Below, one piece after another: positions 1 through 64,000 of a stretch of 64,000 bases of DNA (positions within the stretch are counted from its first letter, which is position 1; the number at the start of each line of letters is the position of its first letter). The translations under genes were made by a program, and so were the position numbers. The DNA is from Patescibacteria group bacterium (GTDB lineage: Bacteria > Patescibacteriota > Patescibacteriia > JAXHNJ01), in assembly GCA_043812155.1 (NCBI GenBank), contig JBDRMK010000017.1:13824-77823 (forward strand), read 5' to 3'. The notes below the pieces were generated by a model. That model made no database searches. It saw only the letters and a list, made by a program, of their open reading frames with translations, and was not told where the DNA came from.

Positions 1-95
1 AGGCGCGGATCAGGCGCCACGTCAAAAACACGGTCTTCAAGAGCTTCTTCGCCGATCTTTTTCCCTTCTGAATTTAAAACGTCTATTTTGATCAT
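1..95 (-). CDS. rplD: 50S ribosomal protein L4, N-terminal part (gene continues beyond window start)
   Basis: Reverse-complement of 1-95 reads MIKIDVLNSEGKKIGEEALEDRVFDVAPDPR, a typical L4 N-terminus. It sits immediately downstream of rplC in the expected S10-operon order. Confidence 0.6.
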   Translation of the reverse strand, partial: MIKIDVLNSEGKKIGEEALEDRVFDVAPDPR

Positions 96-98
96 ATA

Positions 99-794
99 TT
101 ATTTTTTCTTGGCGGCCTGGGCTTTCGCCGGCTTCTTCTCTTTTCCCTCGGACAAAGCCTCTTCTTCCACCGTATTTTTTTTCTTAATGCCTTCACCGAT
201 GATAAGAAGGAGGCTTTGGCGGACGCCGGGCGTGGCGCCTTTGAGATATATAATCTTGTTTTCCTCATCGATCTTGATGACTTCCAGATTTTTTACCGTT
301 ACTTTTTCATATCCCATTCTTCCAGGGCCACGCCTTCCTTTTATGACGTGCTGGGGAAAAGTGGGGCCGGCGGAGCCGGGCATGCGCAGCTGATCCTTGG
401 TTCCGTGGCTGGCCGGCGCGCCGTGAAAATGATGCCGGCGAACCACCCCTTGAAAACCCTTACCTTTGGACATCCCTTGGACAGAAACCAGCTCCTGGGG
501 TTCAAATATATTCAATTTAATTTCCTGGCCTTTTTGAAAATTCGCAATATCATCAATCCTGAATTCCCGCAAATGCCGGAAATCCCGGGCGCTTTTAGGC
601 GTGCCTTCTTTCTTTTTTTTATTCTTTTTTTTCTCGCCCAGGCCGAGCTGAATCGCCTGATAGCCGTCCTTCTCCTTGTTCTTCACCTGCGTCACGACTA
701 AAGATTCGACTAAAACCTTGGTCACCGGCGTGACCCGCCCGTTTTCGTCAAAAATTTGCGACATTTCAATTTTTTTCCCTAAAATTGCTTTCAT
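99..794 (-). CDS. rplC: 50S ribosomal protein L3
   Basis: 231-aa ORF with an L3-like sequence (GMSKGKGFQGVVRRHHFHGAPASHG... region) and a Lys-rich C-terminal tail. Positioned between rpsJ and rplD. Confidence 0.9.
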   Translation of the reverse strand: MKAILGKKIEMSQIFDENGRVTPVTKVLVESLVVTQVKNKEKDGYQAIQLGLGEKKKNKKKKEGTPKSARDFRHLREFRIDDIANFQKGQEIKLNIFEPQELVSVQGMSKGKGFQGVVRRHHFHGAPASHGTKDQLRMPGSAGPTFPQHVIKGRRGPGRMGYEKVTVKNLEVIKIDEENKIIYLKGATPGVRQSLLLIIGEGIKKKNTVEEEALSEGKEKKPAKAQAAKKK

Positions 795-962
795 GTTAAT
801 GGAATAACCTTGCTTTTACGAAAAAAACCGAGACTGCAAGTTATAAACCAAAATTGTAAGCTCGGTTTTTTTACTGGCAAATCGTTATCTGGGGATTAAA
901 GACCTTTTTTTTCGTATTTTCATCCTCAGAACCTATTTACGCTTTATTTGATTATTATTAAT

Positions 963-1313
963 TTACATCTTTATTTCCACGTCCACGCCGGCCGGCAAAT
1001 TCAAACTCATCATGGAATCAACTGTTTTGGGCGTCGGGTCCAGAATATCGATCAAGCGCTTGTGGATCCGCATCTCATACTGGTCGCGCGAATCCTTATG
1101 GACAAAAGAAGAACGGTTGACCGTGTATTTGCTTTTCTCGGTCGGCAAAGGCACCGGACCCTTGACTTTCGCGCCCGAACGCAAAGCCGTCTCAATGATC
1201 GTCCGCGTCGATTGATCGATTATCTTATGATCATAGGCGCGGATTTTTATCCGGATCCGCTGACGCGGCTCTTCTTCTTTCTCGCTATTTACGACTTTTT
1301 CGTGGGTAAGCAT
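963..1313 (-). CDS. rpsJ: 30S ribosomal protein S10
   Basis: Translation carries the S10 signature [40 protein letters not shown] and lies downstream of tuf. Confidence 0.9.
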
Positions 1314-1359
1314 GGAAAGATCAAAATTATGTTTTTATATATTTATCTAAGTTAATCTT

Positions 1360-2544
1360 TTATTTAATGATCTTGGTCACGACCCCGGCGCCAACGGTAT
1401 GACCGCCTTCACGGATCGCCAATCTTTGATGCTCTTCCAAAGCGATAGGTTTGACCAGCTTTACCTTTAACTTGACTGTATCTCCCGGCATGACCATTTC
1501 GGTCTTTTCCGGCAATTCCACTTCGCCCGTGACGTCAGTCGTCCGGATATAGAACTGCGGCTTGTAGCCTTTGAAAAACGGAGTATGGCGGCCGCCTTCT
1601 TCTTTGGTCAAAATATAGATCTCACTTTCAAATTCAGTGTGAGGGGTGACGGAGCCCGGTTTGACGATGACCTGGCCTCTTTCCACATCTTCTTTCTTGA
1701 TGCTGCGCAATAATATGCCCGCATTGTCTCCGGCCATGCCTTCATCCAATGATTTATTGAACATTTCAATGCCGGTGACCACGGTTTTTCTGGTCTCGCC
1801 CAGACCGACGATCTCCACTTCGTCATTGATCTTCACCATGCCTCTTTCAATTCTGCCGGTCACGACCGTGCCGCGGCCTTCAATGGAAAAGATATCTTCG
1901 ATCGGCATCAAGAAAGGCTTTTCCGTTTCGCGCTTCGGCTCGGGAATATATTCATCCAAAGTTTTGATCAATTCCATGACGGCATCCTGTGAAGCCGCAT
2001 CGCCCTCTAAGGCTTTCAAAGCTGAACCTTTGATAAAGGGCGTGGTATCACCGGGATATTCATACTTTTTGAGCAAGTCCCTTACTTCTTCTTCCACTAG
2101 ATCCACCAGTTCTTTATCTTCCACTTGATCAATTTTATTCAAAAAAACCACGATGGCCGGTACGCCAACCTGGTGCGCCAAAAGGATATGTTCGCGGGTC
2201 TGAGGCATCGGACCGTCCGCGGCGCTGACGACTAATACGGCGCCGTCCATCTGGGCCGCCCCGGTAATCATGTTTTTCACGTAATCCGCGTGGCCCGGAC
2301 AGTCAATATGAGCATAGTGTCTTTTTTCGCTTTCATATTCTTCATGAGAAGTGGCGATGGTCAGGCCTCTTTCCTTTTCTTCCGGAGAATTATCAATATC
2401 GTCCACGCTTTTATCCTTAGCCTTAAAACCCTTGGCGCTTAAAGTCTTTAAAATGGCCGCCGTTAAAGTGGTCTTGCCGTGGTCAACATGACCGATCGTT
2501 CCCACATTAACATGGGGTTTTGTTCTTTCAAATTTTTCCGTCAT
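1360..2544 (-). CDS. tuf: Elongation factor Tu
   Basis: 394 aa with the [11 protein letters not shown]-loop, DCPGHADY and NKID motifs; full-length EF-Tu. Confidence 0.97.
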
Positions 2545-2719
2545 TTTTTTAATTCCTTTCTATTAGCCCTAAAGTCTAAAATTATCGCTTTAGGGGGTGT
2601 AAAAATTGATATTGGATTAATGATACTAAAAAAGCCTTTAATTGGCAATAGCGATTATAGCAATATATATAATTTTTGGCAAGTTTTTATTATAAGGATC
2701 AGTATTAATGCGGGTATTT

Positions 2720-2737
2720 TTGGCTAAATTTAGCCAA
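2720..2737. promoter_or_regulatory. Perfect 18-bp palindrome TTGGCTAAATTTAGCCAA upstream of tuf (candidate operator)
   Basis: Read directly from the sequence. It lies in the tuf 5' region and is not followed by a T-run on either strand, so it is not a terminator. Confidence 0.3.
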
Positions 2738-2793
2738 AAAATAAGGTATTATATTTTAAACGATGTTTTATTCCGACTAAGAACTAAAAACAG

Positions 2794-4164
2794 CTACATC
2801 ACGCCGATATACTCATAAAAAACATCTCCCGCCTGGTTTAAACCCGTGCCTTCAGACATTGTATCCTGGGTATATAAGATATAATCTTCGCGGCTTTCCG
2901 TATTTAAGGCATGGAGCCTGATTATTTCCTTATTTTGGCCCTCCGTAACTTCATAAGTCTGATAGATAATGGTCTGGCTGTCCGGCCACCAGGCCTTGAA
3001 TTCGCCCTGATCGCTCAATTTGACCTTTTCTTTCGACTTAATATCATAAAGAATTAAGCCTTGGTCATAATAGGCGTCATTTAAAAGGATTATTTTATTT
3101 CCGTCCGGAGAGATGATCCGGCCGCCATAACCCACCTGATCGGTTTTTTCATTGATAAAAATATCCTGGAATTGACCGGTCTTCAGATCTAATTTTTGCA
3201 GCTGGGTCCGTAAAATCGTCTCCCCTTCTTTGACGACCTGCGGGCCCCGGTTCACTAGGGCAAAACCTTGCGCCGGATAAAAACCAAGCAGTACGATAAT
3301 ATCTTTATCCTCATTTTCCTCGATTGAAGAATAATAGATTTCAGAGGAAGTCATGTTTTCTAAATTTAAGGCGTAAAGCCCGCCGGGATTTAGAACATAA
3401 TCATCGCTAACTTGATCTTGCGCGAAAATATAAACCAAAGAATTGTCATCGGAAAAAGAGACCGGCAAATACAGATCAAAACTATTTTCTTGATGCTTGA
3501 TACTGGTGGGATCGAATTCCAAAACATCACCTTCATCCAGATCTTTTATTTTTAACAAATAATTAAAGCCGGAAATATCGTCGGTTTGGCTGACGGTCTT
3601 ATTTTCCAGATAAGCAATGATATTTTTATCAGACGACAGGATAAAATCAGTGCCGAACGCGACCGGCGGGAGAAAAAAATCTTTTTTTTCACCGTCTACG
3701 CCCACCGCCCGGTTTTCGGCTTGGCCGAATTCCGTCACGATAATGATGCTGCCTGCAAGATAAGGATAGGCCGTTTCATAGGTCAGATCTTCGGCCGAGT
3801 AAAATTTGAATTTTTTCTCGCCCTTCTCGCCCGTCAGAAAAAAATTTGTCTGATATTTATTTTCGCCCAAGCTGTTAACCTCCATTACTTCTTTTTCCGC
3901 GTAGATCAACAGGTTCTGTCCGCTAATTTCTTGGTAGGTGTCAACATTCTCTCCCTTGGCGGAAAAATAGGAAATATCAAGGCCCTCTTTTTTTGTTTCA
4001 TTATTTTTGGCGTTTTTGTGGAAATAAAAAAAACCTCCCAGAGCCACGAACATCAGCAAAAAGATCACCAGCGGCAGTATAAATTTGATATCTTTATCTG
4101 CTATACTTTTATTTTTGGGCATAAATGATCTACTTTTTTTTGCCTTCAATGATCTCGGCGGCAA
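2794..4164 (-). CDS. Membrane-anchored WD40/TolB-like beta-propeller protein inserted between fusA and tuf
   Basis: 456-aa ORF with an N-terminal TM helix ([20 protein letters not shown]) followed by PD40/TolB-like repeats ([23 protein letters not shown]). No clear orthologue recognised. Confidence 0.5.
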
Positions 4165-6205
4165 TGTGGGCGGAGACCGGCGAGTAATTGGAAAATTCCA
4201 TATTATAGGAAGCGCGGCCCTGGCTCATGGAACGCAATGAAGTGGCATAGCCGAACATGGTCGCCAAGGGCACGTCCGCGTCAATTATTTTCGAGTTGCC
4301 GCGGTCACGCATGTTCTTTATATGGGCTCTTTTGGAATTCAAGTCGCCGATGATGTCTCCCATGAATTTTTCCGGGGTGACCACTTCCACTTTCATGATC
4401 GGCTCAAGCAATATAGGCTTGGCTTTTTTGGCGGCCGCCTGCAAGGCCATGGACCCGGCGATCTTAAAAGCGGCTTCCGAAGAATCAACTTCATGATAAG
4501 TGCCGTCAAATACCGTCACCTTAATATCAACCATGGGGTAGCCGGCCAAGACGCCGTTATCCAGGGCTTCCTTGACCCCTTTTTGGATCGGCAGGATGTA
4601 TTCCTTGGGAATGGTGCCGCCTTTTACCTCATCCACGAATTCAAAGCCTTTGTTGCCTTTCTGCTTTTCCACCCGCAAAAAGCAATGGCCGTATTGGCCG
4701 CGGCCGCCGGATTGCTTGATATATTTGCCTTCCGCCTCCGCCGTCTGAGTGATCGTTTCCTTGTAGGCGACCTGCGGCTGGCCGACATTGGCCTCCACCT
4801 TGAATTCCCGCTTCATCCGGTCCACCAGGATTTCCAAATGCAGCTCGCCCATGCCGGAAATGATCGTCTGGTTGATCTCTTCGTCTGACTTAACCTTAAA
4901 AGTCGGGTCTTCCTGCATCAGCTTAGCCAAGGCAAAACCCATTTTTTCCTGGTCCGCCTTAGTCTTCGGCTCAATAGCCACGGAAATGACCGGTTCGGGG
5001 AAAACGATATTTTCCAAAGTAATGGGGTTATTTTCATCGCATAAAGTATCGCCAGTGGTCGTGTTTTTCAAGCCCACCGCCGCGGCGATATCGCCGGCAT
5101 AAACTTCTTTCACTTCTTCCCGGTGGTTGGCGTGAAGTCTTACGATACGGCCGACTCTTTCTTTTTTATCGGTGCGCGTGTTCAAAACATAGGAACCGGC
5201 GGCCAGCGTGCCGGAATAGACCCGGAAAAAAGATAAAGTGCCGACAAAAGGATCCGTGGCCACTTTAAAAGCCAGGGCGGAAAATGACTCTTCATCGCTT
5301 GTTTTCCGGACGATCTTATTTTCCGTCCGGGGCTCAAAACCTTCGATCGGAGGGACTTCCAAAGGCGAAGGAAGATAATCATTGACCGCGTCCAGCATGA
5401 ACTGCACCCCTTTATTCTTTAAGGCCGAGCCGCAAAGCACGGGAAAAAGCTTATGAGCGATGGTCGCCTGGCGCAGGATTTTTTTCATTTCGGAAACGTC
5501 AGGCTCTTTGCCTTCCAAATATTCATGCAGTAATTTATCATTCTGCTCACAGATCGCTTCCACCATTTGATGGCGGTACTCTTCCACTTTTTCTTTCATC
5601 TCTTCAGGCACCTCGGTATCCTCCCACTCTTTGCCGTCCTCGTCTTTATAGAGCCGAGCTTTTCTTTCAAACAAATCAATGATCCCTTTAAAATTCTCTT
5701 CCGCCCCGATCGGCAGCTGGATGGGCACGGCGTCCTTGCTCAATCTTTCGTGAATGGAATCCAGATCAAAATAAAAATTGGCGCCCATCCGGTCCATCTT
5801 ATTGACAAAACAGATCAGAGGCACTTTGAATTTTTCCGCCTGGTGCCAGACAGTTTCCGATTGGGGCTCCACTCCGGCCACGCCGTCAAAAACCACCACC
5901 CCGCCGTCCAGGACGCGCAAAGAGCGCTGGACCTCGGCCGTAAAATCAATATGACCGGGCGTGTCAATGATATTTATCCGGTGGTCTTTCCAAAAACAGG
6001 TGGTGGCGGCGGAAGTGATGGTAATGCCGCGCTCCTTTTCCTGCTCCATCCAGTCCATTTCCGCTTCGCCGTTGTGCACTTCGCCGATCTTATGCTTTTT
6101 TCCGGTGTAATACAAAATGCGCTCGGAAACCGTGGTTTTTCCGGCGTCAATGTGAGCTATAATCCCAATATTCCTTGTTTTTTCTAATGAATACTCTCTT
6201 GCCAT
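4130..6205 (-). CDS. fusA: Elongation factor G
   Basis: 691 aa with [17 protein letters not shown] and NKMD motifs and a full EF-G domain set. Starts [25 protein letters not shown]. Confidence 0.97.
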
Positions 6206-6220
6206 AATTCAAAATTTCCC

Positions 6221-6310
6221 TTATTTTATTTTACTCATCCTGAGCCGCGTCGAAGGATGAGCGATAATGCCGATATTTCTCGTTTTTTCTAATGAATACT
6301 CTCTGGCCAT
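6221..6310 (-). pseudogene. Diverged duplicate of the fusA 5' end (first 18 codons), truncated
   Basis: Reverse-complement reads ATGGCCAGAGAGTATTCATTAGAAAAAACGAGAAATATCGGCATTATCGCTCAT... = [18 protein letters not shown], then diverges into PSTRLRMSKIK*. It differs from the real fusA start at 7 synonymous third positions and no replacement sites. There is no SD upstream. Confidence 0.5.
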
Positions 6311-6344
6311 AATAAAAAAAGACTTTTGTTAATTATTGATAATA

Positions 6345-6881
6345 TTATTGGCTTGCCTGAGCCTCTCTTATAAAACCCTCTAGTTGGCCAAAAATATATT
6401 TAAAAGCGGCTTTAACTTCTTCTGAATCTGGATCCTTACCTATTGTTTCCTCTTTTCTTGGATTTATCTTTTCTTTCAGCAACTCGTCCAAACTGCTTCT
6501 TAGAAGCGAGTCTCCAACTGTGAGTTCGTAAGCTTCTCTTAGCTTAGCTTGATACTTACTGTTTAAATCGTTAGAGCCTTCAATTTTTCTTAAATGGTCT
6601 GGGTCAATTTCCGTTATTCTTTTACCGGTCATTTTTTTAACTATAGCGTTAACCTTATCTATCTTATCAATCTTATCTATTTCTTCTTGACGGCGTTCTA
6701 TTTCTTTAGGAGTTACCGGCCTTCTTAATTCTCTTGCCGCATAGGTATTTAAATCATCTATTGAATCTTCAATTGATCCAAGATTACCCTTTTTACGGGC
6801 TTCCTCAAATTTCTTAGTCATTCCTTCTCTTTCTCTTTGTTCTTCTGGCTCAATCGCGGAGAATTCTTTATTTTCTGCCAT
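6345..6881 (-). CDS. Hypothetical acidic protein, paralog 1 of a tandem pair inserted in the str operon
   Basis: 178 aa. N-terminus MAENKEFSAIEPEEQREREGMTKKFEEARKKG parallels the neighbouring ORF (MNEGKEFKLISPEEKNRIEGVTPEFEEARMGK). AT-richer than the flanking ribosomal genes. Confidence 0.6.
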   Translation of the reverse strand: MAENKEFSAIEPEEQREREGMTKKFEEARKKGNLGSIEDSIDDLNTYAARELRRPVTPKEIERRQEEIDKIDKIDKVNAIVKKMTGKRITEIDPDHLRKIEGSNDLNSKYQAKLREAYELTVGDSLLRSSLDELLKEKINPRKEETIGKDPDSEEVKAAFKYIFGQLEGFIREAQASQ

Positions 6882-6935
6882 ATGTTTTAATAATTTATCT
6901 TATACTCTTCTATATAAATCTTAAATGAATATTTG

Positions 6936-7436
6936 TCAAATCTGCTGCTGAAATTCCCTCATTTTATTAAGAATCTCTTCGGTCTCATTTTGGAGATGCC
7001 AAAAATGCGATAGATCATATCTCTCTTCCATTGTCGACTCTAATAATTCATTGTACCTCATCAAGCACGACGTGTAGGAATCCTGAACTTCCATAAGTCT
7101 TTTGGAATGTTCGACCCCCGCTACCGCCCTAATTTCATCCCATAAGACACCACATGCCGTCAGTTTCTCGCGGGCGTTTTGTATTGCCTCTTTAATATCA
7201 TTTATTTCTCGTAAAGTATTCCTAGCGCTCAAAAACTCATTAACTTTGCTGTCGAGTTTCACTTTCATCGCCACCGCACTTTCAAAACGCCGCTCATACG
7301 TTGAGGCACTTTTGTCTTCAACAAATGCATCTATTGCCCGTTTTCCCATTCTTGCTTCCTCAAACTCTGGAGTTACTCCCTCTATTCTATTCTTTTCCTC
7401 AGGGCTAATCAGTTTGAATTCTTTTCCTTCATTCAT
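6936..7436 (-). CDS. Hypothetical protein, paralog 2 of the tandem pair
   Basis: 166 aa. Shares the N-terminal motif M-x-E-x-KEF-x-I-x-PEE-x-R-x-EG-x-T-x-x-FEEAR with the 6345-6881 ORF. Confidence 0.6.
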   Translation of the reverse strand: MNEGKEFKLISPEEKNRIEGVTPEFEEARMGKRAIDAFVEDKSASTYERRFESAVAMKVKLDSKVNEFLSARNTLREINDIKEAIQNAREKLTACGVLWDEIRAVAGVEHSKRLMEVQDSYTSCLMRYNELLESTMEERYDLSHFWHLQNETEEILNKMREFQQQI

Positions 7437-7468
7437 AACAATTATATTAGTGCCTTATTAACTAATAT

Positions 7469-7939
7469 TTATCTCCGGCCAAAATGAGCGAAAGCGCGGT
7501 TGGCTTCGGCCATCCGGTGGACATCCTCGCGTTTGGCCATGGCCGCCCCGGTTTTCTGGGAAGCGGCGATCAGTTCTTCGGCCAGCTTTTCCGCCATCTC
7601 TTTGCCTTTCTTCTCGCGAGCGGCGCCTAATATCCAGCGGAAAGCGAGAGCCTGCCTCCGGTCGCCTCTCACTTCCATCGGAATTTGGTAATTGGCGCCG
7701 CCGATCCGCTTTGATTTCACCTCCACGGCCGGGGACACGTTTTTTAAAGCGAGGTCAAAAATCTCCAAAGGATCTTTCTTGGTCTTCTCGGAAATTATAT
7801 CAAAGGATTTATAAAATAACCTCTGGGCCGTGGACTTTTTCCCTTGGCGCATGACCTGATTGATGAACTTGGCGATCACTACGCTTGAAAACTTGGGATC
7901 AGCCGCGATTTTTCTTTTTTTGGCTTGTTTTGATCTCAT
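7469..7939 (-). CDS. rpsG: 30S ribosomal protein S7
   Basis: S7-like sequence (RIGGANYQIPMEVRGDRRQALAFRWI). Start chosen at Met50 of the listed ORF (MRSKQAKKRK...), which abuts the rpsL stop. Confidence 0.85.
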   Translation of the reverse strand: MRSKQAKKRKIAADPKFSSVVIAKFINQVMRQGKKSTAQRLFYKSFDIISEKTKKDPLEIFDLALKNVSPAVEVKSKRIGGANYQIPMEVRGDRRQALAFRWILGAAREKKGKEMAEKLAEELIAASQKTGAAMAKREDVHRMAEANRAFAHFGRR

Positions 7940-7940
7940 A

Positions 7941-8366
7941 TTATTTCTTCTCCTTTTCCCGTTTGGCGCCGTAAAGGCTGCGGCCCTGTTTTCTCCCCTC
8001 AACGCCCAGGGAATCATAAACCCCGCGCACGATGTGATAACGCACGCCTGGCAGGTCTTTAACCCGGCCGCCACGGACCAAGACAATGGAATGCTCCTGT
8101 AAATTATGGCCCACGCCGGGGATATAAGCGGTCACTTCCTGGCCATTGGACAGCCTGACCCGGGCGATCTTGCGCAAAGCGGAATTAGGCTTTTTAGGCG
8201 TGGTCGTGGTCACTTTTAAGCAGACGCCCCGCTTGAACGGGCTGCCATGGGCTAATTTGGTCCGGCGCCTTTTAATGGTGTCCAAGACGGTTTCCAAGGC
8301 CGGAGTCTTGGTTTTTCTTTTCAGGGATTTCCTGCCCTTTCTTATTAGCTGACTGATGGTTGGCAT
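7941..8366 (-). CDS. rpsL: 30S ribosomal protein S12
   Basis: 141 aa starting [13 protein letters not shown], with the [11 protein letters not shown]12 signature. Confidence 0.92.
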
Positions 8367-8728
8367 AATTGATTATATTTTAGCAAATATTATTTATTAT
8401 TTCAATAAAAGGTATTAAAACCCTAGAGCAAGCCCTGGACTCAATTGCCGCAGCAAACTGGAGGGATATTAAGCCTTTTGATGCCTTCGCTCGTTCGGAA
8501 AAGAAAATGCTTTTTCTTTTTACTCGCTCGCTCGGCAATAAAAAAACCTCTTAACGCTAACGAGGATTCCTTGTTGATAATATAGCAGAAAGAGACTAAA
8601 AATGTCAAATCTAGCTTAAATTCTGGAAAATCTGCTCAGAAAGCTAGCTATCCAAAATTAATTTTGGCCTCATTGAGTCCTGCCCGCCGTAGCCCCGAGC
8701 GAAGTCGAGGGGCGAAGGCGGGTCAAAT

Positions 8729-9358
8729 CTAGCCGAAAATACGGAAAATTGCCTGAGAAAAAAAGTTAAAAAGGCCGGCAAACAGGCCAAGATTTAAGAT
8801 CCGGTCCAAAATAATGATAAATAGAAGTATCATCGGCCCGGACTTTTCCAGCCTTAATTTAAAATTATCAAGAGAAGGCGGCAAAATTTTCATTAAGATC
8901 TTTGAGCCGTCCAAAGGCGGAACAGGAATAAGGTTAAAAACCATCAGGATAATATTGATGTAAATAAGAGTGAAAAGAAAATAGACCAAAAGATTTTCCG
9001 GGCCCAGGAAGGCCAAAAATTTAAGGGCCAGGCCGAAAATAAAAATCTGGGCCAAATTGGAAAGCGGGCCGGCCGCGGAAACAAAAACTTCGCCCCATTT
9101 CTGATTCTTAAGATTATAAGGATTGACCGGCACCGGTTTGCCGTAGCCAAAACCGACCAGCAATAAAAAAAGCAGTCCCCAGAGATCAAGATGGGCCAGA
9201 GGATTCAAAGTGAGACGGCCGGAATTCTTGGCGGTGGGATCGCCGGCGAGATTGGCGGCGAAAGCGTGGGAAAACTCGTGGATCGTGATGCCGATCAAAA
9301 TCGCCGCCAGCCAAATGAGGAAAAATACCGGCTCAGAAAAAAGTAAATTGATTATCAT
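8729..9358 (-). CDS. Site-2 protease family (peptidase M50) membrane zinc metalloprotease
   Basis: 209 aa, multi-TM. HEFSHAF matches the HExxH motif characteristic of M50/SpoIVFB-like proteases. Confidence 0.65.
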   Translation of the reverse strand: MIINLLFSEPVFFLIWLAAILIGITIHEFSHAFAANLAGDPTAKNSGRLTLNPLAHLDLWGLLFLLLVGFGYGKPVPVNPYNLKNQKWGEVFVSAAGPLSNLAQIFIFGLALKFLAFLGPENLLVYFLFTLIYINIILMVFNLIPVPPLDGSKILMKILPPSLDNFKLRLEKSGPMILLFIIILDRILNLGLFAGLFNFFSQAIFRIFG

Positions 9359-9446
9359 ATGATATTTATGCCTCTTGAAAAATTTTTAAAAAGTGATATG
9401 CTGATAAAAGGCGAATTTAATAAAGAATAAATAAGGAAAAAACGTT

Positions 9447-9620
9447 ATGGCCAAGTCCTGCGCGATCTGCGGTAAAACGGCGAGAAAAAGCTTTTCCCGC
9501 AGTCATTCTAACATAGCCACCAAAAGATTACAAAAAGCCAATCTGCAAACTTTGATCAAAGACGGAAAAAAATACCGGGCGTGTACCTCTTGTATCAAAA
9601 GTTATTCCAAAAATAAATAA
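9447..9620 (+). CDS. rpmB: 50S ribosomal protein L28 (57 aa, below the ORF-track cutoff)
   Basis: ATG at 9447 and TAA at 9618. Translation MAKSCAICGKTARKSFSRSHSNIATKRLQKANLQTLIKDGKKYRACTSCIKSYSKNK matches the L28 pattern (C-x-x-C...SHSN...K-x-x-PNLQ). Confidence 0.75.
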   Translation: MAKSCAICGKTARKSFSRSHSNIATKRLQKANLQTLIKDGKKYRACTSCIKSYSKNK

Positions 9621-9674
9621 GGGGTATTTATTTAATGTAACTGGCCGGGATCTGAGAAAAGAAATTTCCTGAGT

Positions 9675-9709
9675 CGGGGTGTAGCGTAGTTGGTAGCGCG
9701 CATGCATGG
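9675..9709 (+). other. Orphan canonical tRNA 5' half (acceptor, D-arm and anticodon-stem 5' strand), followed by a hairpin at 9710-9738
   Basis: CGGGGTG-TA-GCGT-AGTTGGTA-GCGC-G-CATGC-ATGG has a canonical D-loop with GG. It shares GCGCATGCATGG with the downstream tRNA-Pro. No matching 3' half follows directly; instead there is the hairpin CCCGCC-TTAGTCTCTAAGACTT-CGGCGGG. Confidence 0.4.
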
Positions 9710-9769
9710 CCCGCCTTAGTCTCTAAGACTTCGGCGGGTAAAAGTGCTTTGAAAATTGACTGTTCGGGT

Positions 9770-9844
9770 CGGGGTATGGCCCAGCTAGCTTAGGGCGCAT
9801 GCATGGGGTGCATGAGATCGTGGGTGCGAATCCCACTACCCCGA
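9770..9844 (+). tRNA. tRNA-Pro (anticodon GGG), 75 nt, atypical D-loop
   Basis: Hand-folded: acceptor CGGGGTA/TACCCCG, anticodon stem CATGC/GCATG, loop ATGGGGT (anticodon GGG), T-arm GTGGG-TGCGAAT-CCCAC, discriminator A. The D-loop AGCTAGCTTA lacks the conserved GG. No encoded CCA. Confidence 0.55.
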
Positions 9845-9955
9845 CCCGAGTATTTTATTAAGAGCATGCCTGTCCGCCGAAGCTCGAATAACTATGAGAG
9901 CGTAGGCGGAAGGTCGCGAATTTACCGCCACAAAAATATAATTAATATAAACCCT

Positions 9956-11275
9956 ATGAAAAAAACCAAGGTTCTTATCATGGGCGCGGCCGGACGCGAT
10001 TTCCATGATTTTAACACTTATTACCGGGATAACAAAAATTACGAGGTGGTCGCTTTTACCGCCACCCAGATTCCCAATATTGACGGCCGGCTATATCCGG
10101 CGGTTTTGGCAGGAAAACTCTACCCGGCCGGCATTCCTATCCATGCGGAAAACGAATTGACGGAACTAATAAAAAAGCATGACGTGGATGAAGTGTTGCT
10201 TTCTTATTCCGACCAGCCGCACAAGACCGTAATGAATAAGGCTTCCCAGGCCATGGCCGCGGGCGCCGATTTTCGGCTTCTGGGTCCGAAAAAAACCATG
10301 ATCAAGTCTAAGAAACCGATGATCGCCATCTGCGCCGTGCGCACCGGCTGCGGCAAATCCCAGACTTCCCGCAAAGTGGTGGAATATTACAAAAACAAAG
10401 GAGTTAAGGTAGTTGCCATCCGCCACCCTATGCCCTACGGCGACCTGGCCAAACAGGCGGTCCAGCGCTTTGCCACTTATGAAGATATGTATAAACACGA
10501 ATGCACGATTGAAGAACGGGAGGAATACGAGCCATACGTGGAAAAAGGCCTGGTTATCTACGCCGGCGTGGATTACGGCGCGATCTTAAAGGAAGCAGAA
10601 AAAGAAGCCGATGTCATCATCTGGGACGGCGGAAACAACGACACGCCTTTTTATAAACCCGACTTGCACATTACCGTGGCTGATCCGCACCGGGCCGGAA
10701 ATGAAGTCAGCTATTACCCCGGAGAAACAAATTTCCGCATGGCTGATGTCATTGTCATCAATAAAATAGACACGGCTGATCCCGCCAACGTGAAAATCAT
10801 TGAAGAAAATATCAAAAAATTCAATCCGAAAGCAACAGTCATTAAAGCCAATTCTTCTTTCACGGTTGATGACCCGAAAATCATTGAAGGCAAAAGGGTG
10901 TTGGTGGTGGAAGACGGCCCGACTCTGACGCATGGAGAAATGGCCTATGGCGCCGGTTACTTTGCCGCCAAAAAATTCAACGCCAAGGAATTGATTGATC
11001 CTCGGCCGTTTGCCGTCGGCTCCATTAAAAAGACTTTTGAAAAATTCAGCCATCTTTCGGAAATCCTGCCGGCCATGGGTTACAGCCCGGAACAGATGAA
11101 AGAACTGGAAGAAACCATTAACTCCAGTGACGCGGAAGGGGTAGTAGTGGGCACCCCGATTGACCTGGTTAAACTCCTGAAAATAAACAAACCGGCCACC
11201 CGAGTCAACTACTATCTGGATGAAATCGGCCAACCGGATATCAAAGAAATTTTGGATAAAGCCAATCTGATATAG
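9956..11275 (+). CDS. P-loop domain protein, possibly cyclic 2,3-diphosphoglycerate synthetase-like (tentative)
   Basis: About 440 aa from the ATG at 9956 (MKKTKVLIMGAAGRDF...). The listed ORF start at 9803 overlaps tRNA-Pro and is rejected. Internal P-loop-like CAVRTGCGKSQTS. The family assignment is from memory and not verified. Confidence 0.35.
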   Translation: MKKTKVLIMGAAGRDFHDFNTYYRDNKNYEVVAFTATQIPNIDGRLYPAVLAGKLYPAGIPIHAENELTELIKKHDVDEVLLSYSDQPHKTVMNKASQAMAAGADFRLLGPKKTMIKSKKPMIAICAVRTGCGKSQTSRKVVEYYKNKGVKVVAIRHPMPYGDLAKQAVQRFATYEDMYKHECTIEEREEYEPYVEKGLVIYAGVDYGAILKEAEKEADVIIWDGGNNDTPFYKPDLHITVADPHRAGNEVSYYPGETNFRMADVIVINKIDTADPANVKIIEENIKKFNPKATVIKANSSFTVDDPKIIEGKRVLVVEDGPTLTHGEMAYGAGYFAAKKFNAKELIDPRPFAVGSIKKTFEKFSHLSEILPAMGYSPEQMKELEETINSSDAEGVVVGTPIDLVKLLKINKPATRVNYYLDEIGQPDIKEILDKANLI

Positions 11276-11381
11276 TTGTTGAGTTGTTAAGAAGTTGGGA
11301 AGTTAAATAATTTTGTTAAATAAATTTCAAAAAACTGCCTGGAAAAATCCGGGCGGTTTTTGTTTACAAAAAAATCTCTGG

Positions 11382-11408
11382 CCACGCAGGTGACCAGAGA
11401 TAGACGAC
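11382..11408 (-). terminator. Rho-independent terminator for the 11423-11884 gene (a convergent weak terminator for the plus-strand gene is nearby)
   Basis: Minus-strand hairpin CTCTGGTCAC-ctgc-GTGGCCAGAG followed by ATTTTTTTGT. Confidence 0.5.
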
Positions 11409-11422
11409 AGATCGATACTGGG

Positions 11423-11884
11423 TTATCTGATATAGCTTCTCAGATCCTGAAAGACTTCATTCTTTCTCTCGTTGGCCAACGCCTTAGCCATCACTAAGGG
11501 CAGAAAGCCGAGCTTGGCGGCAATCAAGAGAACAATGGCCTCGTTCTCCTCAGGAGTGAAACCTTTCACCACTAGGATGAAGCCTCTAGCCCTCAAGCCG
11601 CCAGCCGTCTCCCTTTCGGTCAAAACCACTTCCTTTTCCAAGTTATTGAACAAGAGAATTCCTTCCGTGTTCCACAGGCTCTTGATATCGGTAAACTCCC
11701 GTCCGTTGACCGAGCCGATGGGAAGGAGAAGTATGGCCGCTTCTTCCCGAGTCGATCCCTTTTCTTCGTTCGACGCGATAAGAAGATAACCTCTTGAGGA
11801 AAAACGGTGATCCAGGTGACCGGCCAAAAGGCAGGCGGTCTTGAGAATTTCTTCCACTCTCTCGGCAATGATAAAGGACTCCAT
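11423..11884 (-). CDS. Hypothetical protein
   Basis: Start chosen at MESFIIAERVEEIL, which has the SD GGAGGG 7 nt upstream. No family recognised. Confidence 0.4.
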   Translation of the reverse strand: MESFIIAERVEEILKTACLLAGHLDHRFSSRGYLLIASNEEKGSTREEAAILLLPIGSVNGREFTDIKSLWNTEGILLFNNLEKEVVLTERETAGGLRARGFILVVKGFTPEENEAIVLLIAAKLGFLPLVMAKALANERKNEVFQDLRSYIR

Positions 11885-11992
11885 TCGCTTCCCTCCTTGA
11901 AAAAAGACCAAAAACACTACTATCTATTATTCGTAGCTGAATCTTTACACAAAAACATAAGACTGTCAAGCCTTTATCTAAATTTTTTGGCC

Positions 11993-12021
11993 TTGACATT
12001 TCTCTTTTCTGATGCTACATT
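11993..12021 (+). promoter_or_regulatory. Sigma70-like promoter (TTGACA-17 nt-TACATT)
   Basis: Read from the sequence upstream of the 12092 CDS. Confidence 0.35.
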
Positions 12022-12091
12022 ATTCTGACAAACTTTTTTGTTTGTTAATTGTTTTCCGGCTCTTTTCACCCTAACCTTTGAGGAGGTTTTA

Positions 12092-12769
12092 ATGATTCAA
12101 TCACCGCTGCCACCCGGCAAGGCTTTCGCCATCGTGAACGCGCAAGGCAAGCTGGCCGCTCCCGGCGAACGCAAACATGGCTATGTCTGTTTTGATAAAG
12201 GCGTCGCCCACTGCCTGCACTTGGCTACCGGCCAAGCTTTTCCTTTGTCTTCCTCTCAAGTGCGGAACATCTTCGCTCCGACCCGGCCCGCCGCGAGAAA
12301 AAAGACAGTCCCGCCAATCATCTTCTCTTCTCTTCCGGCAGCGACGGATAATCTCTGGTGCCCTCGTTGCCATGAGATTTGGCGCACTCTGCTGATCGAC
12401 ACAATGACGGACGAAGGAGTAAAAAAGGTCGGCCTCTGTACCCACTGCGAGGGTTTATTCCGGCCCTGGCAGCCGCCGGAACCCGCGGGAGAAACCTTCC
12501 GGATTTCCAGATTCGGGTCAAACGATGACCGCGAGATACCCTCTCCTCTCCTGAAGAAGCCGGCGCGAAAGAAAACCGCCAAGCCGAGAAAACCGAAAGT
12601 CATCGTTTTTTCCAAACTCGTCCGCGCGTTAAGCCATCAGCAAGAATGTTTCTACTGCAACCACGAAACCAATGACTGCCGGATGATGGATACGGATGAA
12701 GGCCGGAAAAGACTGGTCGTCTGCGAGGAATGCGGCGAGATCATGCGCCCCTTCGCCAAGAAGAACTGA
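12092..12769 (+). CDS. Hypothetical double zinc-ribbon protein in a GC-rich islet
   Basis: SD AGGAGG 5 nt before the ATG at 12092. Carries CPRC-x17-CTHC and CFYC-x20-CEEC motifs. Local GC and codon usage differ markedly from neighbouring genes. Confidence 0.55.
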   Translation: MIQSPLPPGKAFAIVNAQGKLAAPGERKHGYVCFDKGVAHCLHLATGQAFPLSSSQVRNIFAPTRPAARKKTVPPIIFSSLPAATDNLWCPRCHEIWRTLLIDTMTDEGVKKVGLCTHCEGLFRPWQPPEPAGETFRISRFGSNDDREIPSPLLKKPARKKTAKPRKPKVIVFSKLVRALSHQQECFYCNHETNDCRMMDTDEGRKRLVVCEECGEIMRPFAKKN

Positions 12770-12793
12770 TCCTTCCCCAATATGTACTTTCAC

Positions 12794-12823
12794 CCGCTCC
12801 CCTAAAAAAGGAGCGGTTTTTTA
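12794..12823 (+). terminator. Rho-independent terminator
   Basis: CCGCTCC-cctaaaaaa-GGAGCGG followed by TTTTTT. Confidence 0.7.
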
Positions 12824-12904
12824 TTGACAAACCGTAATATTGATAATAAACTATCCTCATCCAATATAAGGCTTTGATAACTTTACTCCGGCCGGAGGTG
12901 ATCC

Positions 12905-13150
12905 GTGAAAGGAAAAATCATTGTTATCAGCCAGGCTAAATTCAAGGCTTTAGGCTGTCCTCACTGCGGCGCCAAGCAAGGCTGCTTCTATCCTGACAAA
13001 GTCCACGATAACGTGGTAAAGAAGTGCTGTTGCGGCGTCTGCCTCAAGGAATTCTTCGTCTGCCTCAACGAAGCGCTTTCAAAAGTCATTCTCCCCGGCC
13101 GCAAAAGGCCGGTGTCCATCCAGCCCCATCCGCTGGCCAGACAAGCCTGA
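12905..13150 (+). CDS. Small Cys-rich hypothetical protein (GTG start)
   Basis: SD GGAGGTG 4 nt before the GTG. 81 aa with CPHC, CCCGVC and C-x-N motifs. Followed by a terminator at about 13176-13208 (CCGCCTTC-atcgc-GAAGGCGG-TTTTTATTT). Confidence 0.45.
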   Translation: MKGKIIVISQAKFKALGCPHCGAKQGCFYPDKVHDNVVKKCCCGVCLKEFFVCLNEALSKVILPGRKRPVSIQPHPLARQA

Positions 13151-13277
13151 AATGTTCTTTATCGCTTTCATTCAACGGCCGCCTTCATCGCGAAGGCGGT
13201 TTTTATTTGACTACATTCTAAAAGAATATTATAATTACATTGAAATCAATAGAATTAATTATTAAAAAGGACAAACA

Positions 13278-13313
13278 TATGATTAAACCTCCCTGCGGCG
13301 GATGCGGCTGCTA
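13278..13313 (+). other. Tiny Cys-rich ORF MIKPPCGGCGC (11 aa) with its own SD, upstream of the ABC exporter
   Basis: AAGGA, 7-nt spacer, ATG at 13278, TAA at 13311. Speculative small peptide gene. Confidence 0.2.
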
Positions 13314-13374
13314 AAGCCACCGCTGATAATGACAAAGGTCATCTGAAATTTATCAGGTGACTTTTGTTTTTGCT

Positions 13375-13403
13375 TTGACTTTCCGCTGAATTTTGCCTAT
13401 AAT
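13375..13403 (+). promoter_or_regulatory. Near-consensus sigma70 promoter TTGACT-17 nt-TATAAT for the ABC transporter operon
   Basis: TTGACT at 13375-13380, TATAAT at 13398-13403, 12 nt upstream of the 13416 start. Confidence 0.5.
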
Positions 13404-13415
13404 ATAATATATTCT

Positions 13416-14087
13416 ATGACTAATCCCATTATTAAAGTCGTCAATCTCTTCAAAACCTACAAATTAGGGGAAGTATATGTTCAGGCTTTAAACGGCGTCT
13501 CCTTGGAAATAAACAAAGGGGATTTTTTGATAATCACCGGCCGCAACGGCTCAGGAAAATCCACTCTTATGCGGCAGCTGGCTTTGGTTGACCGGCCGAA
13601 TTCTGGCGAAATTTTGATTAAAGGCCGGGAAGTCGCAAAAATGTCTTCCCGAGAAAGACGGGAAATGCGGCTGACCCGCCTGGGCTATATTTTCCAGGAA
13701 TACGCCCTGATCGCCGAATTATCCGCTTTGGAAAATGTGATGATTCCGGCCATGATGCTTAAAAGCGCCAAGGCGTGCCGCGGCCGGGCCAAGGAACTCC
13801 TTTCAAAAGTCGGCCTGGAAGACAAAATAAACAATCTCCCCTCCCAGCTTTCCGGCGGGGAACAGCAAAAAGTCGCCATTGCCCGCTCTCTGATCAACGA
13901 CCCGGAAGTGATTTTTGCCGATGAGCCGACCGCCAATCTTGACTCTTCGGCCGCCCAGGACGTGCTGGCGATCTTCAAGCAGCTGAACGAAAAAGACAAG
14001 CACACGATCATTATGATCACCCATGAAAAAGAAGAAGAAATTTTTGCCAACCGGATAATTAGACTTTCTGACGGAAAAATAATATGA
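13416..14087 (+). CDS. ABC transporter ATP-binding protein (LolD/MacB/FtsE-like)
   Basis: Walker A GRNGSGKST, ABC signature LSGGEQQ and Walker B IFADEPT. Confidence 0.9.
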   Translation: MTNPIIKVVNLFKTYKLGEVYVQALNGVSLEINKGDFLIITGRNGSGKSTLMRQLALVDRPNSGEILIKGREVAKMSSRERREMRLTRLGYIFQEYALIAELSALENVMIPAMMLKSAKACRGRAKELLSKVGLEDKINNLPSQLSGGEQQKVAIARSLINDPEVIFADEPTANLDSSAAQDVLAIFKQLNEKDKHTIIMITHEKEEEIFANRIIRLSDGKII

Positions 14088-15289
14088 CCAAATACGAAGC
14101 CCGAATCCCCTTTTTCCTGATGTGGAAATATTTAAAAAGAGGCAATAAATGGACCTTGTTTCTGATCATCTTTTTAATGGCTATCGCCTTTATCAATCTT
14201 GTTTTTATCACTTCACTATTTAACGGCATTATAAGATCATCCGAAGACCAGATAATTAATACCTACACCGGCCACATCATGATCACTCCGAAAGCCGGCC
14301 AAGATTTCATCAATAACGCCTCGGCCATAACAGAAAAAATATTGAAGACAGAAAATGTTACCGGCGTCAGCAGCCAGACTTATGTTTCCGGAAGCTTAGA
14401 ATACAATAAAATAAAAGGCAGCTGGCCGATTTTAGCGATTGATCCAACGCAAGAAAAAACCGTGACCAATGTGGCCGAGAAAATGACCAGCGGAGAATAC
14501 TTGGACGCCAATGACACGGACAAGATAATCATCGGCCGGCAAATCGCCGGCGGCCAAGATGTAGAAATGGATGCCTTTTCTTTTAAAGACGCAAAAGTCG
14601 GGGATAAAGTAAAACTTAATCTTGGCCAAGAAACCCGCGAATTAACCGTTAAGGGCATTTTTTACACCAAATTCATTGACACTGACCAAAGAGCTTTTAT
14701 CACGGAAAAAGCCTGGCAGGAAATTAATCCGGCGGCCGGTGACACAGCCACTTCCATTATCGTCCGTCTGGCTAAAAGGGACGGCGAACAGGCGATTGCC
14801 AGAATGAAAGCCGCCGGCATTAACGAAACTTTTGTCACCTGGGAGGATGTTTCCGGCTTGATGGACACGGTCACCTCAAGTTTCTTAAGCATTAACGTCC
14901 TGCTGACTTTTGTCGGCACTTTGATCGCGGCGACCACCATTTTTATCGTCATTTATATTGATATCAACAATAAAAAACGGCAGATCGGCATTTTGCGGGC
15001 CATCGGCATCAAGCCCTATTTGATCCGGACCGCTTACGTCATCCAAACCTCCATTTACTCGGTTTCCGGGGTGCTGCTGGGATCAGCCATATTTTTTGGG
15101 ATTCTAGTCCCCTATTTCAATCATTTCCCTTTTGTCCTGCCCATCGGCGACGCGACATTAGTCGTCAATCCGGCCGATTTTATCATCCGCCTGGAAACCA
15201 TATTGTGGGTGGCGATCGCCGCCTGCCTTATCCCGGCTTTCATGGTCACACGGATAAAAATCCTGGACGCCATCTGGGGCCGGAATTAA
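14084..15289 (+). CDS. ABC transporter permease, FtsX/MacB-like
   Basis: 401 aa with an N-terminal TM, a large periplasmic domain and three C-terminal TMs. Overlaps the ATPase stop by 4 nt (ATGA). Confidence 0.8.
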   Translation: MTKYEARIPFFLMWKYLKRGNKWTLFLIIFLMAIAFINLVFITSLFNGIIRSSEDQIINTYTGHIMITPKAGQDFINNASAITEKILKTENVTGVSSQTYVSGSLEYNKIKGSWPILAIDPTQEKTVTNVAEKMTSGEYLDANDTDKIIIGRQIAGGQDVEMDAFSFKDAKVGDKVKLNLGQETRELTVKGIFYTKFIDTDQRAFITEKAWQEINPAAGDTATSIIVRLAKRDGEQAIARMKAAGINETFVTWEDVSGLMDTVTSSFLSINVLLTFVGTLIAATTIFIVIYIDINNKKRQIGILRAIGIKPYLIRTAYVIQTSIYSVSGVLLGSAIFFGILVPYFNHFPFVLPIGDATLVVNPADFIIRLETILWVAIAACLIPAFMVTRIKILDAIWGRN

Positions 15290-15316
15290 TAAAAAAATTC
15301 TTATCTCTTTAAGAAA

Positions 15317-15910
15317 ATGGTAAAAGCGATAATTTTTGATCTAAACGGGGTCTTTATTAAAAGCCCTGTTTTAAGCGAGAGATTTGCCAAAGATTTTCGC
15401 ATTAAAAACCTCGTATTTTTGCCGGCTTTAAAAAAAATATTGAATAAAGTCAGACTACCGAAAGCCGGGCCGGCTTATGAATACTGGCGGCCTTATTTTA
15501 AAAAATGGAAAGTTGATTTAACCCGGGATGAATTTTATAAATACTGGTTTGGGGCGGAAAAACCTGTTTCGGAAATGATCAGCCTGGCGGAAAAACTTAA
15601 ACAAAAAGGATTAAAAATATATATCCTTTCCAATAATTTTCGGGAAAGATCAAATTATTATGGGGAGAATTTCCCTTTTTTAAAAATTTTCAATAAAGTT
15701 TATTATTCCTGGCAGACCGGTTTTCGCAAGCCGGAAAAAGAAGCCTATCTAGACCTTTTGCGAAAAAATAATTTAAAACCGGAAGAATGCCTTTTCTTTG
15801 ATAATTCTCCTAAAAATGTCAAAACGTCAAAATCGCTCGGCATCATAAGCTACATTTTTAAAAACAAAAAACAGGTAGAAAATATTTCAGGCCTTCATGT
15901 AAAAAAATAA
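15317..15910 (+). CDS. HAD-superfamily hydrolase
   Basis: N-terminal motif IIFDLNGVFI (DxD-type nucleophile). Confidence 0.6.
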   Translation: MVKAIIFDLNGVFIKSPVLSERFAKDFRIKNLVFLPALKKILNKVRLPKAGPAYEYWRPYFKKWKVDLTRDEFYKYWFGAEKPVSEMISLAEKLKQKGLKIYILSNNFRERSNYYGENFPFLKIFNKVYYSWQTGFRKPEKEAYLDLLRKNNLKPEECLFFDNSPKNVKTSKSLGIISYIFKNKKQVENISGLHVKK

Positions 15911-15927
15911 AGGGGGGAAATAATCTC

Positions 15928-16326
15928 CTAAGTCTCACGACGCCCTGGCAATATTTTCAGTTTCTCGTTTATCTTTGCGAGCAAATCAGGGATTTTATTA
16001 TTTATTTTGGAAATAATTTCATATTTTCCGCCCACCAACTCTTCGATCCCCGGATACTCGGGAAAATTCGTCAAAATTAATATCGGAACATTACGCCCCC
16101 ATTCGTCATTTTCAAGGATTTTAATCACTTCGTAGCCGTGCATTCCCGGCATAATCATGTCCATCATAATTAGATCGGGATGTTCGACTAAAGAGATCTC
16201 TAGGGCTTCATGACCTGTTTTGGCTTGCAGTACCTGAAAATTTTCCCTTGTCAGAAACTTATAAAATAAGTTTCTGATCAACTCTTCGTCATCAACAATA
16301 AGTATTTTTTTCTTTTTTTCGATCAT
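15928..16326 (-). CDS. Single-domain response regulator (CheY-like receiver)
   Basis: ILIVDDEE with a conserved Asp in LIMMDMIMPGMHG, and K in the C-terminal part. Confidence 0.8.
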   Translation of the reverse strand: MIEKKKKILIVDDEELIRNLFYKFLTRENFQVLQAKTGHEALEISLVEHPDLIMMDMIMPGMHGYEVIKILENDEWGRNVPILILTNFPEYPGIEELVGGKYEIISKINNKIPDLLAKINEKLKILPGRRET

Positions 16327-16463
16327 TTTTTAAAAAGATATGTAACTATATTAGCATAAATCAGGATATTCGGCAAATTTCTGGTTTTACTGAATAATTT
16401 TTATATAAAGATTTATAAATTTAATTATTGTCTTGATGCGGCAAGAAGAGTAATATTATCCAT

Positions 16464-17579
16464 ATGCAAGGAATCCACGGCATTTATAAACAACAAGGGC
16501 CGACTTCCCACGACATTATCAAAGAATTAAGGAAAATCACGGGAATTAAAACGATCGGCCACGCCGGCACTTTGGATCCGCAAGCCTCCGGTGTCTTGGT
16601 CGTCGGCATCGGCCATTGGGCGACGGCCAAACTTGTGCAAGAAGTAAAAAAAGAAAAGGAATATCTGGCGAAAATCAAGCTTGGAGAAACAAGCACGACT
16701 GATGACCGCGCCGGAATGATAAAAAAAGCGGAAAATATCGAAATTCCCTCACTAACAGAGATTAGGAAAGCGTTAATAAATTTTAAAGGAAATATAAAGC
16801 AAATCCCTCCTGATTTTTGCGCTTTAAATATAAAAGGACGCAAAGCATATAAAATCGCGAGGCAGGGCCATAAGCCAGAATTAAAATTCCGCGTAGTTAA
16901 CATTAAATCAATAAGAATAATCTATTACGCCTGGCCGTATCTTGAAATAAAAGTAATCACCGGACCGGGCGTCTATATCCGCTCTCTCGCCCGAGATTTA
17001 GGCCGTAAATTAAAAACCGGCGGATATCTTTTTTCTTTGGAAAGAACACGAGTCGGAGATTTCACTAAAGAAAAATCATTGACTCTGAAAGAATTTAATG
17101 AAAAACGTAAAAAAAATATTAAAGTCATGTCCCTATGCTTTGTCAGGCAGGACAAAAAGATATTGCTGGGCTTGAAAAAACGAGGCTTTGGGATTAATCG
17201 GTGGAACGGCTTTGGCGGAAAAGTAAACAAGGGCGAAAAAATAGAAGAATCCGCGGCCAGAGAAACAAACGAAGAAGCCGGTATTATACCGACTAAGATA
17301 CAAAAAAAAGGGACGCTGATTTTTGAATTTCAGGACAGCCCGTCAATTATTGAAGTCCATGTATTTGAAATTCTAAAATATAACGGCAAAATCAAAGAAA
17401 GTGAAGAAATGAAACCTCTATGGTTTGATCTTTCTAAAATACCTTATGAAAATATGTGGCCGGATGACAGGTTTTGGCTGCCTTTATTCTTGAAAGGCAG
17501 AAAATTCAAAGGGGAATTCTATTTCAAAGATATCGATACTTTGCTTTACCACAGTTTAAGAGAAGTAAAATACATTTGA
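16464..17579 (+). CDS. truB: tRNA pseudouridine-55 synthase TruB fused to a C-terminal NUDIX (MutT/MTH1-like) hydrolase
   Basis: The N-terminal part has GHAGTLDPQASGVLVVG (TruB catalytic Asp motif). The C-terminal part (about aa 225-371) has the Nudix box GGKVNKGEKIEESAARETNEEAGI and the tail WPDDRFWLPLFLKGRKFKGEFYF, recalled as resembling human MTH1. Confidence 0.7.
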   Translation: MQGIHGIYKQQGPTSHDIIKELRKITGIKTIGHAGTLDPQASGVLVVGIGHWATAKLVQEVKKEKEYLAKIKLGETSTTDDRAGMIKKAENIEIPSLTEIRKALINFKGNIKQIPPDFCALNIKGRKAYKIARQGHKPELKFRVVNIKSIRIIYYAWPYLEIKVITGPGVYIRSLARDLGRKLKTGGYLFSLERTRVGDFTKEKSLTLKEFNEKRKKNIKVMSLCFVRQDKKILLGLKKRGFGINRWNGFGGKVNKGEKIEESAARETNEEAGIIPTKIQKKGTLIFEFQDSPSIIEVHVFEILKYNGKIKESEEMKPLWFDLSKIPYENMWPDDRFWLPLFLKGRKFKGEFYFKDIDTLLYHSLREVKYI

Positions 17580-17580
17580 T

Positions 17581-17913
17581 ATGCGAATTTGGGACTTGCC
17601 GTTAAAATGTCTCTGCCGCCAGCATTTACTCGCCGAACATCGCGAACTCCACGCCATCTGGAGTATTTTAACCGGGAATAAAAAAGGTTACGCGCACCAT
17701 CCGGAAACCTTGCGCTGGAAAGGCAAGCTAAAGGCTTTATACAAAAGACATGAGTCTGAAGTGGCTGAATTTAAAAGAAGGAATTACCAACATCGTACGT
17801 CTTTAAACAAAAAAATGGCGAAAGGCCGGGGTAAACAAACCGTCTTCTTGGCCAGTAAAAAAGAACAAACCATTATATTAAAAAATAAGAATTGTCCCTG
17901 CCTGAATAAATAA
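17581..17913 (+). CDS. Pyrimidine-dimer DNA glycosylase (T4 endonuclease V / DenV-like)
   Basis: MRIWDLPLKCLCRQHLLAEHRELHAIW is recalled as matching T4 DenV [27 protein letters not shown]. Followed by the terminator AACCCCGTTT-atcaata-AAACGGGGTT at about 17918-17950. Confidence 0.5.
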   Translation: MRIWDLPLKCLCRQHLLAEHRELHAIWSILTGNKKGYAHHPETLRWKGKLKALYKRHESEVAEFKRRNYQHRTSLNKKMAKGRGKQTVFLASKKEQTIILKNKNCPCLNK

Positions 17914-18007
17914 TAAAACCCCGTTTATCAATAAAACGGGGTTTTCCGCAAAAAGCGCGAAATAAAGAGCTAAATCGGTTATTTGTTTGACCTTTTTAAC
18001 ACCTGGC

Positions 18008-18178
18008 CTAAACCGGCAGATCAGCCAAACGGCTTTTTTTGATTTCAACCGGCAAGCCGAACGCCGCCGGGTGACAGTAGGGACAGTCTATAACCGCTTT
18101 TTTACCCTCCACCGAGTCGGTCACTAGTCTCATCCTCATAGGACAGCCGCAAACCGGGCATTTCTCCTGATCCGACAT
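18008..18178 (-). CDS. Small zinc-ribbon protein (56 aa, below the ORF-track cutoff)
   Basis: SD AGGAGA. Reads MSDQEKCPVCGCPMRMRLVTDSVEGKKAVIDCPYCHPAAFGLPVEIKKSRLADLPV, with CxxC...CxxC. Confidence 0.4.
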   Translation of the reverse strand: MSDQEKCPVCGCPMRMRLVTDSVEGKKAVIDCPYCHPAAFGLPVEIKKSRLADLPV

Positions 18179-18395
18179 TTTCTTTCTCCTTTAATAAAGG
18201 TTTTAAAGGGCGTAACTAATTTAAAAAACCGGCCCTGATATTAGGGCTCGGAATAATTTTGATATTTTTTACATCAAAACTATGCCGAACCGGGCCGGAT
18301 AATAATAATATTTACTGTAATTGTTTTTTGGCGCTGTTTATTCATTATTTTGTTCATAGCCTGATGATATCATAATCCCCTAAAATTTGTCAAAA

Positions 18396-18989
18396 TTATT
18401 CGAACATCACCTGTTCATCAGAACGTTTGTAATCATTTATCTCCGGCTTTCTGAACCAGAGCTCTTCCTCGTATTTCGCTTCCTCCGCGTTGCCGGAAGC
18501 ATGGACAAGATTTTTCACGGCACGTTTGCGAGAATTAGCCAAAGCCGGCGAATCAACGGAAAAATCGCCGCGGATAGTGCCGGGGCTGGCAAAAGTCGGC
18601 AGGGTATTGCCGGCCATCATCCGGACATTATCAATGGCGTGCAAACCAGTAAGCAATATCGCCACCACCGGTCCGGAAGTCAAAAAATCCATATTCCAAT
18701 TATTGACCATTTTGCCGATCTCTAAAGGATCCATGGTGCCCAAACTTTCATTCGGATCCATGCCGTATTTCTTGTAGGTCTCCAAGGTCTTTTCCCCCAT
18801 TCCTTTCAATAACGCGGTACGAGAATTGGGGTAATGTTTGCCCGCTAAGTCTCGGTCCACCCAGACCATTTTAAGAGCGATAATTTTTAAGCCCGCTTTT
18901 TCAAAACGCGAGATGATCTCGCCGATCAAGCCCCGCATGACCCCGTCAGGCTTGATCAAAACCACGGTTTTTTCCACTAATTCTTTCAT
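18396..18989 (-). CDS. ndk: Nucleoside diphosphate kinase (with insertions)
   Basis: TVVLIKPDGV...RGLIGEII...; conserved His in NLVHASGN. Confidence 0.75.
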   Translation of the reverse strand: MKELVEKTVVLIKPDGVMRGLIGEIISRFEKAGLKIIALKMVWVDRDLAGKHYPNSRTALLKGMGEKTLETYKKYGMDPNESLGTMDPLEIGKMVNNWNMDFLTSGPVVAILLTGLHAIDNVRMMAGNTLPTFASPGTIRGDFSVDSPALANSRKRAVKNLVHASGNAEEAKYEEELWFRKPEINDYKRSDEQVMFE

Positions 18990-18991
18990 AT

Positions 18992-19372
18992 TTATTTTTT
19001 TAATTGCTCTCTTACCTGCTCCACGATCTCGGCCGGACTATGGTCGGCTTTAACAAAATATCCCTCAGCCCCTAAAGATTTTCCTTTTTTTATGTCGTCA
19101 TCCTGACCCAAATTAGTCAGCAAAAGAACCGGCGTCTTTTTAAGAACAGGGTCAGACTTTACTTCTTTTAACACTAAAAAACCGTCCAGTTTCGGTAATA
19201 TTATATCCAAAAGGATGATCGCGGGTTTTTCGGCCTTTATTTTTTCTAAACCTTCTTTGCCGTCAAAGGCCTGAAAAACCTCAAACCCTTCCATCTCAAA
19301 TTTGGTTTTATACATCTCTGAAAGCATTTTTTCGTCTTCAATTACGAGAACTTTGGTTTTTTGCGTGGTCAT
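18992..19372 (-). CDS. Single-domain response regulator (receiver only)
   Basis: VLVIEDE, LLDIILPKLDG and a conserved K. Paralogous to the 31455-31865 ORF. Confidence 0.8.
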   Translation of the reverse strand: MTTQKTKVLVIEDEKMLSEMYKTKFEMEGFEVFQAFDGKEGLEKIKAEKPAIILLDIILPKLDGFLVLKEVKSDPVLKKTPVLLLTNLGQDDDIKKGKSLGAEGYFVKADHSPAEIVEQVREQLKK

Positions 19373-19426
19373 AATTTATTCTATTATTTTTATTAAATAA
19401 ACAATATTAGTAATATTATATCATTT

Positions 19427-20869
19427 TTAAAGGCTGGGTGCAAGAATTCCTTTTTCAATAAAATTTGAGACGCTCAAAAGTCTACTTTCCGAGAAATGAT
19501 CGCCGATCAGCTGCAAAGAATACGGCAGTTTTCCGCCGTTATAAAAAGGCAAGGCAATGGCCGGCAGACCGGCTAAGCTTGGGGCAGTCAGAAAAATATC
19601 GGATAAATACATCTCTAAAGGACTTTGTTTTTCCCCTATTTTAAAAGGGAGGGTGGGAGTAGTCGGCGTCAAAATTAAATCCACTTTTTCAAAAGCATTT
19701 TTGAAATCCTGGGCGATCAAACGGCGGGCCTTCATCGCTATAAGATAATAGTCATCGTAATAACCGGAGGAAAGGGAAAAAGTCCCAAGCATGATTCTTC
19801 TTTTTGGCTCCGCTCCCAATCCTTCTTCCCTGGAATTAAGGTAAGTTTCCAATAAATCATAGCTTTTATTTTCCGCCAAACCGAATTTGATGCCGTCGTA
19901 ACGGGCCAAATTAGAAGAAGCCTCGCTCGGAGTGATAATATAATAAGCAGCGACCGCGTATTCCGTATGTGGCAAAGAAATTTCCACTATTTCAAAACCC
20001 TGGCTGGCTATTTTTTTTACCACTTTTTCTATCGCCTGCTTGATATTATCAGCCAAACCAGCGGAAAAATATTCTTTCGGCAGGCCGATTTTTAATTTCT
20101 TTTCAGTTTTTATAAGGTCAGCCGGATAATCATCAACTTTTATATTTTTCGTGGTGGCGTCACGCTTGTCTACTCCGGCCATCGCTTCTAAAACATAAGC
20201 CGCATCTTCCACCGTCCTGGTTAAAGTTCCAATAACATCAGTGGAAGAGGTTAAAGCGATCAAGCCGTAGCGCGAGACGCGGCCGTAGGTGGGCTTTAGG
20301 CCCACCAAGCCGCAGAAAGCGGCTGGCTGGCGGACTGAGCCGCCAGTATCCGAGCCAAGCGCATATAAACACATGCCGCCAGCCACGGCCGCGGCACTGC
20401 CGGCCGATGAACCGCCGGGCACCCGGGTTAAATCCCGCGGGTTTTTGGTGGGAAAAAAAGCGGAATTTTCTCCGGAAGAGCCCATGGCGAACTCGTCTAA
20501 ATTTGTTTTCCCTAGAAAAACCGCGTCTTTCTCCTTTAATTTCTTTATGACCGAGGCGTCGTATGGAGCCAAGAAATTTTCCAATATTTTTGAGCCAGCC
20601 GTGGTCTTTAAGCCTTCCATTAAAATATTGTCTTTAATCGCGCAAGGAAGCCCGGATAATATATCGATTTTCCCGCCATTTTTTATTTTCTTATCCACCT
20701 CTTTTGCCTTATTTATGGCCGACTCCTGATTAACGTTGATAAAAGCATGTATTTCTTTGTCCGACTTTTCAATATTATTTAAAAAACCGCAGGTTAGCTC
20801 CTCGCTGGAAAATTCACGGTCTTTCAAACCCTGGTGGGCGCTTTTTAGAGTAAGTTTGGCAAGATCCAT
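19427..20869 (-). CDS. gatA: Glutamyl-tRNA(Gln) amidotransferase subunit A
   Basis: Amidase signature GGSSGGSAAAVA; 480 aa. Confidence 0.92.
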   Translation of the reverse strand: MDLAKLTLKSAHQGLKDREFSSEELTCGFLNNIEKSDKEIHAFINVNQESAINKAKEVDKKIKNGGKIDILSGLPCAIKDNILMEGLKTTAGSKILENFLAPYDASVIKKLKEKDAVFLGKTNLDEFAMGSSGENSAFFPTKNPRDLTRVPGGSSAGSAAAVAGGMCLYALGSDTGGSVRQPAAFCGLVGLKPTYGRVSRYGLIALTSSTDVIGTLTRTVEDAAYVLEAMAGVDKRDATTKNIKVDDYPADLIKTEKKLKIGLPKEYFSAGLADNIKQAIEKVVKKIASQGFEIVEISLPHTEYAVAAYYIITPSEASSNLARYDGIKFGLAENKSYDLLETYLNSREEGLGAEPKRRIMLGTFSLSSGYYDDYYLIAMKARRLIAQDFKNAFEKVDLILTPTTPTLPFKIGEKQSPLEMYLSDIFLTAPSLAGLPAIALPFYNGGKLPYSLQLIGDHFSESRLLSVSNFIEKGILAPSL

Positions 20870-20873
20870 GGTA

Positions 20874-21158
20874 TTATTTAAAAACTCCTTTCACCTCAAT
20901 AAAATTATTGGTTGTTTTCGGCGCATTTTTAAGGATTTTTTCTTTCCCGGCAAAAACCGAGACCTGGTCATCGCGGGTCTTATTTTCCTGACCAAACGTT
21001 TTTGGCGATAAAAACTTTTTTTCTTTCAGCTCTTTTAGTTTATCGATATAATCAATAATGACCGTCAGCTCCCGGGAGAATTTTTCCGTTTCTTTCGGGG
21101 ACAACTTGATCCGCGACAGTTTGGCGATATGTTCCACTTCTTTTTTTGAAATTTTCAT
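20874..21158 (-). CDS. gatC: Glutamyl-tRNA(Gln) amidotransferase subunit C
   Basis: 94 aa starting MKISKKEVEHIAKLSRIKL, immediately upstream of gatA. Confidence 0.8.
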   Translation of the reverse strand: MKISKKEVEHIAKLSRIKLSPKETEKFSRELTVIIDYIDKLKELKEKKFLSPKTFGQENKTRDDQVSVFAGKEKILKNAPKTTNNFIEVKGVFK

Positions 21159-21161
21159 ATT

Positions 21162-23183
<2,022 letters not shown>

Positions 23184-24041
23184 TTATTTCTTTTCAATGA
23201 TTTCCTCAGAAAACAAAACAAAGTCAAATATGCCCTGGGAAGGTAAGATCCACGGGATGCTGGCGGATAAGGCAATCTTAGAATTCTCGTAAGTTCCTGT
23301 GGATTTCAAGGAAATCCGATTGGAAATATCCTTCTCGGCTCCCGCAGAAGCGCTATCATTGCTGAAGGCTGACACTTTTAAATAATCAATGTCGCAATAT
23401 AAGGGGGTGATTATCAAACGGTAATAATTACCCGCCAGAAAAGTGGTATTATTCCTTTCCGTGCAGGCGTAATTGCTTAAAGCGCAAGGATAAATATTTT
23501 CATAAGGATTAGTGGTGGCGTCAAAACCGCCCGTATTAGCCAAAGAAACGTAGCTTAATTTCAGCCAGCCAGACCCGGCGACCACGCCTTGCCCTAGGCA
23601 ATTATCCCGCCAATTTATTTTAATGGATTCCACGCCGCCGCCGCCAGACAAAGCATTCGGATCAAAAAGATCAATGGTTATTTTTTCATTCATTTTCAGA
23701 TGGCTTAAGGCGTATTTTTCCGAAGGACTGGCGGTCGTTTGCCAATTCCCTAAATTAGTCCCCTCAAAAGACAATAAAGAACTCCCATCCATATCCGTAA
23801 CCGTACTGCTTAAAGTTTCAGCCAGTGCATCTCTATTAGTTTTAATTACCGCCAATTTTGCTTCCAGACCGGTTTCCGCCGCGTAAAACGCGAGAATAGA
23901 ATGGTCAACATTAGTGGAATATTCGTGCTGATTGATGATCAATACGGAAACGCCAATCGCCACCGCCACCACCGTGGACATGATAAGCAGGGAAAGAAAA
24001 AGAGTGACCCCTTTTTGATTTTTTATTATCTTTCGCATCAT
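23184..24041 (-). CDS. Type IV pilus minor component, PilX-like (N-terminal TM)
   Basis: Start chosen at MMRKIIKNQKGVTLFLSLLIMSTVVAVAIG (PilX-type N-terminus). The listed upstream ORF start would overlap the next gene. Confidence 0.45.
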   Translation of the reverse strand: MMRKIIKNQKGVTLFLSLLIMSTVVAVAIGVSVLIINQHEYSTNVDHSILAFYAAETGLEAKLAVIKTNRDALAETLSSTVTDMDGSSLLSFEGTNLGNWQTTASPSEKYALSHLKMNEKITIDLFDPNALSGGGGVESIKINWRDNCLGQGVVAGSGWLKLSYVSLANTGGFDATTNPYENIYPCALSNYACTERNNTTFLAGNYYRLIITPLYCDIDYLKVSAFSNDSASAGAEKDISNRISLKSTGTYENSKIALSASIPWILPSQGIFDFVLFSEEIIEKK

Positions 24042-24045
24042 AAAT

Positions 24046-24729
24046 TTATCTTGAATATTGTCGGGAAGAAACCGTAATTTGCAATTTTGAGGTAAAAGCA
24101 TAGGGCTTGGTTTTTATTATCGTGCTGGTCCCCAAAACAATGGTCACTAAAGGCTGTTCTTGGGCAAGATAAACGCCTGTTGCTTCATTTAATTCAAAGG
24201 GATTTTCCGTCGGTGTAATCCAAATAAGAAATTTATCCACAGTGACGTTATCCGGAGTAACGGTCTCCCAATTGGCATAACCATTAACATCGGGTAAACA
24301 ACGGTCCGCTTTTTGATTTACGTCATTAACGATAAAAACGCAGGATTTAATGACATATCGGGTGGCCGTAACCGACACTCTCTCAAAAAAATACTGGTTA
24401 TTATCCTGGTCCCGGATAACTAGAATTTTATTTGAATTTTGATCGTATAATTCATTAAAATAGATTTTGTCAAGAGTGCTCCCATCACCGTTTGGGTCAT
24501 TGTAAAAATCATAATCAATCACGCCGGTACGCACCAGCCGCGCCATATCTTCCAGGTTATTCCTGGCGTCCACCTGGATCGTTTGGACATAATTTGTCCT
24601 TTTTTGGACTTTGACAATGGTAAAAAAAAGATCCACGCCAATAACCACGGTGATGGCGAAAATGGCGGTAGAAATCAAGAGTTCCAGCAAGGTGAAACCT
24701 TTTTTATTTGTTGATAAATTATTATTCAT
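24046..24729 (-). CDS. Prepilin-type N-terminal cleavage/methylation domain pseudopilin
   Basis: NKKGFTLLELLISTAIFAITVV, a class III signal peptide. Confidence 0.75.
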   Translation of the reverse strand: MNNNLSTNKKGFTLLELLISTAIFAITVVIGVDLFFTIVKVQKRTNYVQTIQVDARNNLEDMARLVRTGVIDYDFYNDPNGDGSTLDKIYFNELYDQNSNKILVIRDQDNNQYFFERVSVTATRYVIKSCVFIVNDVNQKADRCLPDVNGYANWETVTPDNVTVDKFLIWITPTENPFELNEATGVYLAQEQPLVTIVLGTSTIIKTKPYAFTSKLQITVSSRQYSR

Positions 24730-25312
24730 AGCGCCAGTTGGTCAAATCTTCTTCTAAAGTAATGATTTTGGCTTGGTTGTTTTCCAGCCATTTTACCTTC
24801 ACAATCACTTTTAAAATATTCGGGGTTGACGTATCAATTTTTAAAGCCCGGGAAAAACCGCTCAGTGTGCCTGAAGTTAAACTATAGGTGAAATAAGTTG
24901 AGTCAATTCTTAACTCGCAGGTGGCGCAGTTATTTATATACACACCGGCCGCCAAGGGAGTCTTAACCCAAGTCCAGACAGAACTGACTAATCGGTAATC
25001 AAGAGTGCACCAAACAGATGAGCAGCCGTCCAGTCCAGTATCCCAATCATAATATTCTACGGGCGGACCGGGATTTAACACCGTTCTTTGGCTTTTTTTC
25101 AGCCAATTGCTGTCTCTTATATTTCTCGCGTATTCAATCCCCTCCCGGGCCAGATTATAAGCGACCAGCCTATTCTGGCTTGAACGGCCTATTCTGGTCG
25201 TATATATGCTAATACCGATGGAGCTTATGACCACCGACATAACCAGGCCGATCGCCAAGATGCTTTCCATTAAAGACTGTCCGCGATATTTTTTTTCTGA
25301 AATTTTATTCAT
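24722..25312 (-). CDS. Pseudopilin-like protein with a degenerate prepilin motif
   Basis: YRGQSLMESILAIGLVMSVVI. Confidence 0.55.
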   Translation of the reverse strand: MNKISEKKYRGQSLMESILAIGLVMSVVISSIGISIYTTRIGRSSQNRLVAYNLAREGIEYARNIRDSNWLKKSQRTVLNPGPPVEYYDWDTGLDGCSSVWCTLDYRLVSSVWTWVKTPLAAGVYINNCATCELRIDSTYFTYSLTSGTLSGFSRALKIDTSTPNILKVIVKVKWLENNQAKIITLEEDLTNWRYE

Positions 25313-25324
25313 TTGATTGATATA

Positions 25325-26008
25325 TTATTGGCAAACCGTCCAACTGACGGCTTGCTCGTTTATCTGGCCGGTATTCTTCTTCACGTTTACTTTGCGGCAG
25401 ATATTTTTATCCTTTAATTTCAAAAAAATATCCACGCTTTTGGCGGACGCGACGCCGGGATAACGCATGGCGGCGGCATCGCCTGTCCCTGTGTATGGCA
25501 TACGCATGGGCGATTTAAAAGAAACATCAAAAATTGAACCCGCAATCGCCTGATTTGTATTAACCAGTATTTTATGAACTATCACTCCTTCATGCAAAAA
25601 GATACCGCTACCCAACGGGTTTTCACCGCAGATGGGATTACTTAATAGATTGTCATAACGCTGGTTACCTTGAGTGTCATCACATAAATTGGTAGTGCTA
25701 TTCACCGAATAGGTATCGGCAAAAATAAAATATTCGGTATTTGCCGGATTAACCAAGTCCAGATTAAAATGCACTCCGTATCCGCCGACCGGAACAATGC
25801 CTGATACCGCGTAACCGGTTAAGGCGTAATTTTGGGCTTTTTGCAGGGTGCTGACTAATTCCAAGGCGCTCTGCCGCAGTCTTTCCAGTTTTCGGGTGTC
25901 CATAAAACCGGAAAGAACAATGCCCATGAGAATCGCGAAGATGCCAAAGGATATCAAAATCTCAATCAGAGTGAAGCCATTTTTTAAATAACGGTTATGT
26001 TTTCCCAT
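25325..26008 (-). CDS. Prepilin-type pseudopilin
   Basis: KNGFTLIEILISFGIFAILMGIV. Confidence 0.75.
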   Translation of the reverse strand: MGKHNRYLKNGFTLIEILISFGIFAILMGIVLSGFMDTRKLERLRQSALELVSTLQKAQNYALTGYAVSGIVPVGGYGVHFNLDLVNPANTEYFIFADTYSVNSTTNLCDDTQGNQRYDNLLSNPICGENPLGSGIFLHEGVIVHKILVNTNQAIAGSIFDVSFKSPMRMPYTGTGDAAAMRYPGVASAKSVDIFLKLKDKNICRKVNVKKNTGQINEQAVSWTVCQ

Positions 26009-26788
26009 TTATAAATTAAAAAGCGGATCTAAGAAACTGCCCTCCAGATACCAATCTATGATCGCCTGCCCGAAAATCAGGCAGACAAAAGCGGCCACTA
26101 CCAGAAAAGGGCCGAAAGGCAAGCGGCTTTTCATTGTTTTCCGGCGGAAGATAATCAGAAACAGGGAAACCAGGGAACCGGAAATATAAGCCAGGAAAAG
26201 AGCCGCCAATAATTTTTGCCAGCCTAAAGCGGCGCCCATCAGGCCGCCGAGCCGGATATCGCCGCCGCCGACCCATTTGCCGCGCGACAAAGTAAACTGC
26301 AGGAAAAAAAACCCGGCTCCGATGACCAGGCCGATGAGAATTTCCAAAACCGGCATTTTTAAGATCAGGCTGAAAATAAAAGCCAAAAACAAGGCCGGCA
26401 GAGAAACTTTATCAAGGATCAGGTGATATTTAAGATCGTAGACAAAAATCAAGGCCAGAAAAGCGGTTATAATTAAGTAAAAGACAAATTGAAGCGACCA
26501 GCCATAGGTAAAATAGATAATAACAAATGAAACCGCGACGAAAAATTCCACCAGCGGGTATTGCCAGGAAATTTTTTTATCGCAGTAGCGGCAGCGGCCG
26601 CCGAGCAAAATAAAACTCAAAATAGGCACTAAATCCATAGCTGACAGGGAATGCCCGCACTGGGGGCAAAAAGAACGGCCACGGATAAATGATTTTCCCT
26701 GATGCAAGCGGTAGATCACCGCGTTTAAAAAACTGCCGACAATGAGGCCGAAAATTATAACTAATAAATAATATCCCAGATTATTCAT
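26009..26788 (-). CDS. pilD: Prepilin peptidase (A24 family)
   Basis: N-terminal CPQCGH...CRYC zinc-binding region and polytopic membrane core; 259 aa. Confidence 0.85.
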   Translation of the reverse strand: MNNLGYYLLVIIFGLIVGSFLNAVIYRLHQGKSFIRGRSFCPQCGHSLSAMDLVPILSFILLGGRCRYCDKKISWQYPLVEFFVAVSFVIIYFTYGWSLQFVFYLIITAFLALIFVYDLKYHLILDKVSLPALFLAFIFSLILKMPVLEILIGLVIGAGFFFLQFTLSRGKWVGGGDIRLGGLMGAALGWQKLLAALFLAYISGSLVSLFLIIFRRKTMKSRLPFGPFLVVAAFVCLIFGQAIIDWYLEGSFLDPLFNL

Positions 26789-26890
26789 AGCGTTATTATA
26801 CCATATTTTGCCGATATAAAAAAGCGGCCTGGCAGACTAAGTATTTTAGCGCTACTGCCTTTTCAAACCGGCTTTCTTGTTTTTAAATGT

Positions 26891-26947
26891 GGACGCCACT
26901 AAAGTGGCTATGAAGATAAACTTCCCAGCGAATTCATTCGCGTACGC
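26891..26947 (+). repeat. REP-like palindromic repeat unit (GGACGCCACTnAAGTGGCTATGAAG...CAGCGAATTCATTCGCGTACGC), copy A
   Basis: Two palindromic modules (GCCACT..AGTGGC and GCGAAT..ATTCGC/CGCGTACGCG). Overlaps the 3' end of the transposase gene. Copies recur at 27519-27641, 30272-30330 and 53950-53972. Confidence 0.7.
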
Positions 26948-27473
26948 TTTTGCCAAAATTATTTTTAATAAATTCCTCGTCGGTTATTTGAATTACCGAT
27001 TGAATATAATTATCAATATTTCCCTTACCTATTATTTTTATCAACGAGGAATAACTTGAAAATGGGTATTTTTCTAACTTCTTAAGCGTTTTCACCTCCT
27101 TATGCTTTAAGGGATTTCCCGCGACGTAACCGATAACTTTGCTCAACAAAATATCACTCTCAATTAAATACACGTGGTATTCACCCCAAACTGGTTTTTT
27201 GTTGCCTGTTATTTTATTCAAGCGGTAAGCGCTAACACCATAAATATGTTTTAAAATTTTGGGGATAATCCCGGCATTATTATAAAATGAAACAAAATGA
27301 TAATGATTTGACATTATGCTAAAATTAAAATCTTTTAGTTTATTAATTCCAATCGCGGATTTTATCTGATTAAGTATCAAGTTTTTCTTCAAAAATGTGT
27401 CAAAAAAATGATAGCGATAGGCGGTTGGAACGGTTATAAAATAATATGAATGGTTGACAAAATATCTGGACAT
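26934..27473 (-). mobile_element. IS200/IS605-like HUH (Y1) transposase, REP-associated tyrosine transposase (RAYT) type
   Basis: 179 aa with the HUH motif in SNHYHFV and catalytic Tyr in YVAGNPLKH. Flanked on both sides by REP-like palindromes. Confidence 0.6.
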
Positions 27474-27518
27474 AAATAATCTATTAATACTGATCTAATC
27501 GAATAAATTTTTAATGGC

Positions 27519-27641
27519 GGACGCCACTGAAGTGGCTATGAAGGTAAACTTCTCAGCGAATTCATTCGCGTACGCGTTTTGATTTTCGGACGCCACTGAA
27601 GTGGCTGTGAAAAAATAGGCAGGAAAGTGGCTATGAAAAAA
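27519..27641 (+). repeat. REP-like repeat cluster, copy B (module1-module2-module1'-partial)
   Basis: GGACGCCACTGAAGTGGCTATGAAGGTAAACTTCTCAGCGAATTCATTCGCGTACGCG, then GGACGCCACTGAAGTGGCTGTGAAA and GGAAAGTGGCTATGAAAAAA. Confidence 0.7.
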
Positions 27642-27686
27642 TCGGCTGTTTGTTAATAACACCCTTGGCTAAATTTAAAAAAAGTC

Positions 27687-28100
27687 TTATTTAATTCCTT
27701 CCGCGGATAACGTATGTTTGCCCTTAGCCAGGCGGTCATAGCCTTTTTCCAAAGTAAAAGTCACTTCAAAATCTTTCTCACCCGGCACTTTGGTCACCTG
27801 GTATTGGTATTTGCCCGGATCCTTGATTTGAGCGATATTTGCAAGGTAAGCGGAAAGATCGCACGCGGAAACCAAACTGCCAACCTGACGGCAGCCTTCG
27901 CCAGCCTGCGCGTAGGAATTTGTTTCGTTAAAAAGAACTTCAAATCCGAAACGGACTTGAGCCATATCCGCCATTCTTTTGGCGTCCCGCGTCCTGGCCC
28001 TTTCCTGATTTAGCAAAAGCACGCCAAAAATAATAACGATCAACAGCAAACCGGTAAATATGATCAGTTCTTTTAACGAAAAGCCTTTTTGGTCTTTCAT
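27687..28100 (-). CDS. Type IV pilin-like protein (second pilin)
   Basis: KGFSLKELIIFTGLLLIVIIFGVLLL prepilin-type N-terminus, with a C-terminal Cys pair. Confidence 0.65.
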   Translation of the reverse strand: MKDQKGFSLKELIIFTGLLLIVIIFGVLLLNQERARTRDAKRMADMAQVRFGFEVLFNETNSYAQAGEGCRQVGSLVSACDLSAYLANIAQIKDPGKYQYQVTKVPGEKDFEVTFTLEKGYDRLAKGKHTLSAEGIK

Positions 28101-28298
28101 ATTTATATTGTATCATAATATATAATTTCCAGCCAATACACCAGTCGCGCGGCCAGCCAGGATCAAAAATACTATACTATTGAAAAAATAAATACTAAAA
28201 GGTAAAAACAAATACATAAACTCAAAAAAATGTTAGAAAAAATAATAAGGGCAAAACTTTTTAAGTACAGCCCTTATTATTAATACTATATAACTTGC

Positions 28299-28808
28299 TT
28301 AGAATCCGCAATTTGATATTGGCGTTCCAGAAGCTGGCTCCGTTGATATTTCACCACTACCTCCTTCAGAATTCAGATAGTAGAAATTCTCCGCGCCACC
28401 TTCCAATTGCGCATAAAGACAATATCCGACTCCAGCCCCAGGCAAAATGTAATTATATTGACATGCGCCTGCTGGACAAGTATTATTAGTAGGATCTTCT
28501 AAAACATTGCCAAGATATTCGTCATATATAGGATTGGTTCCTTCAGCGAGAACAAATATTGAACCTGCTGTATGGGCAACAGAATCGCCGGCGGTCGGTG
28601 GATAAGCATTTGGGGTCTGATCATCATAAAATAAAGTCAAAGCCGTCCGAATCTGGGACAAGTCGGATTTTCTCTGGGCGTCTCTGGCCTTTTCCCGGGC
28701 GCCGTTTAAGGCGACCAAGCCGATAGCCGACAAAATACCGATGATGGCGATAACCACCAACAACTCAATTAAAGTAAAGCCTTTTTTTGTTTTTCTCATT
28801 ATTTTCAC
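28299..28808 (-). CDS. pilA: Type IV major pilin (PilA-like)
   Basis: [50 protein letters not shown]. Own SD GGAGGTG and a flanking terminator on the pilC side. Confidence 0.85.
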
Positions 28809-28811
28809 CTC

Positions 28812-28829
28812 CTTCCAATTAATTGGAAG
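28812..28829. promoter_or_regulatory. Perfect 18-bp palindrome CTTCCAATTAATTGGAAG abutting the pilA Shine-Dalgarno
   Basis: Read directly from the sequence. On the mRNA the 3' arm ends at the GGAGGTG SD. Confidence 0.3.
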
Positions 28830-28960
28830 CCATTTTTTGTTTTGTTATCAGCAATCGACTGTCTGACAACCGGCAAAAATTGGCTTATCTTCAATGTTTA
28901 ATCTACTTAATATTAACACATAAAAGCGTTTTTGTCAAAAAATGCCTTGTCTTTCCCTTT

Positions 28961-30244
28961 TTATATGGCCTGGGAAAGATTATACATCGGCATTAAAACG
29001 GACATGACAATGACCGCTACCGCCACGCCCATGATCACCAGGATCAAAGGCTGGATCAGGCTGACCAGGTTTTCCACCATATTTTCAAGCTCCCGGGCGT
29101 AAAAACCGGAGATCTTGTCCAAGATCAGGTCAAGTTTTCCGGTCTGCTCGCCAATGGCCATCATATGGGGCAGCATGATCGGAATCTCCTTGCTGCGGAT
29201 GAAAACCGAGGCAATGGATTTGCCGGCCTCCACTTCTTTTATTGTCTCCGAGATCAAGTCCTTATAAACGCGGTTGCCGATGATATCGGCCGTAATTTCC
29301 AAAGAACGGGTGAGGGGGACGCCGGAGACCAGAAGCGTGGCCAGGCTGCGGGCGAAACGGACCATGTAAATATTCTGGTAAATGCCGCCGAAGATCGGCA
29401 AGCGCATTTTTAGGCTGTCTATTTTTTTCCGGCCGGCAGGCTGGCGGTTGATGAAATTAAAAACAAACACCGCGATTATTATGACCAAAACCAGCAGCCA
29501 CCATTTGCTCTGCAAAAAGGCGCTTGTTCCCATGACCAGCTTGGTTGACCAAGGGAGCTCCGCTCCGCCTTGCGTTAATACTTCCGTCAGCTTAGGCATG
29601 ACAAAAATCATCATCAGAACTCCCACCGCGGACATGGCGACAATGATAAAAATGGGGTAAATCATCGCGCCCTTCATTTTGCTCACCAGGTCATAATCCT
29701 TTTCCTGCTGATCCGCCAAATAATTCAAAGTCTCGTCCAGTTTGCCGGTGGTTTCGCCAGACTTGACCATGTGAGTAAAAAAATCGGAGAAAACCTGCGG
29801 ATAACGGCCCAGGGTCTGCGACAACCGGGCGCCGCCGTCCACTTCATCCGCCACTTCAGAAAGGATGATCTTAAAATTAATATTCTTTGACTGCTTGACG
29901 AGAATGCGCAATGCCTGGACAATCGGCACGGTGGCGGAGATCAAAACGGCGAGCTGGCGGGAAAACATGACCACTTCTTTCCGCGGCACTCTTTTTAAGA
30001 AGCCGAAAGTCGACTGGAACAAAGTGATTTTTTTTCTTTCAGACAAAGCCAAAAGAACCAGATCGCGTTCTTGGAGCATTTCCTGGGCGACGTTCTCGGT
30101 CGGCGCCTCCACCGCTCCGACCAGGGTATTGCCTTCCCGGTCTTTAGCTTTGTAGTCGAATAAAACCACGCGTTTGTTTATTAATTTATTATATGATGTA
30201 ATTTTTTCGAGATGAGGAGAAAAAAACACGAAGACATCAGACAT
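28961..30244 (-). CDS. pilC: Type IV pilus platform protein PilC (GspF family)
   Basis: 427 aa with two GspF domains and three TM segments. Confidence 0.85.
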   Translation of the reverse strand: MSDVFVFFSPHLEKITSYNKLINKRVVLFDYKAKDREGNTLVGAVEAPTENVAQEMLQERDLVLLALSERKKITLFQSTFGFLKRVPRKEVVMFSRQLAVLISATVPIVQALRILVKQSKNINFKIILSEVADEVDGGARLSQTLGRYPQVFSDFFTHMVKSGETTGKLDETLNYLADQQEKDYDLVSKMKGAMIYPIFIIVAMSAVGVLMMIFVMPKLTEVLTQGGAELPWSTKLVMGTSAFLQSKWWLLVLVIIIAVFVFNFINRQPAGRKKIDSLKMRLPIFGGIYQNIYMVRFARSLATLLVSGVPLTRSLEITADIIGNRVYKDLISETIKEVEAGKSIASVFIRSKEIPIMLPHMMAIGEQTGKLDLILDKISGFYARELENMVENLVSLIQPLILVIMGVAVAVIVMSVLMPMYNLSQAI

Positions 30245-30271
30245 TTAGACATGAAGACAGGAAGACAATTT

Positions 30272-30330
30272 TCCCAGCGAATTTATTCGCGTACGCTTTG
30301 AAGGGCGGACACCATTGAAATGACTATGAA
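30272..30330 (+). repeat. REP-like repeat, copy C (module order module2-module1)
   Basis: CCAGCGAATTTATTCGCGTACGC...GCGGACACCATTGAAATGACTATGAA between pilC and the pilT-like gene. Confidence 0.6.
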
Positions 30331-30394
30331 TGCAAAGTGATTCAACGAGCGGCGCGATTTAACAACTTTAACAGTTTCAACATTTTCAACAGCA

Positions 30395-31468
30395 TCAACG
30401 TCTAAGCATCAGCTTTAAATTCTGCTTATCCACGGCATTGGCCAAGGCGTCATCAATCAGTATCTCGCCGGTCCTGACCAGTTCCACTAAAGAGCGGTCA
30501 AGGGAAATCATGCCCTCTTCCCGGGAGGTCTGCAAAATATTATTGATCTGATAGATCGCCCCTTCGCGGATGACCGAGCGGACTGGATCATTCGGGATCA
30601 TCACTTCCGCCACCGCGATCCGGCCCCCGCCCACCCGGGGCAGAAGACGCTGCGAGATCACTCCTTCAACCACACTGGCCAGCTGGGCCCGTATTTGCTC
30701 CTGCCTGTCTTCCGGAAAAAAAGAAATGATTTTTTCAAGGGTGCGCAAAACCGAATCCGTGTTCATGCTCGTAATGACCAGGCGGGAGGATTCGGCCGCG
30801 TTCAAAACGCTTTCCGCCACTTCCGGCGAATCCATTTCCGAAACATAGATCACGTCCACGTCCTCGTGCGAAGCGGTCCGCAAAGCCTGAGTAAAAGAGC
30901 GGGTGTCTCTTCCCACTTCCCGTTGCTCAATGATACTTTTATTGTTGGTAAAGACAAATTCAATGGGCTTCTCAATAGTAACGATATGCTCGGACCTGAC
31001 CTTATTAATGGTATTAATAAGGGCGGCCAGCGTGCCGGTCCGGCCGGAGCCAAAAGGACCGGTGATAACGACCAGGCCTTTTTCCAATTCCGCGAATTTT
31101 TCCACGACGCCGGGCAGGCCCAACTCTTTTATGGATTTAATTTGGGAAGAAATAAGCCTTAACGAAACGGACAGATTCCCTTTTTGGAAAAAAATGCTTA
31201 TTTTGAACCGGGCCTTATTGCCCATGGTATAAGCGAAAACGATCTCCTTTTCCTCGGCCAGGACTTTTTGCTGTTCTTTATCCAGGATAGAGGCGACAAA
31301 ATCATTTAAAAAATCCGTATTTAAAATCGGCTCTTTGGTGAGAGGGATCAGCTTGCCGTCCACCCGCAATATTGGCGGATTGCCCACGGAAAAATGAAAA
31401 TCCGAGGCTTTATACTCCGCCCCCGTAGCCAGTATTTTATCCAGGAAAATTTTTTCAGACGCCTGCAT
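30395..31468 (-). CDS. PilT-like ATPase with degenerate catalytic motifs (probable pseudo-ATPase)
   Basis: Compared with PilT motifs recalled from memory: Walker A GPFGSGRTGT (Lys replaced by Arg143), the Asp box DVDVIYVSEMDS replaces DPDIILVGEMRD, and the His box SRLVITSMNT replaces GHLVFGTLHT (both His lost). Confidence 0.75.
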   Translation of the reverse strand: MQASEKIFLDKILATGAEYKASDFHFSVGNPPILRVDGKLIPLTKEPILNTDFLNDFVASILDKEQQKVLAEEKEIVFAYTMGNKARFKISIFFQKGNLSVSLRLISSQIKSIKELGLPGVVEKFAELEKGLVVITGPFGSGRTGTLAALINTINKVRSEHIVTIEKPIEFVFTNNKSIIEQREVGRDTRSFTQALRTASHEDVDVIYVSEMDSPEVAESVLNAAESSRLVITSMNTDSVLRTLEKIISFFPEDRQEQIRAQLASVVEGVISQRLLPRVGGGRIAVAEVMIPNDPVRSVIREGAIYQINNILQTSREEGMISLDRSLVELVRTGEILIDDALANAVDKQNLKLMLRR

Positions 31469-31865
31469 GCTTTTTCTTTATTATATTTTTTACTTTATCG
31501 ATCACTTCCGAAGGCATAAAATGAGCCTTGATCAGATAATCTTTCGCCCCCAGAGCAAAGCCTTTTTCCACGTCTTTTTTCTGGCCTAAATTAGTCAGTA
31601 AAATCACCGGGATGTCTTTTGTTTTTTTGTCTTTCTTCATCTCTTTCAGCAGGTCAAAACCGCTCATTTTCGGCAAGATTATATCAAGCAGGATCAGATC
31701 AGGCGGCTGGTCCTGGATCATTTTTAAGCCTTGTTTGCCGTCCGAAGCCAGCAAGACCTCAAAATCCTCCATTTCCAGTTTTTTTACGTACATCCCGGAA
31801 AGAAAAGTGTCGTCCTCCACGAGCATAACCCTGGCTTTCCGGTCTTTTGGTTTATTCTCAGTCAT
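31455..31865 (-). CDS. Single-domain response regulator (receiver only)
   Basis: RVMLVEDD, LLDIILPKMSGFD and K in LGAKDYLIK. Confidence 0.8.
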   Translation of the reverse strand: MTENKPKDRKARVMLVEDDTFLSGMYVKKLEMEDFEVLLASDGKQGLKMIQDQPPDLILLDIILPKMSGFDLLKEMKKDKKTKDIPVILLTNLGQKKDVEKGFALGAKDYLIKAHFMPSEVIDKVKNIIKKKHAGV

Positions 31866-31900
31866 ATATTTAAATTAAGTGCTCTGCATTATTATTGTGT

Positions 31901-33670
31901 TTAAGCGCGGGTGGCGTCCCAAACCTCCTCGATCGTGGTCATGCCGCGCATCGCTTTCACTATCCCGTCCTGCCGCATATAAAAGTTGCCTTGTTTGACG
32001 AACTCGGCTCTCATTTTTTCCATCACATCGCCGCCGCTCAAGATTATTTTTTTCATGCTTTCATTGATCTCCAAAACTTCAACAATGGCGATCCTTCCTT
32101 TGTACCCTGTGTTCTCGCAGCGGACGCAGCCCTTGCCCATGAACATCTTTAAAGGCTTGGTCATTTTTATGTCATCCGGCAGATTTTCTTTAGGGATGTT
32201 CTCAATCTCCTTCCAGACATCGGCCTCTAGTACAGGGGGCAGGGTGTATTCTTTTTTGCAGTTCGGGCAGATGCGCCGCACCAAGCGCTGGGCCATGATC
32301 AGGTTTAGGGAAGAGGTAAGCAAAAAAGGCTCGATCTTCATATCCGTCAAGCGCGGCACCGCGCCTAAAGAATCATTGGTATGCAAAGTGGAAAGAACGA
32401 TATGGCCGGTCAAGGCGGCGTGCACCCCGAGCTCGGCGGTCTCGCCGTCTCTGATCTCGCCGACCATGATAATATCCGGATCCTGGCGCAATATGGAGCG
32501 CAAACCGGCGGCAAAGGTCAGACCGACCTCGGGGTTAACCTGGCTTTGATTGACGCCGCTGATATAATATTCCACCGGATCTTCCAAAGTGATAATATTG
32601 ACTGACTCTTTATTAAGAATATTTAATAAAGCGTAAAGAGTGGTGGATTTGCCGGAACCGGTCGGACCGGTAATGAGAAACATGCCGTGCGATTTTTTGA
32701 TGTTCTCTTCCATCACTTTCAAGGCCTGGCCCCAGAATCCCAGCTCGTCAAGACTCGTCATCGCCGTGCTGGTATCCAAAATACGCATCACAACTTTTTC
32801 GTTGTTGATCAAAGGCAGGGTGGAAACGCGGTAATCAATATCACGATTCTCATAGGTCATTTTAAAACGGCCGTCCTGCGGCACGCGGGTTTCATCGATT
32901 TTTAAATTGGAAAGGACCTTAATTCTGGCCACGATAGAAGGATGAACATGCTTGGGCAAGACCAGAGAAGTATGGAGGATGCCGTCAATGCGGTAGCGCA
33001 CCCGCGTTTCATTGCTGACCGGCTCAATATGGACGTCCGAGGCCTTGCCTTCCACGGCGTGTCGCAGAATGACAGAAACCATCTTGGAAACCGGCGCCGC
33101 CCTCACCACTTCCTCCAGGCCTTCTTCCGCCAAAGAAACTTCCTTGAATTCAGCCGCCTCGGCTTCGGTCCCTTTCAGGGCTTCTTCCACTTCGGCGGAC
33201 AAATTCTCGTACTGCCTCAGTATATACTTTAGAGCCGAGGCGGAAGTGATAAAATATTTGATCTTAAAATGATTTTTGCGGGCGATATATTCAATCGCTT
33301 CCAAAGCCCGGAAATTCGAGGGCTCGACCATGGCCACGCTCACTTCGTCACCCGCTTTGTTAAAAGCCGCCATCCGATAATTTTTAGCCAGCTCGGCCGG
33401 AACGATATTTAAAATCTCGGCCCGGACGATGCGGCCGAAAAGATCGATATAAGGCAGATTATAAACTTTTGATTTAAGACGGGAAAAATCCTCTTCCCGG
33501 ATTATCTTGTTTTCTTCGATAATTTTTTCCGTGGTCTTGTGCTTTTTGGCCGCTTCTTCTTTTATTTCCTCGTACTGGGTGCGGCTGATCATTTTTTCCT
33601 GCAAAATAAGCTCCAGGAGTTCGTCTTCGCCGGCTCCGGCCTCAAAAGTTTGGTTGTCGTTTCTCGGCAT
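31901..33670 (-). CDS. pilB: Type IV pilus assembly ATPase PilB (GspE family), canonical motifs
   Basis: Walker A ITGPTGSGKSTTLYA, Asp box DPDIIMVGEIRD, His box GHIVLSTLHTND, tetracysteine CPNC...CVRC. Confidence 0.92.
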   Translation of the reverse strand: MPRNDNQTFEAGAGEDELLELILQEKMISRTQYEEIKEEAAKKHKTTEKIIEENKIIREEDFSRLKSKVYNLPYIDLFGRIVRAEILNIVPAELAKNYRMAAFNKAGDEVSVAMVEPSNFRALEAIEYIARKNHFKIKYFITSASALKYILRQYENLSAEVEEALKGTEAEAAEFKEVSLAEEGLEEVVRAAPVSKMVSVILRHAVEGKASDVHIEPVSNETRVRYRIDGILHTSLVLPKHVHPSIVARIKVLSNLKIDETRVPQDGRFKMTYENRDIDYRVSTLPLINNEKVVMRILDTSTAMTSLDELGFWGQALKVMEENIKKSHGMFLITGPTGSGKSTTLYALLNILNKESVNIITLEDPVEYYISGVNQSQVNPEVGLTFAAGLRSILRQDPDIIMVGEIRDGETAELGVHAALTGHIVLSTLHTNDSLGAVPRLTDMKIEPFLLTSSLNLIMAQRLVRRICPNCKKEYTLPPVLEADVWKEIENIPKENLPDDIKMTKPLKMFMGKGCVRCENTGYKGRIAIVEVLEINESMKKIILSGGDVMEKMRAEFVKQGNFYMRQDGIVKAMRGMTTIEEVWDATRA

Positions 33671-33687
33671 ACGATAATAATTTTATA

Positions 33688-33978
33688 TCAACGGGTAAAA
33701 GGGTTATCCTTACCTTTGTTAATATTTTGAAAATTTAAAGGCAGTTTTTCTTCGCCATAGCCTTCCAAGCCTTGGTAGTCTTTCTGGGAAAACAAATTTT
33801 CGTCAAAACTGCTGATTACGGGTAATCTTTTTATATAACCTGTGTCCGACGGGGTGGCTGTGTTTCCGGCCGGCTTTAATACACTATAGACCAAATAACC
33901 GCCAAAAATAACAAAGACGCCGATAATAACGGTAAAAGTAATGATTTTTTTTATATCTCTTTTTCTTACTAAGGCCAT
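33688..33978 (-). CDS. Small membrane protein, PilP-like position
   Basis: 96 aa with one TM, at the end of the pilMNO block. Confidence 0.35.
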   Translation of the reverse strand: MALVRKRDIKKIITFTVIIGVFVIFGGYLVYSVLKPAGNTATPSDTGYIKRLPVISSFDENLFSQKDYQGLEGYGEEKLPLNFQNINKGKDNPFTR

Positions 33979-33984
33979 ATGGAA

Positions 33985-34671
33985 TTAAGGCGTCTGATTA
34001 TTAAAATAATAGGTGATTAAATTTATATTATATTCACTTATTTCTCCGGCGGAATCACTTTTCGAGGGCGAAAAAGACAATGATTTAATATCCATAATTC
34101 TCAGCTCTTTTTCTAAATTGACTAATAATTTTTTCATATCATCATATTTTGAGCTGCCGGAAAACACTAAAGAAATATTAAGCGCGTAAATATTTTGCGT
34201 AACCGGCAAATTTTCCTTGGCTTTAACATCAGTTCCGGCTGCCCCCCCTAGATTGGCGGAAACGGCGGCCTGATTCAACGCCGCCAAACTTTCGCCTTCT
34301 GCTATATCAATGGAATTAAGGTTAAAATCCGCGCTGGCCGCGACTTCTTCCATAATAATAAACAGATCCTCAACTCCCTTTTCTGAAGGAAGGCTTTGTT
34401 CTAATTTATCAATATCGCTTGAGTTTATGGCTTGAAATTTATCTAAGGAATTTTTCAAGCGGACAAGATAATTTTCCGCATCCTCCTTGTTCTTCACCTC
34501 TTTATTATAGTCAAAAATACCCGTTTCTCTGACTTCAACCCACTTCGGCTGAATAAGGAGTAAATAACCGATAACGAGAACGACGACGGCGAAAAAAATC
34601 GCGATATAGATGAAGAAACGGCCTAATATTTCCGTTAATTTCCCGCCGAATTTTTCTATATTAATGGCCAT
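33985..34671 (-). CDS. PilO-like inner-membrane pilus alignment protein
   Basis: N-terminal TM, then coiled-coil, then a C-terminal domain. Downstream of pilM and the pilN-like gene. Confidence 0.5.
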   Translation of the reverse strand: MAINIEKFGGKLTEILGRFFIYIAIFFAVVVLVIGYLLLIQPKWVEVRETGIFDYNKEVKNKEDAENYLVRLKNSLDKFQAINSSDIDKLEQSLPSEKGVEDLFIIMEEVAASADFNLNSIDIAEGESLAALNQAAVSANLGGAAGTDVKAKENLPVTQNIYALNISLVFSGSSKYDDMKKLLVNLEKELRIMDIKSLSFSPSKSDSAGEISEYNINLITYYFNNQTP

Positions 34672-34701
34672 GATATTAAAAACTAAGTTAGGAATTTTTT
34701 A

Positions 34702-36444
34702 TTAATTTTGATAATTTTCAAGACTTAAAGCCGCTAGGTCTTTTAGAATTGTCTCCGCCACATCCGTCTTCTGCCCCGAATATTCAATCGCATATAATGT
34801 ATTGGATTTTTGAAAAATCAGTAAATAAGACCCGGTTAGTATAAAACCAGTGGATTCAACATATTTAGCTCTATCACCAATATCATTAATATCTTTTTTA
34901 TCGTCATAATTCCAGCCCAATACAGACAAATATGCGCCACCAAAAAAATCATGGTTGCTCACATTATCATAAGCCAGTGTCGCCTGTTCATTTGAAGCAA
35001 AAGAAAATATGTGTTGTTCTATAGTCACAACGGTATTTTCATCTTTAAATTCAATTCGATAACCATCATTCGCTTTTGCGCCTTCCGTAAACGTAAGCCA
35101 ATAATCATCAAATTTTTCTGAATCTGTTAATTGAAGATTTGAATTAATAGTTTTTACTTGTGTTTCGGTTAAAGCTAATGGTGATATAAGACTGCTAACC
35201 GAAATGCTGGCATTTGTATTAATATTTTCGTTAACGCTTGTATTAATATTCACGGAATTATTAGTATTACTATTAACATTACTGTTTGCCTCAATACTGG
35301 TATTAGTATTCGTGGTTGAGCCGCTCTCAATTTCTTCCTCTGTTTTATAAAAAATATCCGGGACCAGATTTAAGCTCACGCCAAAGTCCACTTGGCTGCT
35401 TAAGAGCGCTCCTTCAGGCAAAGCAATGGAAAGCGAAGCTGTTTCTCTTTGCGCCGAAGTAATGGATACGCTCTGGATAAAATCAGGCGCGTTTTTAAAA
35501 ACCACTAATTGTTGAGAGACTGTTTCAAAATCCGGGGCCGTCGCCTTTAAACTAATGGTCCCGGTGGTGGAAGCGTTAAAAGCGCCGGTATAGTAAACGT
35601 CAGGCAGGGTGTACTTTTCGAGCTTCTCAAAAAATTTAGTCCAATAAATATGCGTGCCGAGCAAAGACTTGATATTATCTATCCTCTGCTTCAATTCAAT
35701 GGTCTTTTTTTGCTCCTCTTCCCGCTTTTTTATCTGATCTTCAACGGCCAGTCTTTCCTTTTTCGCGTTATCAGTTTTTTCCACCAGATTTTTTTGGTAA
35801 AAAAACAAAGCAAAATAAGAAAGAGCGACCAGCAGGGCGGCGCCTAAAACGATCAATGAAAGATTGATTATTTTTTTTCTTGGCTCTTCGCGGCTAACCA
35901 ACTCTTCGGGCAGTAAATTTACCAGAAAAGACTGGTCTTCTCTTTTGTCCGCTTTTTCTTTTTTCTCCTTCTTGGGATTTATGGCCGGCGGCGGTTCGGG
36001 AGGCGACAGAGGAGCTGGAGAAGGTGAAGACGGTTTTTCTATTAAATCCTTCTTAAAAATATCTTCCGTGTTTTCCTCTTTGGAAAACGGCGCGGCCGGC
36101 GGAGGAGGAGAAAACGGCTCATCTTCTTTTTCTTGAGGATCTTTTTCAAAAATGTCCTCAACATTCTCTTCTTTATGATAAGGAGTGACCGAAGAGGAAA
36201 ACGGAGTGGGGGTCGCCTTTTTTACGATTTTTTCCTCGACAATGCCCGGTTCTGACTCTATTTTCGGTTTTCGCGAAAAAAAAGATCTAAAAAACATAGA
36301 CAGGGAAGAAGGCGCCTTCGCTTCTCCGGGCGATTTTTCTTCCTTTGGCGGATGGGTTAAAGAAAAAGAAGTATTTTCATCTTTTTCTTTTTTCCTTTTC
36401 GGCTCCGGTCGCAGGGTATTTTTTATTAAATTAATATCAGGCAT
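34702..36444 (-). CDS. PilN-like protein with a long disordered Pro/Glu/Lys-rich N-terminus and an Asn-rich low-complexity insert
   Basis: 580 aa with a central TM (LIVLGAALLVALSYFALFFY), a PilN-like fimbrial assembly region and an Asn/Ser/Thr-rich tract (NSNVNSNTNNSVNINTSVNENINTN). Confidence 0.45.
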   Translation of the reverse strand: MPDINLIKNTLRPEPKRKKEKDENTSFSLTHPPKEEKSPGEAKAPSSLSMFFRSFFSRKPKIESEPGIVEEKIVKKATPTPFSSSVTPYHKEENVEDIFEKDPQEKEDEPFSPPPPAAPFSKEENTEDIFKKDLIEKPSSPSPAPLSPPEPPPAINPKKEKKEKADKREDQSFLVNLLPEELVSREEPRKKIINLSLIVLGAALLVALSYFALFFYQKNLVEKTDNAKKERLAVEDQIKKREEEQKKTIELKQRIDNIKSLLGTHIYWTKFFEKLEKYTLPDVYYTGAFNASTTGTISLKATAPDFETVSQQLVVFKNAPDFIQSVSITSAQRETASLSIALPEGALLSSQVDFGVSLNLVPDIFYKTEEEIESGSTTNTNTSIEANSNVNSNTNNSVNINTSVNENINTNASISVSSLISPLALTETQVKTINSNLQLTDSEKFDDYWLTFTEGAKANDGYRIEFKDENTVVTIEQHIFSFASNEQATLAYDNVSNHDFFGGAYLSVLGWNYDDKKDINDIGDRAKYVESTGFILTGSYLLIFQKSNTLYAIEYSGQKTDVAETILKDLAALSLENYQN

Positions 36445-36453
36445 AATATATTC

Positions 36454-37539
36454 TTAAACAACTTCTCTTAAAGCCAGGCCCGAGGCGACTGCGAAACGGG
36501 GGCCGATTTCCTCCAGGACCGGTTTTAATTCTTCGGGGTAAGCCACTCTCGCCCAGGGATCGCCGATAATTGTTTTAATCTGGAAAAAATTGGATATATA
36601 ATCGGTCAGCCCCGGCAAAAAAGACGAGCCGCCGGCCAGAACTATTTTCTCCACCGGCACATCCTCTACATTATGATAAAGATTGAAGCAATGCTTGACT
36701 TCATTGGTAATAGAGGAAATGACAAATTCAATGGTTTTAGGAATCTGGCTTTGAGGATTAGAACCGGCGGAAAGGCCAAAATCCCTTTTAAACTGTTCCG
36801 CTCGCGCTAAATCAATATTCAAAGCGTTGGCGATGGCCTTGGTTATCGTTTCCCCGCCCACGTCAATCCCGCGGTTTAAAATCGGCACCCCTTCATAAAT
36901 GATGCAGATATTGGTGGCTAAAGCGCCGATATCAATGATCATAACCGGGGAAGGATCGGCTCCGATCAACGAGCGTTCCAGGGCGAAAGCTTCCGTCTCC
37001 AGGCTCACGATCTGCAAGTTAAGGGCCTTAAAAATTTCAATATATCTTTTAACCAGATTCTTGGGGGCGGCAGTCAATAATATTTTCAGATTTTTTGCCA
37101 TTTCCTTTGACTTCATGGCCATTGTCGGTGTCGTGTCCCGTCTAGGGCCGGCTAATTCTTTCAATAACCGCCAGTCTAATACCATTTCATCCAAAGGCAT
37201 GGGCACGAATTTCTTCGCCTCCCAGCGGATAGCGGCATTCAGATCCTTGTTGGACATCGCCGGCAGGGAAATTATTGAGGAAAAAACCGTAAAAGAAGGC
37301 AGGGCGGCCACGACTTTCGTGGCGGTGGCCCGGCTTTTTTTGATCAATTCCTTTAAAAGCTTGACGGTGCGGGCCTGGGCGGCTTGCGAGTCCGCTTTGA
37401 TAATATCAGTCGGTTCTTCAATAAAACCATACGTAATAAGCCTTGGTTCGCCGCTCCCGCCGGATAATTCCACTAATTTAAGGGAGGAAGTGCCTAAATC
37501 CAGACCAAGATAGCTTTTTTTACCCCCAAAAAGGGCCAT
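36454..37539 (-). CDS. pilM: Type IV pilus assembly protein PilM (actin-like ATPase)
   Basis: SYLGLDLGTSSLKLVEL and IDIGALATNICI, an actin/HSP70 fold. Confidence 0.85.
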   Translation of the reverse strand: MALFGGKKSYLGLDLGTSSLKLVELSGGSGEPRLITYGFIEEPTDIIKADSQAAQARTVKLLKELIKKSRATATKVVAALPSFTVFSSIISLPAMSNKDLNAAIRWEAKKFVPMPLDEMVLDWRLLKELAGPRRDTTPTMAMKSKEMAKNLKILLTAAPKNLVKRYIEIFKALNLQIVSLETEAFALERSLIGADPSPVMIIDIGALATNICIIYEGVPILNRGIDVGGETITKAIANALNIDLARAEQFKRDFGLSAGSNPQSQIPKTIEFVISSITNEVKHCFNLYHNVEDVPVEKIVLAGGSSFLPGLTDYISNFFQIKTIIGDPWARVAYPEELKPVLEEIGPRFAVASGLALREVV

Positions 37540-37620
37540 ATCATGACTTAATTAATTTTTATATTCAATACTGACTTAACTCTTATATTATAACAGATTT
37601 TTTTGAATTTTACAAGGGCT

Positions 37621-40600
37621 TTACGGAGAAACCTCGCTAATTTTCGGCAAAGCCTGGCTTAGATCCCGGAATCCCGGCGGCGGATTGAGCTGAACCCGGC
37701 CGTCATATATAAATAGTTCAGAGGGTTCAGGCGAAGAAATGGTACCTTTATAACGCCGGCCAAAACCAAATTCTTTGGCGATCATTAAGCCATATGCGGT
37801 TAATTTTTTATCGGCGGAGCCCATGCTTTGGACAATGATTTTCTTTTCAGAATAGTAAGCGCCTACCAACGTATCGACTGAAGGGCCAATATAAATATTG
37901 CCTTTGACATAAAAAGCGAGCGAAGCCAGTTTTTTCAGATTATCCACGTTTGTTGCCTTATAATTTATATTGCTTTCTATTATTAAATCGCCGTCAACAA
38001 CGAACAACCCAGAACCGTCAACAAGACCATTTTTAAAGATAAGGCCGGAAGTCAAAGTTAAATCACCCGGATGAAAACCCGCATAATCATTTTTATCGCG
38101 AATGCATATTACTCTTCCGTTTAAATCAATGTCATTGCCGCCGAAATATCCCGGCCCGGTTGATAAACTCCCCGAATAAGTTTGCGAGCATTTCGAAATC
38201 ATATCATTATAATCAACCCGGCCGAGAATACTGTTTGGCGCGGTATTTACCGGCAAAGTGAATTTCCGGTAATTTTGCACCAGCCAGGGGTTGGCGCTTG
38301 ATTGGGGTAATAAAAAAGAAGGATTCAAACGAGTGCTTGCCGATCCTTGAGAGGAAGAGCAAAAATTGACGATCCGGCCGGTGTCGCCGGCTAAAATAAG
38401 ATAGGTGGCGTTGCAGGCGTTGCCTTCTTCTTTGTAGCCGGGCGCTTTTGCCATTTCCTGCGACCCGACGCCTTTTTGGCCATATATATCTCCGTACAAA
38501 GTTTGCAGCCAAGCGGCGCCCGCCAGGCTGACCCGAGACATATCAACCCAGCCGAAATCCTCCGACCAGGCGTAGCCGTAAAAATTTCCGGCGTTTATAT
38601 CCGCGGATACGCCGTAGGCGTCGCAGCTTTCGCATTTATTGCAGGAAATATAATTTATTATCTCGCAAGTACCGGCTCCGCAATCATTGCTGTTATAGCA
38701 AGGATTACTGGGAATATTTGAGCAATTTCCGCGTTTACAGATGCCCCCGTTGCAATCGCTATTCCCAAGGCAAGGCCGGTAACGGAAAAGTTCGGGAGAG
38801 CTTGAAGAGCAGTAGCCGCTTGGAATGCAATCTCCCTGACCAATGTCTTGACAATGATCTTTGAGCGGATCTTCATTCACCACGCAGACTTCCTCCGGCT
38901 TGCCTTCGCAACGTCCGTCACCGCACTGGTTGTTAGAGCCATCGCATACATTGCAGGCATAATTTTCGCCTGGCTTAGTCACATCAATATTCAAGCCATC
39001 GCAAATTTTGCAAGTCATAAAAGCGTTGACCGTGTCAGGATTAGATAAAGTGCAGGCGTTGCAATTATGATAAATGTATTGGTCAGTCGGATTATTAATC
39101 TCCGGCGGAGCGGGCGGATTAGCAGGGCTGAAGTTCTGGCCGCCCCTTAATTTCAGCCAGCCGGCGGCCGGGGCATCAGCAAAATCCTTGTTCTTATATT
39201 CACAATTTTCAGAGATGCAGAATCCAGTACCGCAATCAGCGCCAGATAAACAAGCCTTGCCCGCATATTCGCCCAAAATACAAAATTTGCATTCATCATT
39301 TTTATAACAAGCGGTATCTTGGTGCGAACTGCACTGGCCCAGTTTAAACCGGCCCCAGCCAGTCAAGGCGTAACTTTGATAATCAAAAAAGGCCATGGCG
39401 TTATCTTCGTAGTCGCCTGCGGAAATAGTTTTTCCGCAAGGCGTATTAAAACTATTAAAACCGGAATCCGGGCAAACATTGCTAATTTTAAATTGATAAG
39501 GGCAGGCGGGCGGCTCACCGGTTTCATCCCGGTTAAACGAAAGCCAGCCCGCGGAAAAACAGCTTTTTGGATTATTGGCGCATAAAGCGCAGTCATCATC
39601 ATCATCACAGGTCAATGAATTATTATTGGAGCATACGACGGAAAAACACGTGGCGTCACTGCGTTCATTCGGATCAGTTACTCCAAGCCAGGCCTGGCCG
39701 GAAAGAGCGCCGACATCCTTATCCTGAAAACTGGGAGCCGGATCCCGGGCAACGCATGAATTTTGAGTATCCGCGGTTTCAGTTTCCTTCTTTAAATCAA
39801 CGCCATAAGAAAAAGTATTGCTCTCGCAAGAACCATTATTAAGGCAATTAAAGCTTATCCAGCCCATCGGCGCCTGGCGGGGGGTGCCATCGGCGCAAGT
39901 TTTTGTCAACAGGTTCGTCTGGCAGCTACCGCCGATATCAACGCAAAAATTATCGCAGTTATCGCCGCCCACATAAGCGTAACCGGCCGCATTGCCCGGC
40001 GAAAGTTTTAAGGCGACATTATCGCTGAGCTGGCCGGCGGTCGCCGATTGAAAATATCCGGCTGACCAGGTATGGGTCAGATCAAGGGAACTCATCCCAT
40101 ATAGGCGGCCGTTCTCCAGTTTGGGAACCGACTGGCGCGACCAATGCGAAGGATTATTATTCGCGTTCGCCGAAAAAATGGTCATGCCTTTGTCGCCGGA
40201 AAACCAGATATAAGGGGTGCCATTATCCAAACCGCCGGAAACAGCGTACATTTTTGTTTCCGGCTCGCTTGCCGGACGATAGGTGTCCCTTTGATTCCAG
40301 CTGCTGCCGTCATAATATAAATATTTTCGGCTGGAGATAGGGATATAGCCTTTGCCATCGCTGGTAAAAAAAACATCATAAAAATCCATGATGCAGTCGT
40401 TTTTCCAGGTTTTATTGGCCGTAACGGTTTCACAGGCCCACTCGCTGTTACCGGCGCAGAAACCGGAAGGCTGGCAAGGGCCATAATCTATGGGTGAAAA
40501 ACTCGTCTTTGCCCATGATATGCCTGATTTATTATAAATAATGGAATTCCCGCCCACGGCCCAACCGGTAGAATTATCGATCATATGCAGAGCCAAAAAA

Positions 40601-41295
40601 GGAACGCTTGGCCGGCTGCTGCCCGAGGCATAAGTGACCGGATTCCAGCATAAGTTTTGATTTGAAGATTCATAAATATCCCCTTTTTTTGTGGCTGGAT
40701 CATAACTGGTCGCCCAGCCACGACTATTTGTCCCCGCATTAGTAAAGCTGACGTCAGTTAAATTATCAGTCGTAAATAAAGCGCCGCTAAATGAGTTTTG
40801 AATCTCAGTTGAGGTACACGTCGTAAGTTGCTTATAGCTCACGTACCATTGATTCCCGGGTAAAGAGGTATAAAAAATTATACCTCCGTCTCCAACCGCC
40901 CAGAGTAATTCATTACCGGAAGTAATTTTCACCACGTTTGAGATAGCGTTTAATTTTACTTCCGTAACGCTAGAAAATTTATTAGCGAATAAACCCGCCC
41001 AAGCCCCTGCCTGACTGTTATATGACATGATAATGGGCACTTCAAGGTCGTTATCATGGACTGTGCCTGAAAGAAAGCCGCCGCCGACCGCCCAGGCTAA
41101 ATAGCGGTTATTTTCCGCGTCGTAATAAGCGGTAATATCAGAAAGCCGGCCTTGAGTGAAGCCGGCCGGCGAACCCAGCCGCTCCCATTCTTTGGCCTGG
41201 CTTTTATCTTCCGCCCAAAAAAACACCGCCCCGATGATCAGGACGAAGACCGGGACGATAAAATAAGCGGGATTTTCACGGATTAACTTGGGCAT
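37621..41295 (-). CDS. Giant (1224 aa) Cys-rich secreted/surface protein
   Basis: N-terminal TM/signal (YFIVPVFVLIIGAVFFWA). Many CxxC/CxC clusters; no recognised catalytic domain. Confidence 0.5.
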   Translation of the reverse strand: MPKLIRENPAYFIVPVFVLIIGAVFFWAEDKSQAKEWERLGSPAGFTQGRLSDITAYYDAENNRYLAWAVGGGFLSGTVHDNDLEVPIIMSYNSQAGAWAGLFANKFSSVTEVKLNAISNVVKITSGNELLWAVGDGGIIFYTSLPGNQWYVSYKQLTTCTSTEIQNSFSGALFTTDNLTDVSFTNAGTNSRGWATSYDPATKKGDIYESSNQNLCWNPVTYASGSSRPSVPFLALHMIDNSTGWAVGGNSIIYNKSGISWAKTSFSPIDYGPCQPSGFCAGNSEWACETVTANKTWKNDCIMDFYDVFFTSDGKGYIPISSRKYLYYDGSSWNQRDTYRPASEPETKMYAVSGGLDNGTPYIWFSGDKGMTIFSANANNNPSHWSRQSVPKLENGRLYGMSSLDLTHTWSAGYFQSATAGQLSDNVALKLSPGNAAGYAYVGGDNCDNFCVDIGGSCQTNLLTKTCADGTPRQAPMGWISFNCLNNGSCESNTFSYGVDLKKETETADTQNSCVARDPAPSFQDKDVGALSGQAWLGVTDPNERSDATCFSVVCSNNNSLTCDDDDDCALCANNPKSCFSAGWLSFNRDETGEPPACPYQFKISNVCPDSGFNSFNTPCGKTISAGDYEDNAMAFFDYQSYALTGWGRFKLGQCSSHQDTACYKNDECKFCILGEYAGKACLSGADCGTGFCISENCEYKNKDFADAPAAGWLKLRGGQNFSPANPPAPPEINNPTDQYIYHNCNACTLSNPDTVNAFMTCKICDGLNIDVTKPGENYACNVCDGSNNQCGDGRCEGKPEEVCVVNEDPLKDHCQDIGQGDCIPSGYCSSSSPELFRYRPCLGNSDCNGGICKRGNCSNIPSNPCYNSNDCGAGTCEIINYISCNKCESCDAYGVSADINAGNFYGYAWSEDFGWVDMSRVSLAGAAWLQTLYGDIYGQKGVGSQEMAKAPGYKEEGNACNATYLILAGDTGRIVNFCSSSQGSASTRLNPSFLLPQSSANPWLVQNYRKFTLPVNTAPNSILGRVDYNDMISKCSQTYSGSLSTGPGYFGGNDIDLNGRVICIRDKNDYAGFHPGDLTLTSGLIFKNGLVDGSGLFVVDGDLIIESNINYKATNVDNLKKLASLAFYVKGNIYIGPSVDTLVGAYYSEKKIIVQSMGSADKKLTAYGLMIAKEFGFGRRYKGTISSPEPSELFIYDGRVQLNPPPGFRDLSQALPKISEVSP

Positions 41296-41325
41296 GGAAA
41301 AATTCTTGTCAAAAAATAGTTGGAT

Positions 41326-43269
41326 CTACGGCGTGGTATCAAAATAGCACAAACACTTATTTGCCAGGGTGGTATTGGCACAACCGACAGAAGCGCCGTT
41401 GGCATCAAACTGAGCCAGACATTTTGCCGTAGTGTATGTAGGCGTAGGACTTAAAGGAGTGGTAAAGCCAGTACAGACAACCGCGCAGGAAATGGCGCCA
41501 CTTTTTTCTACGACAAAGGTTGACCATGCCGTCTGGGTGGCGTCAGAATTTTTTACCATCGGTACACCCTGAACCGCCACATTACCCTCAAAATATCCGG
41601 CGTAAGCATTAGTTTGCCCGGCGAATTTTGAATTGGAAAGATTAGCCTTAGCATACAAAGCATAACTGGTGCCAGCGCCAGAAATATGCACCGCATTACC
41701 AACATCAGAATAAATCCCATAATTGATAATATTTGATCCGCCGCTATTGTCATGGTCGCCCGTCGCTATATTTATTCCATAAATCGGCCCATTAAATGTC
41801 CAGCGAGAATTCGCTACTTGCACATCAAGGCCAATAGGTTGGGTGTATTCTGAATTACTTATCCTTAAGCCAGTCGTAGAACCATTATTAACATATTGCT
41901 TGGGAATCTCTATTTTCACCTCACCATAAAAATAACCAGCCCAACAATTTCCAGTATCTAGATAATTCTCTAAATCGCTTGGACCGCCACATTTAAAGTA
42001 GCCGGCGTAAAAAGGTCCGGGATTATCTATCGGCGAATTATAAACTTCCGCTCTAACCGCATAACCAGTTGCCTGCTTCGCCGAGCCGGTATCTACATCC
42101 AATATTGCTCTAACCGCCGAGCTATATTTAGCTGGGTCAGCTAAAGGCTCCCGGTCGCCTTTGGTGCTAAAATATCCGCCATATCCTTCGCCACCTTGTT
42201 CACCTACCAAGGCCGCATTATCAGAATTGGCATAGGCATAAATAGCGTCCCCGGAAGAACCGACTTTCAAAGCGGTAGTAGGATTATTGACCACGAACTT
42301 GGCCGTGGGGCTGTTTTGGCCGATACCAATCTTACTCCCTGTTTCATAAATAATGGAATTGGCTAAAGTATTCCCGTCAGGGCTAAATTTGGTCACCCAA
42401 TTCACCGCTCCGTTACTAACTACTCCGCCAGAGCCGGAAGGCCAGGAAGAAATACAATTGGCTCCGGCAATGCAATATTGGCTGGCAGACACTTTCCCGG
42501 AAAAATTGCCGGCGTAGCCGGTGCTGCTATTTTCCGCATAAATAGCCGAACCAGCGGAAGTATTTTTGACCATCAGAGAATCGAAGTTTTCGGCAGTTAA
42601 AGAGTCGGGCGTAAAACCAACGTAGAATTTACCCGGCGTATAAACGCCGTGGGAAAAATCGTTATTATAGTTCAAAGTCAAAAGTCCGTTGCTGTTCAAA
42701 TTCACCAGCGCCCGGCAGCCGTTGCTATTGCAGACGCCCTCGCGGTAAATATGCAAATCGCCGTAACGGCCGGCGCCCTGCATCCCGGTATATATCTGTC
42801 CGGGAAAATAAGTGGTCCCTGTATTAGAATCCAATTGTATAAAATTCTCGCTGGCCGAGGTTTTTGAGCCTAATATCAAGCTACCGGAAGAATATAGGCC
42901 TAAACCGTTCGCGATCCAGGGAAACTTGACAGGTTTGAAAAACTTGCCCATTTCCAGGACATACGTGTCGGAAGCGTCGCCGTTGATCACAGAGGCCACT
43001 CCAGCATAGAGAGTTAATTTCCGATTATTTAACGCATCAAAAGGGATAGCGGCATTGGCCACGGGGATAATATTAGTAAACCAATCGGTTTTATCCTTGA
43101 CTTGATTGTCTAAAAGAGAAGGGCTTAAAAGAGCGGTCAAACCGCTTTGAGATAAATAAAAACTTGAGCTGGCCTGATTAAAGGCTTTTTCCGGCTGAAT
43201 CACGAGTAATCCGGCAAAAATAAAAGCGATGACCAGGAAAATTTTAGGGATGATTTTTAAGAATTTCAA
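41326..43269 (-). CDS. Large secreted Gly/Ser/Asn-rich beta-helix-like surface protein
   Basis: 647 aa with an N-terminal signal/TM and repetitive GxxGYAG/YAGYF segments. Confidence 0.45.
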   Translation of the reverse strand: MKFLKIIPKIFLVIAFIFAGLLVIQPEKAFNQASSSFYLSQSGLTALLSPSLLDNQVKDKTDWFTNIIPVANAAIPFDALNNRKLTLYAGVASVINGDASDTYVLEMGKFFKPVKFPWIANGLGLYSSGSLILGSKTSASENFIQLDSNTGTTYFPGQIYTGMQGAGRYGDLHIYREGVCNSNGCRALVNLNSNGLLTLNYNNDFSHGVYTPGKFYVGFTPDSLTAENFDSLMVKNTSAGSAIYAENSSTGYAGNFSGKVSASQYCIAGANCISSWPSGSGGVVSNGAVNWVTKFSPDGNTLANSIIYETGSKIGIGQNSPTAKFVVNNPTTALKVGSSGDAIYAYANSDNAALVGEQGGEGYGGYFSTKGDREPLADPAKYSSAVRAILDVDTGSAKQATGYAVRAEVYNSPIDNPGPFYAGYFKCGGPSDLENYLDTGNCWAGYFYGEVKIEIPKQYVNNGSTTGLRISNSEYTQPIGLDVQVANSRWTFNGPIYGINIATGDHDNSGGSNIINYGIYSDVGNAVHISGAGTSYALYAKANLSNSKFAGQTNAYAGYFEGNVAVQGVPMVKNSDATQTAWSTFVVEKSGAISCAVVCTGFTTPLSPTPTYTTAKCLAQFDANGASVGCANTTLANKCLCYFDTTP

Positions 43270-43309
43270 AACTAAATGGATTAATATAATTAATTAAAAT
43301 TAATATCGC

Positions 43310-44845
43310 TTAATCAGATATAAAACCGGTTTCAGTTTCTCCAGGACCGCAACTCTTTTTGCATTGGTAAGAAGGAGCGCAGCATTTTCCGCCGGCGGGA
43401 CAGTTAGCGCTGGTAATGCAATAAACGCAACAATCATAGGACGTTCCGCCGATAGAACCGTCTCCATCGTCGCAAGGATTTGTTATCGGATCACTATCCA
43501 TGCACCATTGGTTGATCGGACAACGGCCGGCGAGGGCGAATTTATTGGCGCAGTCCGCAGGGCAGCTTTGGCAGGTTTCCGGCACGCCGCATATTCCGTC
43601 CCCGCAATAATAAGCGGAGTTTAAAGTCTTAAAAGTTTTCGTTTCGCCGTATGTGTAATTGCCGTAGATATCCCAAATAATCACCCGGTAGGAGTAAGTT
43701 AAATTTTTTGTTAAACCAGATAATGGTAATGAATAGGCGGTATTCTCGGGGATCAAAAGCGGCGCCAGCTTGTAATAACTCCATTGATTATCAGTAATGT
43801 CAAAATCATATTCCACTTTTCCGTAATGGTCTTCCGTTGATTGCCAGTTGATTACAGCACTGGTTTCCTTGATATTTGTCACGGTGATCCCTGGAGGCGA
43901 AGTGAAAGTTGGCGGACAATCCTGGGTGCAAGTGGCATTCGTTTCATTGTTATTGCAGGCCCCGTCGCCGCAAGTATATATAGTGTCGGGCGGTTTCTTT
44001 TCCAAATCGCCCGGCTGGCCGATAATCACGCTGCCTTTATTCGTCGCTTTTACGTAAAATTTGGCGTCCGCGCTGCTGGTGCCGCCTACCGCTAAATTTG
44101 AACTTAAATTTGTGACATAGGTGTCGACATTATTCTGGCTCCAATATCCCCCAGAACCGCTGGTCGGCCAAGTATCTCGGAAGACTCCGCCTAACCATAA
44201 ACCGCCGTTTTCAATTCTAACGTCCCCGTAAAAATAACCGGCGTAAGAATCATCACCCAAGGCGCTGCCATAAATACCGCTGCAACGATTGTCATTGCAG
44301 ACCGCCTGACCCCAAACGCCATAAGTCTGGGTACCTCCAGTAACAAGAGACGCTGTGGTGCCAAAAATCCCCGTCGTTCTTCCCGACGATAGCGTGGGCG
44401 GCGCATAGCCGGAAACCGCGAACCTGCTGCCGCTGTCGTCTGTCGGCTTAAGCGTGGTCCAGCCCGCGTTTTCCAGATCTAATACCACGTAATCGCCCGC
44501 CGCTCCGGCGGCTAGTGAAGTCCAAGCGGTATTTTTACAATAATATACAGTATTATCTGCCGAATTATAGGCTACTTGCCCAGTCTCGCAAGGATTGGCA
44601 GTCAATGTTCCAGGATTTAACTTAATTATGCCAAGAGTACCGCCGCTTCCAATATTTAAAGTTCCTATTTTTGTTTGAGTAGTGGCAGAAACATTGATCG
44701 GGGCGGCGACATTTCCTCCGGGCGGGGCGGCGGTCGGCTCGGTCCAAGCTCTTGCTTCCGGCCCAAAAACAAAAAATCCTCCCAAAAACAGACAAAAAAT
44801 AAGGGAGAATAGGGGGATTTTTGCGATTTTATCCTTTATAAGCAT
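43310..44845 (-). CDS. Secreted surface protein with FN3-like region and Cys-rich C-terminal tail
   Basis: Start chosen at MLIKDKIAKIPLFSLIFCLFLGGFFVFGPEARA (signal peptide), which avoids overlap with the 44982 plus-strand gene. Internal ITVTNIKETSAVINWQ... (FN3-like). C-terminal CGDGICG...CPADC.... Confidence 0.45.
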   Translation of the reverse strand: MLIKDKIAKIPLFSLIFCLFLGGFFVFGPEARAWTEPTAAPPGGNVAAPINVSATTQTKIGTLNIGSGGTLGIIKLNPGTLTANPCETGQVAYNSADNTVYYCKNTAWTSLAAGAAGDYVVLDLENAGWTTLKPTDDSGSRFAVSGYAPPTLSSGRTTGIFGTTASLVTGGTQTYGVWGQAVCNDNRCSGIYGSALGDDSYAGYFYGDVRIENGGLWLGGVFRDTWPTSGSGGYWSQNNVDTYVTNLSSNLAVGGTSSADAKFYVKATNKGSVIIGQPGDLEKKPPDTIYTCGDGACNNNETNATCTQDCPPTFTSPPGITVTNIKETSAVINWQSTEDHYGKVEYDFDITDNQWSYYKLAPLLIPENTAYSLPLSGLTKNLTYSYRVIIWDIYGNYTYGETKTFKTLNSAYYCGDGICGVPETCQSCPADCANKFALAGRCPINQWCMDSDPITNPCDDGDGSIGGTSYDCCVYCITSANCPAGGKCCAPSYQCKKSCGPGETETGFISD

Positions 44846-44981
44846 GGAAAAGGATTCAAATTTTTGTTTATATTTATTCAATATCTGGCCAAAACGAGCT
44901 TTTGACAGCCGGGCGTCTAAACTATATAATAACATAAGAAAGACTATTTTGTCCAGGATAATACGAAACATAACATAACCT

Positions 44982-45521
44982 TTGTCAATGATAAATAACA
45001 AAAGGGATAATAAAAGGCGTACGGCCTTACCTTGGCCTAAATTCTTGATCATTTCCGGACTGCTGATCGCCGCGCAAATTTTATTTATCACAGCTAATTA
45101 CTTGGGGCGAGAATCAAAGAATGGAAAACCGGCCACGGAGCCTAAGATTCTGGGAGTCATCACGCCAGGCGAAAACGAACCCAAGGAATTCGAAAAACCG
45201 GAAAATTTCAACCGGACCGGAAAAATATTGAAAATAGAAGCCAACAAAATCAGCCTGGAATCGATCTACCTTCTTGACATGAAAATTGTCCAGGCGGTTT
45301 TAACCATCAGGACGGACCATAACACGAAAATACAAAAAAGAGACCTGGCTCAAATTTTTAAATCAGCGGACTCGGAAAACGCTGGAGTGGAAATGATGGA
45401 AATTAAAGACTTAAAAATCGGCGATAATGTGGTCGTCACGGCCGGCGAAAATATAAAATACAAAAATGATTTTCTGGCCGAAATTATCGAATTAAGATAC
45501 GATTCAAGCGATAAAAATTAA
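44982..45521 (+). CDS. Hypothetical membrane-anchored protein
   Basis: 179 aa with one TM (FLIISGLLIAAQILFITA). Confidence 0.4.
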   Translation: MSMINNKRDNKRRTALPWPKFLIISGLLIAAQILFITANYLGRESKNGKPATEPKILGVITPGENEPKEFEKPENFNRTGKILKIEANKISLESIYLLDMKIVQAVLTIRTDHNTKIQKRDLAQIFKSADSENAGVEMMEIKDLKIGDNVVVTAGENIKYKNDFLAEIIELRYDSSDKN

Positions 45522-45548
45522 TATAAAATAAAGAAAGGAAAAATCAAT

Positions 45549-46103
45549 ATGTGGATCATTTATGTCCTGGTCGGAATAATCGTTGTCTTGATCTTCTGGC
45601 TGATCGGGGTTTACAACGCCCTTATCCGCTTGAAGAACCAGACTGACGAAGCCTGGTCGGATATTGACGTCCAGCTAAAAAGAAGGTATGACCTTATCCC
45701 GAATTTGATTGAAACCGTCAAAGGCTACGCCACTCACGAGCGCGAAGTTTTTGAAAACGTGACCAAGGCCCGGGCCCAAGCCATGGGCGCCCAGAATCCG
45801 GAGGAAAAAGGCAAAGCGGAAAATATGCTGACCGGCGCTTTAAAATCCCTTTTCGCGGTGGCGGAAAACTATCCGCAGTTGAGAGCGTCAGAAAACTTCG
45901 CTAAACTGCAGGATGAACTGTCCGACACGGAAAACAAGATCCAGGCCTCAAGACGCTTTTACAACGGCAATGTCCGCGACTTCAACACCAAAATTCAGGT
46001 CTTCCCTAATAACATGATCGCCGCTCGCCTGGGATTCAAAAATCGCGAATTCTTTGAACTGGAAGAAGAAGCGGCCAAACAAGCACCGAAGGTCAGTTTC
46101 TAG
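45549..46103 (+). CDS. lemA: LemA family protein
   Basis: N-terminal TM followed by ALIRLKNQTDEAWSDIDVQLKRRYDLIPNLIETVKGYATHEREVFENVTKAR, a LemA signature. Confidence 0.8.
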   Translation: MWIIYVLVGIIVVLIFWLIGVYNALIRLKNQTDEAWSDIDVQLKRRYDLIPNLIETVKGYATHEREVFENVTKARAQAMGAQNPEEKGKAENMLTGALKSLFAVAENYPQLRASENFAKLQDELSDTENKIQASRRFYNGNVRDFNTKIQVFPNNMIAARLGFKNREFFELEEEAAKQAPKVSF

Positions 46104-46269
46104 AAATTCAAAGCACCATAATCAAAACGCTATACCACACTTTGTCATTCCGGACTCGATCCGGAATCCCGTTAATTAAAGCAACTTGTTTTTTTAAACG
46201 AGACCCCGAATCAAGTTCGGGGTGACAGTTAGTATAAATTAACGTTATATTAGTTTTGTATTTTCAAAT

Positions 46270-47181
46270 ATGACAACATACGACTTCATCAGTTCAAACA
46301 AGCGCCGCAGTTTTTTCCTGATTTTTGCCTTTATCCTGCTGGTTTTAGCCTTGGGTTACTTTATCGGCCAATTCTCGGACGCGGGCTATGCCGGCCTGGT
46401 CTTTGCTTTGGTTATTTCCGGGATTATGGCTTTAATAAGCTGGTATTCCGGAGATAAGATCGCCCTTTGGACGGCCGGAGCCTCCCCTTTGCAAAAAGAA
46501 GAAAACCCTTATGTTTACCGTCTGGTGGAAAATCTTTGCATTACCGCCGGAATGCCGGTGCCAAAAATATTTATAATTAATGATCCTACCCCTAATGCCT
46601 TTGCCACCGGCCGCGACCCCAAGCATGCTTCTATCGCTCTAACCTCGGGAATAATCGAAAAATTGGAAAATGAGGAACTTGAAGGGGTTATCGCCCATGA
46701 ACTTTCCCACATCAAAAATTATGATATCCGGCTGATGATGCTTGTCATTGTCCTGGTCGGAACCGTGACTTTAATCGGACAATGGTTTTTCCGTTTCAGA
46801 TTATTCGGCGGCCGGCGCAACCGCAGTTCAGGCGGCGGACAATTCGCCCTCATTCTTTTGATAGTCGGCTTGGTATTTCTAATCCTCTCGCCGATTTTTG
46901 CCAAACTCCTTCAATTCGCCATCTCCAGAAAAAGAGAATATCTAGCTGACGCTTCCGGATCGCTTCTCACCCGTTACCCGGAAGGACTGGCCAGCGCTTT
47001 GCAAAAAATTTCGCAATATAAACAACCGCTCCTTCATGCCAACCAGGCAACGGCTCATCTCTATATTTCAAGTCCTTTCGGCGAAAAAGCAACCAAGGGC
47101 TTTAACCGTCTTTTTGCCACTCACCCGCCGATCGAAGAAAGGATCGCCGTTTTAAAGAAGATGGCGGAAATCAAGGAATAA
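46270..47181 (+). CDS. htpX: HtpX-like M48 zinc metalloprotease
   Basis: HELSHIKNYD (HExxH) in a 4-TM protein. Confidence 0.85.
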   Translation: MTTYDFISSNKRRSFFLIFAFILLVLALGYFIGQFSDAGYAGLVFALVISGIMALISWYSGDKIALWTAGASPLQKEENPYVYRLVENLCITAGMPVPKIFIINDPTPNAFATGRDPKHASIALTSGIIEKLENEELEGVIAHELSHIKNYDIRLMMLVIVLVGTVTLIGQWFFRFRLFGGRRNRSSGGGQFALILLIVGLVFLILSPIFAKLLQFAISRKREYLADASGSLLTRYPEGLASALQKISQYKQPLLHANQATAHLYISSPFGEKATKGFNRLFATHPPIEERIAVLKKMAEIKE

Positions 47182-47389
47182 ATTCATAAATTTTTTCTAG
47201 TGGTCACATTATCGCTTTATCATGATTTAATCAAGGCTGTTTTGTTTTAGATATCAAGATATTAAGATATCAAGAATTTATATACACAAAGCTAATTTAT
47301 TACTTAATATCTCAACATCTCGACATCTCAATATCTTATTATCGTCTTGATTTACACGTCAAATAAAGCTATAATACTACATACAAAAT

Positions 47390-49894
47390 ATGGACATTCC
47401 AGTCTTAAAAAAATTCACCCAGCACCTGAAAAATACGCTTAACGCCGCGGCCAAGCTCGCTTTAGAATTGAAAAACAAGTATATCAATCCGGAGCATTTT
47501 CTTTACGGACTTTTAAGCACTCGGGGCGGCATTGCCCATGACATTTTAGGAAAAACCAAATTAAGCCCTGAATTGCTAAAAATCGCCATTCGCGCCGCTA
47601 ATGAACCGGCTCTTCATGATGATCTTGATCTCACGAAATTAAAATTTTCTCTAACGGCGAAAAAAGCCCTGGAAAAATCGGTCTTGACCGCCAACCGCTA
47701 CAAGCATAAATACGTGGGCACGGAGCATCTGCTTTTTTCCCTGTTGGAGCTTAATGACGCTTCTTTGGCAAAAATCCTGGAAGAAAGCCATATTGACCGG
47801 GAAAACCTCAAAAAAAATCTCACCGCGATCTTGAAAAATACCTCCAAGTTTCCCGATCTCTCGGGATTTTTTGCCGAAGAAAAAGAAATGGAAAAGGAAT
47901 TCGCCGGCCTTAAACCTTCCAAAACTCCGGCTCTTGATTTCTTTTCCCATGATCTGACCGACCCGGCTTTGCAAAAATCAATTGATCCCCTGGTCGGCCG
48001 AAGCCAGGAAGTGGAAAGATTGATCCATATTTTATCCCGCCGAACGAAAAATAATCCGATCCTGCTCGGGGATCCCGGCGTGGGAAAAACCGCCATTGTC
48101 GAAGGCTTAGCCAAAAAAATCCTGAAAGGCGAAGTGCCGGACGTTCTGGCCAAGAAAAAAATTCTTTCTTTGGATTTGGGAATGGTCGTGGCCGGCACCA
48201 TTTACCGCGGCGAATTTGAAAGCCGCTTAAAACAGGTGATCGAGGAAATCCGGGCCGATGAAAACATCATCCTTTTTATTGATGAGATCCATAACATCAT
48301 CGGCACCGGCTCAGCCACCGGCTCCATGGACGCCGCCAATATTTTAAAGCCGGCCCTGGCCAAAGGCCAGATCCGCTGCATCGGCGCCACCACCCTGGAA
48401 GAATTCAAAAAAAACATTGAATCCGACCCGGCCTTGGAAAGACGCTTCCAGCCCATCATTATTAAGGAATCTAACGTGGCAGAAACCCTGGAAATACTTG
48501 CGGGTGTAAAAAAGAATTTTGAAGACTATCACCACGTAAAAATAAATGAAGACGCGTTGACGGCCGCGGTCAAACTTTCTTCGCGCTATATTCAAGACAA
48601 ATTTTTGCCGGATAAGGCCATTGACCTGATTGACGAAGCCGCCGCCAAAATTAAAGTCAGCGCAAAAACAAGCCCGCTTTTAAAGAAAATCAAAGCTAAA
48701 GAAAAAGAGCGGGAAAAATTAGAAAGAGAAAAAGAACAGGCCGTTTTAAAAGAGAATTTTGACGAGGCCCTGGCTCTTAAGCAAAAAGAAGGTCAGCTTA
48801 AAATTGATTTGAACAAACTTGGGGAAAAATACGCCAAAGAAACAACCGGCTATGTCGGGGAAATAACGGAAAAAGACATCGCGGAAATAATTTCCAAGAT
48901 CACCGGCGTGCCCTTGGCCGAATTAGTGAAATCAGAAAAAGAAAGACTGGTTAACTTGGAAAAAGAACTGGGGAAATTCATTATCGGCCAAAACGAAGCG
49001 ACCAAAGCGATCGCCGATTTCATCCGCCGCTCCCGGGTCGGACTTTCCCATCCCAACCGCCCGCTTGGCTCTTTTATTTTTTTAGGGCCTTCGGGTGTGG
49101 GCAAAACAGAAATGGCTAAAGTGCTGGCTAAGGTGGTTTTTGAGGATGATAACGCTCTCATCCGCCTGGACATGTCGGAATTCACGGAAAGCTTCAATAT
49201 CTCCAAACTGATCGGCGCCCCGGCCGGCTATGTCGGCTATAAGGAAGGGACAAAATTATCCGACCAGGTAAAAAGAAAACCTTATTCCGTGGTGCTTTTT
49301 GACGAAATGGAAAAAGCCCATCCTGATGTTTTTAATCTTCTCCTGCAGATCCTGGATGAAGGCCATCTGACCGACGCCGTGGGCAAAAAGATAAATTTCA
49401 AAAACACGATCATCATCATGACCTCGAATGTCGGCCTGAAAAACCTCAATCAGCTGGCCGGCATGGGCTTTGAAACGGAAAACGAAGACACAAAAAAGAA
49501 ATGGCAGGAAAAATACGAAGCCATAAAAAATCAGGTTCTTAAAGACCTGCGCGAAAAATTTCGTCCTGAGTTTTTAAACCGGGTGGATAAAACTATCGTT
49601 TTTAAGCCTTTGGATGACGCTGCCGTGGAGAAAATAGTGGAATTGCAAATCAGAGAATTAGGCGAAAGACTGAAAGAGAAAAATATCACGTTTACGCTCA
49701 ATAGCCGGGCGCGCGCCAGCTTGGCCAAAAAGGCTTTTTCCCCTGATTCCGGGGCGCGCGCCGTCCGCAAGTTAATTCAGGAGCTGATAGAAAATCCGCT
49801 GGCGGAAAAAATACTTACCGGTGAAATCAAGGAAGGCGATCGTCTTGACATTCTTTTAGAAAAAGATAATATTAAATTAGCCAAAGCCAAATAG
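47390..49894 (+). CDS. clpC: Clp ATPase, ClpC/ClpB family (two AAA+ modules, Clp_N repeats, short middle domain)
   Basis: GDPGVGKTAIVEGLA, FIDEIHNIIG, GPSGVGKTEMAKVLA and VVLFDEMEKAH. The linker with the ENFDEALALKQKE UVR-like motif favours ClpC. Confidence 0.85.
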   Translation: MDIPVLKKFTQHLKNTLNAAAKLALELKNKYINPEHFLYGLLSTRGGIAHDILGKTKLSPELLKIAIRAANEPALHDDLDLTKLKFSLTAKKALEKSVLTANRYKHKYVGTEHLLFSLLELNDASLAKILEESHIDRENLKKNLTAILKNTSKFPDLSGFFAEEKEMEKEFAGLKPSKTPALDFFSHDLTDPALQKSIDPLVGRSQEVERLIHILSRRTKNNPILLGDPGVGKTAIVEGLAKKILKGEVPDVLAKKKILSLDLGMVVAGTIYRGEFESRLKQVIEEIRADENIILFIDEIHNIIGTGSATGSMDAANILKPALAKGQIRCIGATTLEEFKKNIESDPALERRFQPIIIKESNVAETLEILAGVKKNFEDYHHVKINEDALTAAVKLSSRYIQDKFLPDKAIDLIDEAAAKIKVSAKTSPLLKKIKAKEKEREKLEREKEQAVLKENFDEALALKQKEGQLKIDLNKLGEKYAKETTGYVGEITEKDIAEIISKITGVPLAELVKSEKERLVNLEKELGKFIIGQNEATKAIADFIRRSRVGLSHPNRPLGSFIFLGPSGVGKTEMAKVLAKVVFEDDNALIRLDMSEFTESFNISKLIGAPAGYVGYKEGTKLSDQVKRKPYSVVLFDEMEKAHPDVFNLLLQILDEGHLTDAVGKKINFKNTIIIMTSNVGLKNLNQLAGMGFETENEDTKKKWQEKYEAIKNQVLKDLREKFRPEFLNRVDKTIVFKPLDDAAVEKIVELQIRELGERLKEKNITFTLNSRARASLAKKAFSPDSGARAVRKLIQELIENPLAEKILTGEIKEGDRLDILLEKDNIKLAKAK

Positions 49895-49952
49895 CTTTTT
49901 GGTGGCCAGATAACCCTTTAGAGTCTTTTCTAAAATAAAAGACTTATTTATT

Positions 49953-50615
49953 ATGCTTATTAAATACAACCAAATAAAAAAATTCCTGCTGGATCTCATC
50001 TTTCCGGTCTTTTGTGTAGATTGCAATAAAGAGGGTGAATGGCTTTGTGTAAGATGCCTTAAAAAAATAAAGTTCAAAGAGCCATTTTTGCCTTTGAAAA
50101 ATGGCTCCGGTCTAAACGGCTTGATCATCATGGCTGATTACCAAAATGAAACGGTTAAACAAGTGATCCATCTTTTAAAATACAATTTCGCTTATGATTT
50201 AAGAACAGCCATAGGAAGCCTGCTGGCCGATTTCATTAAAAAAAGCCGCATTAATTTTCCGGCCCAAACCCTGGTTATTCCCATTCCCCTGCACAAAAAA
50301 CGTTTGCGATGGCGGGGATTCAACCAGGCCCAGATCATCGGCGAAGAGCTGGCGAAAATTTTTTCTTTTAAAGTATCCATTGACAATCTGCGCCGGATAA
50401 AATATACTCAGCCGCAAGTGGAACTTGATGCCAAGGCGCGAAAAAACAATATTATTGACGCCTTTATGCTTCATAATCCTCTTGAAATTTCCGGTCAATC
50501 TGTTATTCTTATAGATGACGTTTATACGACCGGCAGTACCATGAAAGAGGCGGCCAAAGTTCTAAAAAAAGCCGGGACGAAAGAAGTAATCGGATTCGTG
50601 ATTGCGAAAGGTTAA
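49953..50615 (+). CDS. comF: ComF family protein (phosphoribosyltransferase domain, competence)
   Basis: N-terminal CVDC...CVRC zinc finger; C-terminal VILIDDVYTTGSTMKEA, a PRTase motif. Confidence 0.75.
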   Translation: MLIKYNQIKKFLLDLIFPVFCVDCNKEGEWLCVRCLKKIKFKEPFLPLKNGSGLNGLIIMADYQNETVKQVIHLLKYNFAYDLRTAIGSLLADFIKKSRINFPAQTLVIPIPLHKKRLRWRGFNQAQIIGEELAKIFSFKVSIDNLRRIKYTQPQVELDAKARKNNIIDAFMLHNPLEISGQSVILIDDVYTTGSTMKEAAKVLKKAGTKEVIGFVIAKG

Positions 50616-50651
50616 AAATTATTAATAAACGTAGGGAATCCTATAAAACGT

Positions 50652-50745
50652 GGAGAGGTGGCCGAGTGGCTGAAGGCGGCAGGTTGCTAACCTGTTATGC
50701 GGGTTTAAATCCGTATCGCGAGTTCGAATCTCGCCCTCTCCGCCA
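50652..50745 (+). tRNA. tRNA-Ser (anticodon GCT), with encoded CCA
   Basis: Acceptor GGAGAGG/CCTCTCC, anticodon arm GCAGG-TTGCTAA-CCTGT, long variable arm, T-arm GCGAGTTCGAATCTCGC. Confidence 0.85.
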
Positions 50746-50801
50746 ACCTACGCTCCTTTGGAGCTTCGGTTGGCAGGCCTAGGTATATTTATTGGAAAAT
50801 A

Positions 50802-51062
50802 ATGTGGTATGTATATATTTTAAAAAGTAGAAAGTTGAATAATTGGATATATGTGGGTTCAACTAATAAATTGTCCCGAAGAATTAAAGAACATCAAGAG
50901 AGTAAGTGTCTATCGACTAAACCCTATATGCCAATTTATGTAGTTGCTTATATCGCTGTCATTTCTGTAAAAGTAGCTCGATCACTGGAAAAATACTTGA
51001 AAACTGGCTCAGGAAAAGCGATTTTAAAGAAAAGAATTTTAAGCGACGAAACTTTAGTGTAG
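50802..51062 (+). CDS. GIY-YIG nuclease domain protein (mini mobile element cargo)
   Basis: WYVYILKS...YVGSTNKLSRRIKEH, a GIY-YIG motif. Confidence 0.7.
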   Translation: MWYVYILKSRKLNNWIYVGSTNKLSRRIKEHQESKCLSTKPYMPIYVVAYIAVISVKVARSLEKYLKTGSGKAILKKRILSDETLV

Positions 51063-51066
51063 TCGC

Positions 51067-51080
51067 TCTCGCCCTCTCCG
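51067..51080 (+). repeat. 14-nt direct repeat of the tRNA-Ser(GCT) 3' end (TCTCGCCCTCTCCG); a second copy lies at 50729-50742
   Basis: Exact match read from the sequence; the two copies bracket the GIY-YIG ORF. Confidence 0.7.
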
Positions 51081-51116
51081 TTTAAAAAATAAATATTCTT
51101 ATTACTTCCGCGTCAG

Positions 51117-51215
51117 AACGGAGGGGTGCCAGAGCGGTTGAATCCCGTCATTCGGCGGGACAAGTGGGACGGTCTTGCCACCCCGCCGTAGGGGGGTCAC
51201 GCCCGAGGCGGGAAA
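51117..51215 (+). other. GC-rich tRNA-like remnant or unidentified structured RNA
   Basis: The 5' end GGAGGGGTGCCAGAGCGGTTGAA resembles the tRNA-Ser 5' end GGAGAGGTGGCCGAGTGGCTGAA. Long-range pairing GGGGTG...CACCCC. No complete cloverleaf can be drawn. Confidence 0.3.
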
Positions 51216-51236
51216 AACCTTACATAAAATATATCT

Positions 51237-51326
51237 GGTGGGATGGCTGAGTGGCTGAAGGCGCTGGTCTTGAAAACCAGAGTCGCTGCAAGGCGACCGC
51301 AGGTTCAAATCCTGCTCCCACCGCCA
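51237..51326 (+). tRNA. tRNA-Ser (anticodon TGA), with encoded CCA
   Basis: Acceptor GGTGGGA/TCCCACC, anticodon arm CTGGT-CTTGAAA-ACCAG, long variable arm GTCGCTGCAAGGCGAC, T-arm GCAGGTTCAAATCCTGC. Confidence 0.85.
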
Positions 51327-51362
51327 TCAATATTAAATAATATAAATAAGAGGAATAAATTT

Positions 51363-51863
51363 ATGCCCGAAGAACAAAAAAAAGAAATAGACCACGGCGA
51401 AACGCTCGCGACTTGGACTTTCCCGGAATTTACCGCCCACCAAAGGGGCAAGGTTTGGTATGTTTCCATAATCATCATTTGCGCCGCGGCTCTGATCTGG
51501 TCGCTTTTTACCGCCAATTATCTTTTTTCTCTTATTATCATCATTATCGGCTTTATATTGGTCCTGCAAAACCGCCAAAAAGCCAGTCTTCTTTCCTGTC
51601 AGATCAAAGAAGACGGCCTGGAAGTCGGGCGCAACTTCTATAATTTTAAGGATATAAAAAAATTCTATATCATCTACCAGCCGCCGGAAGTAAAAACTCT
51701 TTATTTTGATTTTAAAAACACGCTTCGCCCGACCCTGCCTCTCCCCTTACAAGACCAAAATCCTTTGAAAGTCCGCGAAATCCTGAAAAAATATCTGGAA
51801 GAAGACCTGGAAAAAGAGGAAGAGCCGGCTTCCGACGCTATTACCCGCTCGCTGAAGATATAG
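51363..51863 (+). CDS. Hypothetical membrane protein
   Basis: Start chosen at MPEEQKKEIDHGE; the listed ORF start overlaps tRNA-Ser. Two TM helices. Confidence 0.45.
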   Translation: MPEEQKKEIDHGETLATWTFPEFTAHQRGKVWYVSIIIICAAALIWSLFTANYLFSLIIIIIGFILVLQNRQKASLLSCQIKEDGLEVGRNFYNFKDIKKFYIIYQPPEVKTLYFDFKNTLRPTLPLPLQDQNPLKVREILKKYLEEDLEKEEEPASDAITRSLKI

Positions 51864-51965
51864 GTTGAACTGTTGAAATTGTTAAAAATGTTAAAGATGT
51901 TGATTTGCTTGTGATATTATTTTAAAATAACTTCAACAATTTTAACAATTCAACAACTTTCTGCC
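51864..51965. repeat. Imperfect inverted repeat built from GTTGAA/TTCAAC-type units
   Basis: GTTGAACTGTTGAAATTGTTAAAAATGTTAAAGATGTTGA ... AACTTCAACAATTTTAACAATTCAACAAC. A related tract lies at 30361-30400. Confidence 0.4.
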
Positions 51966-51974
51966 ACCACCCCT

Positions 51975-52046
51975 GCCCTCGTCGTTCAACGGATAGGACG
52001 CAGGATTGCGGATCCTGCAATAGAGGTTCGATTCCCCTCGAGGGCA
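51975..52046 (+). tRNA. tRNA-Arg with unusual anticodon GCG (one A-C mismatch in the T-stem)
   Basis: Acceptor GCCCTCG/CGAGGGC, D-arm GTTC-AACGGATA-GGAC, anticodon arm CAGGA-TTGCGGA-TCCTG, T-arm AGAGG-TTCGATT-CCCCT, discriminator A. Confidence 0.55.
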
Positions 52047-52211
52047 TAGGCGGCGGCGGATAAATATGAGATGCCGTTATTACCCTTGACGGTATTATTA
52101 AGTTATTTGACAAAAATAGCTATCTTTGGTTAAATACTTTCATCGATAATTGTTACGGCTTTCCGAAAAAAGCCGAAAGTTCGTTTCACTTGCTGGACTT
52201 AGGAGGTTGAC

Positions 52212-53477
52212 ATGACAAGAAGTCCAGTCATCGAAAGATTCCTGTCTTTGGTCGGTTTCGACACCCAATCGGTGGAAACCGCTCCTGGTCAGGAAGCTCG
52301 ACATCCGTCAAGCCCAGGCCAAGAGGTTCTGGCGACACACATCAAGGAGCAGATCGCCTCTTTCCCGGGTTTCCAACCGGAAATGCTTACCATTTTCGCC
52401 GACGGATCATTCGTTGTCCAGATACCGGCTTCCCAGGGCTTTGAAGGGAAACCGCACGTCGCCTTCGCGGCCCACCTCGACACGTACTACAACTTCTCCG
52501 GCGCAACCAAGCCGATCATCCGCGTGAACTACTCCGGAGGAGACATCACGCTTCCCAACGGCGGAACGGTCATCACGGCGGAAGATCTAAAAGGCCTGGA
52601 AGGCAAGACTATCATCACGAGCGACGGAGGAAGCGTGCTCGGTTCGGATGACAAGGCTGGGGTCGCCGCCATCATCGAAGTCCTCAAGCAGATCCTTGAA
52701 GGCAATGGCGGTTCGCATGGGCCGCTCACTTTCTGGTTCTGCGTGGACGAGGAGATCGGGCAACTGGACATCTCTGTCCTGCCCGAGGATCTCGTGAAAT
52801 CCTGGGCCATCCTCTGGACGGTCGACGGATCGGAAGTCGGTAAGATCGACATCGGCTGCTTCGTCTGCCGGAAGATCTTCGCCACCTTCAAGGGCGTCGA
52901 CAGCCATCCCGGCGAGTACGGAAAGAAACTCAAACCCGCTCACTACGCGGCGATCTGGCTGGCGGCGGCTATCGGCACAGACGGCCAGTACCTCACCCCA
53001 ATGGAAACCAGCGGTCTCGAATCGTTCCACTATGTCACCTCCATCGAGGGAAACGCTTCCAAGGCCACGGTCATCCTCGTCCCCAGGACTTTCGATAAGG
53101 ATGAGTCCGAAGAGATGGCCAAGGAAATCCGCGAGCTGGCCGAGCGGGCCGCCACGGAATACGGGGTCGAATTCACCTTCGAGGACAAGCTGATGTGCGG
53201 CAACACGGTGGAGGGGATCGAGGCGAACCGTCCGCTCGTTCAGGTCGGCGTCAACGCGCACGAAGGCCAGGGATTCGAGGTCATCGAGCACCAGTGCCGT
53301 GGCGGCACGGATGGCGCCATGATCAACATGAAGTATCCGGATCTGCCCGCTCCCAACATGGGTCACGGCGGCCGCCTTTTCCACGGTCCCAGCGAGTTCC
53401 TCGTCGTCGAGGAGCTGGAAGCGGTTCCGAACATTATCATGGACATGATCGCAGAATACGCCGTGTTTGCCGAGTAA
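52212..53477 (+). CDS. M20-family metallopeptidase, peptidase T-like (GC-rich, probably horizontally acquired)
   Basis: AHLDTY (HxD) and GSDDKAGVAAI (M20 GxDDKxG motif). GC is about 58% with strong GC3 bias, unlike the flanking genes. SD AGGAGG. Terminator CTGGGAGAA-acctt-TTCTCCCAG-TTTTTTT at about 53510-53540. Confidence 0.6.
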   Translation: MTRSPVIERFLSLVGFDTQSVETAPGQEARHPSSPGQEVLATHIKEQIASFPGFQPEMLTIFADGSFVVQIPASQGFEGKPHVAFAAHLDTYYNFSGATKPIIRVNYSGGDITLPNGGTVITAEDLKGLEGKTIITSDGGSVLGSDDKAGVAAIIEVLKQILEGNGGSHGPLTFWFCVDEEIGQLDISVLPEDLVKSWAILWTVDGSEVGKIDIGCFVCRKIFATFKGVDSHPGEYGKKLKPAHYAAIWLAAAIGTDGQYLTPMETSGLESFHYVTSIEGNASKATVILVPRTFDKDESEEMAKEIRELAERAATEYGVEFTFEDKLMCGNTVEGIEANRPLVQVGVNAHEGQGFEVIEHQCRGGTDGAMINMKYPDLPAPNMGHGGRLFHGPSEFLVVEELEAVPNIIMDMIAEYAVFAE

Positions 53478-53730
53478 ACAAACAACGGCAAGTTAGGAGG
53501 AATCAAACACACTGGGAGAAACCTTTTCTCCCAGTTTTTTTATTTATTAATATTTGATATAATATAAAAGTACCTTTTTCTTCTTAAGATTATCCGGAAA
53601 GGGGTGTCCAAGAAAGAAATAGAAGGGGGGTGATAAGCGCACCACTGTTAGTGACAGGATAATCTTTAAGAAGAAACCAGTCGTGTAAATTTGGCTTTTC
53701 CACAGGGGAAACACGGAGGTAGTACTTTAT

Positions 53731-53829
53731 ATGAATGGACTCAACCTGAAGGCCAGTGATATCAAGGACGCAAGCCAGAGCAAGAAGATGAACGGCGCGC
53801 CCCTCGATGCAGAGGGCAGCTTGGCCTAG
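53731..53829 (+). other. Small 32-aa ORF with its own SD and terminator (MNGLNLKASDIKDASQSKKMNGAPLDAEGSLA)
   Basis: GGAGG 8 nt upstream. Followed by AGGGTGCC-ccaacagtggc-GGCACCCT-TTTTTTT at about 53885-53920. Preceded by the inverted repeat AAGATTATCC...GGATAATCTT (53588-53665). Confidence 0.25.
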
Positions 53830-53949
53830 GACGTCGCGATTGTCCTTAAAGCCATAGCACTGAATAACGCGTCAAGCAGTAGAAAGGGTGCCCCAACAGT
53901 GGCGGCACCCTCTTTTTTTATTCATTTTTAAATTACACTTTCTAATTTT

Positions 53950-53972
53950 CCTAGCCACTTCAGTGGCGTAAG
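53950..53972 (-). repeat. REP-like module 1 copy (reverse orientation)
   Basis: The reverse complement reads ACGCCACTGAAGTGGCTAGG, matching the GGACGCCACTGAAGTGGCTATGAAG family. Confidence 0.55.
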
Positions 53973-54081
53973 CCAGGGAAAACTAACCCGACTGAAGTCG
54001 GTTTGAAGGTTTGAACCGGGACTAGGCGGATTTAGGAATCCGCCCTTCTCCCAAAAATAAGATATGTGCTAAAATTAAAGC

Positions 54082-56154
54082 ATGCTCACCCTTAATTCCG
54101 ATATTTCCGAAATCCCGAAAGTCGGGCCGGCCATGGCTAAAAGAATCAAATCTTTAGGCCTGGAGAGCGTTTCCGACCTGCTTTTTTATTTCCCCTACCG
54201 CTGGGAAGATTTTTCGCAAATTATAAAAGTCAACCAGGTGCGGCCGCATGAGATCTGCACTATCCGCGGCAAGGTCCAGCTCATTACCGGCCGCCGCAGT
54301 TTCCGAAGGAGAAGGATGTTCATCACGGAAAGCCTGGTGGCGGACGACACCGGCTCGATCAAAGTCATCTGGTTCAACCAGCCGTACCTTTCAAAAATTT
54401 TAAAAACCGGCGATGAGATCATCTTGTCCGGCAAAGTGACGATGGATTATCTGACCCCGGAATTTACTTCCCCGTCTTTTGAAAAAGTGAAAAAAGAGCA
54501 GACGCATACCGGCCGGATCGTGCCGGTCTATTCCCTGACGGCCGGAATTTCCCAGCGGCAGATGCGATTTTTCCTTAAAACCGTCCTGCCATTGGCAAAA
54601 AATATAACCGATTTTCTTCCGGCGGAAATCATCAGATCAAACCGCTTAATGCCGCTTTCTTTGGCCTTAAAACAGATCCACTTCCCTGACCGCCATGAAA
54701 TACTTTCAAAAGCGGCCCAGCGGCTTAAATTTGACGAGCTGTTTCTAATCCAAGCGCAGGTATTGCAGAATAAAATGTATCTTGATAAAGCGAAGGCTCC
54801 GAAAGTGAAATTCCTGGAAAGTGTTTCCCAGGAATTCGTCAAATCCCTTCCGTTCAAACTGACTAACAGCCAAAAAAAGACGGCCTGGCAGATCCTGCGC
54901 GACCTGGAAAAACCAAGCCCCATGAACCGGTTGCTTTCCGGCGATGTCGGCTCCGGCAAGACCATTGTCGCGGTCATGGCCATTTTAAATACAGTCAGAA
55001 ACGGCTTTCAGGCCGCGTATATGGCCCCCACGGAGATCCTGGCCCGCCAGCATTTTGAAAAAATAAGAATGTTCTTAAAACCGTTCCGCGTAAAAACCGC
55101 CCTGCTTACCCGTAGTTTTAGGGAAAGCGGCGGCAGAAAAATAAGTAAATCCGATTTGATGAAGAAAATAAAAAATGGCGGGGTTGAATTGATCATCGGC
55201 ACACACGCCCTGATCCAGGAAGAAGTTAACTTTAAAAATCTGGCCCTGGTGATCATTGATGAACAGCACCGGTTCGGCGTGGCCCAAAGAAAATCTCTAC
55301 GGGAAAAATTCTCAACCGAACATAAATTAATTTCCCATCTCTTATCCATGACCGCCACGCCGATCCCCCGAAGCCTGGCCCTGACGGTTTACGGCGACCT
55401 TGATTTATCTATAATTTCCGAGATGCCTGCCGGACGCAAAAAAATATTAACCAAAGTGGTCAACCCGGAAAAACGAATTAAAGCCTATGATTTCCTGCGA
55501 AAACAAATTAACGACGGCCGGCAGATTTTCGTCATTTGTCCTTTGATCGAACCCTCGGATAAATTAGGCGTCAGATCCGTCAAGCAGGAGTATGAAAAGC
55601 TGAAAAACGAAATATTTGCCGATCTGAAGATCAGCCTGATACATGGCAAGCTAAAATCGGCGGAAAAAGAAAAAGTGATGAATGATTTTAAAAACAATAA
55701 AATAAATATACTGGTTTCCACTTCGGTAATTGAAGTCGGCATTGATATCCCTAATGCCACGGTAATGATGATCGAAGGGACGGAGCGTTTCGGTCTGGCC
55801 CAACTGCATCAGTTCCGGGGCCGGGTCGGCCGAAGCAGTCATCAATCCTATTGTTTTCTTTTTACGGAAAGCGACAGCCCGAAAACGATCGAACGGCTGG
55901 CCGCTTTGGAAAGATCAAACGACGGCTTTTACCTGGCGGAATTTGATCTGAAAACCCGCGGCCCGGGGGATTTCACCGGAATAAGACAATCTGGTTTACC
56001 AGACTTCCGTATGGCCTCGCTGTCTGACGTCAATTTGATCGCCCAGACCCGGGCCGCGGCCAAAGCCTTAATTGAAAATGATCCGGAATTAAATAATTAT
56101 CCCCTACTTAAGCAAAAAATAGGCGACTGGCAAAAAGAGATGCACGGAGAATGA
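54082..56154 (+). CDS. recG: ATP-dependent DNA helicase RecG
   Basis: 690 aa with an N-terminal wedge, SF2 helicase motifs GDVGSGKT and DEQHRFG, and TATPIPRSLALTVYGDLDLSII. Confidence 0.92.
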   Translation: MLTLNSDISEIPKVGPAMAKRIKSLGLESVSDLLFYFPYRWEDFSQIIKVNQVRPHEICTIRGKVQLITGRRSFRRRRMFITESLVADDTGSIKVIWFNQPYLSKILKTGDEIILSGKVTMDYLTPEFTSPSFEKVKKEQTHTGRIVPVYSLTAGISQRQMRFFLKTVLPLAKNITDFLPAEIIRSNRLMPLSLALKQIHFPDRHEILSKAAQRLKFDELFLIQAQVLQNKMYLDKAKAPKVKFLESVSQEFVKSLPFKLTNSQKKTAWQILRDLEKPSPMNRLLSGDVGSGKTIVAVMAILNTVRNGFQAAYMAPTEILARQHFEKIRMFLKPFRVKTALLTRSFRESGGRKISKSDLMKKIKNGGVELIIGTHALIQEEVNFKNLALVIIDEQHRFGVAQRKSLREKFSTEHKLISHLLSMTATPIPRSLALTVYGDLDLSIISEMPAGRKKILTKVVNPEKRIKAYDFLRKQINDGRQIFVICPLIEPSDKLGVRSVKQEYEKLKNEIFADLKISLIHGKLKSAEKEKVMNDFKNNKINILVSTSVIEVGIDIPNATVMMIEGTERFGLAQLHQFRGRVGRSSHQSYCFLFTESDSPKTIERLAALERSNDGFYLAEFDLKTRGPGDFTGIRQSGLPDFRMASLSDVNLIAQTRAAAKALIENDPELNNYPLLKQKIGDWQKEMHGE

Positions 56155-56637
56155 AATTAACCCTGAACTCTGAACTTAGAACAAAGGATTTTTTGGCTTA
56201 TCTTAAAGAAATATTTGACTTGAGTTCAGAGTTCTAAGTCCAAAGTTCAAAGTCAACCTTGACAATATTTTCAAAATAGTTTAGGATAAAAAGTACTTTT
56301 GAGCTCATTTTTACACGCTAGTATACGGGGGGAATGGACTCTGACGACGGACCACCTTTGCAGAGGGCTCGAATGGGCTTAGTGGACGCCTGCATACGTT
56401 TGATCAGCTTGAATGGCAGTTCCGGCCGATCATATTGTATTGTAAGCGCTCATATTTGTATGTGAGACCGTCAGATGACGAAATGACCCCCTTTGATCTT
56501 TCCACTAATCCACTCCTTCTTTCCGAAGGAAACTAAAGGCAAAACACCGACTTTATAAAAAGTCAAGGAGGTGACAAATACGTTAATTCTGAATTTTGAG
56601 GTTGTCTGCAAGACCTTACTAAATCGGAGGAACTGCC

Positions 56638-56919
56638 ATGTCCGAGACTTTACTCAAGACACTCGAAGAGTCCGGTTCAACTCATGTTGACGATCTGTTG
56701 GCGAAACGCGCCGCAGAAAGGCGTTCTGAACAACTCAAAATGAGGTCGCTCCGAGTGGTACAGGGGATCGGGATTGAAGATCCCTTGTGCGATACCTGCA
56801 AAGGACCGATAGACCAGCAAAGATGGGAAGCTATTAGGGATCTTCCCAAACGAGACTGCCGTTCCTGCGCTGGTCTACTGCCCCTCCGGAAAAAAGGAGG
56901 GAAGAGAGGAAGGGGTTAA
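56638..56919 (+). CDS. Small hypothetical CxxC protein in a GC-rich islet
   Basis: SD GGAGG. CDTCKG...CRSCAG. Terminator AAGCCCCCA...TGGGGGCTT-TTTTTTT at about 56935-56985. Confidence 0.4.
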   Translation: MSETLLKTLEESGSTHVDDLLAKRAAERRSEQLKMRSLRVVQGIGIEDPLCDTCKGPIDQQRWEAIRDLPKRDCRSCAGLLPLRKKGGKRGRG

Positions 56920-57023
56920 GATCGTTCATTCTATAAGCCCCCAAGCTTTATTACAAGAAGCCACATCATGGGGGCTTCTTTTTTTACGCAAAAAAATCAG
57001 GCCTTACCTGATATTATTTATTA

Positions 57024-58373
57024 TTAATAACCGAATACTTCTTTAATAGCCTCGGGTAAATTTTTGACGCGGACAAGATTTAATTTCGACTGGCCGATTT
57101 TGGCATTCGCACTTAATATCACTTTATTGAATCCCATTTTTTCAATTTCATTCAGCCTTTTGTCGATCTGGGAAACCGTGCGGATCTCCCCGCCCAAACC
57201 GATTTCGCCCAAGACGACTGTTTTTTCCGGAATGATCTTATTTTTAAAAGCCGAAGCGATAGCCAAAGCCACGGCCAGATCCACGGCCGGTTCGGTCACT
57301 TTAAAGCCGCCGACCACGTTGACATAAATATCCTGGTTGCCCAAAGACAAGCCGCAGCGCTTGGCTAAGACCGCGATGATCATTTGCAGCCGGTTGTAAT
57401 CCACGCCATTGGCTGTTCTTCTCGGCAGGCCAAAAACCGTGGTATTGACCAAAGCCTGGATCTCCACTAAAAAAGACCGCGAGCCTTCCAAAATGGCGGC
57501 CACGCAGGAACCGGCGGATTTCTGCCGTTCCGCCAGGAATACTTCCGAAGGATTTTTTACCTCGATCAAGCCTTCGGCCCGCATGTCAAAAACTCCCACT
57601 TCATTGGTGGAGCCGAAGCGGTTCTTCGTGCTGCGCAAGATCCGGAACGCGTGGTACTTGTCCCCTTCCAGATATAAAACCGCGTCCACCAGATGCTCCA
57701 TGGACTTAGGCCCGGCCAAGACCCCTTCCTTGGTCACGTGGCCGATGATAATAATGGTGATATTGTTTTTTTTGGCCAGCTCCAAAAGTTTCACCGTGCA
57801 GACCCGCACCTGGCCTTGGCTTCCTGCTTCAGATGGCAGATCCTCCCAAAAAATGGTCTGGATGGAATCAATGATCGCCAGTTTAGGCTTAGCCTTGTCC
57901 AAAGTGGCGATAATATTATCAATGTTTGTTTCCGATAAAAACTTCAAATTCCCGGATTTCAGGCCGATCCGGTCCGCCCGCAGCTTGATCTGCTCCGGTG
58001 ATTCTTCCCCGGAAACATAAATGGTTTCGGCGTCCAATAAATTTATCATCTGCAGAACCAGGGTGGATTTGCCGATCCCCGGCTCGCCGGTCATCAAAAC
58101 CAAAGAACCCGGCACCAGGCCGCCGCCTAACACCCGGTCTAATTCGGCTAAGTTAGTCTTGAAACGCTCAACCTCTTTGCCTTCAATTGAACCGAAATCG
58201 GTCAGCTCCCCGACCTGGCCGGCCGTAATCTGCCGGCGGTCCGGAGCCTGCTTTATTTCCGGCGCTAAAGTCCCCCAGGCGCCGCACTCCAGGCACCGGC
58301 CCAGCCATTTAGGGCTTTGGGCTCCGCATTTGCTGCAGGCGTAAACAGTGTTTTTCTTTAACTTATTTTTCAT
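57024..58373 (-). CDS. radA: DNA repair protein RadA/Sms
   Basis: N-terminal zinc finger CSKCGAQSPKWLGRCLECGAWGT, Walker A GEPGIGKSTL, the KNRFG motif and a C-terminal Lon-protease-like domain. Confidence 0.93.
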   Translation of the reverse strand: MKNKLKKNTVYACSKCGAQSPKWLGRCLECGAWGTLAPEIKQAPDRRQITAGQVGELTDFGSIEGKEVERFKTNLAELDRVLGGGLVPGSLVLMTGEPGIGKSTLVLQMINLLDAETIYVSGEESPEQIKLRADRIGLKSGNLKFLSETNIDNIIATLDKAKPKLAIIDSIQTIFWEDLPSEAGSQGQVRVCTVKLLELAKKNNITIIIIGHVTKEGVLAGPKSMEHLVDAVLYLEGDKYHAFRILRSTKNRFGSTNEVGVFDMRAEGLIEVKNPSEVFLAERQKSAGSCVAAILEGSRSFLVEIQALVNTTVFGLPRRTANGVDYNRLQMIIAVLAKRCGLSLGNQDIYVNVVGGFKVTEPAVDLAVALAIASAFKNKIIPEKTVVLGEIGLGGEIRTVSQIDKRLNEIEKMGFNKVILSANAKIGQSKLNLVRVKNLPEAIKEVFGY

Positions 58374-58381
58374 ATCAGATA

Positions 58382-59596
58382 TTATAGGCTGGGAGTGTTA
58401 TAAACGCCCGGCGGGCAAGGAGTGGAAATACGTATCGCCTCAAAATGCCACCACTCCCCGCAATAGCGATAAAAACCCGCTTTCTGCATGACTTTCTGTA
58501 AAATAGTCTGGGGACCGTAGTCCGGACTGCTCATTGGGGCATTGTTTATCGTGGATAATTTTGTGCATGATGAATCATCATTACCAATTTTATAACATAA
58601 GTCTACGGCCAGACCGCTGACATGCGGCGATTCACAGCTAGGTTTGGCCGCCGGGCTGCAATTACCGATCTTTTTACATTCTTCTGAACAGCCTAAGCCC
58701 TTGTATTGCTCATAACAATCATAAAGTTTTTGCTGTAATTCCAGGGGGCGCCAAGCGCTCATGACCACTATCTTCATGTTTTGTTTTATCAATTCCTTGG
58801 CGGCTTTATCCAGCATAGGAATGACTTGGCTGCGGATTTGGCAGTCACCAGAACATCTACTGCTAATTTCAATGTAATCTTTATTGATATAATCACTTAT
58901 TTTAACCATCTCGCTGTCGGTGGGACATTGACTGATAGATATCGCTTCTTTTTCTAATAATTCCCGGGGGATGATATTCAGCGAAATAGTGCTCCATTTA
59001 ACCAAACCGGGGTTTATGGCGTAAAGCAGAACATAGGCGGTTAAAGTCAGTACCAAGCCGATTAAGGCCCCGTTCATGGTGGATTTGGCTTTTTCAATCC
59101 GGCTGGCATTGCCCGAGGCGGTGACCCATTGAAAACCGGAAAAAAGGATCATCACAGTGGCCAAAATGCCGGCCGCGGCGGCGAAATAACGGTAAAAAGC
59201 GGATATATATTCTCCAATAGTGTTGCCGGTCACTTCTTTTGCCCCTTCAAAACCCGGTAAAGGCTGCTGAAGAGTAATTTTGCCAACACCCAGTGTCTCC
59301 GCCGCCGGCTGACCTTTCGCAATACAAAAAATCTGTGATTTAACCGGGTCAGACTGCAAACAACAATAAGAGGCGGCGCAATCGCAGACAATTTTTTCGG
59401 TATATTTATCGCCGCAAAGATTATTGACGCAAGAAACAGGGTAATAATCCATAGTTGGAGGATCACAAGCCTTTAAAACCCCGTAATCCGGATCAATGAT
59501 GACTTCCTGGGCATGAATTGGCGGTGGAAATAAAAATACTGCCAATCCTAAAACTAAGAGAAAAAAGAAAATATCTATTTTTATTGTCTTACGCAT
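58382..59596 (-). CDS. Mosaic envelope protein: signal peptide, Cys-rich domain, conserved 2-TM hairpin core, and C-terminal M15 (VanY/LAS-type) D,D-peptidase-like domain
   Basis: The C-terminal region has SPHVSGLAVDL (SxHxxGxAxD) and EWWHFE (ExxH), LAS metallopeptidase signatures. The central block IGEYISAFYRYFAAAAGILATVMILFSGFQWVTASGNASRIEKAKSTMNGALIGLVLTLTAY is shared with the 61485-62813 ORF. Confidence 0.55.
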   Translation of the reverse strand: MRKTIKIDIFFFLLVLGLAVFLFPPPIHAQEVIIDPDYGVLKACDPPTMDYYPVSCVNNLCGDKYTEKIVCDCAASYCCLQSDPVKSQIFCIAKGQPAAETLGVGKITLQQPLPGFEGAKEVTGNTIGEYISAFYRYFAAAAGILATVMILFSGFQWVTASGNASRIEKAKSTMNGALIGLVLTLTAYVLLYAINPGLVKWSTISLNIIPRELLEKEAISISQCPTDSEMVKISDYINKDYIEISSRCSGDCQIRSQVIPMLDKAAKELIKQNMKIVVMSAWRPLELQQKLYDCYEQYKGLGCSEECKKIGNCSPAAKPSCESPHVSGLAVDLCYKIGNDDSSCTKLSTINNAPMSSPDYGPQTILQKVMQKAGFYRYCGEWWHFEAIRISTPCPPGVYNTPSL

Positions 59597-60223
59597 TTAT
59601 TTTATCAACTCCTCGTTAATGATCTTCTTTAGTTGTTCATAGGTCGGCAATTCGGTGAACACATATTGATTGACGTAAAAATGCGGAGTCCCGTTCACCC
59701 CCAAGCCTGTTCCCTCGTTAATATCCGCCTCAATTAATTTTATGGTTTCGTGGTTGTTCACGCAACTGGCAAATCTATCTATATCCAAACCGATTTCCTC
59801 CGCCAAGACCACATACAAATCACTCGATAGATTTCTCTGATTCTCGAAGATCTTGTCATGCATCTCCCAGAATTTCCCCTGTTTTTGGCTGCAGCGGGCG
59901 ACCTCCGCCGCGGTCATAGCCTGGGCATGAATGCTGTAAATAGGAAAATCTTTCCAAACGATCCGGATATCCTCTTTATATTCCTCTTTTAATTTATTGA
60001 AAGAAACAGCCAGCTCGGCGCAAAATGGGCATTCAAAATCGCCGAATTCTATAATCTGAATTTTAGCCTTTTTATCGCCTAGGGTCGGAGACTGGCGGCT
60101 TACTTCCGGAAAATCATATGTTTTCGTTTTTCTGGAAAAAGAAAAAACGGAGATCGCCAAAATCAGCAAAACAACCAGGCTTAAGACAATGAGAATATTA
60201 ATGCTTAATTTTGATTTATTCAT
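59597..60223 (-). CDS. DsbA-like thiol:disulfide oxidoreductase (thioredoxin fold), membrane-anchored
   Basis: CPFC active site in EFGDFECPFCAEL, with an N-terminal TM. Confidence 0.7.
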   Translation of the reverse strand: MNKSKLSINILIVLSLVVLLILAISVFSFSRKTKTYDFPEVSRQSPTLGDKKAKIQIIEFGDFECPFCAELAVSFNKLKEEYKEDIRIVWKDFPIYSIHAQAMTAAEVARCSQKQGKFWEMHDKIFENQRNLSSDLYVVLAEEIGLDIDRFASCVNNHETIKLIEADINEGTGLGVNGTPHFYVNQYVFTELPTYEQLKKIINEELIK

Positions 60224-60230
60224 GAAAGGC

Positions 60231-61475
60231 TTATTTCAGTCTGATTTGGTAGAGCCGGCCGGTCGTTTGATCGGTAAAGTATAGCAGGTCTTCGCCTGAA
60301 GAAAGAAAGATCTTATCCGCCGTAAAAGTGCCGTAACCCGAACTATCGACCGGGAGAGCAAGAAGAGTTTTTACCCCCGTATTTAAGTCGATTTTATAAA
60401 ACTCATCAGCCACGCCATTGGTTATTTCCGGATAAAGATCGCTGCCGGAAGGCAAATAGGTGGGCACGGCGCAGTATATGGTGTCTAAACTGCCAAAGGC
60501 GCATTTATCCGGCCAGGTCTGGATGTCTAATTCCTGGGGCGATCCGCCTAGATTGGCCAGGGTGCCGTCCATCACCCAAAGAGTGGGGTTATAACTGGTG
60601 TTTGAGCTGGAAATACTGTATAGGATTTTATCACCGCCCGGAGACCAGCGGCCGTTAAAATTAAGGCCGTCAACTTTTACCGCCGGAAAATTTTCATTAT
60701 TCAGGCCTAAAAAAATAATATCTTGTTCCGTCGACGTGCTGGTATCCGTATAGTAGGCCACCATCTGGTTGTTCGGCGACCAGTCAACTTTGACTAGATT
60801 CGTCTTATCGCCCAAAGCCTCCACTACTTGGGCGCCGGAGCCGTCAGGGTTGGAGACCGCGAGCCAATTTTCATCAGGCTGGGCTCCCACATATTTATAG
60901 GCGATTTGACTGCCGGAAGGAGAAAAAGAAAATTCAGTGGTTTCCCTCGGCAAACTATACTGTTTATCCTGGTTGAAATCATAGACAATTTTTGACCCGT
61001 CAGGGAAACTCAAAACCGCTTTATCGCGTGCCGGCGACCAATAGATTTTATCCACCTGAGGATACTTTTGCTGGGTTAAAAGGGTTTCGCTGGAGCCGTC
61101 GGCCGCTTTCTTTTTGAACTCGCCGGTGTATTTATCATAATAAATAATATCTTTTTTATTGCCGGCCATCACCAGATCCTGAGTGCTCTGGCTGATGATC
61201 TCTTTGGCCGAGGTATAACCGCCCGCCGCCACTTCCGAAGGCGGCTGATAAACGCCGTTGATATTGGGCAAAACCCCATTGACATTCGCTTGGCCGTTTA
61301 TATTGGCCTCCGGCCGATTGATAAGATTCACATTGGGCAGCACCCCGTTGACATTATAATTGCTGATGTTGGCATTCGGCGTCGGCGCAAAAAACAGGCG
61401 GAAAACAAAATAGCCGAAACCGACGGCTATGCCGAGAAAAATGACGACTAAAACGATTTTTTTCCAAAGAGTCAT
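60231..61475 (-). CDS. Membrane-anchored TolB-like (PD40) beta-propeller protein
   Basis: N-terminal TM, then PD40-like repeats (WSPARDKAVLSFPDGSKIVYDF..., WSPGGDKILYSI...). Paralogous in architecture to the 2794-4164 ORF. Confidence 0.5.
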   Translation of the reverse strand: MTLWKKIVLVVIFLGIAVGFGYFVFRLFFAPTPNANISNYNVNGVLPNVNLINRPEANINGQANVNGVLPNINGVYQPPSEVAAGGYTSAKEIISQSTQDLVMAGNKKDIIYYDKYTGEFKKKAADGSSETLLTQQKYPQVDKIYWSPARDKAVLSFPDGSKIVYDFNQDKQYSLPRETTEFSFSPSGSQIAYKYVGAQPDENWLAVSNPDGSGAQVVEALGDKTNLVKVDWSPNNQMVAYYTDTSTSTEQDIIFLGLNNENFPAVKVDGLNFNGRWSPGGDKILYSISSSNTSYNPTLWVMDGTLANLGGSPQELDIQTWPDKCAFGSLDTIYCAVPTYLPSGSDLYPEITNGVADEFYKIDLNTGVKTLLALPVDSSGYGTFTADKIFLSSGEDLLYFTDQTTGRLYQIRLK

Positions 61476-61484
61476 AAATTTTAT

Positions 61485-62813
61485 TTATTGAAAATTTACC
61501 ATTGTTAAATCCAAAGGCACGCAACATTTATTACTGCAGGAGGCTTGTCCAGTTTTATAATTCCCAGGCATGTTATTAAAACCAGTGCTCAAACCTAAAA
61601 TAGCGTCATTACAGCTCACTTCTTCATAATTAAATTTTGGGATTAAATTACAGGCCACCAACGAACAGACAATGTCGCTTTTACTGATAGAGGCGCAGCA
61701 AACCGCATCTAAACCAAAACCAACCCGGTTAGTGTCATTGCAGGGAAAAGTCATTTTTACGATTTTGCCGGTATAAGGCACGTCGGATTCAATTTCCTTG
61801 GGTTCCCCTTTATCCCAGCAAGCGGTTTCCGAATCGTTATTGGAGCCGCCGTACTGGCAAGAAATTCTTAGTTTCGTACTACTGCCGCAGGTTTTCAAAA
61901 TATTCGGATCCATCAAATAGCCAAAGTAACATTTATCCGGATAACCAATGGTTGGCATCCAGGACGTCGCGATCATTTTTAATTTAGTCGTTCGGTCAAT
62001 CTGCCGGCAAATATAGGAAGGGTAGCCACCAGCCTTACTAAAGACATCGTCAATCTGCTGACATTTGCCCGGCTCCGTGTTCTCGCAAAGCTCTTTCGCG
62101 TTTTGACAGTTAAAGGTGTCATTGTCGAAATTCGGGCCGCAAACTTCACCCGTTACCGAACAATAATGGCCGAGGCATTCCCCGCTGCCGTCTTTAAATT
62201 GTAAAATTTTCCCGCAATCCAATGCTGGGCTGTCTTTAGTCAGAGTAACGCCGGCTTTTTGATACTCATCATAAATAGCCAGCTTATCCAAAGTGAATTG
62301 CCGGCAAAAAACCGCGGAAAGATATTCCGATTTAACCGGCGTCAGATAAAGGCTGTTAAAACTTACAAGATCCGGATTAATGGTCCTTAAAAGAACATAA
62401 GAAGTAAGGGTTAAAACTAACCCTATTAGCGCGCCGTTCATGGTGGATTTGGCTTTTTCGATCCGGCTGGCGTTGCCCGAGGCCGTGACCCACTGGAAAC
62501 CGGAAAATAATATCATCACCGTCGCTAAAATTCCGGCGGCGCCGGCGAAATATTTGTAAAATTGGGAGATGTATTCACCGATATCATTAACACAGTATTT
62601 CCCCTGGCTTTTATAAGGCTCCGTCTGGCAGGGCTCGGTGAAACCGTAGATAGGAACCTGCAAAGGGATTTCTTTAATAAAGGTTTCGGTCGCGGCCTGA
62701 GCCTTGACTTCCACGGGTTTAAAGAATAATATGGTAATTAAAAAAACGGGAAGAAGAATAACAAATAATTTTTTTTGATACGGCATACAATAAATATGAT
62801 TAAAAAATTTCAC
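61485..62813 (-). CDS. Mosaic envelope protein sharing the 2-TM core with 58382-59596 but carrying a different Cys-rich C-terminal domain
   Basis: 58 of 62 aa are identical in the core block. The DNA is about 85% identical over roughly 150 bp (62399-62585 vs 59032-59221). The flanking domains are unrelated. Confidence 0.55.
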   Translation of the reverse strand: MKFFNHIYCMPYQKKLFVILLPVFLITILFFKPVEVKAQAATETFIKEIPLQVPIYGFTEPCQTEPYKSQGKYCVNDIGEYISQFYKYFAGAAGILATVMILFSGFQWVTASGNASRIEKAKSTMNGALIGLVLTLTSYVLLRTINPDLVSFNSLYLTPVKSEYLSAVFCRQFTLDKLAIYDEYQKAGVTLTKDSPALDCGKILQFKDGSGECLGHYCSVTGEVCGPNFDNDTFNCQNAKELCENTEPGKCQQIDDVFSKAGGYPSYICRQIDRTTKLKMIATSWMPTIGYPDKCYFGYLMDPNILKTCGSSTKLRISCQYGGSNNDSETACWDKGEPKEIESDVPYTGKIVKMTFPCNDTNRVGFGLDAVCCASISKSDIVCSLVACNLIPKFNYEEVSCNDAILGLSTGFNNMPGNYKTGQASCSNKCCVPLDLTMVNFQ

Positions 62814-62826
62814 AGATTATTATTAT

Positions 62827-63534
62827 TTATTTGCAGACTTTAAAGATCCCTCCAGATTCTCCTATCATCCGAAAGAATGCGGCCGCCTGTAAGTAACCCA
62901 TATCGCTTCTGAAACCACAGGGATCATTCTTGGCGTAAATGATTAAACCCGCCAATATTACACCCACGACAATGACAATAAAAATAATCAACCATATCCA
63001 CCAGCTAACTGATAACAAGGCGGCGCCGATCGGTCCAATAACCACGCGAAGAAGCCACTGCCAACCTTTTTTCACCGCTTGTTTTGCCCCCTCCTTGATC
63101 ATTTTCTGCAGGTATTCTTTTTTCGCTTTTTCTAAGTCTTGTCTAAATTTTCTCGCCCAATTAGATTGTTCGTCATCTCCGGAAGGAGGATAAGAAAGGT
63201 TGACAGAATCATCATCATCGGACGATTCGCCTCCTGTCTTTTTTTCCGCCGGCGATTGGGGGAACGGCGCAGACGAGGGAGACGGATTAATCCCTTTTCC
63301 TTTTTCCTCCTCTCCGCCACCCTTTTTCTCGTCCGGCGGATAAGAATAATTAGAAGGCGACTCCTCGTCCGGCGATTCAGGGGACGGTTCGGCTGATGAT
63401 TCAGGATAATTAACCGGCGAAGGCGACGGCTGACTGCCTTCTCTTTTGCTGGCTAATTTCCGACTGTCAAGCTCGCGGGCAATATTCCTCTCTTGATTAT
63501 TTCGATTAAGATTTTTTTTTGGTTTTGGCGGCAT
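62827..63534 (-). CDS. Membrane protein with a disordered Ser/Pro/Glu-rich N-terminus containing SYPP repeats
   Basis: 235 aa with C-terminal TM helices (WWIWLIIFIVIVVGVILAGLII). Confidence 0.4.
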   Translation of the reverse strand: MPPKPKKNLNRNNQERNIARELDSRKLASKREGSQPSPSPVNYPESSAEPSPESPDEESPSNYSYPPDEKKGGGEEEKGKGINPSPSSAPFPQSPAEKKTGGESSDDDDSVNLSYPPSGDDEQSNWARKFRQDLEKAKKEYLQKMIKEGAKQAVKKGWQWLLRVVIGPIGAALLSVSWWIWLIIFIVIVVGVILAGLIIYAKNDPCGFRSDMGYLQAAAFFRMIGESGGIFKVCK

Positions 63535-63551
63535 ATAAAAAAACCTTTTGT

Positions 63552-64000
63552 CTATTGGGTATTAATTTTATCTTGCCAGGTCGCCTGATTGACCAGCCAG
63601 GTCTCGCCCTCTTTTTTAAATTGTAAAAGTAAATTTTGAAAATAACTGGCCGTTTCGGCGGTTTCGTTTCTCTCTGTCCGCTGGGCCGTTACCTGGCAAT
63701 TCGCTTTTTGGGGAGTTATACCGGTAATATTTTCGGCGACCACTTTGGTAAAAATGGCGAAATACGGGGCGTTTACCGCTTTCACCTGCTCCCGGGCGAC
63801 AAACTGATCAGTTTCGTTCTGCAAAGAAGCGGTCATCCCGCTTTTTAAATCGATAAAGCTCTGAAAATCATTATTGTTCGAGTAACTGCCGTAGCGTTCG
63901 GCAAAAGTAAAGCAGATTTCTTTAATAATGGCTTCATCCGTAATTACGGCGGCGTTGGTATTTTGGTTTGAGTTAATATTGCCATCCGCGTTAGCGTTTG
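63552..64000 (-). CDS. Hypothetical protein, 5' end beyond the window edge
   Basis: The reading frame stays open upstream of the listed Met to position 64000 (..NANADGNINSNQNTNAAVITDEAIIKEICF..). Confidence 0.35.
   Translation of the reverse strand, partial: NANADGNINSNQNTNAAVITDEAIIKEICFTFAERYGSYSNNNDFQSFIDLKSGMTASLQNETDQFVAREQVKAVNAPYFAIFTKVVAENITGITPQKANCQVTAQRTERNETAETASYFQNLLLQFKKEGETWLVNQATWQDKINTQ

Follow-up and report, generated by a model that had tools for sequence, protein, structure and literature searches.

A cut-off second fusA start at the rpsG-fusA junction of a Patescibacteria group bacterium: a candidate recombination joint in an accessory-gene hot spot

Genes and repeats between rpsG and fusA

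The junction between the genes for ribosomal protein S7 and EF-G is tight in model organisms. In the 64-kb window (the whole stretch of DNA analyzed here), the ORF list places on the minus strand, in this order, rpsL (7941..8366), rpsG (ribosomal protein S7, 7469..7939), ORF166 (6936..7436), ORF178 (6345..6881), a short ORF (6221..6310), and fusA (EF-G, 691 aa, 4130..6205). The features that a first-pass annotation had described between rpsG and fusA were all found, at the same positions on the minus strand. The rpsG gene is the upstream anchor of the junction and has tblastn matches in 176 related loci. The fusA protein has 75% amino acid identity to the best species-representative genomes and 90% to L134, one of two sister-species assemblies. 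Exact-protein look-ups gave no strain variants of the window's rpsG, fusA, or ORF178.

The spacer ORFs appear to belong to the same transcript as the ribosomal genes. A promoter-like site 5' of rpsL (8377..8405, minus strand; TTGAAA-17-TAAAAT with TG) was recognized by its match to the consensus, and the transcript of rpsL through fusA, spacer ORFs included, likely starts there. No terminator-like site was found on the gene strand between the spacer ORFs and the ribosomal genes, so the co-transcription proposed in the annotation is plausible.

The working start of fusA is preceded by a second start that is cut off. A direct-repeat search identified two copies of a 62-nt sequence, both on the minus strand, which are identical at 54 of 62 bases and spaced 105 nt apart, and this is the strongest short-range direct repeat of the 64-kb window. 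The upstream copy (copy A, 6258..6319) consists of about 8 nt of leader and fusA codons 1-18, while the downstream copy (copy B, 6153..6214) is the working fusA start. A second copy of the first 18 fusA codons between the ORFs and the real start, as annotated, is thus present. It was said to run out of frame, but the fragment continues in frame with fusA through 11 further codons and ends at a TAA. The result is an intact upstream ORF of 29 codons (6221..6310), encoding 18 fusA residues and PSTRLRMSKIK. Its ATG lies in frame exactly 35 codons upstream of the real ATG, and its stop lies 15 nt before the real ATG. It starts from an AT-rich leader without a Shine-Dalgarno sequence, which is the usual start context in this genome. 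Programmed translational bypass from one copy to the other was considered and rejected. There is no stop after His18, the gap is 105-132 nt, and copy B starts from an ATG and a leader of its own. The bypass in T4 gene 60 takes off right before a stop, crosses about 50 nt, and lands in sequence that lacks a separate start.

The two starts of the window differ like two functional alleles. In the coding part, six of the six internal differences between the copies are at third positions and synonymous (chance 5e-4). Seven synonymous differences had been counted originally; six of them stand, while the seventh (CAT/CAC) is the base where homology ends. The starts have a dN of 0 and a dS of about 1.4, which rejects a recent duplication in place with subsequent neutral decay, and the annotation was right both on this point and in seeing two different fusA alleles here. 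A recombination joint is expected to leave a duplicated segment whose differences are those between alleles and not those of decay. Gene conversion between the two starts was dropped as an idea because the synonymous divergence is saturated.

A hairpin and a short leader lie between the cut-off codons and the working start. The hairpin that had been noted after the fusA fragment exists; it is a 9-bp stem-loop (6233..6262, minus strand) with the sequence GCUCAUCCU...AGGAUGAGU (6262-6233) and a folding energy of -12.6 kcal/mol (z -2.8). Its 5' arm has its first bases within the end of the fusA-derived sequence (GCUCA). The GCTCA of fusA codons 17-18 is therefore both the end of the fusA homology and the start of the arm that is complementary to AGGAUGAGU, as expected for a joint at microhomology. 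The leader of the working start (6206..6232, minus strand) is AT-rich and contains the upstream ORF stop TAA, a weak AAGGGA, and an in-frame stop 3 nt before the ATG. Rfam gave no matches for the leader or for either of two hairpins. The whole leader does not fold better than shuffled sequences (z 0.6 and -1.0), and no alternative RNA pairing or covariation was found in it. Features of an attenuator are absent: the stem is not followed by a U-tract, this strand has no terminator-like site, no alternative pairing is conserved, and no sequestration of the working start is seen. The hairpin has no second copy in the 64-kb window, unlike a REP element associated with a RAYT gene. A RAYT-like gene is present at 26934-27473, flanked by a different hairpin. 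A second partial duplication of a gene end in the window borders a hairpin that has the same loop motif. The idea that the TTCGAC..GCTCAGG hairpin motif is generally linked to such duplications was rejected, since none of its further occurrences in 1.76 Mb of related loci is flanked by one.

The proteins encoded by ORF166 and ORF178

ORF166 and ORF178 are similar only in a short N-terminal module. ORF166 (minus strand) begins 32 nt after rpsG and encodes a predicted charged, all-helical protein of 166 aa; ORF178 (minus strand) encodes a predicted charged helical protein of 178 aa. BLASTP and codon comparison delimit a module of 29 codons at 7350..7436 in ORF166 and at 6795..6881 in ORF178, both on the minus strand. 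The annotated N-terminal likeness of about 30 residues is borne out, with 17 of 29 residues identical (E 4e-7) and synonymous differences at 5 of the 17 conserved codons. Past residue 29 the proteins have no similarity. The description of the two as tandem paralogs fails for this reason, since homology over most of their length is lacking and ORF166 is missing from the sister species. Two further descriptions hold in part. The proteins are acidic only mildly (pI 5.1 and 5.3) and are better called highly charged. The genes are AT-richer than the flanking ribosomal genes (GC 0.36 and 0.41, against 0.50-0.54), but they are inside the range of genes in the 64-kb window (mean 0.446, sd 0.055, minimum 0.31).

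Homologues of the two proteins are nearly absent from the databases. Two single-sequence searches and one profile search covered 5.8e9 proteins, and a full HMMER scan covered 1.84e9 representatives, making about 7.6 billion proteins. Among the 5.8e9 proteins, ORF166 matched only itself. The sole homologue of ORF178 is the ORF at the same locus of L134 and L197 (P0003). The orthologues have 50% amino acid identity, the C-terminal half is conserved, and dN/dS is 0.34. Judged by this ratio and by the orthologue at the same place, ORF178 is a real, fast-evolving, lineage-restricted gene, and its predicted product is a soluble, charged helical protein. As the first-pass annotation implied, accessory genes restricted to a lineage are present at the junction.

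Profile and structure searches indicated no function for either ORF. Pfam, PHROG, PADLOC, and NCBIfam gave only sub-threshold noise, as did a sequence-profile search of the PDB. Weak matches to cyclodipeptide synthase (E 0.005-0.02, far below the cut-off) were discarded and are at odds with the all-helix prediction. Single-sequence AlphaFold models have pLDDT of 62-65 (ORF166 is helical, at 62), and a Foldseek search of the PDB with these models gave no fold match (best E 1.3). IMG/VR contained no tblastn-confirmed relative and PHROG no matching family, so neither collection holds relatives that would mark the genes as phage cargo. Toxin, immunity, and secretion-associated domains, which a polymorphic toxin system would have, are absent from the Pfam, PADLOC, NCBIfam, PHROG, PDB, and fold results. 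The corresponding gap of L003, L005, and L009 also contains acidic ORFs, which were tried as remote relatives, and HMM searches found no similarity.

Related loci and the origin of the repeat unit

The arrangement found in the window is also present in a sister species. L134 and L197 are independent assemblies from different samples and are 99.3% identical. They have the same pseudo-start, junction, stem arms, and leader as the window and one ORF178 orthologue upstream, while ORF166 is absent. The scar in two independent assemblies rules out an artefact or a recent event, and the proviso of the annotation that the fragment might be an assembly error is very unlikely to apply. Assemblers can create short near-repeats, but here 8 of 62 positions differ in a codon-aware pattern, and an artefact or a recent in-situ tandem duplication is scarcely credible. 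The locus had also been called foreign-looking. It is instead an old locus, common to species whose fusA genes have a synonymous divergence of about 1.0.

A similar scar occurs in a second lineage that has no cargo genes. On an unrelated contig, L111, rpsG is followed by 13 nt, a 22-codon pseudo-start, a hairpin unrelated to that of the window, and the real start. The pseudo-start is in frame, with a stop at -18 and a second stop at -6, and CGCU plays the role of GCUCA, since here too the stem's 5' arm starts within sequence derived from fusA. L126, which is 85% identical to L111, has a single tight fusA start and no hairpin. The scar had been taken to mark the arrival of the cargo genes. This does not fit L111, which has a scar without cargo, or L134 and L197, which have an identical scar with one gene only. 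The scar is therefore not tied to the arrival of those genes. Thirty of the 176 related loci (17%) have more than 300 nt at the rpsG-fusA junction, holding unrelated genes, and the junction is therefore a hot spot.

The repeat unit between rpsG and fusA is best explained, with a somewhat better than even chance, as an old microhomology-type recombination joint in this accessory-gene hot spot. The 105-nt unit would join two alternative fusA leader arrangements, one in which fusA follows the upstream gene via a short T-rich leader and one in which a stem-loop and AT-rich leader stand ahead of fusA. A one-sided homologous and microhomology-mediated exchange may have fused the stem-loop, at its 5' arm, to fusA codon 18 (GCTCA), so that one fusA start was severed and the other stayed on the gene. 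Because the sister species has it, the joint would be old or have spread, and it would be independent of the arrival of ORF166 and ORF178. ORF166 may be a later addition that reused the 29-residue N-terminal module of ORF178. All of the spacer genes would be transcribed from the rpsL promoter. Given an initiation context that is normal for a Shine-Dalgarno-poor genome, the cut-off start is probably still translated into a 29-residue peptide, and ribosomes on the upstream ORF would melt the stem-loop and terminate just ahead of the real AUG.

The cut-off start has diverged between the species like a coding sequence. The upstream ORF of L134 and L197 is orthologous, with 38 codons and the same start, frame, and stop as the 29 codons of the window. 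The stem arms are identical, and the sister species has 27 extra nt in the loop. Between the window and L134 the cut-off copy differs at 11 of 54 nt (P 0.001 against 41% at fourfold sites), with six synonymous and two non-synonymous codon changes, a split that random mutation would give with P 6e-5, and dN/dS is 0.15. The start codon, the stop, and the frame are kept through the 27-nt indel, and the leader (6206..6232) has only three differing positions, against the same 41%. A mere scar inherited vertically should have decayed, so this pattern points to selection or to later allele patches and lateral spread.

Conservation of a short upstream ORF between species is expected of a regulatory leader. 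The cut-off start and stem-loop could thus be a selected translational leader, in which termination-reinitiation sets fusA initiation and could sense EF-G activity. EF-G drives both steps involved, the translocation that carries ribosomes through the stem and their recycling at the upstream stop. The coding-type divergence, the frame kept through the indel, the nearly invariant stem arms and leader, and the normal start context of the upstream ORF all agree with this, and the independent L111 shows the same geometry with the last 9 leader nt identical. However, the pseudo-start architecture is seen in only two lineages among about 190 related loci, and no reason is evident for conserving the peptide sequence itself. 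The rare ATT-AGC codons of L134 resemble an imported allele patch, and the leader offers neither alternative pairing nor covariation nor a fold better than shuffles. There are stops in all three leader frames, and termination does not need an in-frame position. A selected leader is on balance unlikely, with perhaps one chance in five.

Exchange at the fusA start appears to be ongoing. L134 and L197 differ by three SNPs outside the contig end, and all of them lie in one 26-nt stretch at the working start. The L134 pseudo-start has the codons CGA GAG ATT AGC, a combination shared only with the functional start of the distant L037. Both observations are consistent with continuing exchange. An apparent link between the copies at codon 2, which is Ala in both copies of the window and Pro in both copies of L134, was dropped because L197 has Pro/Ala.

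L111 and L134 have more in common than plain accident predicts. Their stop geometry is exactly the same, and so are the 9 leader nt just before the ATG, TATTAAATT, which occur in two lineages and in none of 186 other fusA leaders. Such likeness would suit a tiny start-replacing cassette, made up of the stem-loop, the leader, and the first 18-22 fusA codons, which moves between genomes. It would integrate via fusA homology and displace the resident start, and since the start of an essential gene is part of it, it could not be lost imprecisely. The likeness of the window and L134 modules exceeds that of neutral sites, the pseudo-starts diverge like functional orthologues, as if functional until a recent insertion, and the second gene-end duplication in the window with its shared loop motif also fits. 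On the other hand, the repeats are separated by only 43 nt in the window and 67-78 nt in L111 and L134, too little to encode anything; there is no recombinase, and ORF166 and ORF178 lie outside the repeats, which is not the structure of an integrative element. The module is single copy in 64 kb, the loop motif recurs in 1.76 Mb of related loci without flanking repeats, and the hairpin of L111 is unrelated to that of the window. A mobile cassette of this kind is therefore very unlikely taken by itself. A broader account, in which the cut-off start is a conserved translated upstream ORF that tunes EF-G synthesis to EF-G activity and is possibly such a cassette with at least two entries into fusA, is also improbable, at the same level as the selected leader.

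Codon usage suggests which of the two starts is native. The cut-off copy has the host-preferred codon at six of the seven differing codons, and the seventh (ATC vs ATT) is a tie, while the working start uses rare codons, for example GCA, which is 0 of 109 Ala codons in translation genes. The log2 odds that the cut-off copy is native are 9.2 with genome-wide usage and 4.1 against 5'-end usage (range 4.1 to 17.5), a call that rests on seven codons and is confounded by the AT-rich 5' ends of native genes. The T-rich leader of the cut-off copy resembles the real fusA leaders of relatives. The balance thus leans modestly, by about three to two, toward the cut-off copy as the original start and toward import of the stem-loop, leader, and working start. 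Other tests of direction were uninformative, namely segment-wise nearest neighbors (L134 in nearly every fusA segment, with no donor found) and the divergence of L111 from L126. No donor haplotype with the hairpin leader and without the pseudo-start was found. In the search for a homologous anchor and donor tract, the third-position divergence of fusA from L134 was 26% in codons 1-140 and 43% in codons 141-359 (P 0.001).

The first-pass annotation implies the opposite direction, with a foreign fragment and a native fusA start. On this reading a donor fragment carrying ORF166, ORF178, and 18 fusA codons was inserted upstream of a native hairpin, leader, and fusA. Geometrically this is just as simple, needing homologous anchoring in rpsG and illegitimate joining at GCTCA. 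A hairpin and short leader ahead of fusA are a common native arrangement in relatives, and the cargo is AT-richer than the flanking genes. But the scar is separable from the cargo in L111, L134, and L197, and the cut-off copy has its host-preferred codons although the cargo is AT3-rich (ATC at 0 of 24 Ile codons). Hairpin leaders of this type were found only with pseudo-starts. Insertion of a donor fragment is accordingly unlikely, less probable than the selected leader and more probable than the cassette alone.

Comparison with known systems

The proposed joint resembles products of recombination in other bacteria. In homology-facilitated illegitimate recombination, one end is homologous and the other illegitimate, and the illegitimate end forms at a short microhomology. 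The process and partial duplications of the homologous segment in E. coli have been described (PMC3240628). As in naturally transformable bacteria, the putative event here has a conserved-gene anchor, a joint at 4-5 nt of microhomology, and a leftover partial, allele-like copy of the end of the anchor gene beside the insert. It differs in that the joint lies inside the start of an essential translation gene and persists as an intact ORF across a species split, and in that anchor and donor are putative. In Vibrio cholerae, T6SS effector ends are reported to undergo sequential displacement (PMC5361080). The systems would share repeated recombination at a conserved gene end, displaced fragments, arrays of variable genes, and a short conserved module across variable genes. 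In the Patescibacteria locus it is the 5' end that is displaced, not the 3' end, the ORF166/ORF178 module is N-terminal and has only 29 residues, and no toxin or immunity domains were detected.

Gene-end insertion and leader control offer further parallels. Integrative elements such as tRNA- and dusA-targeting islands insert into a gene end and rebuild it. They likewise leave a displaced native end and an element-supplied replacement end as direct repeats, but they differ in having an integrase and in carrying their genes between the repeats, where only 43-78 nt lie here. Frameshift control of prfB (RF2) is an autoregulated translation-factor leader. As there, and as reported for bacterial upstream-ORF coupling (PMC8092293), a short translated element, putative in this case, stands ahead of a translation-factor gene. 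By analogy with prfB, the decoding of the element would depend on the factor that it precedes and could set the synthesis of that factor. In contrast to prfB there is no recoding signal, and the feature is found in only two lineages and is known from sequence.

Patescibacteria are thought to depend on DNA uptake. If the recombination joint is real, it is a natural example of one-sided homologous and microhomology recombination inside the most conserved operon of a bacterium, and the S7/EF-G junction would be a gene-insertion hot spot in Patescibacteria. ORF166 and ORF178 would make up an orphan protein family with two members, transcribed together with S12, S7, and EF-G. Should the less likely leader reading be true instead, no leader-ORF control element would have been described for EF-G before this one, which would be made from a recycled copy of the start of fusA itself.

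The duplicated fusA start and its counterpart in a sister species

The junction between rpsG (ribosomal protein S7) and fusA (EF-G) carries a second, cut-off copy of the fusA start. In the ORF list rpsL (8366-7941) and rpsG (7939-7469), both on the minus strand, are followed on that strand by two orphan ORFs, ORF166 (7436-6936, 3' of rpsG) and ORF178 (6881-6345), and by fusA (6205-4130). A 29-codon ORF holding the cut-off start lies at 6310-6221 (minus). Downstream of fusA on the same strand lie tuf and rpsJ, preceded by a 456-aa ORF. This ORF (2794-4164; 442 aa counted from the ATG at 4122) has an N-terminal hydrophobic segment, and it has no family match and no tblastn match in related loci. 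The second fusA-start copy, the two ORFs, and the hairpin reported by the first-pass annotation are all present, and its interpretation was right in kind: two alleles with third-position synonymous differences, a recombination scar, and accessory genes at the junction.

No short-range repeat in the window is stronger than a 62-nt direct repeat (6258-6319 and 6153-6214; 54 of 62 bases identical; spacing 105 nt), which spans fusA codons 1-18 and some 8 nt of leader. All six internal differences are third-position and synonymous (P = 5e-4), while the seventh one counted earlier is the base where homology ends. The ATG of the cut-off copy is exactly 35 codons 5' of the real fusA ATG, and the reading frame is kept to the stop rather than lost as had been described. 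A 9-bp stem (6262-6233; -12.6 kcal/mol, z -2.8) begins within the last fusA-derived bases. It has no further copies in the 64-kb window and is not followed by a U-tract. No Rfam family matched, the fold of the whole leader is no better than that of shuffled sequence, and the two sequences compared showed no leader covariation.

A metagenome scan with the EF-G N-terminal peptide as query yielded 115 contigs. The related locus L134 represents a sister species, its fusA being 80% identical to that of the window in nucleotides and 90% in protein. Its order is rpsG, a single 158-aa ORF, the pseudo-start, the junction and stem, the leader, and the real start, which is 132 nt (44 codons) 3' of the pseudo-start. 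The junction GCTCA|TCCTTCGAC and the stem arms are those of the window, the leader after the stem is the same, and the L134 loop is longer by 27 nt. L197, an independent assembly from a different sample with 99.3% identity to L134, shows this layout too, so the scar is not an assembly artefact, a possibility raised in the annotation. The scar is at least as old as the split between the two species, or else has moved between them.

ORF166, ORF178, and the variable junction

The two orphan ORFs share an N-terminal module. They are identical at 17 of the first 29 residues (E = 4e-7) and no similarity was found beyond these, so the proposed tandem paralogs have this module in common but are not full paralogs. 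Five conserved codons of the module differ synonymously, and it is therefore maintained at the protein level. The proteins are soluble, highly charged, and acidic as stated earlier, though only mildly (pI 5.1 and 5.3), and the predicted fold of both is all-helical at low confidence. The genes are AT-richer (GC 0.36 and 0.41) than the flanking ribosomal genes, yet inside the spread of window genes. In NCBI both are annotated as hypothetical proteins from a Patescibacteria group MAG. Searches of protein families, defence, phage, PDB, and folds gave no meaningful match, and neither ORF was found in IMG/VR. Searches of 5.8 billion clustered proteins and of 1.84 billion representatives gave exactly one homologue for ORF178; protein searches found none for ORF166. 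The 158-aa ORF of L134 is 50% identical to ORF178, with the C-terminal half conserved, and L134/L197 have no ORF166 counterpart. Between the window and L134 (Nei-Gojobori), ORF178 has a dS of 1.39 and dN/dS of 0.34, with 63, 47, and 84 differences at the three codon positions; fusA has a dS of 1.0 and dN/dS of 0.06, and rpsG a dS of 0.74. ORF178 is a genuine, fast-evolving gene. Upstream of rpsL there is a promoter-like site, and no terminator-like site was found on the gene strand from rpsL to fusA, so both ORFs are likely co-transcribed with the ribosomal genes.

The rpsG-fusA junction is a hot spot for unrelated genes. In related loci with both genes the median gap is 84 nt, and 30 of 176 gaps exceed 300 nt. 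BLASTP clustering of the genes in these long gaps gave unrelated small genes, mainly singletons with few small families. The scar at the window junction is old and common to L134/L197. Read by eye, the sequences of the genes in these gaps suggest, among others, HicA/HicB-like pairs, a four-helix-bundle protein of a type known from rRNA intervening sequences, a GreA-like and a tRNA-binding-like protein, small membrane proteins (one family), and pilin-like proteins. They occur in other Patescibacteria (L150, L169, L025, L093, L083/L095/L160/L163/L182, and L086/L172/L178). The fusA-tuf gap is likewise variable, with lengths of about 0.1 to 5 kb in relatives.

Origin of the joint

Among about 190 loci, an upstream fusA-start copy is found only in L134/L197 and in one unrelated contig, L111. 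The order in L111 is rpsG, 13 nt, a 22-codon pseudo-start, a 13-bp hairpin (-29 kcal/mol) unrelated to that of the window, the leader, and the real start, with no cargo gene between rpsG and fusA. The earlier view that the scar marks the arrival of cargo is probably wrong, as L111 has the same kind of scar without it. In this groundwater contig the fusA start forms a 67-nt direct repeat (2790-2988; 93% identical, 132 nt apart). L126, 85% identical to L111, has a single tight fusA start and no hairpin. The 5' stem arm starts inside fusA-derived bases in the window (GCUCA) and in L111 (CGCU), the trace that microhomology-mediated joining to a hairpin already in place would leave. Two native arrangements are common in relatives, a hairpin with a short leader before fusA and a tight T-rich leader before fusA. 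The simplest model is an exchange between the two that was homologous on one side and illegitimate on the other.

The geometry of the joint is compatible with either direction of the event. The cut-off copy has the host-preferred codon at six of the seven differing codons (GCC, ACG, AGA, GGC, ATC versus ATA, and CAT), and at the seventh, ATC versus ATT, genome-wide usage is tied. Rarer codons stand in the working start; none of the 109 Ala codons of the translation genes is GCA. For the cut-off copy as native, the log2 odds sum to 9.2 with genome-wide codon usage as reference, to 17.5 with that of the translation genes, and to 4.1 with that of codons 1-18 of every gene. The last value is important, since the 5' ends of native genes are AT3-rich in this genome; in translation genes, GC3 over codons 1-18 is much below that of the gene bodies. 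The T-rich leader of the cut-off copy resembles real fusA leaders of relatives. With modest confidence, the working start and hairpin leader are the likelier import. The annotation had taken the fragment as foreign and the working start as native, which is probably wrong, as codon usage points the opposite way.

A second gene-end duplication (8604-8642 and 8722-8760, minus; 39 nt, 77% identical, in-frame stop kept) lies just 5' of the rpsL promoter-like site. It consists of the last 32 nt or so of an HExxH membrane-protease-like gene (8729-9358) plus 7 nt of the 3' flank, which recur 118 nt further downstream. Between the two copies lies a strong hairpin (about 8650-8715), and its loop, TCGACTTCGCTC, is similar to that of the fusA hairpin. 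Intergenic hairpins with variable stems and the loop motif CCTTCGAC(N)2-4GCTCAGG occur in Acidobacteria and Patescibacteria loci (L053, L054, L066, L070, L072, L073, L078, L132, L160, and the window at about 8690); those tested matched no Rfam family. An AT-rich ORF (26934-27473; GC 0.31) matches a REP-associated tyrosine transposase model below cut-off (E = 1.6e-14); ahead of it, a GCCACTTCAGTGGC hairpin occurs two or three times at 69-nt spacing (27508-27611).

The cut-off copy as an upstream reading frame

The cut-off copy is free of decay. Between the window and L134, 11 of its 54 nt differ, while 22 would be expected at the 41% divergence of fourfold sites (P = 0.001). The codon changes are six synonymous and two non-synonymous (P = 6e-5 for random mutation; dN/dS 0.15), and the ATG, stop, and frame are retained across the 27-nt indel. 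Synonymous divergence between the copies is saturated, which rules out gene conversion from the working copy. Co-variation of the two copies at codon 2 is only apparent and is broken by L197. Selection on a translated upstream ORF is plausible because starts in AT-rich sequence without a Shine-Dalgarno are the majority here, most genes beginning after similar leaders. In the 30 nt upstream of 30 window genes, most, including rpsL and rpsJ, have no Shine-Dalgarno-like sequence.

The explanation that remains beside selection is that allele patches are still being exchanged at this site. L134 and L197 differ at three positions, all within 26 nt at the working start (L134 871-896: leader -7, Pro/Ala at codon 2, and a synonymous change at codon 7) with no other difference over about 1,190 nt, suggesting a recombination patch. 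The L134 cut-off copy (746-799; Ile5, Ser6 as AGC) has CGA GAG ATT AGC, a combination otherwise found in the distant L037. Of the 136 functional fusA starts whose sixth residue is Ser, that of L037 alone encodes it with AGC, and its neighbouring codons match the L134 pseudo-start.

The window, L134/L197, and L111 have one geometry in common: the upstream ORF shares the reading frame of the real ATG, its stop lies 15 nt before that ATG, and a second in-frame stop lies 3 nt before it. The last 9 leader nt are identical in L111 and L134 and occur in none of the 186 other fusA leaders; the hairpins of these two loci are unrelated. The stem arms and leader have three differences and one indel between the window and L134 and are more conserved than neighbouring synonymous sites, and are therefore under constraint, whatever their origin. 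Overall, these comparisons leave one intriguing feature, a conserved, in-frame, initiation-competent upstream ORF built from the start of fusA itself.

Follow-up and report, generated by a model that had tools for sequence, protein, structure and literature searches.

In a 64-kb stretch of patescibacterial DNA, the whole of which is referred to here as the window, a RAYT-class gene sits inside an alternating array of hairpins, and the gene, the array and a few dispersed doublets probably constitute a REPtron, that is, a REP-RAYT system with cognate REP hairpins. The system is judged to be of a non-canonical type, without the GT[AG]G tag and in a small genome, so that a known mechanism gains a new lineage and, with it, a new REP design, while nothing is overturned. 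This reading is based on the intact catalytic set NHYH ... Y-x3-N-P, the RAYT-like fold, the conserved architecture, the covariation of the stems, the extragenic location of the repeats and their absence from syntenic sites. Furthermore, the type of hairpin co-varies with the divergence of the protein.

The repeats follow a single design of 22 nt, consisting of AC, a 5-bp stem enclosing T(A/G)AA, and T-N-N-GAA (written AC-N5-T(A/G)AA-N5'-TNNGAA), and what an earlier note on this DNA had taken for two distinct modules, A and B, is this one unit read on opposite strands. Module A matches at 26891, 27519 and 27588 (+, 0-2 mismatches) and module B at 26926, 27554 and 30275 (+, 0-1 mismatches), and neither has a match in shuffled window sequence; the palindromic units reported on either side of the transposase gene are real. 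Eight perfect units are present in the window, where 0.075 would be expected, and all of them form inverted pairs of two species, X with the stem GCCAC and Y with the stem GCGAA or CCGAC. Downstream of the gene and in opposite orientation to it lies an X unit (ACGCCAC-TAAA-GTGGC-TATGAA, module A; 26893..26914, +), which is separated by a 7-nt spacer from a tail-to-tail Y unit (ACGCGAA-TGAA-TTCGC-TGGGAA, module B on the minus strand; 26922..26943, -) that reaches across the stop codon into the final codons of the gene. On the other side, 47 nt upstream of the ATG and again oriented opposite to the gene, an X unit (27521..27542, +) is paired tail-to-tail, with the same 7-nt spacing, with a Y unit of the stem GCGAA (27550..27571, -), and this pair is a 72-nt direct repeat of 26880-26951 (90% identity), the two copies bracketing the gene. 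A third X unit near the gene has the tail TGTGAA (27590..27611, +), and a fragment (GGCAGG-AAA-GTGGC-TATGAA; 27616..27637, +) corresponds to a long-form X unit of which only the 3' half is present. The order around the gene is X' Y X' [gene] Y X'.

Beyond the flanks of the gene only two dispersed intergenic sites occur in the 64 kb (30271-30330 and 53948-54007), both of which had been recognised in part. At the first, in the pilT-pilC spacer, where units had been placed at 30272-30330, the Y unit is confirmed (30271..30292, -; stem GCGAA, loop TAAA), but the supposed copy of module A is a degenerate X unit (ACACCAT-TGAA-ATGAC-TATGAA; 30309..30330, +) with 4/22 mismatches and a decayed stem, which forms the head-to-head partner of the Y unit across a 16-nt spacer. 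At the second, the repeat described near recG at 53950-53972 is an X unit upstream of recG (53948..53969, -), but the site is a doublet, and its head-to-head partner at a distance of 16 nt, a second-species Y unit (ACCCGAC-TGAA-GTCGG-TTTGAA; 53986..54007, +), had been missed.

A structure-blind pattern scan of 963 kb of loci returned 259 matches, 228 with perfect 5-bp stems that fall into about eight stem species. The Y stems vary by compensatory substitutions, a hairpin covariation that indicates selection for pairing, and CCGAC is a common Y species in other genomes. When the scan was made with the hairpin core only, the flanks were found again, with AC in 99% and 80% of the copies, T in 99% and 81% and GAA in 84-89%. 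The canonical 5' GT[AG]G tag is absent from the conserved flanks that emerge from this hairpin-core scan (5' AC, 3' T-N-N-GAA); atypical REPs have been accepted for some subclasses (Quentin et al., 2018; PMC6006769). Among 109 adjoining pairs of units, about 100 are inverted X-Y heteropairs (61 head-to-head, 39 tail-to-tail), and the inverted, REPIN-like pairing that the earlier note had raised as a question does exist. The spacers within doublets are short (3-30 nt head-to-head, 0-30 nt tail-to-tail), and the doublets can fold into a longer hairpin, doing so better than shuffles (z -2.1 to -4.1). The 12.7% of the DNA that lies outside crude ORFs contains 66% of the units, a 5-fold enrichment. 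In long-form X units, which are full-length in two loci (L001 and L124), an extra GC-rich hairpin separates the T of the loop from its AAA. An Rfam search with the units and the long forms returned no family, and a hammerhead-like ribozyme was rejected for the long forms, which have no CUGAUGA box and no Rfam match. Likewise, a CRISPR array was rejected on the irregular spacing and an integron attC site on the absence of the R/L box pattern.

The gene itself (26934..27473, -) is an intact ORF for a RAYT-like (class 2 TnpA_Y1) HUH/Y1 protein of 179 amino acids, whose translation contains SNHYHFV and GYVAGNPLKH, in agreement with the motifs SNHYHFV and YVAGNPLKH by which the transposase had been identified. 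The candidate catalytic residues H57, H59, Y116 and N120 are, together with G119, invariant in an alignment of 30 homologs (NHYH and GY116VAGN120P), and the motifs of the family read NHYH, W[GD]E and YV[VA]GNP. The Y---NP signature has been assigned to class 2 TnpA_Y1 (Quentin et al., 2018; PMC6006769). For the 179-aa protein, the Pfam model Y1_Tnp scores 27.9 bits, over the Pfam cut-off, and the NCBIfam model REP_Tyr_transpos (NF047646) 54 bits, which is under the equivalog cut-off of 80, whereas transpos_IS200 scores 14.4 bits against a cut-off of 55; the RAYT model is matched by 30/30 members of the family (best E-value 3e-18), the IS200 model by 4/30. Since a sequence-profile search of the PDB could not separate the candidates (2xm3 at 0.016, 4er8 at 0.03), the comparison was made at the level of the fold. 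The top PDB match of the AF2 model (pLDDT 93.5) in Foldseek is 4er8_A, TnpA_REP with a bound REP hairpin (E 4.8e-8, TM 0.61-0.66, rmsd 3.2 A), and IS200/IS605 transposases rank next with a TM of 0.48. By the NCBIfam scores (54 vs 14 bits), the Y---NP motif and the fold match to 4ER8, the protein is closer to RAYT than to IS200 TnpA, which answers the question of its grouping and upholds the claim of a REP-like palindromic family with a RAYT-type HUH transposase. Neither tnpB nor a tnpB remnant, which the earlier note had linked to an ordinary IS200/IS605 element, was found beside the gene, the adjacent ORFs being a pilin-like gene and the prepilin peptidase gene pilD. Pfam confirms PilD, pilins, PilC, PilT, PilB and RecG as neighbours. 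The non-coding flanks of the gene measure 145 and 213 nt, and the window holds one copy of it.

The X/Y architecture recurs beside homologs of 34-60% identity at about 19 loci from Patescibacteria and Zixibacteria, where X without exception runs counter to the gene and Y nearly always shares its strand; counted over 20 gene loci, this orientation rule holds for 102/105 of the units that lie no more than 500 nt from the gene. Units are present at 8/8 protein-selected metagenome loci with at least 53% identity, and homologs at or above this identity keep X (GCCAC) while Y is lineage-specific. Most homologs of 33-41% identity have other stems and tags and retain the TAAA/TTTA loop. The X hairpin still accompanies proteins with as little as about 35% identity, implying a long-lived association. 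The units that immediately bracket the gene are an X' upstream and a Y downstream in the window and at 8 others of the 20 loci, if two Y'/Y cases are included; a strict bracket of this kind as a defined IS boundary was rejected, as it applies to only 7-9/20 loci, and an alternating array that contains the gene is a better description than a pair of defined IS boundaries.

The repeats are not confined to the window, a possibility that the earlier note had raised against its own proposal, and numerous further occurrences of the family were found in more than 20 other assemblies. In the scan of the genome collection, evaluated for genomes with several matches and giving minimum counts throughout, separate contigs of the relative CAYYFM01 carry at least 23 X and at least 22 Y units, and those of a second relative, SCSL01, at least 17 X and at least 24 Y units. 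About 139 chance matches to the 17-mer pattern are expected in 596 Gb, so that singleton matches in Streptomyces and similar genomes are probably due to chance. The Y species specific to the window (GCGTACGCGAATRAATTCGCTGRGAA) had 0 matches in the JGI metagenomes. Three 20-kb loci from relatives showed units only near the gene, so that some hosts may have low copy numbers.

Both the gene and the units are absent from the syntenic pilus operons of close relatives (PilC 78-83% identical), which marks them as insertions, and the pilT-pilC spacer is 225 nt long in the window compared with 8-158 nt in relatives without the unit. One relative (GCA_034520665.1) contains two copies of the gene that differ at 3/537 nt (99.4% identical) and stand in distinct gene contexts, and a 57%-identical homolog is located on a 182-kb Zixibacteria contig. 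The genome had been described as AT-rich, but the window has a G+C content of 44.7%, and only the transposase gene is AT-rich (30.7% G+C vs 44-50% in the adjoining genes); in six genomes the gene is 8-17 points under the G+C content of its own locus. Recent mobility is suggested by the low G+C content, the spread across phyla and the second, 99.4%-identical copy in one relative. Domesticated RAYTs are reportedly present in single copy, vertically inherited and distributed like housekeeping genes (Bertels et al., 2017). The window has one copy; the syntenic absence, the near-identical duplicate, the Zixibacteria homolog and the low G+C content of the gene run counter to that pattern.

Several of these observations would also fit an autonomous IS200-type IS with tnpA only, of which the hairpins would be the ends and the dispersed doublets MITE/PATE-like deletion derivatives or scars, with no role at the level of the host. 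A 72-nt direct repeat of 90% identity that brackets the gene, the immediate bracketing by X' and Y in the window and at 8 other loci of the 20, the two 99.4%-identical copies in the genome of one relative, the missing element at the syntenic site and the low G+C content of the gene all speak for such an element, and a head-to-head X'-Y doublet is the remnant that is expected from a deletion of the gene. However, the protein carries Y---NP and not Y---Q, the IS200 model stays at 14 bits with a cut-off of 55, the fold is nearer to TnpA_REP and tnpB is absent. Moreover, alternating arrays of variable length take the place of defined left and right ends, the window has a single copy of the gene, and the X hairpin remains tied even to proteins of about 35% identity, all of which makes an IS200-type IS unlikely. 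It departs from the REPtron reading mainly over the selfish or domesticated status of the system, not over the mechanism.

Considerably more improbable is that the hairpins act primarily at the RNA level in the pilus operon, as terminators, attenuators or mRNA stabilisers, and that their adjacency to the transposase is coincidental. The units lie between genes and are transcribed together with the minus-strand pilus operon, and both the selection for pairing seen in the covariation of the stems and the folding of the doublets beyond that of shuffles (z -2.1 to -4.1) would be compatible with a function in RNA. Yet the stems are just 5 bp long and lack a T tract, and none of the units co-oriented with flanking genes was called as terminator-like, the sole call (54001-53988) being on the strand opposite recG. 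The terminator or mRNA-stabiliser role suggested in the earlier note is not supported, and the terminator reading was rejected. In addition, the units point in either direction with respect to the flanking genes, orthologous pilus operons function without them, no Rfam family matches, and the orientation rule with respect to the RAYT-like gene, across phyla and in unrelated contexts, would be left unexplained. That the repeats reflect chance similarity or an assembly artefact, for which the origin of the window from a MAG and the roughly 139 random matches to the 17-mer pattern in 596 Gb might be cited, has practically no likelihood, as shuffles of the window contain no matches and the same architecture is found in independent NCBI, JGI and Logan assemblies.

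In the REPtron reading, the cognate site would be the 22-nt unit with its AC, a 5-bp foot stem, the unpaired T/AAA (or T/GAA) and the 3' T-N-N-GAA tag. By analogy to E. coli TnpA_REP and IS608 TnpA, the protein would bind the hairpins in single-stranded DNA, and Tyr116 would cleave beside the conserved flanks, whereupon the strand would be rejoined. In this way X-Y doublets, and occasionally the whole gene-plus-repeat unit, may be excised and copied to new intergenic sites. It is solely from the conserved catalytic residues and the predicted fold that we infer a sequence-specific binding and cleavage of single-stranded REPs.

The system shares with the E. coli REPtron (TnpA_REP, RAYT, YafM; 4ER8) an HUH/Y1 protein with Y---NP and the same fold, a gene flanked by inverted REP pairs and dispersed copies in intergenic spacers, and, like the Y and Z REPs in E. 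coli BIMEs, its two species alternate in opposite orientation. By contrast, the identity to E. coli TnpA_REP is 16% over the structural alignment and the window protein falls under the NCBIfam equivalog cut-off, a 5-bp stem with a TRAA loop and AC and T-NN-GAA flanks takes the place of the long stem and the 5' GTAG tag of the E. coli REP, the hosts are Patescibacteria and Zixibacteria instead of Proteobacteria, and there are signs that the gene itself has moved recently. Short-spaced inverted REP doublets flanking a RAYT gene are also typical of the REPIN-RAYT systems of Pseudomonas and Enterobacteria (Bertels & Rainey; RAYT Groups 2 and 3), but here the two arms are different species that are three stem base pairs apart, the copies seen number a few to a few tens and not hundreds, and the single-copy vertical pattern is replaced by a cross-phylum distribution, a low G+C content of the gene and a near-identical duplicate in one genome. 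The atypical TnpA_Y1 subclasses 2.6 and 3 are similar in being class-2-like, with proteins of about 180 aa and flanking non-GTAG "atypical secondary structures" of which the genome contains further copies; by description, the motifs found here (NHYH, W[GD]E, YV[VA]GNP) are set apart from those of Bacteroidetes (NH[LIV]H, YIH[QN]NP) and from the Y---EQ subclass of Planctomycetes and Acidobacteria, and candidate phyla were not part of that data set (Quentin et al., 2018; PMC6006769). The IS200/IS605 family (IS608 and ISDra2 TnpA, PATE derivatives) shares the catalytic fold, the small hairpins next to the gene and an unpaired T in or above the stem, which is likely a recognition feature, and its single-strand "peel and paste" serves as the mechanistic model for the family described here. 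It differs in having Y---Q where the present protein has Y---NP, in tnpB, which is lacking here, in the IS200 model, which scores 14 bits, and in its single left and right ends, which contrast with the inverted heteropairs and arrays.

REP-RAYT systems have been characterised nearly exclusively in Proteobacteria, with some in Cyanobacteria and Bacteroidetes, and a search of the accessible literature library found no paper that ties RAYT, REPIN or REP elements to candidate-phyla bacteria. The present system extends the REP-RAYT association to ultra-small genomes, with a type of hairpin that has no GTAG tag. The element is polymorphic among close relatives and lies inside the type IV pilus operon; the type IV pilus is central to the episymbiotic lifestyle and the DNA uptake of Patescibacteria. 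Non-IS TnpA_Y1 genes were found to be enriched in large genomes and missing from Mollicutes (Quentin et al., 2018; PMC6006769). The X/Y pair offers a comparative handle on the recognition of hairpins by RAYTs, one arm being fixed across phyla while the other covaries. Tentatively, the family might represent a still-mobile REPtron lineage between selfish IS200 elements and domesticated RAYTs, one that would spread across Patescibacteria, Zixibacteria and probably Ignavibacteria and survive in streamlined genomes of about 1 Mb. Its recognition code would be unusually legible, with a near-invariant X (GCCAC), a Y drifting by compensatory changes, and a fixed unpaired T/AAA 5 bp above the foot that tolerates or attracts insertions of GC-rich hairpins. 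If this possibility, which we consider doubtful at present, is true, the lineage would be a natural system for how RAYTs read DNA and a source of structural variation in the pilus and competence operons of the CPR.

The gene at window 26934..27473 (minus strand) encodes a 179-aa HUH/Y1 protein with the motifs SNHYHFV and GYVAGNPLKH, which is of full length, since its relatives measure 170-185 aa. The Pfam model Y1_Tnp recognizes it barely over the cut-off (27.9 bits), and NF047646, the NCBIfam model for REP-associated tyrosine transposases (RAYTs), matches its full length with 54 bits, short of the curated equivalog threshold of 80 bits, compared with 14 bits for the IS200 model. All 30 of the 30 aligned relatives match the RAYT model and only four the IS200 model. 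H57, H59, Y116, G119 and N120 are invariant in the alignment, giving NHYH and Y-x3-N-P, the signature of class 2 TnpA_Y1 (RAYT-like) proteins as opposed to the Y-x3-Q of IS200 (Quentin et al., 2018; PMC6006769). AlphaFold, given the family alignment, produced a high-confidence model (pLDDT 93.5) with a TnpA_REP-like fold, in which the HUH/Tyr/Asn catalytic set is intact; the top PDB match of the model is 4er8_A, the complex of E. coli TnpA_REP with a REP hairpin (E 4.8e-8, TM 0.61/0.66, rmsd 3.2 Å, 153 columns), followed by ISDra2, IS608 and IS200 transposases at TM about 0.48. The earlier note's reading, a REP-like palindromic family with a RAYT-type HUH transposase, is supported; neither tnpB, a remnant of it, nor a Y---Q motif is present, so the refuting case that the note named, an ordinary IS200/IS605 TnpA with an adjacent tnpB remnant, does not apply. 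The subfamily is small: among 1.84 billion library representatives, 34 clusters at 50% identity reach E <= 1e-30 and 227 reach E <= 1e-10; its members are named "transposase" in the databases, with one JGI entry called "REP element-mobilizing transposase RayT".

The repeats reported around this gene are real, but the two palindromic modules of the earlier note, A and B, are one unit seen on opposite strands. Module A lies at 26891, 27519 and 27588 (plus strand, 0-2 mismatches) and module B at 26926, 27554 and 30275 (plus strand, 0-1 mismatches); in shuffled sequence there were no matches to either. The unit spans 22 nt and consists of AC, a 5-nt stem, T(A/G)AA, the complementary 5-nt stem and T-N-N-GAA. 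A search of the window for this generic form yielded eight perfect copies, compared with 0.075 in first-order Markov (dinucleotide-based) simulations, and all eight begin with AC and have a T directly behind the stem, although the search demanded neither. Units with the stem GCCAC were named X (X' when on the opposite strand) and those with any other stem Y; in the window, Y has the stem GCGAA beside the gene and between pilT and pilC, and the stem CCGAC near recG. The repeat noted near recG, a reverse-complement A copy at 53948-53969, is present but not single, its partner, the eighth copy (ACCCGAC-TGAA-GTCGG-TTTGAA, 53986-54007), having been missed. Between pilC and pilT the Y unit likewise stands, but the A copy there (30309-30330) is degenerate.

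Every window unit belongs to an inverted X-Y pair. The pairs flanking the gene on both sides are tail-to-tail with a 7-nt spacer, and the two dispersed pairs are head-to-head with a 16-nt spacer, so that the locus reads X'(fragment)-X'-Y-X'-gene-Y-X' on the coding strand. All window sites are intergenic, next to the genes for the prepilin peptidase, pilins, PilC, PilT, PilB and RecG. As single-stranded DNA the doublets fold into two small hairpins or one long imperfect hairpin, the gene-flanking and recG doublets with z-scores of -2.1 to -4.1 against shuffles, while for the decayed doublet between pilT and pilC the z-scores of -1.1 and +0.2 show no advantage over shuffles. The suggestion that the repeats act as terminators is not supported: they do not resemble intrinsic ones, having 5-bp stems and no T run, and the terminator scan called none of the co-oriented units. 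No Rfam family matches the units; within the window Rfam recognizes only four tRNA genes, of which three form a cluster (9770-9844, 50652-50742, 51237-51323 and 51975-52046).

Other repeats were also observed. A strong 8-bp hairpin, GGCGGATT-TAGG-AATCCGCC, lies at window 54025-54044, 17 nt past the recG-proximal doublet, and similar CCGCC/GGCGG hairpins adjoin X and Y units, or lie within them, in other genomes (L016, L094 and L117). A 242-nt direct repeat (58978-59219 and 62342-62583; 74% identity, 3.4 kb apart) probably represents paralogous genes, and a 62-nt direct repeat (6153-6214 and 6258-6319; 87% identity, 105 nt apart) falls in an intergenic or leader region.

The link between gene and repeat was approached from the hairpin and, independently, from the protein. 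The repeat is not confined to the window: an exact scan for AGCCACTTYAGTGGCGT with one genome per species gave at least 118 stretches, and singletons (Streptomyces and similar) are probably noise, since about 139 chance matches are expected in 596 Gb. Among the matches listed, several MAGs have many on separate contigs: Patescibacteria (SCSL01, CALRHL01, CALRGA01, JBBIUS01, JAHIVO01, LCPQ01 and others), Zixibacteria (CAIVRH01, JAZDLB01, MEWM01, JALHUP01), one MAG from Ignavibacteria and two labeled Gammaproteobacteria. One of the latter, [quoted passage not shown] (CAYYFM01, L003-L116), has contexts near-identical to Candidatus Uhrbacteria contigs of CALRHL01 (L045 vs L014, L007 vs L080), and its taxonomic label is probably wrong. 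One Uhrbacteria locus (L029, 4378-4443) also holds a 55-bit Rfam match to DUF3800-IX sRNA, which is unrelated to the repeats. In almost all multi-match MAGs an inverted Y hairpin of the same form lies a few to about 30 nt from X, and its foot stem varies among genomes by compensatory changes (GGGAC/GTCCC, GGGGC/GCCCC, CCGAC/GTCGG, CTGAC/GTCAG, GCGAC/GTCGC). The structure-blind pattern AC N5 T[AGT]AA N5 TNNGAA matched 259 times in 963 kb of loci, 228 times with perfectly complementary stems. When only the hairpin core was scanned for, the AC flank accompanied 99% of X and about 80% of Y, the T after the stem 99% and 81%, respectively, and GAA 84-89%, with no conservation outside the 22 nt. These sequences show a sharply delimited DNA unit whose ability to form a hairpin is under selection. 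Unit counts in relatives are lower bounds; about 100 of 109 neighboring unit pairs are inverted X-Y heteropairs, and 66% of 309 units fall in the non-ORF sequence, which by a crude ORF mask makes up 12.7% of the total.

For the protein-led approach, homolog-encoding contigs were chosen regardless of repeats. X and Y units occur on both sides of the gene in every locus with a protein of 53% or more identity to that of the window, and in six loci at 34-41% identity (5 of 17 metagenome loci, plus L060). The geometry between units and gene is fixed: across 20 loci, counting units up to 500 nt away, X is opposite to the gene in 49/49 cases and Y on the gene's strand in 53/56. One homolog locus belongs to a Zixibacteria contig of 182 kb whose genes are typically non-CPR, so the cross-phylum spread is not a binning artefact. 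Most homologs at 33-41% identity lack AC...GAA units and have inverted pairs of other hairpins at their flanks instead, in which the TAAA/TTTA loop is retained but tags and stems differ (CCAGC/CCGCC, CCTGC/CCCAC, GGGGAC/GCGGAC and the long TCGAACAC/CTTCGAGAC). Each known RAYT lineage is described as co-evolving with its own REP family, and the hairpin change is the pattern expected if that holds here.

At least 12 related copies carry a 17-76-nt GC-rich hairpin at the very point where the T and AAA of the loop meet (L001 about 2899-2970; L124 from 10557, minus strand; L029, L038, L019, L008, L050, L022, L076, L014, L028, L129), which turns the terminal loop into an internal one and leaves the 5-bp foot and the flanks unaltered; the fragment at window 27616-27637 is the 3' half of a long X unit. 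Insert types differ, and one genome has the same type in its X as well as its Y units. At one orthologous site L045 carries the short form and L014 the long form. Either insertions target the loop of the hairpin, or the short units are deletion products of long ones; the long forms support the unpaired T/AAA as a recognition feature.

The insertion is polymorphic. In the three closest pilus operons compared (PilC 83%, 80% and 78% identical, gene order unchanged) the transposase gene and units are absent; in two of them 99 or 176 nt separate the pilin-like gene from pilD, vs about 900 nt in the window, and the pilT-pilC spacer measures 8-158 nt vs 225 nt. The latter value follows from a PilC start probably near 30169, the ORF at 28961-30244 (minus strand) giving 427 aa from its first ATG, compared with 402-403 aa in more than 100 homologs covering 94% of it. 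A TGnTATAAT-like extended -10 element upstream of pilD (26797-26812, minus strand) is also found in L125 (about 11115-11130), a relative without the insertion; the REPtron, i.e. the RAYT-class gene with its cognate hairpins, therefore lies upstream of the putative own promoter of pilD, which pilD may keep. In GCA_034520665.1 a 60% identical homolog occurs in two copies that differ at 3/537 nt, in different gene contexts, each embedded in X and Y (GCGAC) arrays. In the same assembly the pilin-like gene-pilD spacer, the site of the REPtron in the window, is a 1345-nt gene-free gap (L127 10495-11839) with a long direct repeat and dense other palindromic repeats, e.g. GCGCCGGATAAATCCGGCGCC and GGTGGAGATC..ATCTCCAC,; this spacer may tolerate repeats or be a hotspot at which they accumulate. 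The genome had been called AT-rich, but the window has 44.7% G+C and only the transposase gene is AT-rich (30.7%; GC3 33.5% vs 54-67% in neighboring genes); in all six genomes checked (window, L001, L060, L121, L123, L124) the gene lies 8-17 points under its own locus. The empty syntenic operons, the near-identical duplicate and the low gene G+C indicate that the gene-plus-repeat unit moved recently.

By architecture and probable function, gene and units form a REPtron whose doublets combine two REP species in the manner of BIMEs or REPINs. In contrast to canonical members, the hairpin is short, with AC and T-NN-GAA flanks and without a 5' GT[AG]G tag, the protein falls under the curated cut-off, the hosts are Patescibacteria and Zixibacteria, and the gene bears signs of recent mobility. 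A REP without GTAG is not unprecedented, because "atypical secondary structures" have been accepted for subclasses 2.6 and 3 (Quentin et al., 2018; PMC6006769). Non-IS TnpA_Y1 genes are reported to be overrepresented in large genomes and to be lacking in Mollicutes, and full-text searches, with most subscription journals outside their coverage, found no paper linking RAYT, REPIN or REP elements to candidate-phyla bacteria. By analogy with E. coli TnpA_REP (4ER8; as outlined in Ton-Hoang et al., 2012; Messing et al., 2012) and the IS608 and ISDra2 TnpA proteins, the protein would bind the hairpins on single-stranded DNA and read the 5-bp foot, the unpaired T/AAA and the AC and T-NN-GAA flanks, and cleavage by Tyr116 followed by religation would move X-Y doublets. 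RAYTs have been described as single-copy and vertically inherited (Bertels et al., 2017); the behavior seen here is less like that and more IS-like.

Follow-up and report, generated by a model that had tools for sequence, protein, structure and literature searches.

Type IV pili are commonly regarded as key to host attachment and DNA uptake in the CPR/Patescibacteria, and in both Pseudomonas (PilG/PilH) and cyanobacteria (PixG/PixE-type proteins) single-domain response regulators act on type IV pilus motors. In genome papers on the CPR/Patescibacteria the entry "PilT, retraction ATPase, twitching motility" is routine (PMC5220378, PMC6744442, PMC11809585). The PilT of Saccharibacteria, for example that of TM7x T4P locus 1, has been reported to conserve both Walker motifs, A and B (PMC11623550), and in our comparisons it is fully canonical and highly conserved (76-82% identity among the top 120 matches). 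In canonical PilT, residues T133, D161, R195, T221 and H230 (Gm numbering) have been assigned to gamma-phosphate contact, a proposed proton relay and closed-interface contacts, and the second histidine of the His box, which contacts the gamma-phosphate, has been described as conserved throughout the family (PMC6858323). An engineered ATPase-dead PilT still functions in Vibrio cholerae retraction: pilT K136A and E204A alleles, unlike a pilT deletion, support near-normal retraction via PilU, which keeps its Walker A Lys and whose ATPase activity is used (PMC6821130). Our search of the open-access literature found no published PilT that lacks its motifs by nature, and no PilT pseudo-ATPase.

The locus described here lies in a 64-kb stretch (the window, our term for all of the DNA analysed) of a 212,565-bp contig from an ultra-small member of the Patescibacteria. 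It encodes a 357-aa PilT-family protein with degenerate hydrolysis motifs (30395..31468, minus strand), which resembles canonical PilT (Aquifex 2ewv, P. aeruginosa 3jvv and Geobacter PilT4 6ojx) in its length, two-domain fold, family HMM and pilB-pilC slot, and in keeping the ATP/Mg-binding residues and, in large part, the AIRNLIRE region. It departs from canonical PilT in its hydrolysis motifs and in the receiver-domain gene inserted in front of it. Saccharibacteria PilT belongs to an operon of the same order in the same phylum-level group, but there pilB and pilT have no receiver gene between them. The V. cholerae K136A and E204A alleles, which cannot hydrolyse ATP and still matter for pilus dynamics (PMC6821130), parallel the state predicted for the window's PilT; they are, however, laboratory alleles that need a co-encoded active PilU, whereas the protein described here is natural and ancient. 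PilU shares its TIGR01420 family and fold, and PilU 9n32 is a strong match, but the window's protein, unlike PilU, has the pilT position, a PilT-like AIRNLIRE region and no Walker A Lys.

Results

A degenerate PilT in the canonical slot of a pilus operon

By homology the protein belongs to the PilT/PilU family of type IVa pilus ATPases. The TIGR01420 pilT_fam model scores 356.2 bits (cutoff 319.1), with residues 9-349 covering positions 2-342 of the 343 in the profile. The best solved-structure match, Aquifex 2ewv (E=1.5e-84), is full length and has no gaps across the motifs, and identity to the canonical PilT structures 2ewv, 3jvv and 6ojx is 36-40%. The AF2 model (pLDDT 94.3) agrees with ATP-bound Geobacter PilT4 (6ojx) at a TM of 0.92 and an rmsd of 1.9 A, and predicts both domains of the PilT fold, an N-terminal PAS-like domain and a C-terminal RecA-like ATPase domain.

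The pilus genes of the window all lie on the minus strand. PilM (36454..37539; PilM_2, 150 bits) is followed by three ORFs in the PilN/PilO positions (33688..36444), namely a 580-aa ORF without a Pfam match, a 228-aa ORF with a weak PilO match and a small, conserved 96-aa ORF, in an order common to loci L001, L003 and L005. The PilB extension ATPase (31901..33670) has an MshEN N-domain, a CxxC...CxxC pair and all four motifs (GPTGSGKST at residue 335, ITLEDPVEY, DPDIIMVGEIRD at 397 and GHIVLSTLHT at 422), and is as canonical as the initial annotation of this DNA had it. Beyond pilT lie the platform protein PilC (28961..30244; T2SSF 188 bits, GspF/PilC models) and, at 23184..28808, pilin and minor-pilin genes, PilD and unnamed ORFs. 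N_methyl motifs mark pilins or minor pilins at 28299-28808, 25325-26008 and 24046-24729, and the prepilin peptidase PilD is at 26009-26788. An IS200-like ORF (26934-27473) is inserted in this stretch.

The order pilB-receiver-pilT-pilC is found in the window and at 24 related loci. The longer order pilM-N-O-small ORF-pilB-pilT-pilC-pilins-pilD is common to Saccharibacteria, where PilT is canonical, and the downstream pilC...ligA-gatC-gatA run is also found at a canonical-PilT Patescibacteria locus. Because the degenerate protein lies exactly where Saccharibacteria and other Patescibacteria have canonical PilT, in the order pilB-(x)-pilT-pilC, it is the positional ortholog of PilT, degenerated once in a CPR sub-lineage, and not the paralog it was initially labeled.

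Hydrolysis motifs are substituted while binding residues are kept

The window's PilT aligns in register with 2ewv, and its motif positions agree with the solved PilT structures without gaps across the motifs. Walker A (residues 137-146; 31031..31060, minus strand) reads GPFGSGRTGT where 2ewv has GPTGSGKSTT, with Phe139 for Thr and Arg143 for the invariant Lys of GxxGxGK[ST], which is present in 145/145 canonical sequences. The Asp box (residues 163-171; 30956..30982, minus strand) is VTIEKPIEF in place of ITIEDPIEY; Glu166 and Glu170 are kept, and Lys167 replaces the Asp of E-D-P-I-E, which is Asp in 141/145 canonical sequences. Walker B (residues 203-214; 30827..30862, minus strand) is DVDVIYVSEMDS in place of DPDVIFVGEMRD. 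Of its residues, Asp203 and the catalytic Glu211 survive; LRxDPD has lost its Arg, the Pro of DPD is replaced, the Gly and the Arg of GEMRD have become Ser210 and Asp213, and the Asp that follows is replaced as well. In the His box (residues 227-237; 30758..30790, minus strand) SSRLVITSMNT stands for TGHLVFGTLHT, so that Thr is Ser227 and both histidines (Gm H223 and H230) are gone, Arg229 and Asn236 taking their places. The AIRNLIRE-like PilT signature (residues 295-303; 30560..30586, minus strand) is largely retained as PVRSVIREG, with the VIRE core and Ile300 kept and the remaining positions altered.

The alignment confirms what the initial annotation had reported of the Walker A Lys-to-Arg change and the loss of both histidines, and the Arg143 codon lies where it had been placed, at plus-strand 31040-31042 (CGG, or CCG on the plus strand), two nucleotide changes from AAA/AAG. 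The stretch that had been called the Asp box (DVDVIYVSEMDS, with DPDIIMVGEIRD as its PilB counterpart) is Walker B, the real Asp box being TIEKPIE. The description of all catalytic motifs as degenerated is right in that each carries at least one substitution, but it is overstated, as the protein still has its P-loop glycines and Ser/Thr144, both glutamates of the Asp box, the Asp of Walker B and, in this member of the clade, the catalytic Glu.

Degenerate PilTs form one conserved clade

Residue counts were taken from 154 degenerate and 145 canonical sequences, each set filtered at 80% identity. The degenerate PilTs form a single split (100/100 NJ bootstraps) adjoining canonical Patescibacteria PilTs, and of the best 150 cluster representatives at 50% identity about 45 belong to the degenerate type. 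The 120 closest cluster representatives span 53-100% identity; Arg occupies the Walker A Lys position in 104 of them and the first His position in 110, and His is found at the second His position in none. The substitutions seen in the window recur across independent assemblies (at 53-89% identity) and define one clade.

The P-loop is kept throughout this clade (G137 in 154/154, G142 in 153/154, Ser/Thr144 in 152/154), as are R87 (152/154), E166 and E170 (153/154 each), Q182 (153/154), R183 (149/154), D203 (143/154) and Ile300 (139/154), and position 143 is basic in 152/154 (97 R, 55 K). The Walker A Thr has become Phe or Tyr in 142/154, the Asp-box Asp has become K, R or Q across the clade, and the arginines of LRxDPD and GEMRD are lost. 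The first His is R or K in 134/154, the second is never His in the 154 sequences, and the catalytic Glu is present in 106/154 (69%). In Gm numbering the lost positions are T133, D161, R195, T221, H223 and H230, and each of three interface pairs (T221-H230, T221-T133 and R195-D161) is broken. The pattern is selective: residues that bind ATP and Mg remain, and those that sense the gamma-phosphate, serve the proton relay or make up the closed interface are gone, which argues for a protein that binds nucleotide without hydrolysing it rather than for a dead pocket. We also considered Lys167 as a relocated Walker A Lys and rejected it as a rule, as position 167 varies among K, R, Q, D and N across the clade and members that have the Walker A Lys still have K or R there.

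Against the L003 orthologs, dN/dS is 0.058 for the window's PilT, 0.062 for PilB and 0.117 for PilC, with dS saturated. Mean column conservation is 0.575 in the degenerate set and 0.588 in the canonical set.

A CheY-like receiver gene precedes the degenerate pilT

A stand-alone CheY-like receiver gene of 136 aa (31455..31865, minus strand; Pfam Response_reg, 84 bits) lies directly upstream, its last 14 nt overlapping the start of pilT. This gene, with its stop overlapping the pilT start, was absent from the initial annotation. Judged by its sequence it is a phosphorylatable CheY-like receiver, with the complete phospho-acceptor set D18, D19, D61, T91 and K113. A closely related receiver-only gene lies just upstream of pilT in the window and at 24/24 distinct degenerate operonic loci (phmmer 129-219), and E17, D18, D19, D61, T91 and K113 are intact in every receiver that partners a degenerate PilT (24/24). 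A receiver-like gene is also found at the same position in 8 of about 25 canonical-PilT Patescibacteria loci, so the regulator is not confined to degenerate PilTs. A Pfam scan of 44 window ORFs turned up no histidine kinase. Like PilG/PilH and the PixG/PixE-type proteins, the window's receiver is CheY-like, has no output domain and is encoded with pilus motor genes; unlike theirs, its translation is coupled to that of a degenerate PilT, and no chemosensory genes are nearby. From conserved gene adjacency alone, we lean toward a functional coupling between the degenerate PilT and its response regulator.

Searches for a second PilT or partner ATPase

The 64-kb window contains only two T2SSE-family ORFs, PilB and the degenerate PilT, and no second PilT/PilU-type gene was found in it or in the 10 kb around each of the 24 operons. 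No assembly with both a degenerate and a canonical PilT appeared among the best 80 of 599 matches (17-sequence alignment), which is weak evidence. Some Patescibacteria carry a duplicated degenerate sub-branch that keeps the Walker A Lys and adjoins a pilM paralog near dprA; this paralog likewise lacks both histidines. A pattern scan for it in JGI metagenomes returned 10 loci, none of them on a 1,028,488-bp contig with the operonic degenerate PilT or on the other large contigs that carry one, which argues against the Lys-keeping paralog as a general partner.

Discussion

On balance, we favor the view that the positional ortholog of PilT was converted once, in a sub-lineage of the Patescibacteria, to a nucleotide-binding and hydrolysis-impaired protein. 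Its ATP turnover is quite likely to be abolished or strongly reduced, and nucleotide binding is likely to be retained. Purifying selection together with the clade-wide substitutions makes a non-hydrolysing PilT-family protein the most reasonable reading of the sequence; the non-catalytic protein suggested initially fits this reading, with the amendment that nucleotide binding is probably kept. Nothing supports the mixed PilB/PilT hexamers that were suggested alongside it, and PilT and PilU form separate homohexamers (PMC6821130).

Such a protein would still form a PilT-type ring, with ATP bound via the P-loop (Arg/Lys 143, Ser/Thr144, Glu170, Asp203 and Arg87), and the hydrolysis-driven cycle of open and closed interfaces would be beyond it. 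As the AIRNLIRE-like region is largely kept, the ring may still dock on the PilC/PilM platform. Because a CheY-like regulator gene always precedes the degenerate pilT, the protein is probably a nucleotide-bound switch rather than a motor. As a switch or brake it would compete with PilB; upon its engagement, set by the phosphorylated response regulator, extension would stop and the fiber would shorten without a dedicated motor, or under PilB. It may be an antagonist of PilB or a promoter of motor-independent retraction, and we offer this role tentatively. We are more doubtful of the broadest form of the idea, in which the sole PilT in a large part of the Patescibacteria would be a non-hydrolysing, ATP-bound ring under a CheY-type switch, with retraction or the stopping of extension proceeding without a retraction motor; the initial annotation had likewise raised a machine lacking a conventional retraction motor, which may yet prove right. 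The lineages meant here are the Kerfeld-, Buchanan- and Nomurabacteria and other "Parcubacteria".

It is improbable, in our judgment, that the protein still works as a retraction ATPase by way of a rewired active site, in which Arg143 would serve for the Walker A Lys, Arg229 for the gamma-phosphate-sensing His, and Glu211 would activate water. Glu211, Asp203, Glu166, Glu170 and Ser/Thr144 are intact, the replacements are themselves conserved (R/K at 143 in 152/154 and at 229 in 134/154), and purifying selection equals that on PilB; as Glu211 and the Walker B Asp are kept, slow turnover could in principle occur if Arg143 and Arg229 took over the phosphate contacts. Walker A Lys-to-Arg changes, however, generally cripple hydrolysis, and mutants such as RecA K72R bind ATP and hydrolyse it very poorly. 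The catalytic Glu is found in only 106/154 members, so hydrolysis cannot be the conserved function of the clade; the three interface pairs are all disrupted, and the second His, which contacts the gamma-phosphate (PMC6858323), is never His among them.

Another reading, which we consider unlikely, makes the degenerate PilT an adaptor that recruits an active ATPase to the platform. The recruit would be PilU-like, or a second PilT-like protein, with its gene elsewhere, or else a bidirectional PilB. Such an adaptor would be the natural counterpart of the engineered ATPase-dead PilT with which PilU drives retraction, and this reading draws on the contrast between the V. cholerae point mutants and the pilT deletion, on the duplicated Lys-keeping sub-branch in some Patescibacteria, and on the bifunctional motors documented for the Tad system (PMC11300603). 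The survey of the 24 operons and the window produced no candidate second PilT/PilU-type gene, though, and the Lys-keeping paralog is without both histidines too and was on the 1,028,488-bp contig at none of its 10 JGI loci; the absence of mixed assemblies among the best 80 of 599 matches points the same way, as weak evidence. The motif loss itself, and nothing else, speaks for a decaying or functionless remnant, or for sequencing or assembly errors, and we give this explanation almost no credence. The 357-aa reading frame is unbroken, the structure model is highly confident, and dN/dS is about 0.06, similar to that of PilB (with dS saturated), all of which upholds the original description of an intact and conserved gene that is not decaying. 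An error at the Walker A codon is rejected, as two base changes separate Arg143 (CGG) from Lys and identical substitutions recur in independent assemblies at 53-89% identity.

The conversion of PilT to a hydrolysis-impaired protein, if true, would be a natural pseudo-enzyme conversion in a family whose catalytic His was called conserved in all members. If the PilT of this sub-lineage cannot hydrolyse ATP, inferences of retraction and twitching would need to be revised there. The degenerate PilT and its receiver are small, soluble proteins of uncultured organisms. The clade would be a natural experiment on what a PilT ring does beyond burning ATP, on how motor-independent or PilB-driven retraction works, and on how a single-domain response regulator talks to a pilus motor.

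Results

The degenerate PilT-family protein PilT* is encoded on the minus strand by an intact ORF of 357 codons (30395-31468) and belongs by descent to the PilT/PilU family. TIGR01420, the model for this family, matches it over its whole length with 356 bits (cutoff 319), and its best match among solved structures is Aquifex PilT (2ewv; E=1.5e-84, residues 9-356), with an alignment that is gap-free through the catalytic motifs. From 2ewv to PilT*, Walker A changes from GPTGSGKSTT to GPFGSGRTGT, the Asp box from ITIEDPIEY to VTIEKPIEF, Walker B from DPDVIFVGEMRD to DVDVIYVSEMDS, and the His box from TGHLVFGTLHT to SSRLVITSMNT. The codon of Arg143 is CGG (plus-strand CCG, 31040-31042), and two base changes separate it from a Lys codon. 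An AlphaFold2 model with 62 clade members as input has a pLDDT of 94.3 and agrees with ATP-bound Geobacter PilT4 (6ojx) at a TM of 0.92 and an rmsd of 1.9 Å.

The gap-free alignment and the codon positions bear out the motif residues and coordinates of the initial annotation, and the motif register leaves no room for shifted but conserved Lys and His residues, which are replaced. Its "Asp box" was in fact the Walker B stretch. Its statement that all motifs are degenerate holds insofar as all four carry substitutions; it does not extend to the two Glu residues of the Asp box, where the Asp alone is altered (to Lys167), nor to Walker B Asp203 and the catalytic Glu211, all of which are retained. 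Judged by sequence, PilT* lacks three of the features that define a functional PilT ATPase. The neighboring PilB (31901-33670) is canonical in all four motifs, as had been claimed.

The substitutions recur among the 120 nearest cluster representatives (53-100% identity, all Patescibacteria where named) and across the clade. At the Walker A Lys position 104 of the 120 have Arg and 15 have Lys; 117 have Phe or Tyr in place of the Walker A Thr, 110 have Arg in place of the first His, and none has His at the second His position. Measured against the ortholog in the related locus L003 (80% amino acid identity), dN/dS is 0.058 for PilT*, equal to that of the catalytically intact PilB (0.062) and below that of PilC (0.117), ratios that are approximate because dS is saturated. 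The earlier view of an intact, conserved and non-decaying ORF is therefore sound. A pseudogene or a sequencing error, such as one at the Walker A codon, is ruled out for practical purposes by the intact ORF, the low dN/dS and the recurring substitutions.

We compared 154 degenerate with 145 canonical (intact-motif) PilTs, each set filtered at 80% identity. Near-invariant in both are the P-loop residues G137 and G142, Ser/Thr144, T146, R87, E166, E170, the Q182-R183-E184 stretch, Walker B D203, L275 and I300. A basic residue occupies position 143 in 152 of the 154 degenerate sequences (Arg in 97, Lys in 55), and the catalytic Glu is present in 106 of them versus 144 of the 145 canonical ones. 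Among positions whose conservation in canonical PilT is 85% or more and that are replaced in the clade, those of the active site and interface are as follows, with Geobacter numbers in parentheses: Thr139 (T133) is Phe or Tyr in 142/154; Asp167 (D161) is Lys, Arg or Gln; Arg201 (R195) is Gln and others; Pro204 is Val; Gly210 is Ser; Arg213, the Arg of GEMRD, is acidic or other; Thr227 (T221) is Ser, Ala or Gly; His229 (H223) is Arg or Lys in 134/154; and His236 (H230) is Asn, Glu, Asp or Ser, never His. Eight more positions behave likewise (77, 200, 214, 235, 240, 246, 249 and 304). McCallum et al. assigned roles to exactly these positions in Geobacter PilT: E164 contacts magnesium, the pairs H230-T221, T221-T133 and R195-D161 meet at the interface in its closed, catalytically competent form, and a proton relay is proposed for E204, H230, T221 and T133 (PMC6858323). 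Set against these roles, the comparison indicates that the clade kept the residues predicted to hold nucleotide and metal, and lost those predicted to sense and hydrolyze the gamma-phosphate and to couple hydrolysis to interface closure. Every member of the clade has lost the His box, but the Walker A Lys survives in several sub-branches; this pattern suggests that the loss of hydrolysis came first and a drift from Lys to Arg followed, with a basic phosphate ligand remaining under selection.

This loss of hydrolysis and relay residues, with retention of nucleotide-binding ones, is a real and conserved conversion of the operonic PilT throughout a clade. About 45 proteins of ~355 aa with the degenerate pattern were found among the best 150 matches to 1.84 billion 50%-identity representatives; the rest were canonical PilTs, many of them extended at the N terminus or tandemly duplicated. 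In a neighbor-joining tree of 86 PilT sequences, all 29 degenerate ones fell in one split (100/100 bootstraps). This split adjoins the canonical Patescibacteria PilTs, and its branches are visibly longer. Record names within the clade include Candidatus Kerfeldbacteria, Buchananbacteria, Nomurabacteria and "Parcubacteria", and PilT is canonical in Saccharibacteria, Yanofsky-, Brenner-, Staskawicz- and Doudnabacteria loci. Several third-party-assembled MAGs (loci L008, L009, L013, L018, L027, L029, L042 and others) are titled "uncultured Gammaproteobacteria bacterium"; their pilus operons are clearly of the Patescibacteria type and the taxonomy is probably mislabeled.

Around pilT*, the minus strand carries a complete type IV pilus operon of the Gram-positive style, in the order three large ORFs, pilM, ORFs in the pilN/pilO positions, a conserved 96-aa ORF, pilB, a receiver gene, pilT*, pilC, pilins, an IS200-like ORF, pilD, minor pilins and ligA. 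PilB and PilT* are the only T2SSE-family ORFs in the 64-kb window. A Saccharibacteria locus with canonical pilT (L005) has the order pilM-N-O-small ORF-pilB-pilT-pilC-...-pilD-minor pilins, which is that of the window minus the receiver gene, and the run pilC-pilin-pilD-minor pilins-ligA-gatC-gatA is common to L003 and L006, a canonical-PilT Patescibacteria locus. Given this shared gene order, PilT* sits in the ancestral pilT slot and is an ortholog, not the paralog it had been taken for.

Other ORFs of the operon also drew our attention. The 96-aa ORF (33688-33978, minus strand), between the pilO-like gene and pilB, has no domain; ORFs of 94-96 aa occupy its position in L001, L003 and L005, and it may be an unrecognized conserved component of the Patescibacteria pilus operon. 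The three large ORFs directly upstream of pilM (37621-45091, minus strand; 1224, 647 and 593 aa) gave no Pfam domains beyond a weak fn3-like match. Large ORFs with no Pfam families on record stand there in L003 and L001 too (one complete at 1230 aa, the other 1567 aa up to where the locus is cut off), and these may be pilus-associated surface proteins. The IS200-like ORF (26934-27473, minus strand; 179 aa), between pilin genes and pilD, has a Y1 transposase domain at 27.9 bits (cutoff 23); at the matching place in L003, no transposase domain is recorded. Farther off, two minus-strand ORFs (58382-59596 and 61485-62813) encode T4SS_pilin domains, the first together with VanY/peptidase M15 (D-Ala-D-Ala carboxypeptidase) domains, near RadA/Sms-like, DsbA-like, RecG and ComF-like genes. 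Unusually for the str operon region, a 456-aa ORF without Pfam match (2794-4164, minus strand) is inserted between EF-Tu (1360-2544) and EF-G (4130-6205), overlapping the called EF-G ORF at its start. A single plus-strand ORF (16464-17579) joins TruB pseudouridine synthase domains to a C-terminal NUDIX hydrolase domain.

The receiver gene overlaps pilT* by its last 14 nt, start codon included. Directly upstream of pilT*, a gene for a closely related lone receiver is present in the window and in all 24 distinct operonic degenerate loci (phmmer scores of 129-219 against the window protein); in L009 it was seen among the called ORFs of the locus. All receivers paired with a degenerate PilT keep E17, D18, D19, D61, T91, Y/F110 and K113, and are thus predicted to be phosphorylatable. 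Receiver-like ORFs with lower scores occur at this position in eight of ~25 canonical-PilT Patescibacteria loci, so the insertion probably predates PilT degeneration and was then fixed in the degenerate clade. Three of these eight lack the acceptor Asp or the Lys. In L041, L070 and L076 the acceptor is Glu, making them pseudo-receivers; L070 and L076 have, in addition, Leu or Arg instead of the conserved Lys. Pfam scanning found no histidine kinase among 44 ORFs of the window. A second stand-alone receiver gene (126 aa) and, directly downstream of it, a gene for nucleoside-diphosphate kinase are found at 18396-19372 (minus strand); the NDK domain match of the latter is split in two stretches.

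A duplicated sub-branch of the degenerate clade (loci L013-L016, e.g. L016:10001-12136; database proteins P0390-P0426, P0111 and P0119) carries GSFGSGKTTT and GRLVIANLEA (pattern GRLVIxNxEA) and adjoins a pilM paralog away from pilB and pilC, in the order der-pth-pilT-like-pilM-mfd-dprA-topA. Tandem PilT-PilT fusions of ~700-1000 aa are numerous among metagenomic proteins (P0121-P0130, P0171, P0187, P0214 and P0260). In several of them one half is degenerate, as in P0122 (domain 1, GCLVLSSMNT), P0129 (domain 1) and P0214 (domain 1), and such fusions would be covalently linked pairs of active and inactive PilT.

Discussion

Genome papers on the CPR describe PilT as a "retraction ATPase" or in terms of twitching motility and leave its motifs uncommented (PMC5220378, PMC6744442, PMC11809585). 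Experimental work has addressed Saccharibacteria, where PilT is canonical (PMC11623550), as it also is in our comparison. We found no description of a natural PilT without these motifs in the open-access full-text literature.

That PilT* could be a rewired but active ATPase is conceivable from its own Glu211, but 31% of the clade lack the catalytic Glu and every closed-interface contact is gone, which is hard to reconcile with such activity, and we consider this reading improbable. It is also rather unlikely that PilT* serves as an adaptor for another ATPase, as an engineered ATPase-dead PilT does with PilU in V. cholerae (PMC6821130). No PilU or second PilT type lies within 10 kb of any of the 24 operons. 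The duplicated sub-branch, which keeps the Walker A Lys and is present in some genomes, might supply a partner; however, it too is without both histidines, and its specific patterns occurred at 10 loci in JGI metagenomes only and nowhere on a 1.03-Mb contig with operonic PilT*. Among the best 80 loci of at least 599 stretches in a scan of GTDB species genomes, with ORFs called and classified, no assembly matched both degenerate and canonical PilT, which is weak evidence.

We instead propose that PilT* still forms a ring of the PilT type that binds ATP-Mg, with very slow or no ATP turnover. Walker A Lys-to-Arg mutants, e.g. RecA K72R, bind ATP and hydrolyze it very poorly. PilT* would still address the PilC/PilM platform, since its AIRNLIRE-like region is kept, and might act as a nucleotide-loaded switch or brake in competition with PilB, its engagement governed by the CheY-like protein. 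Other systems are documented to retract pili independently of a motor (bioRxiv 10.1101/497933; 10.1101/2021.03.09.434644), and the Tad ATPase CpaF serves both directions (PMC11300603). With PilT* as such a switch or brake, fiber shortening would be motor-independent, or PilB-dependent.
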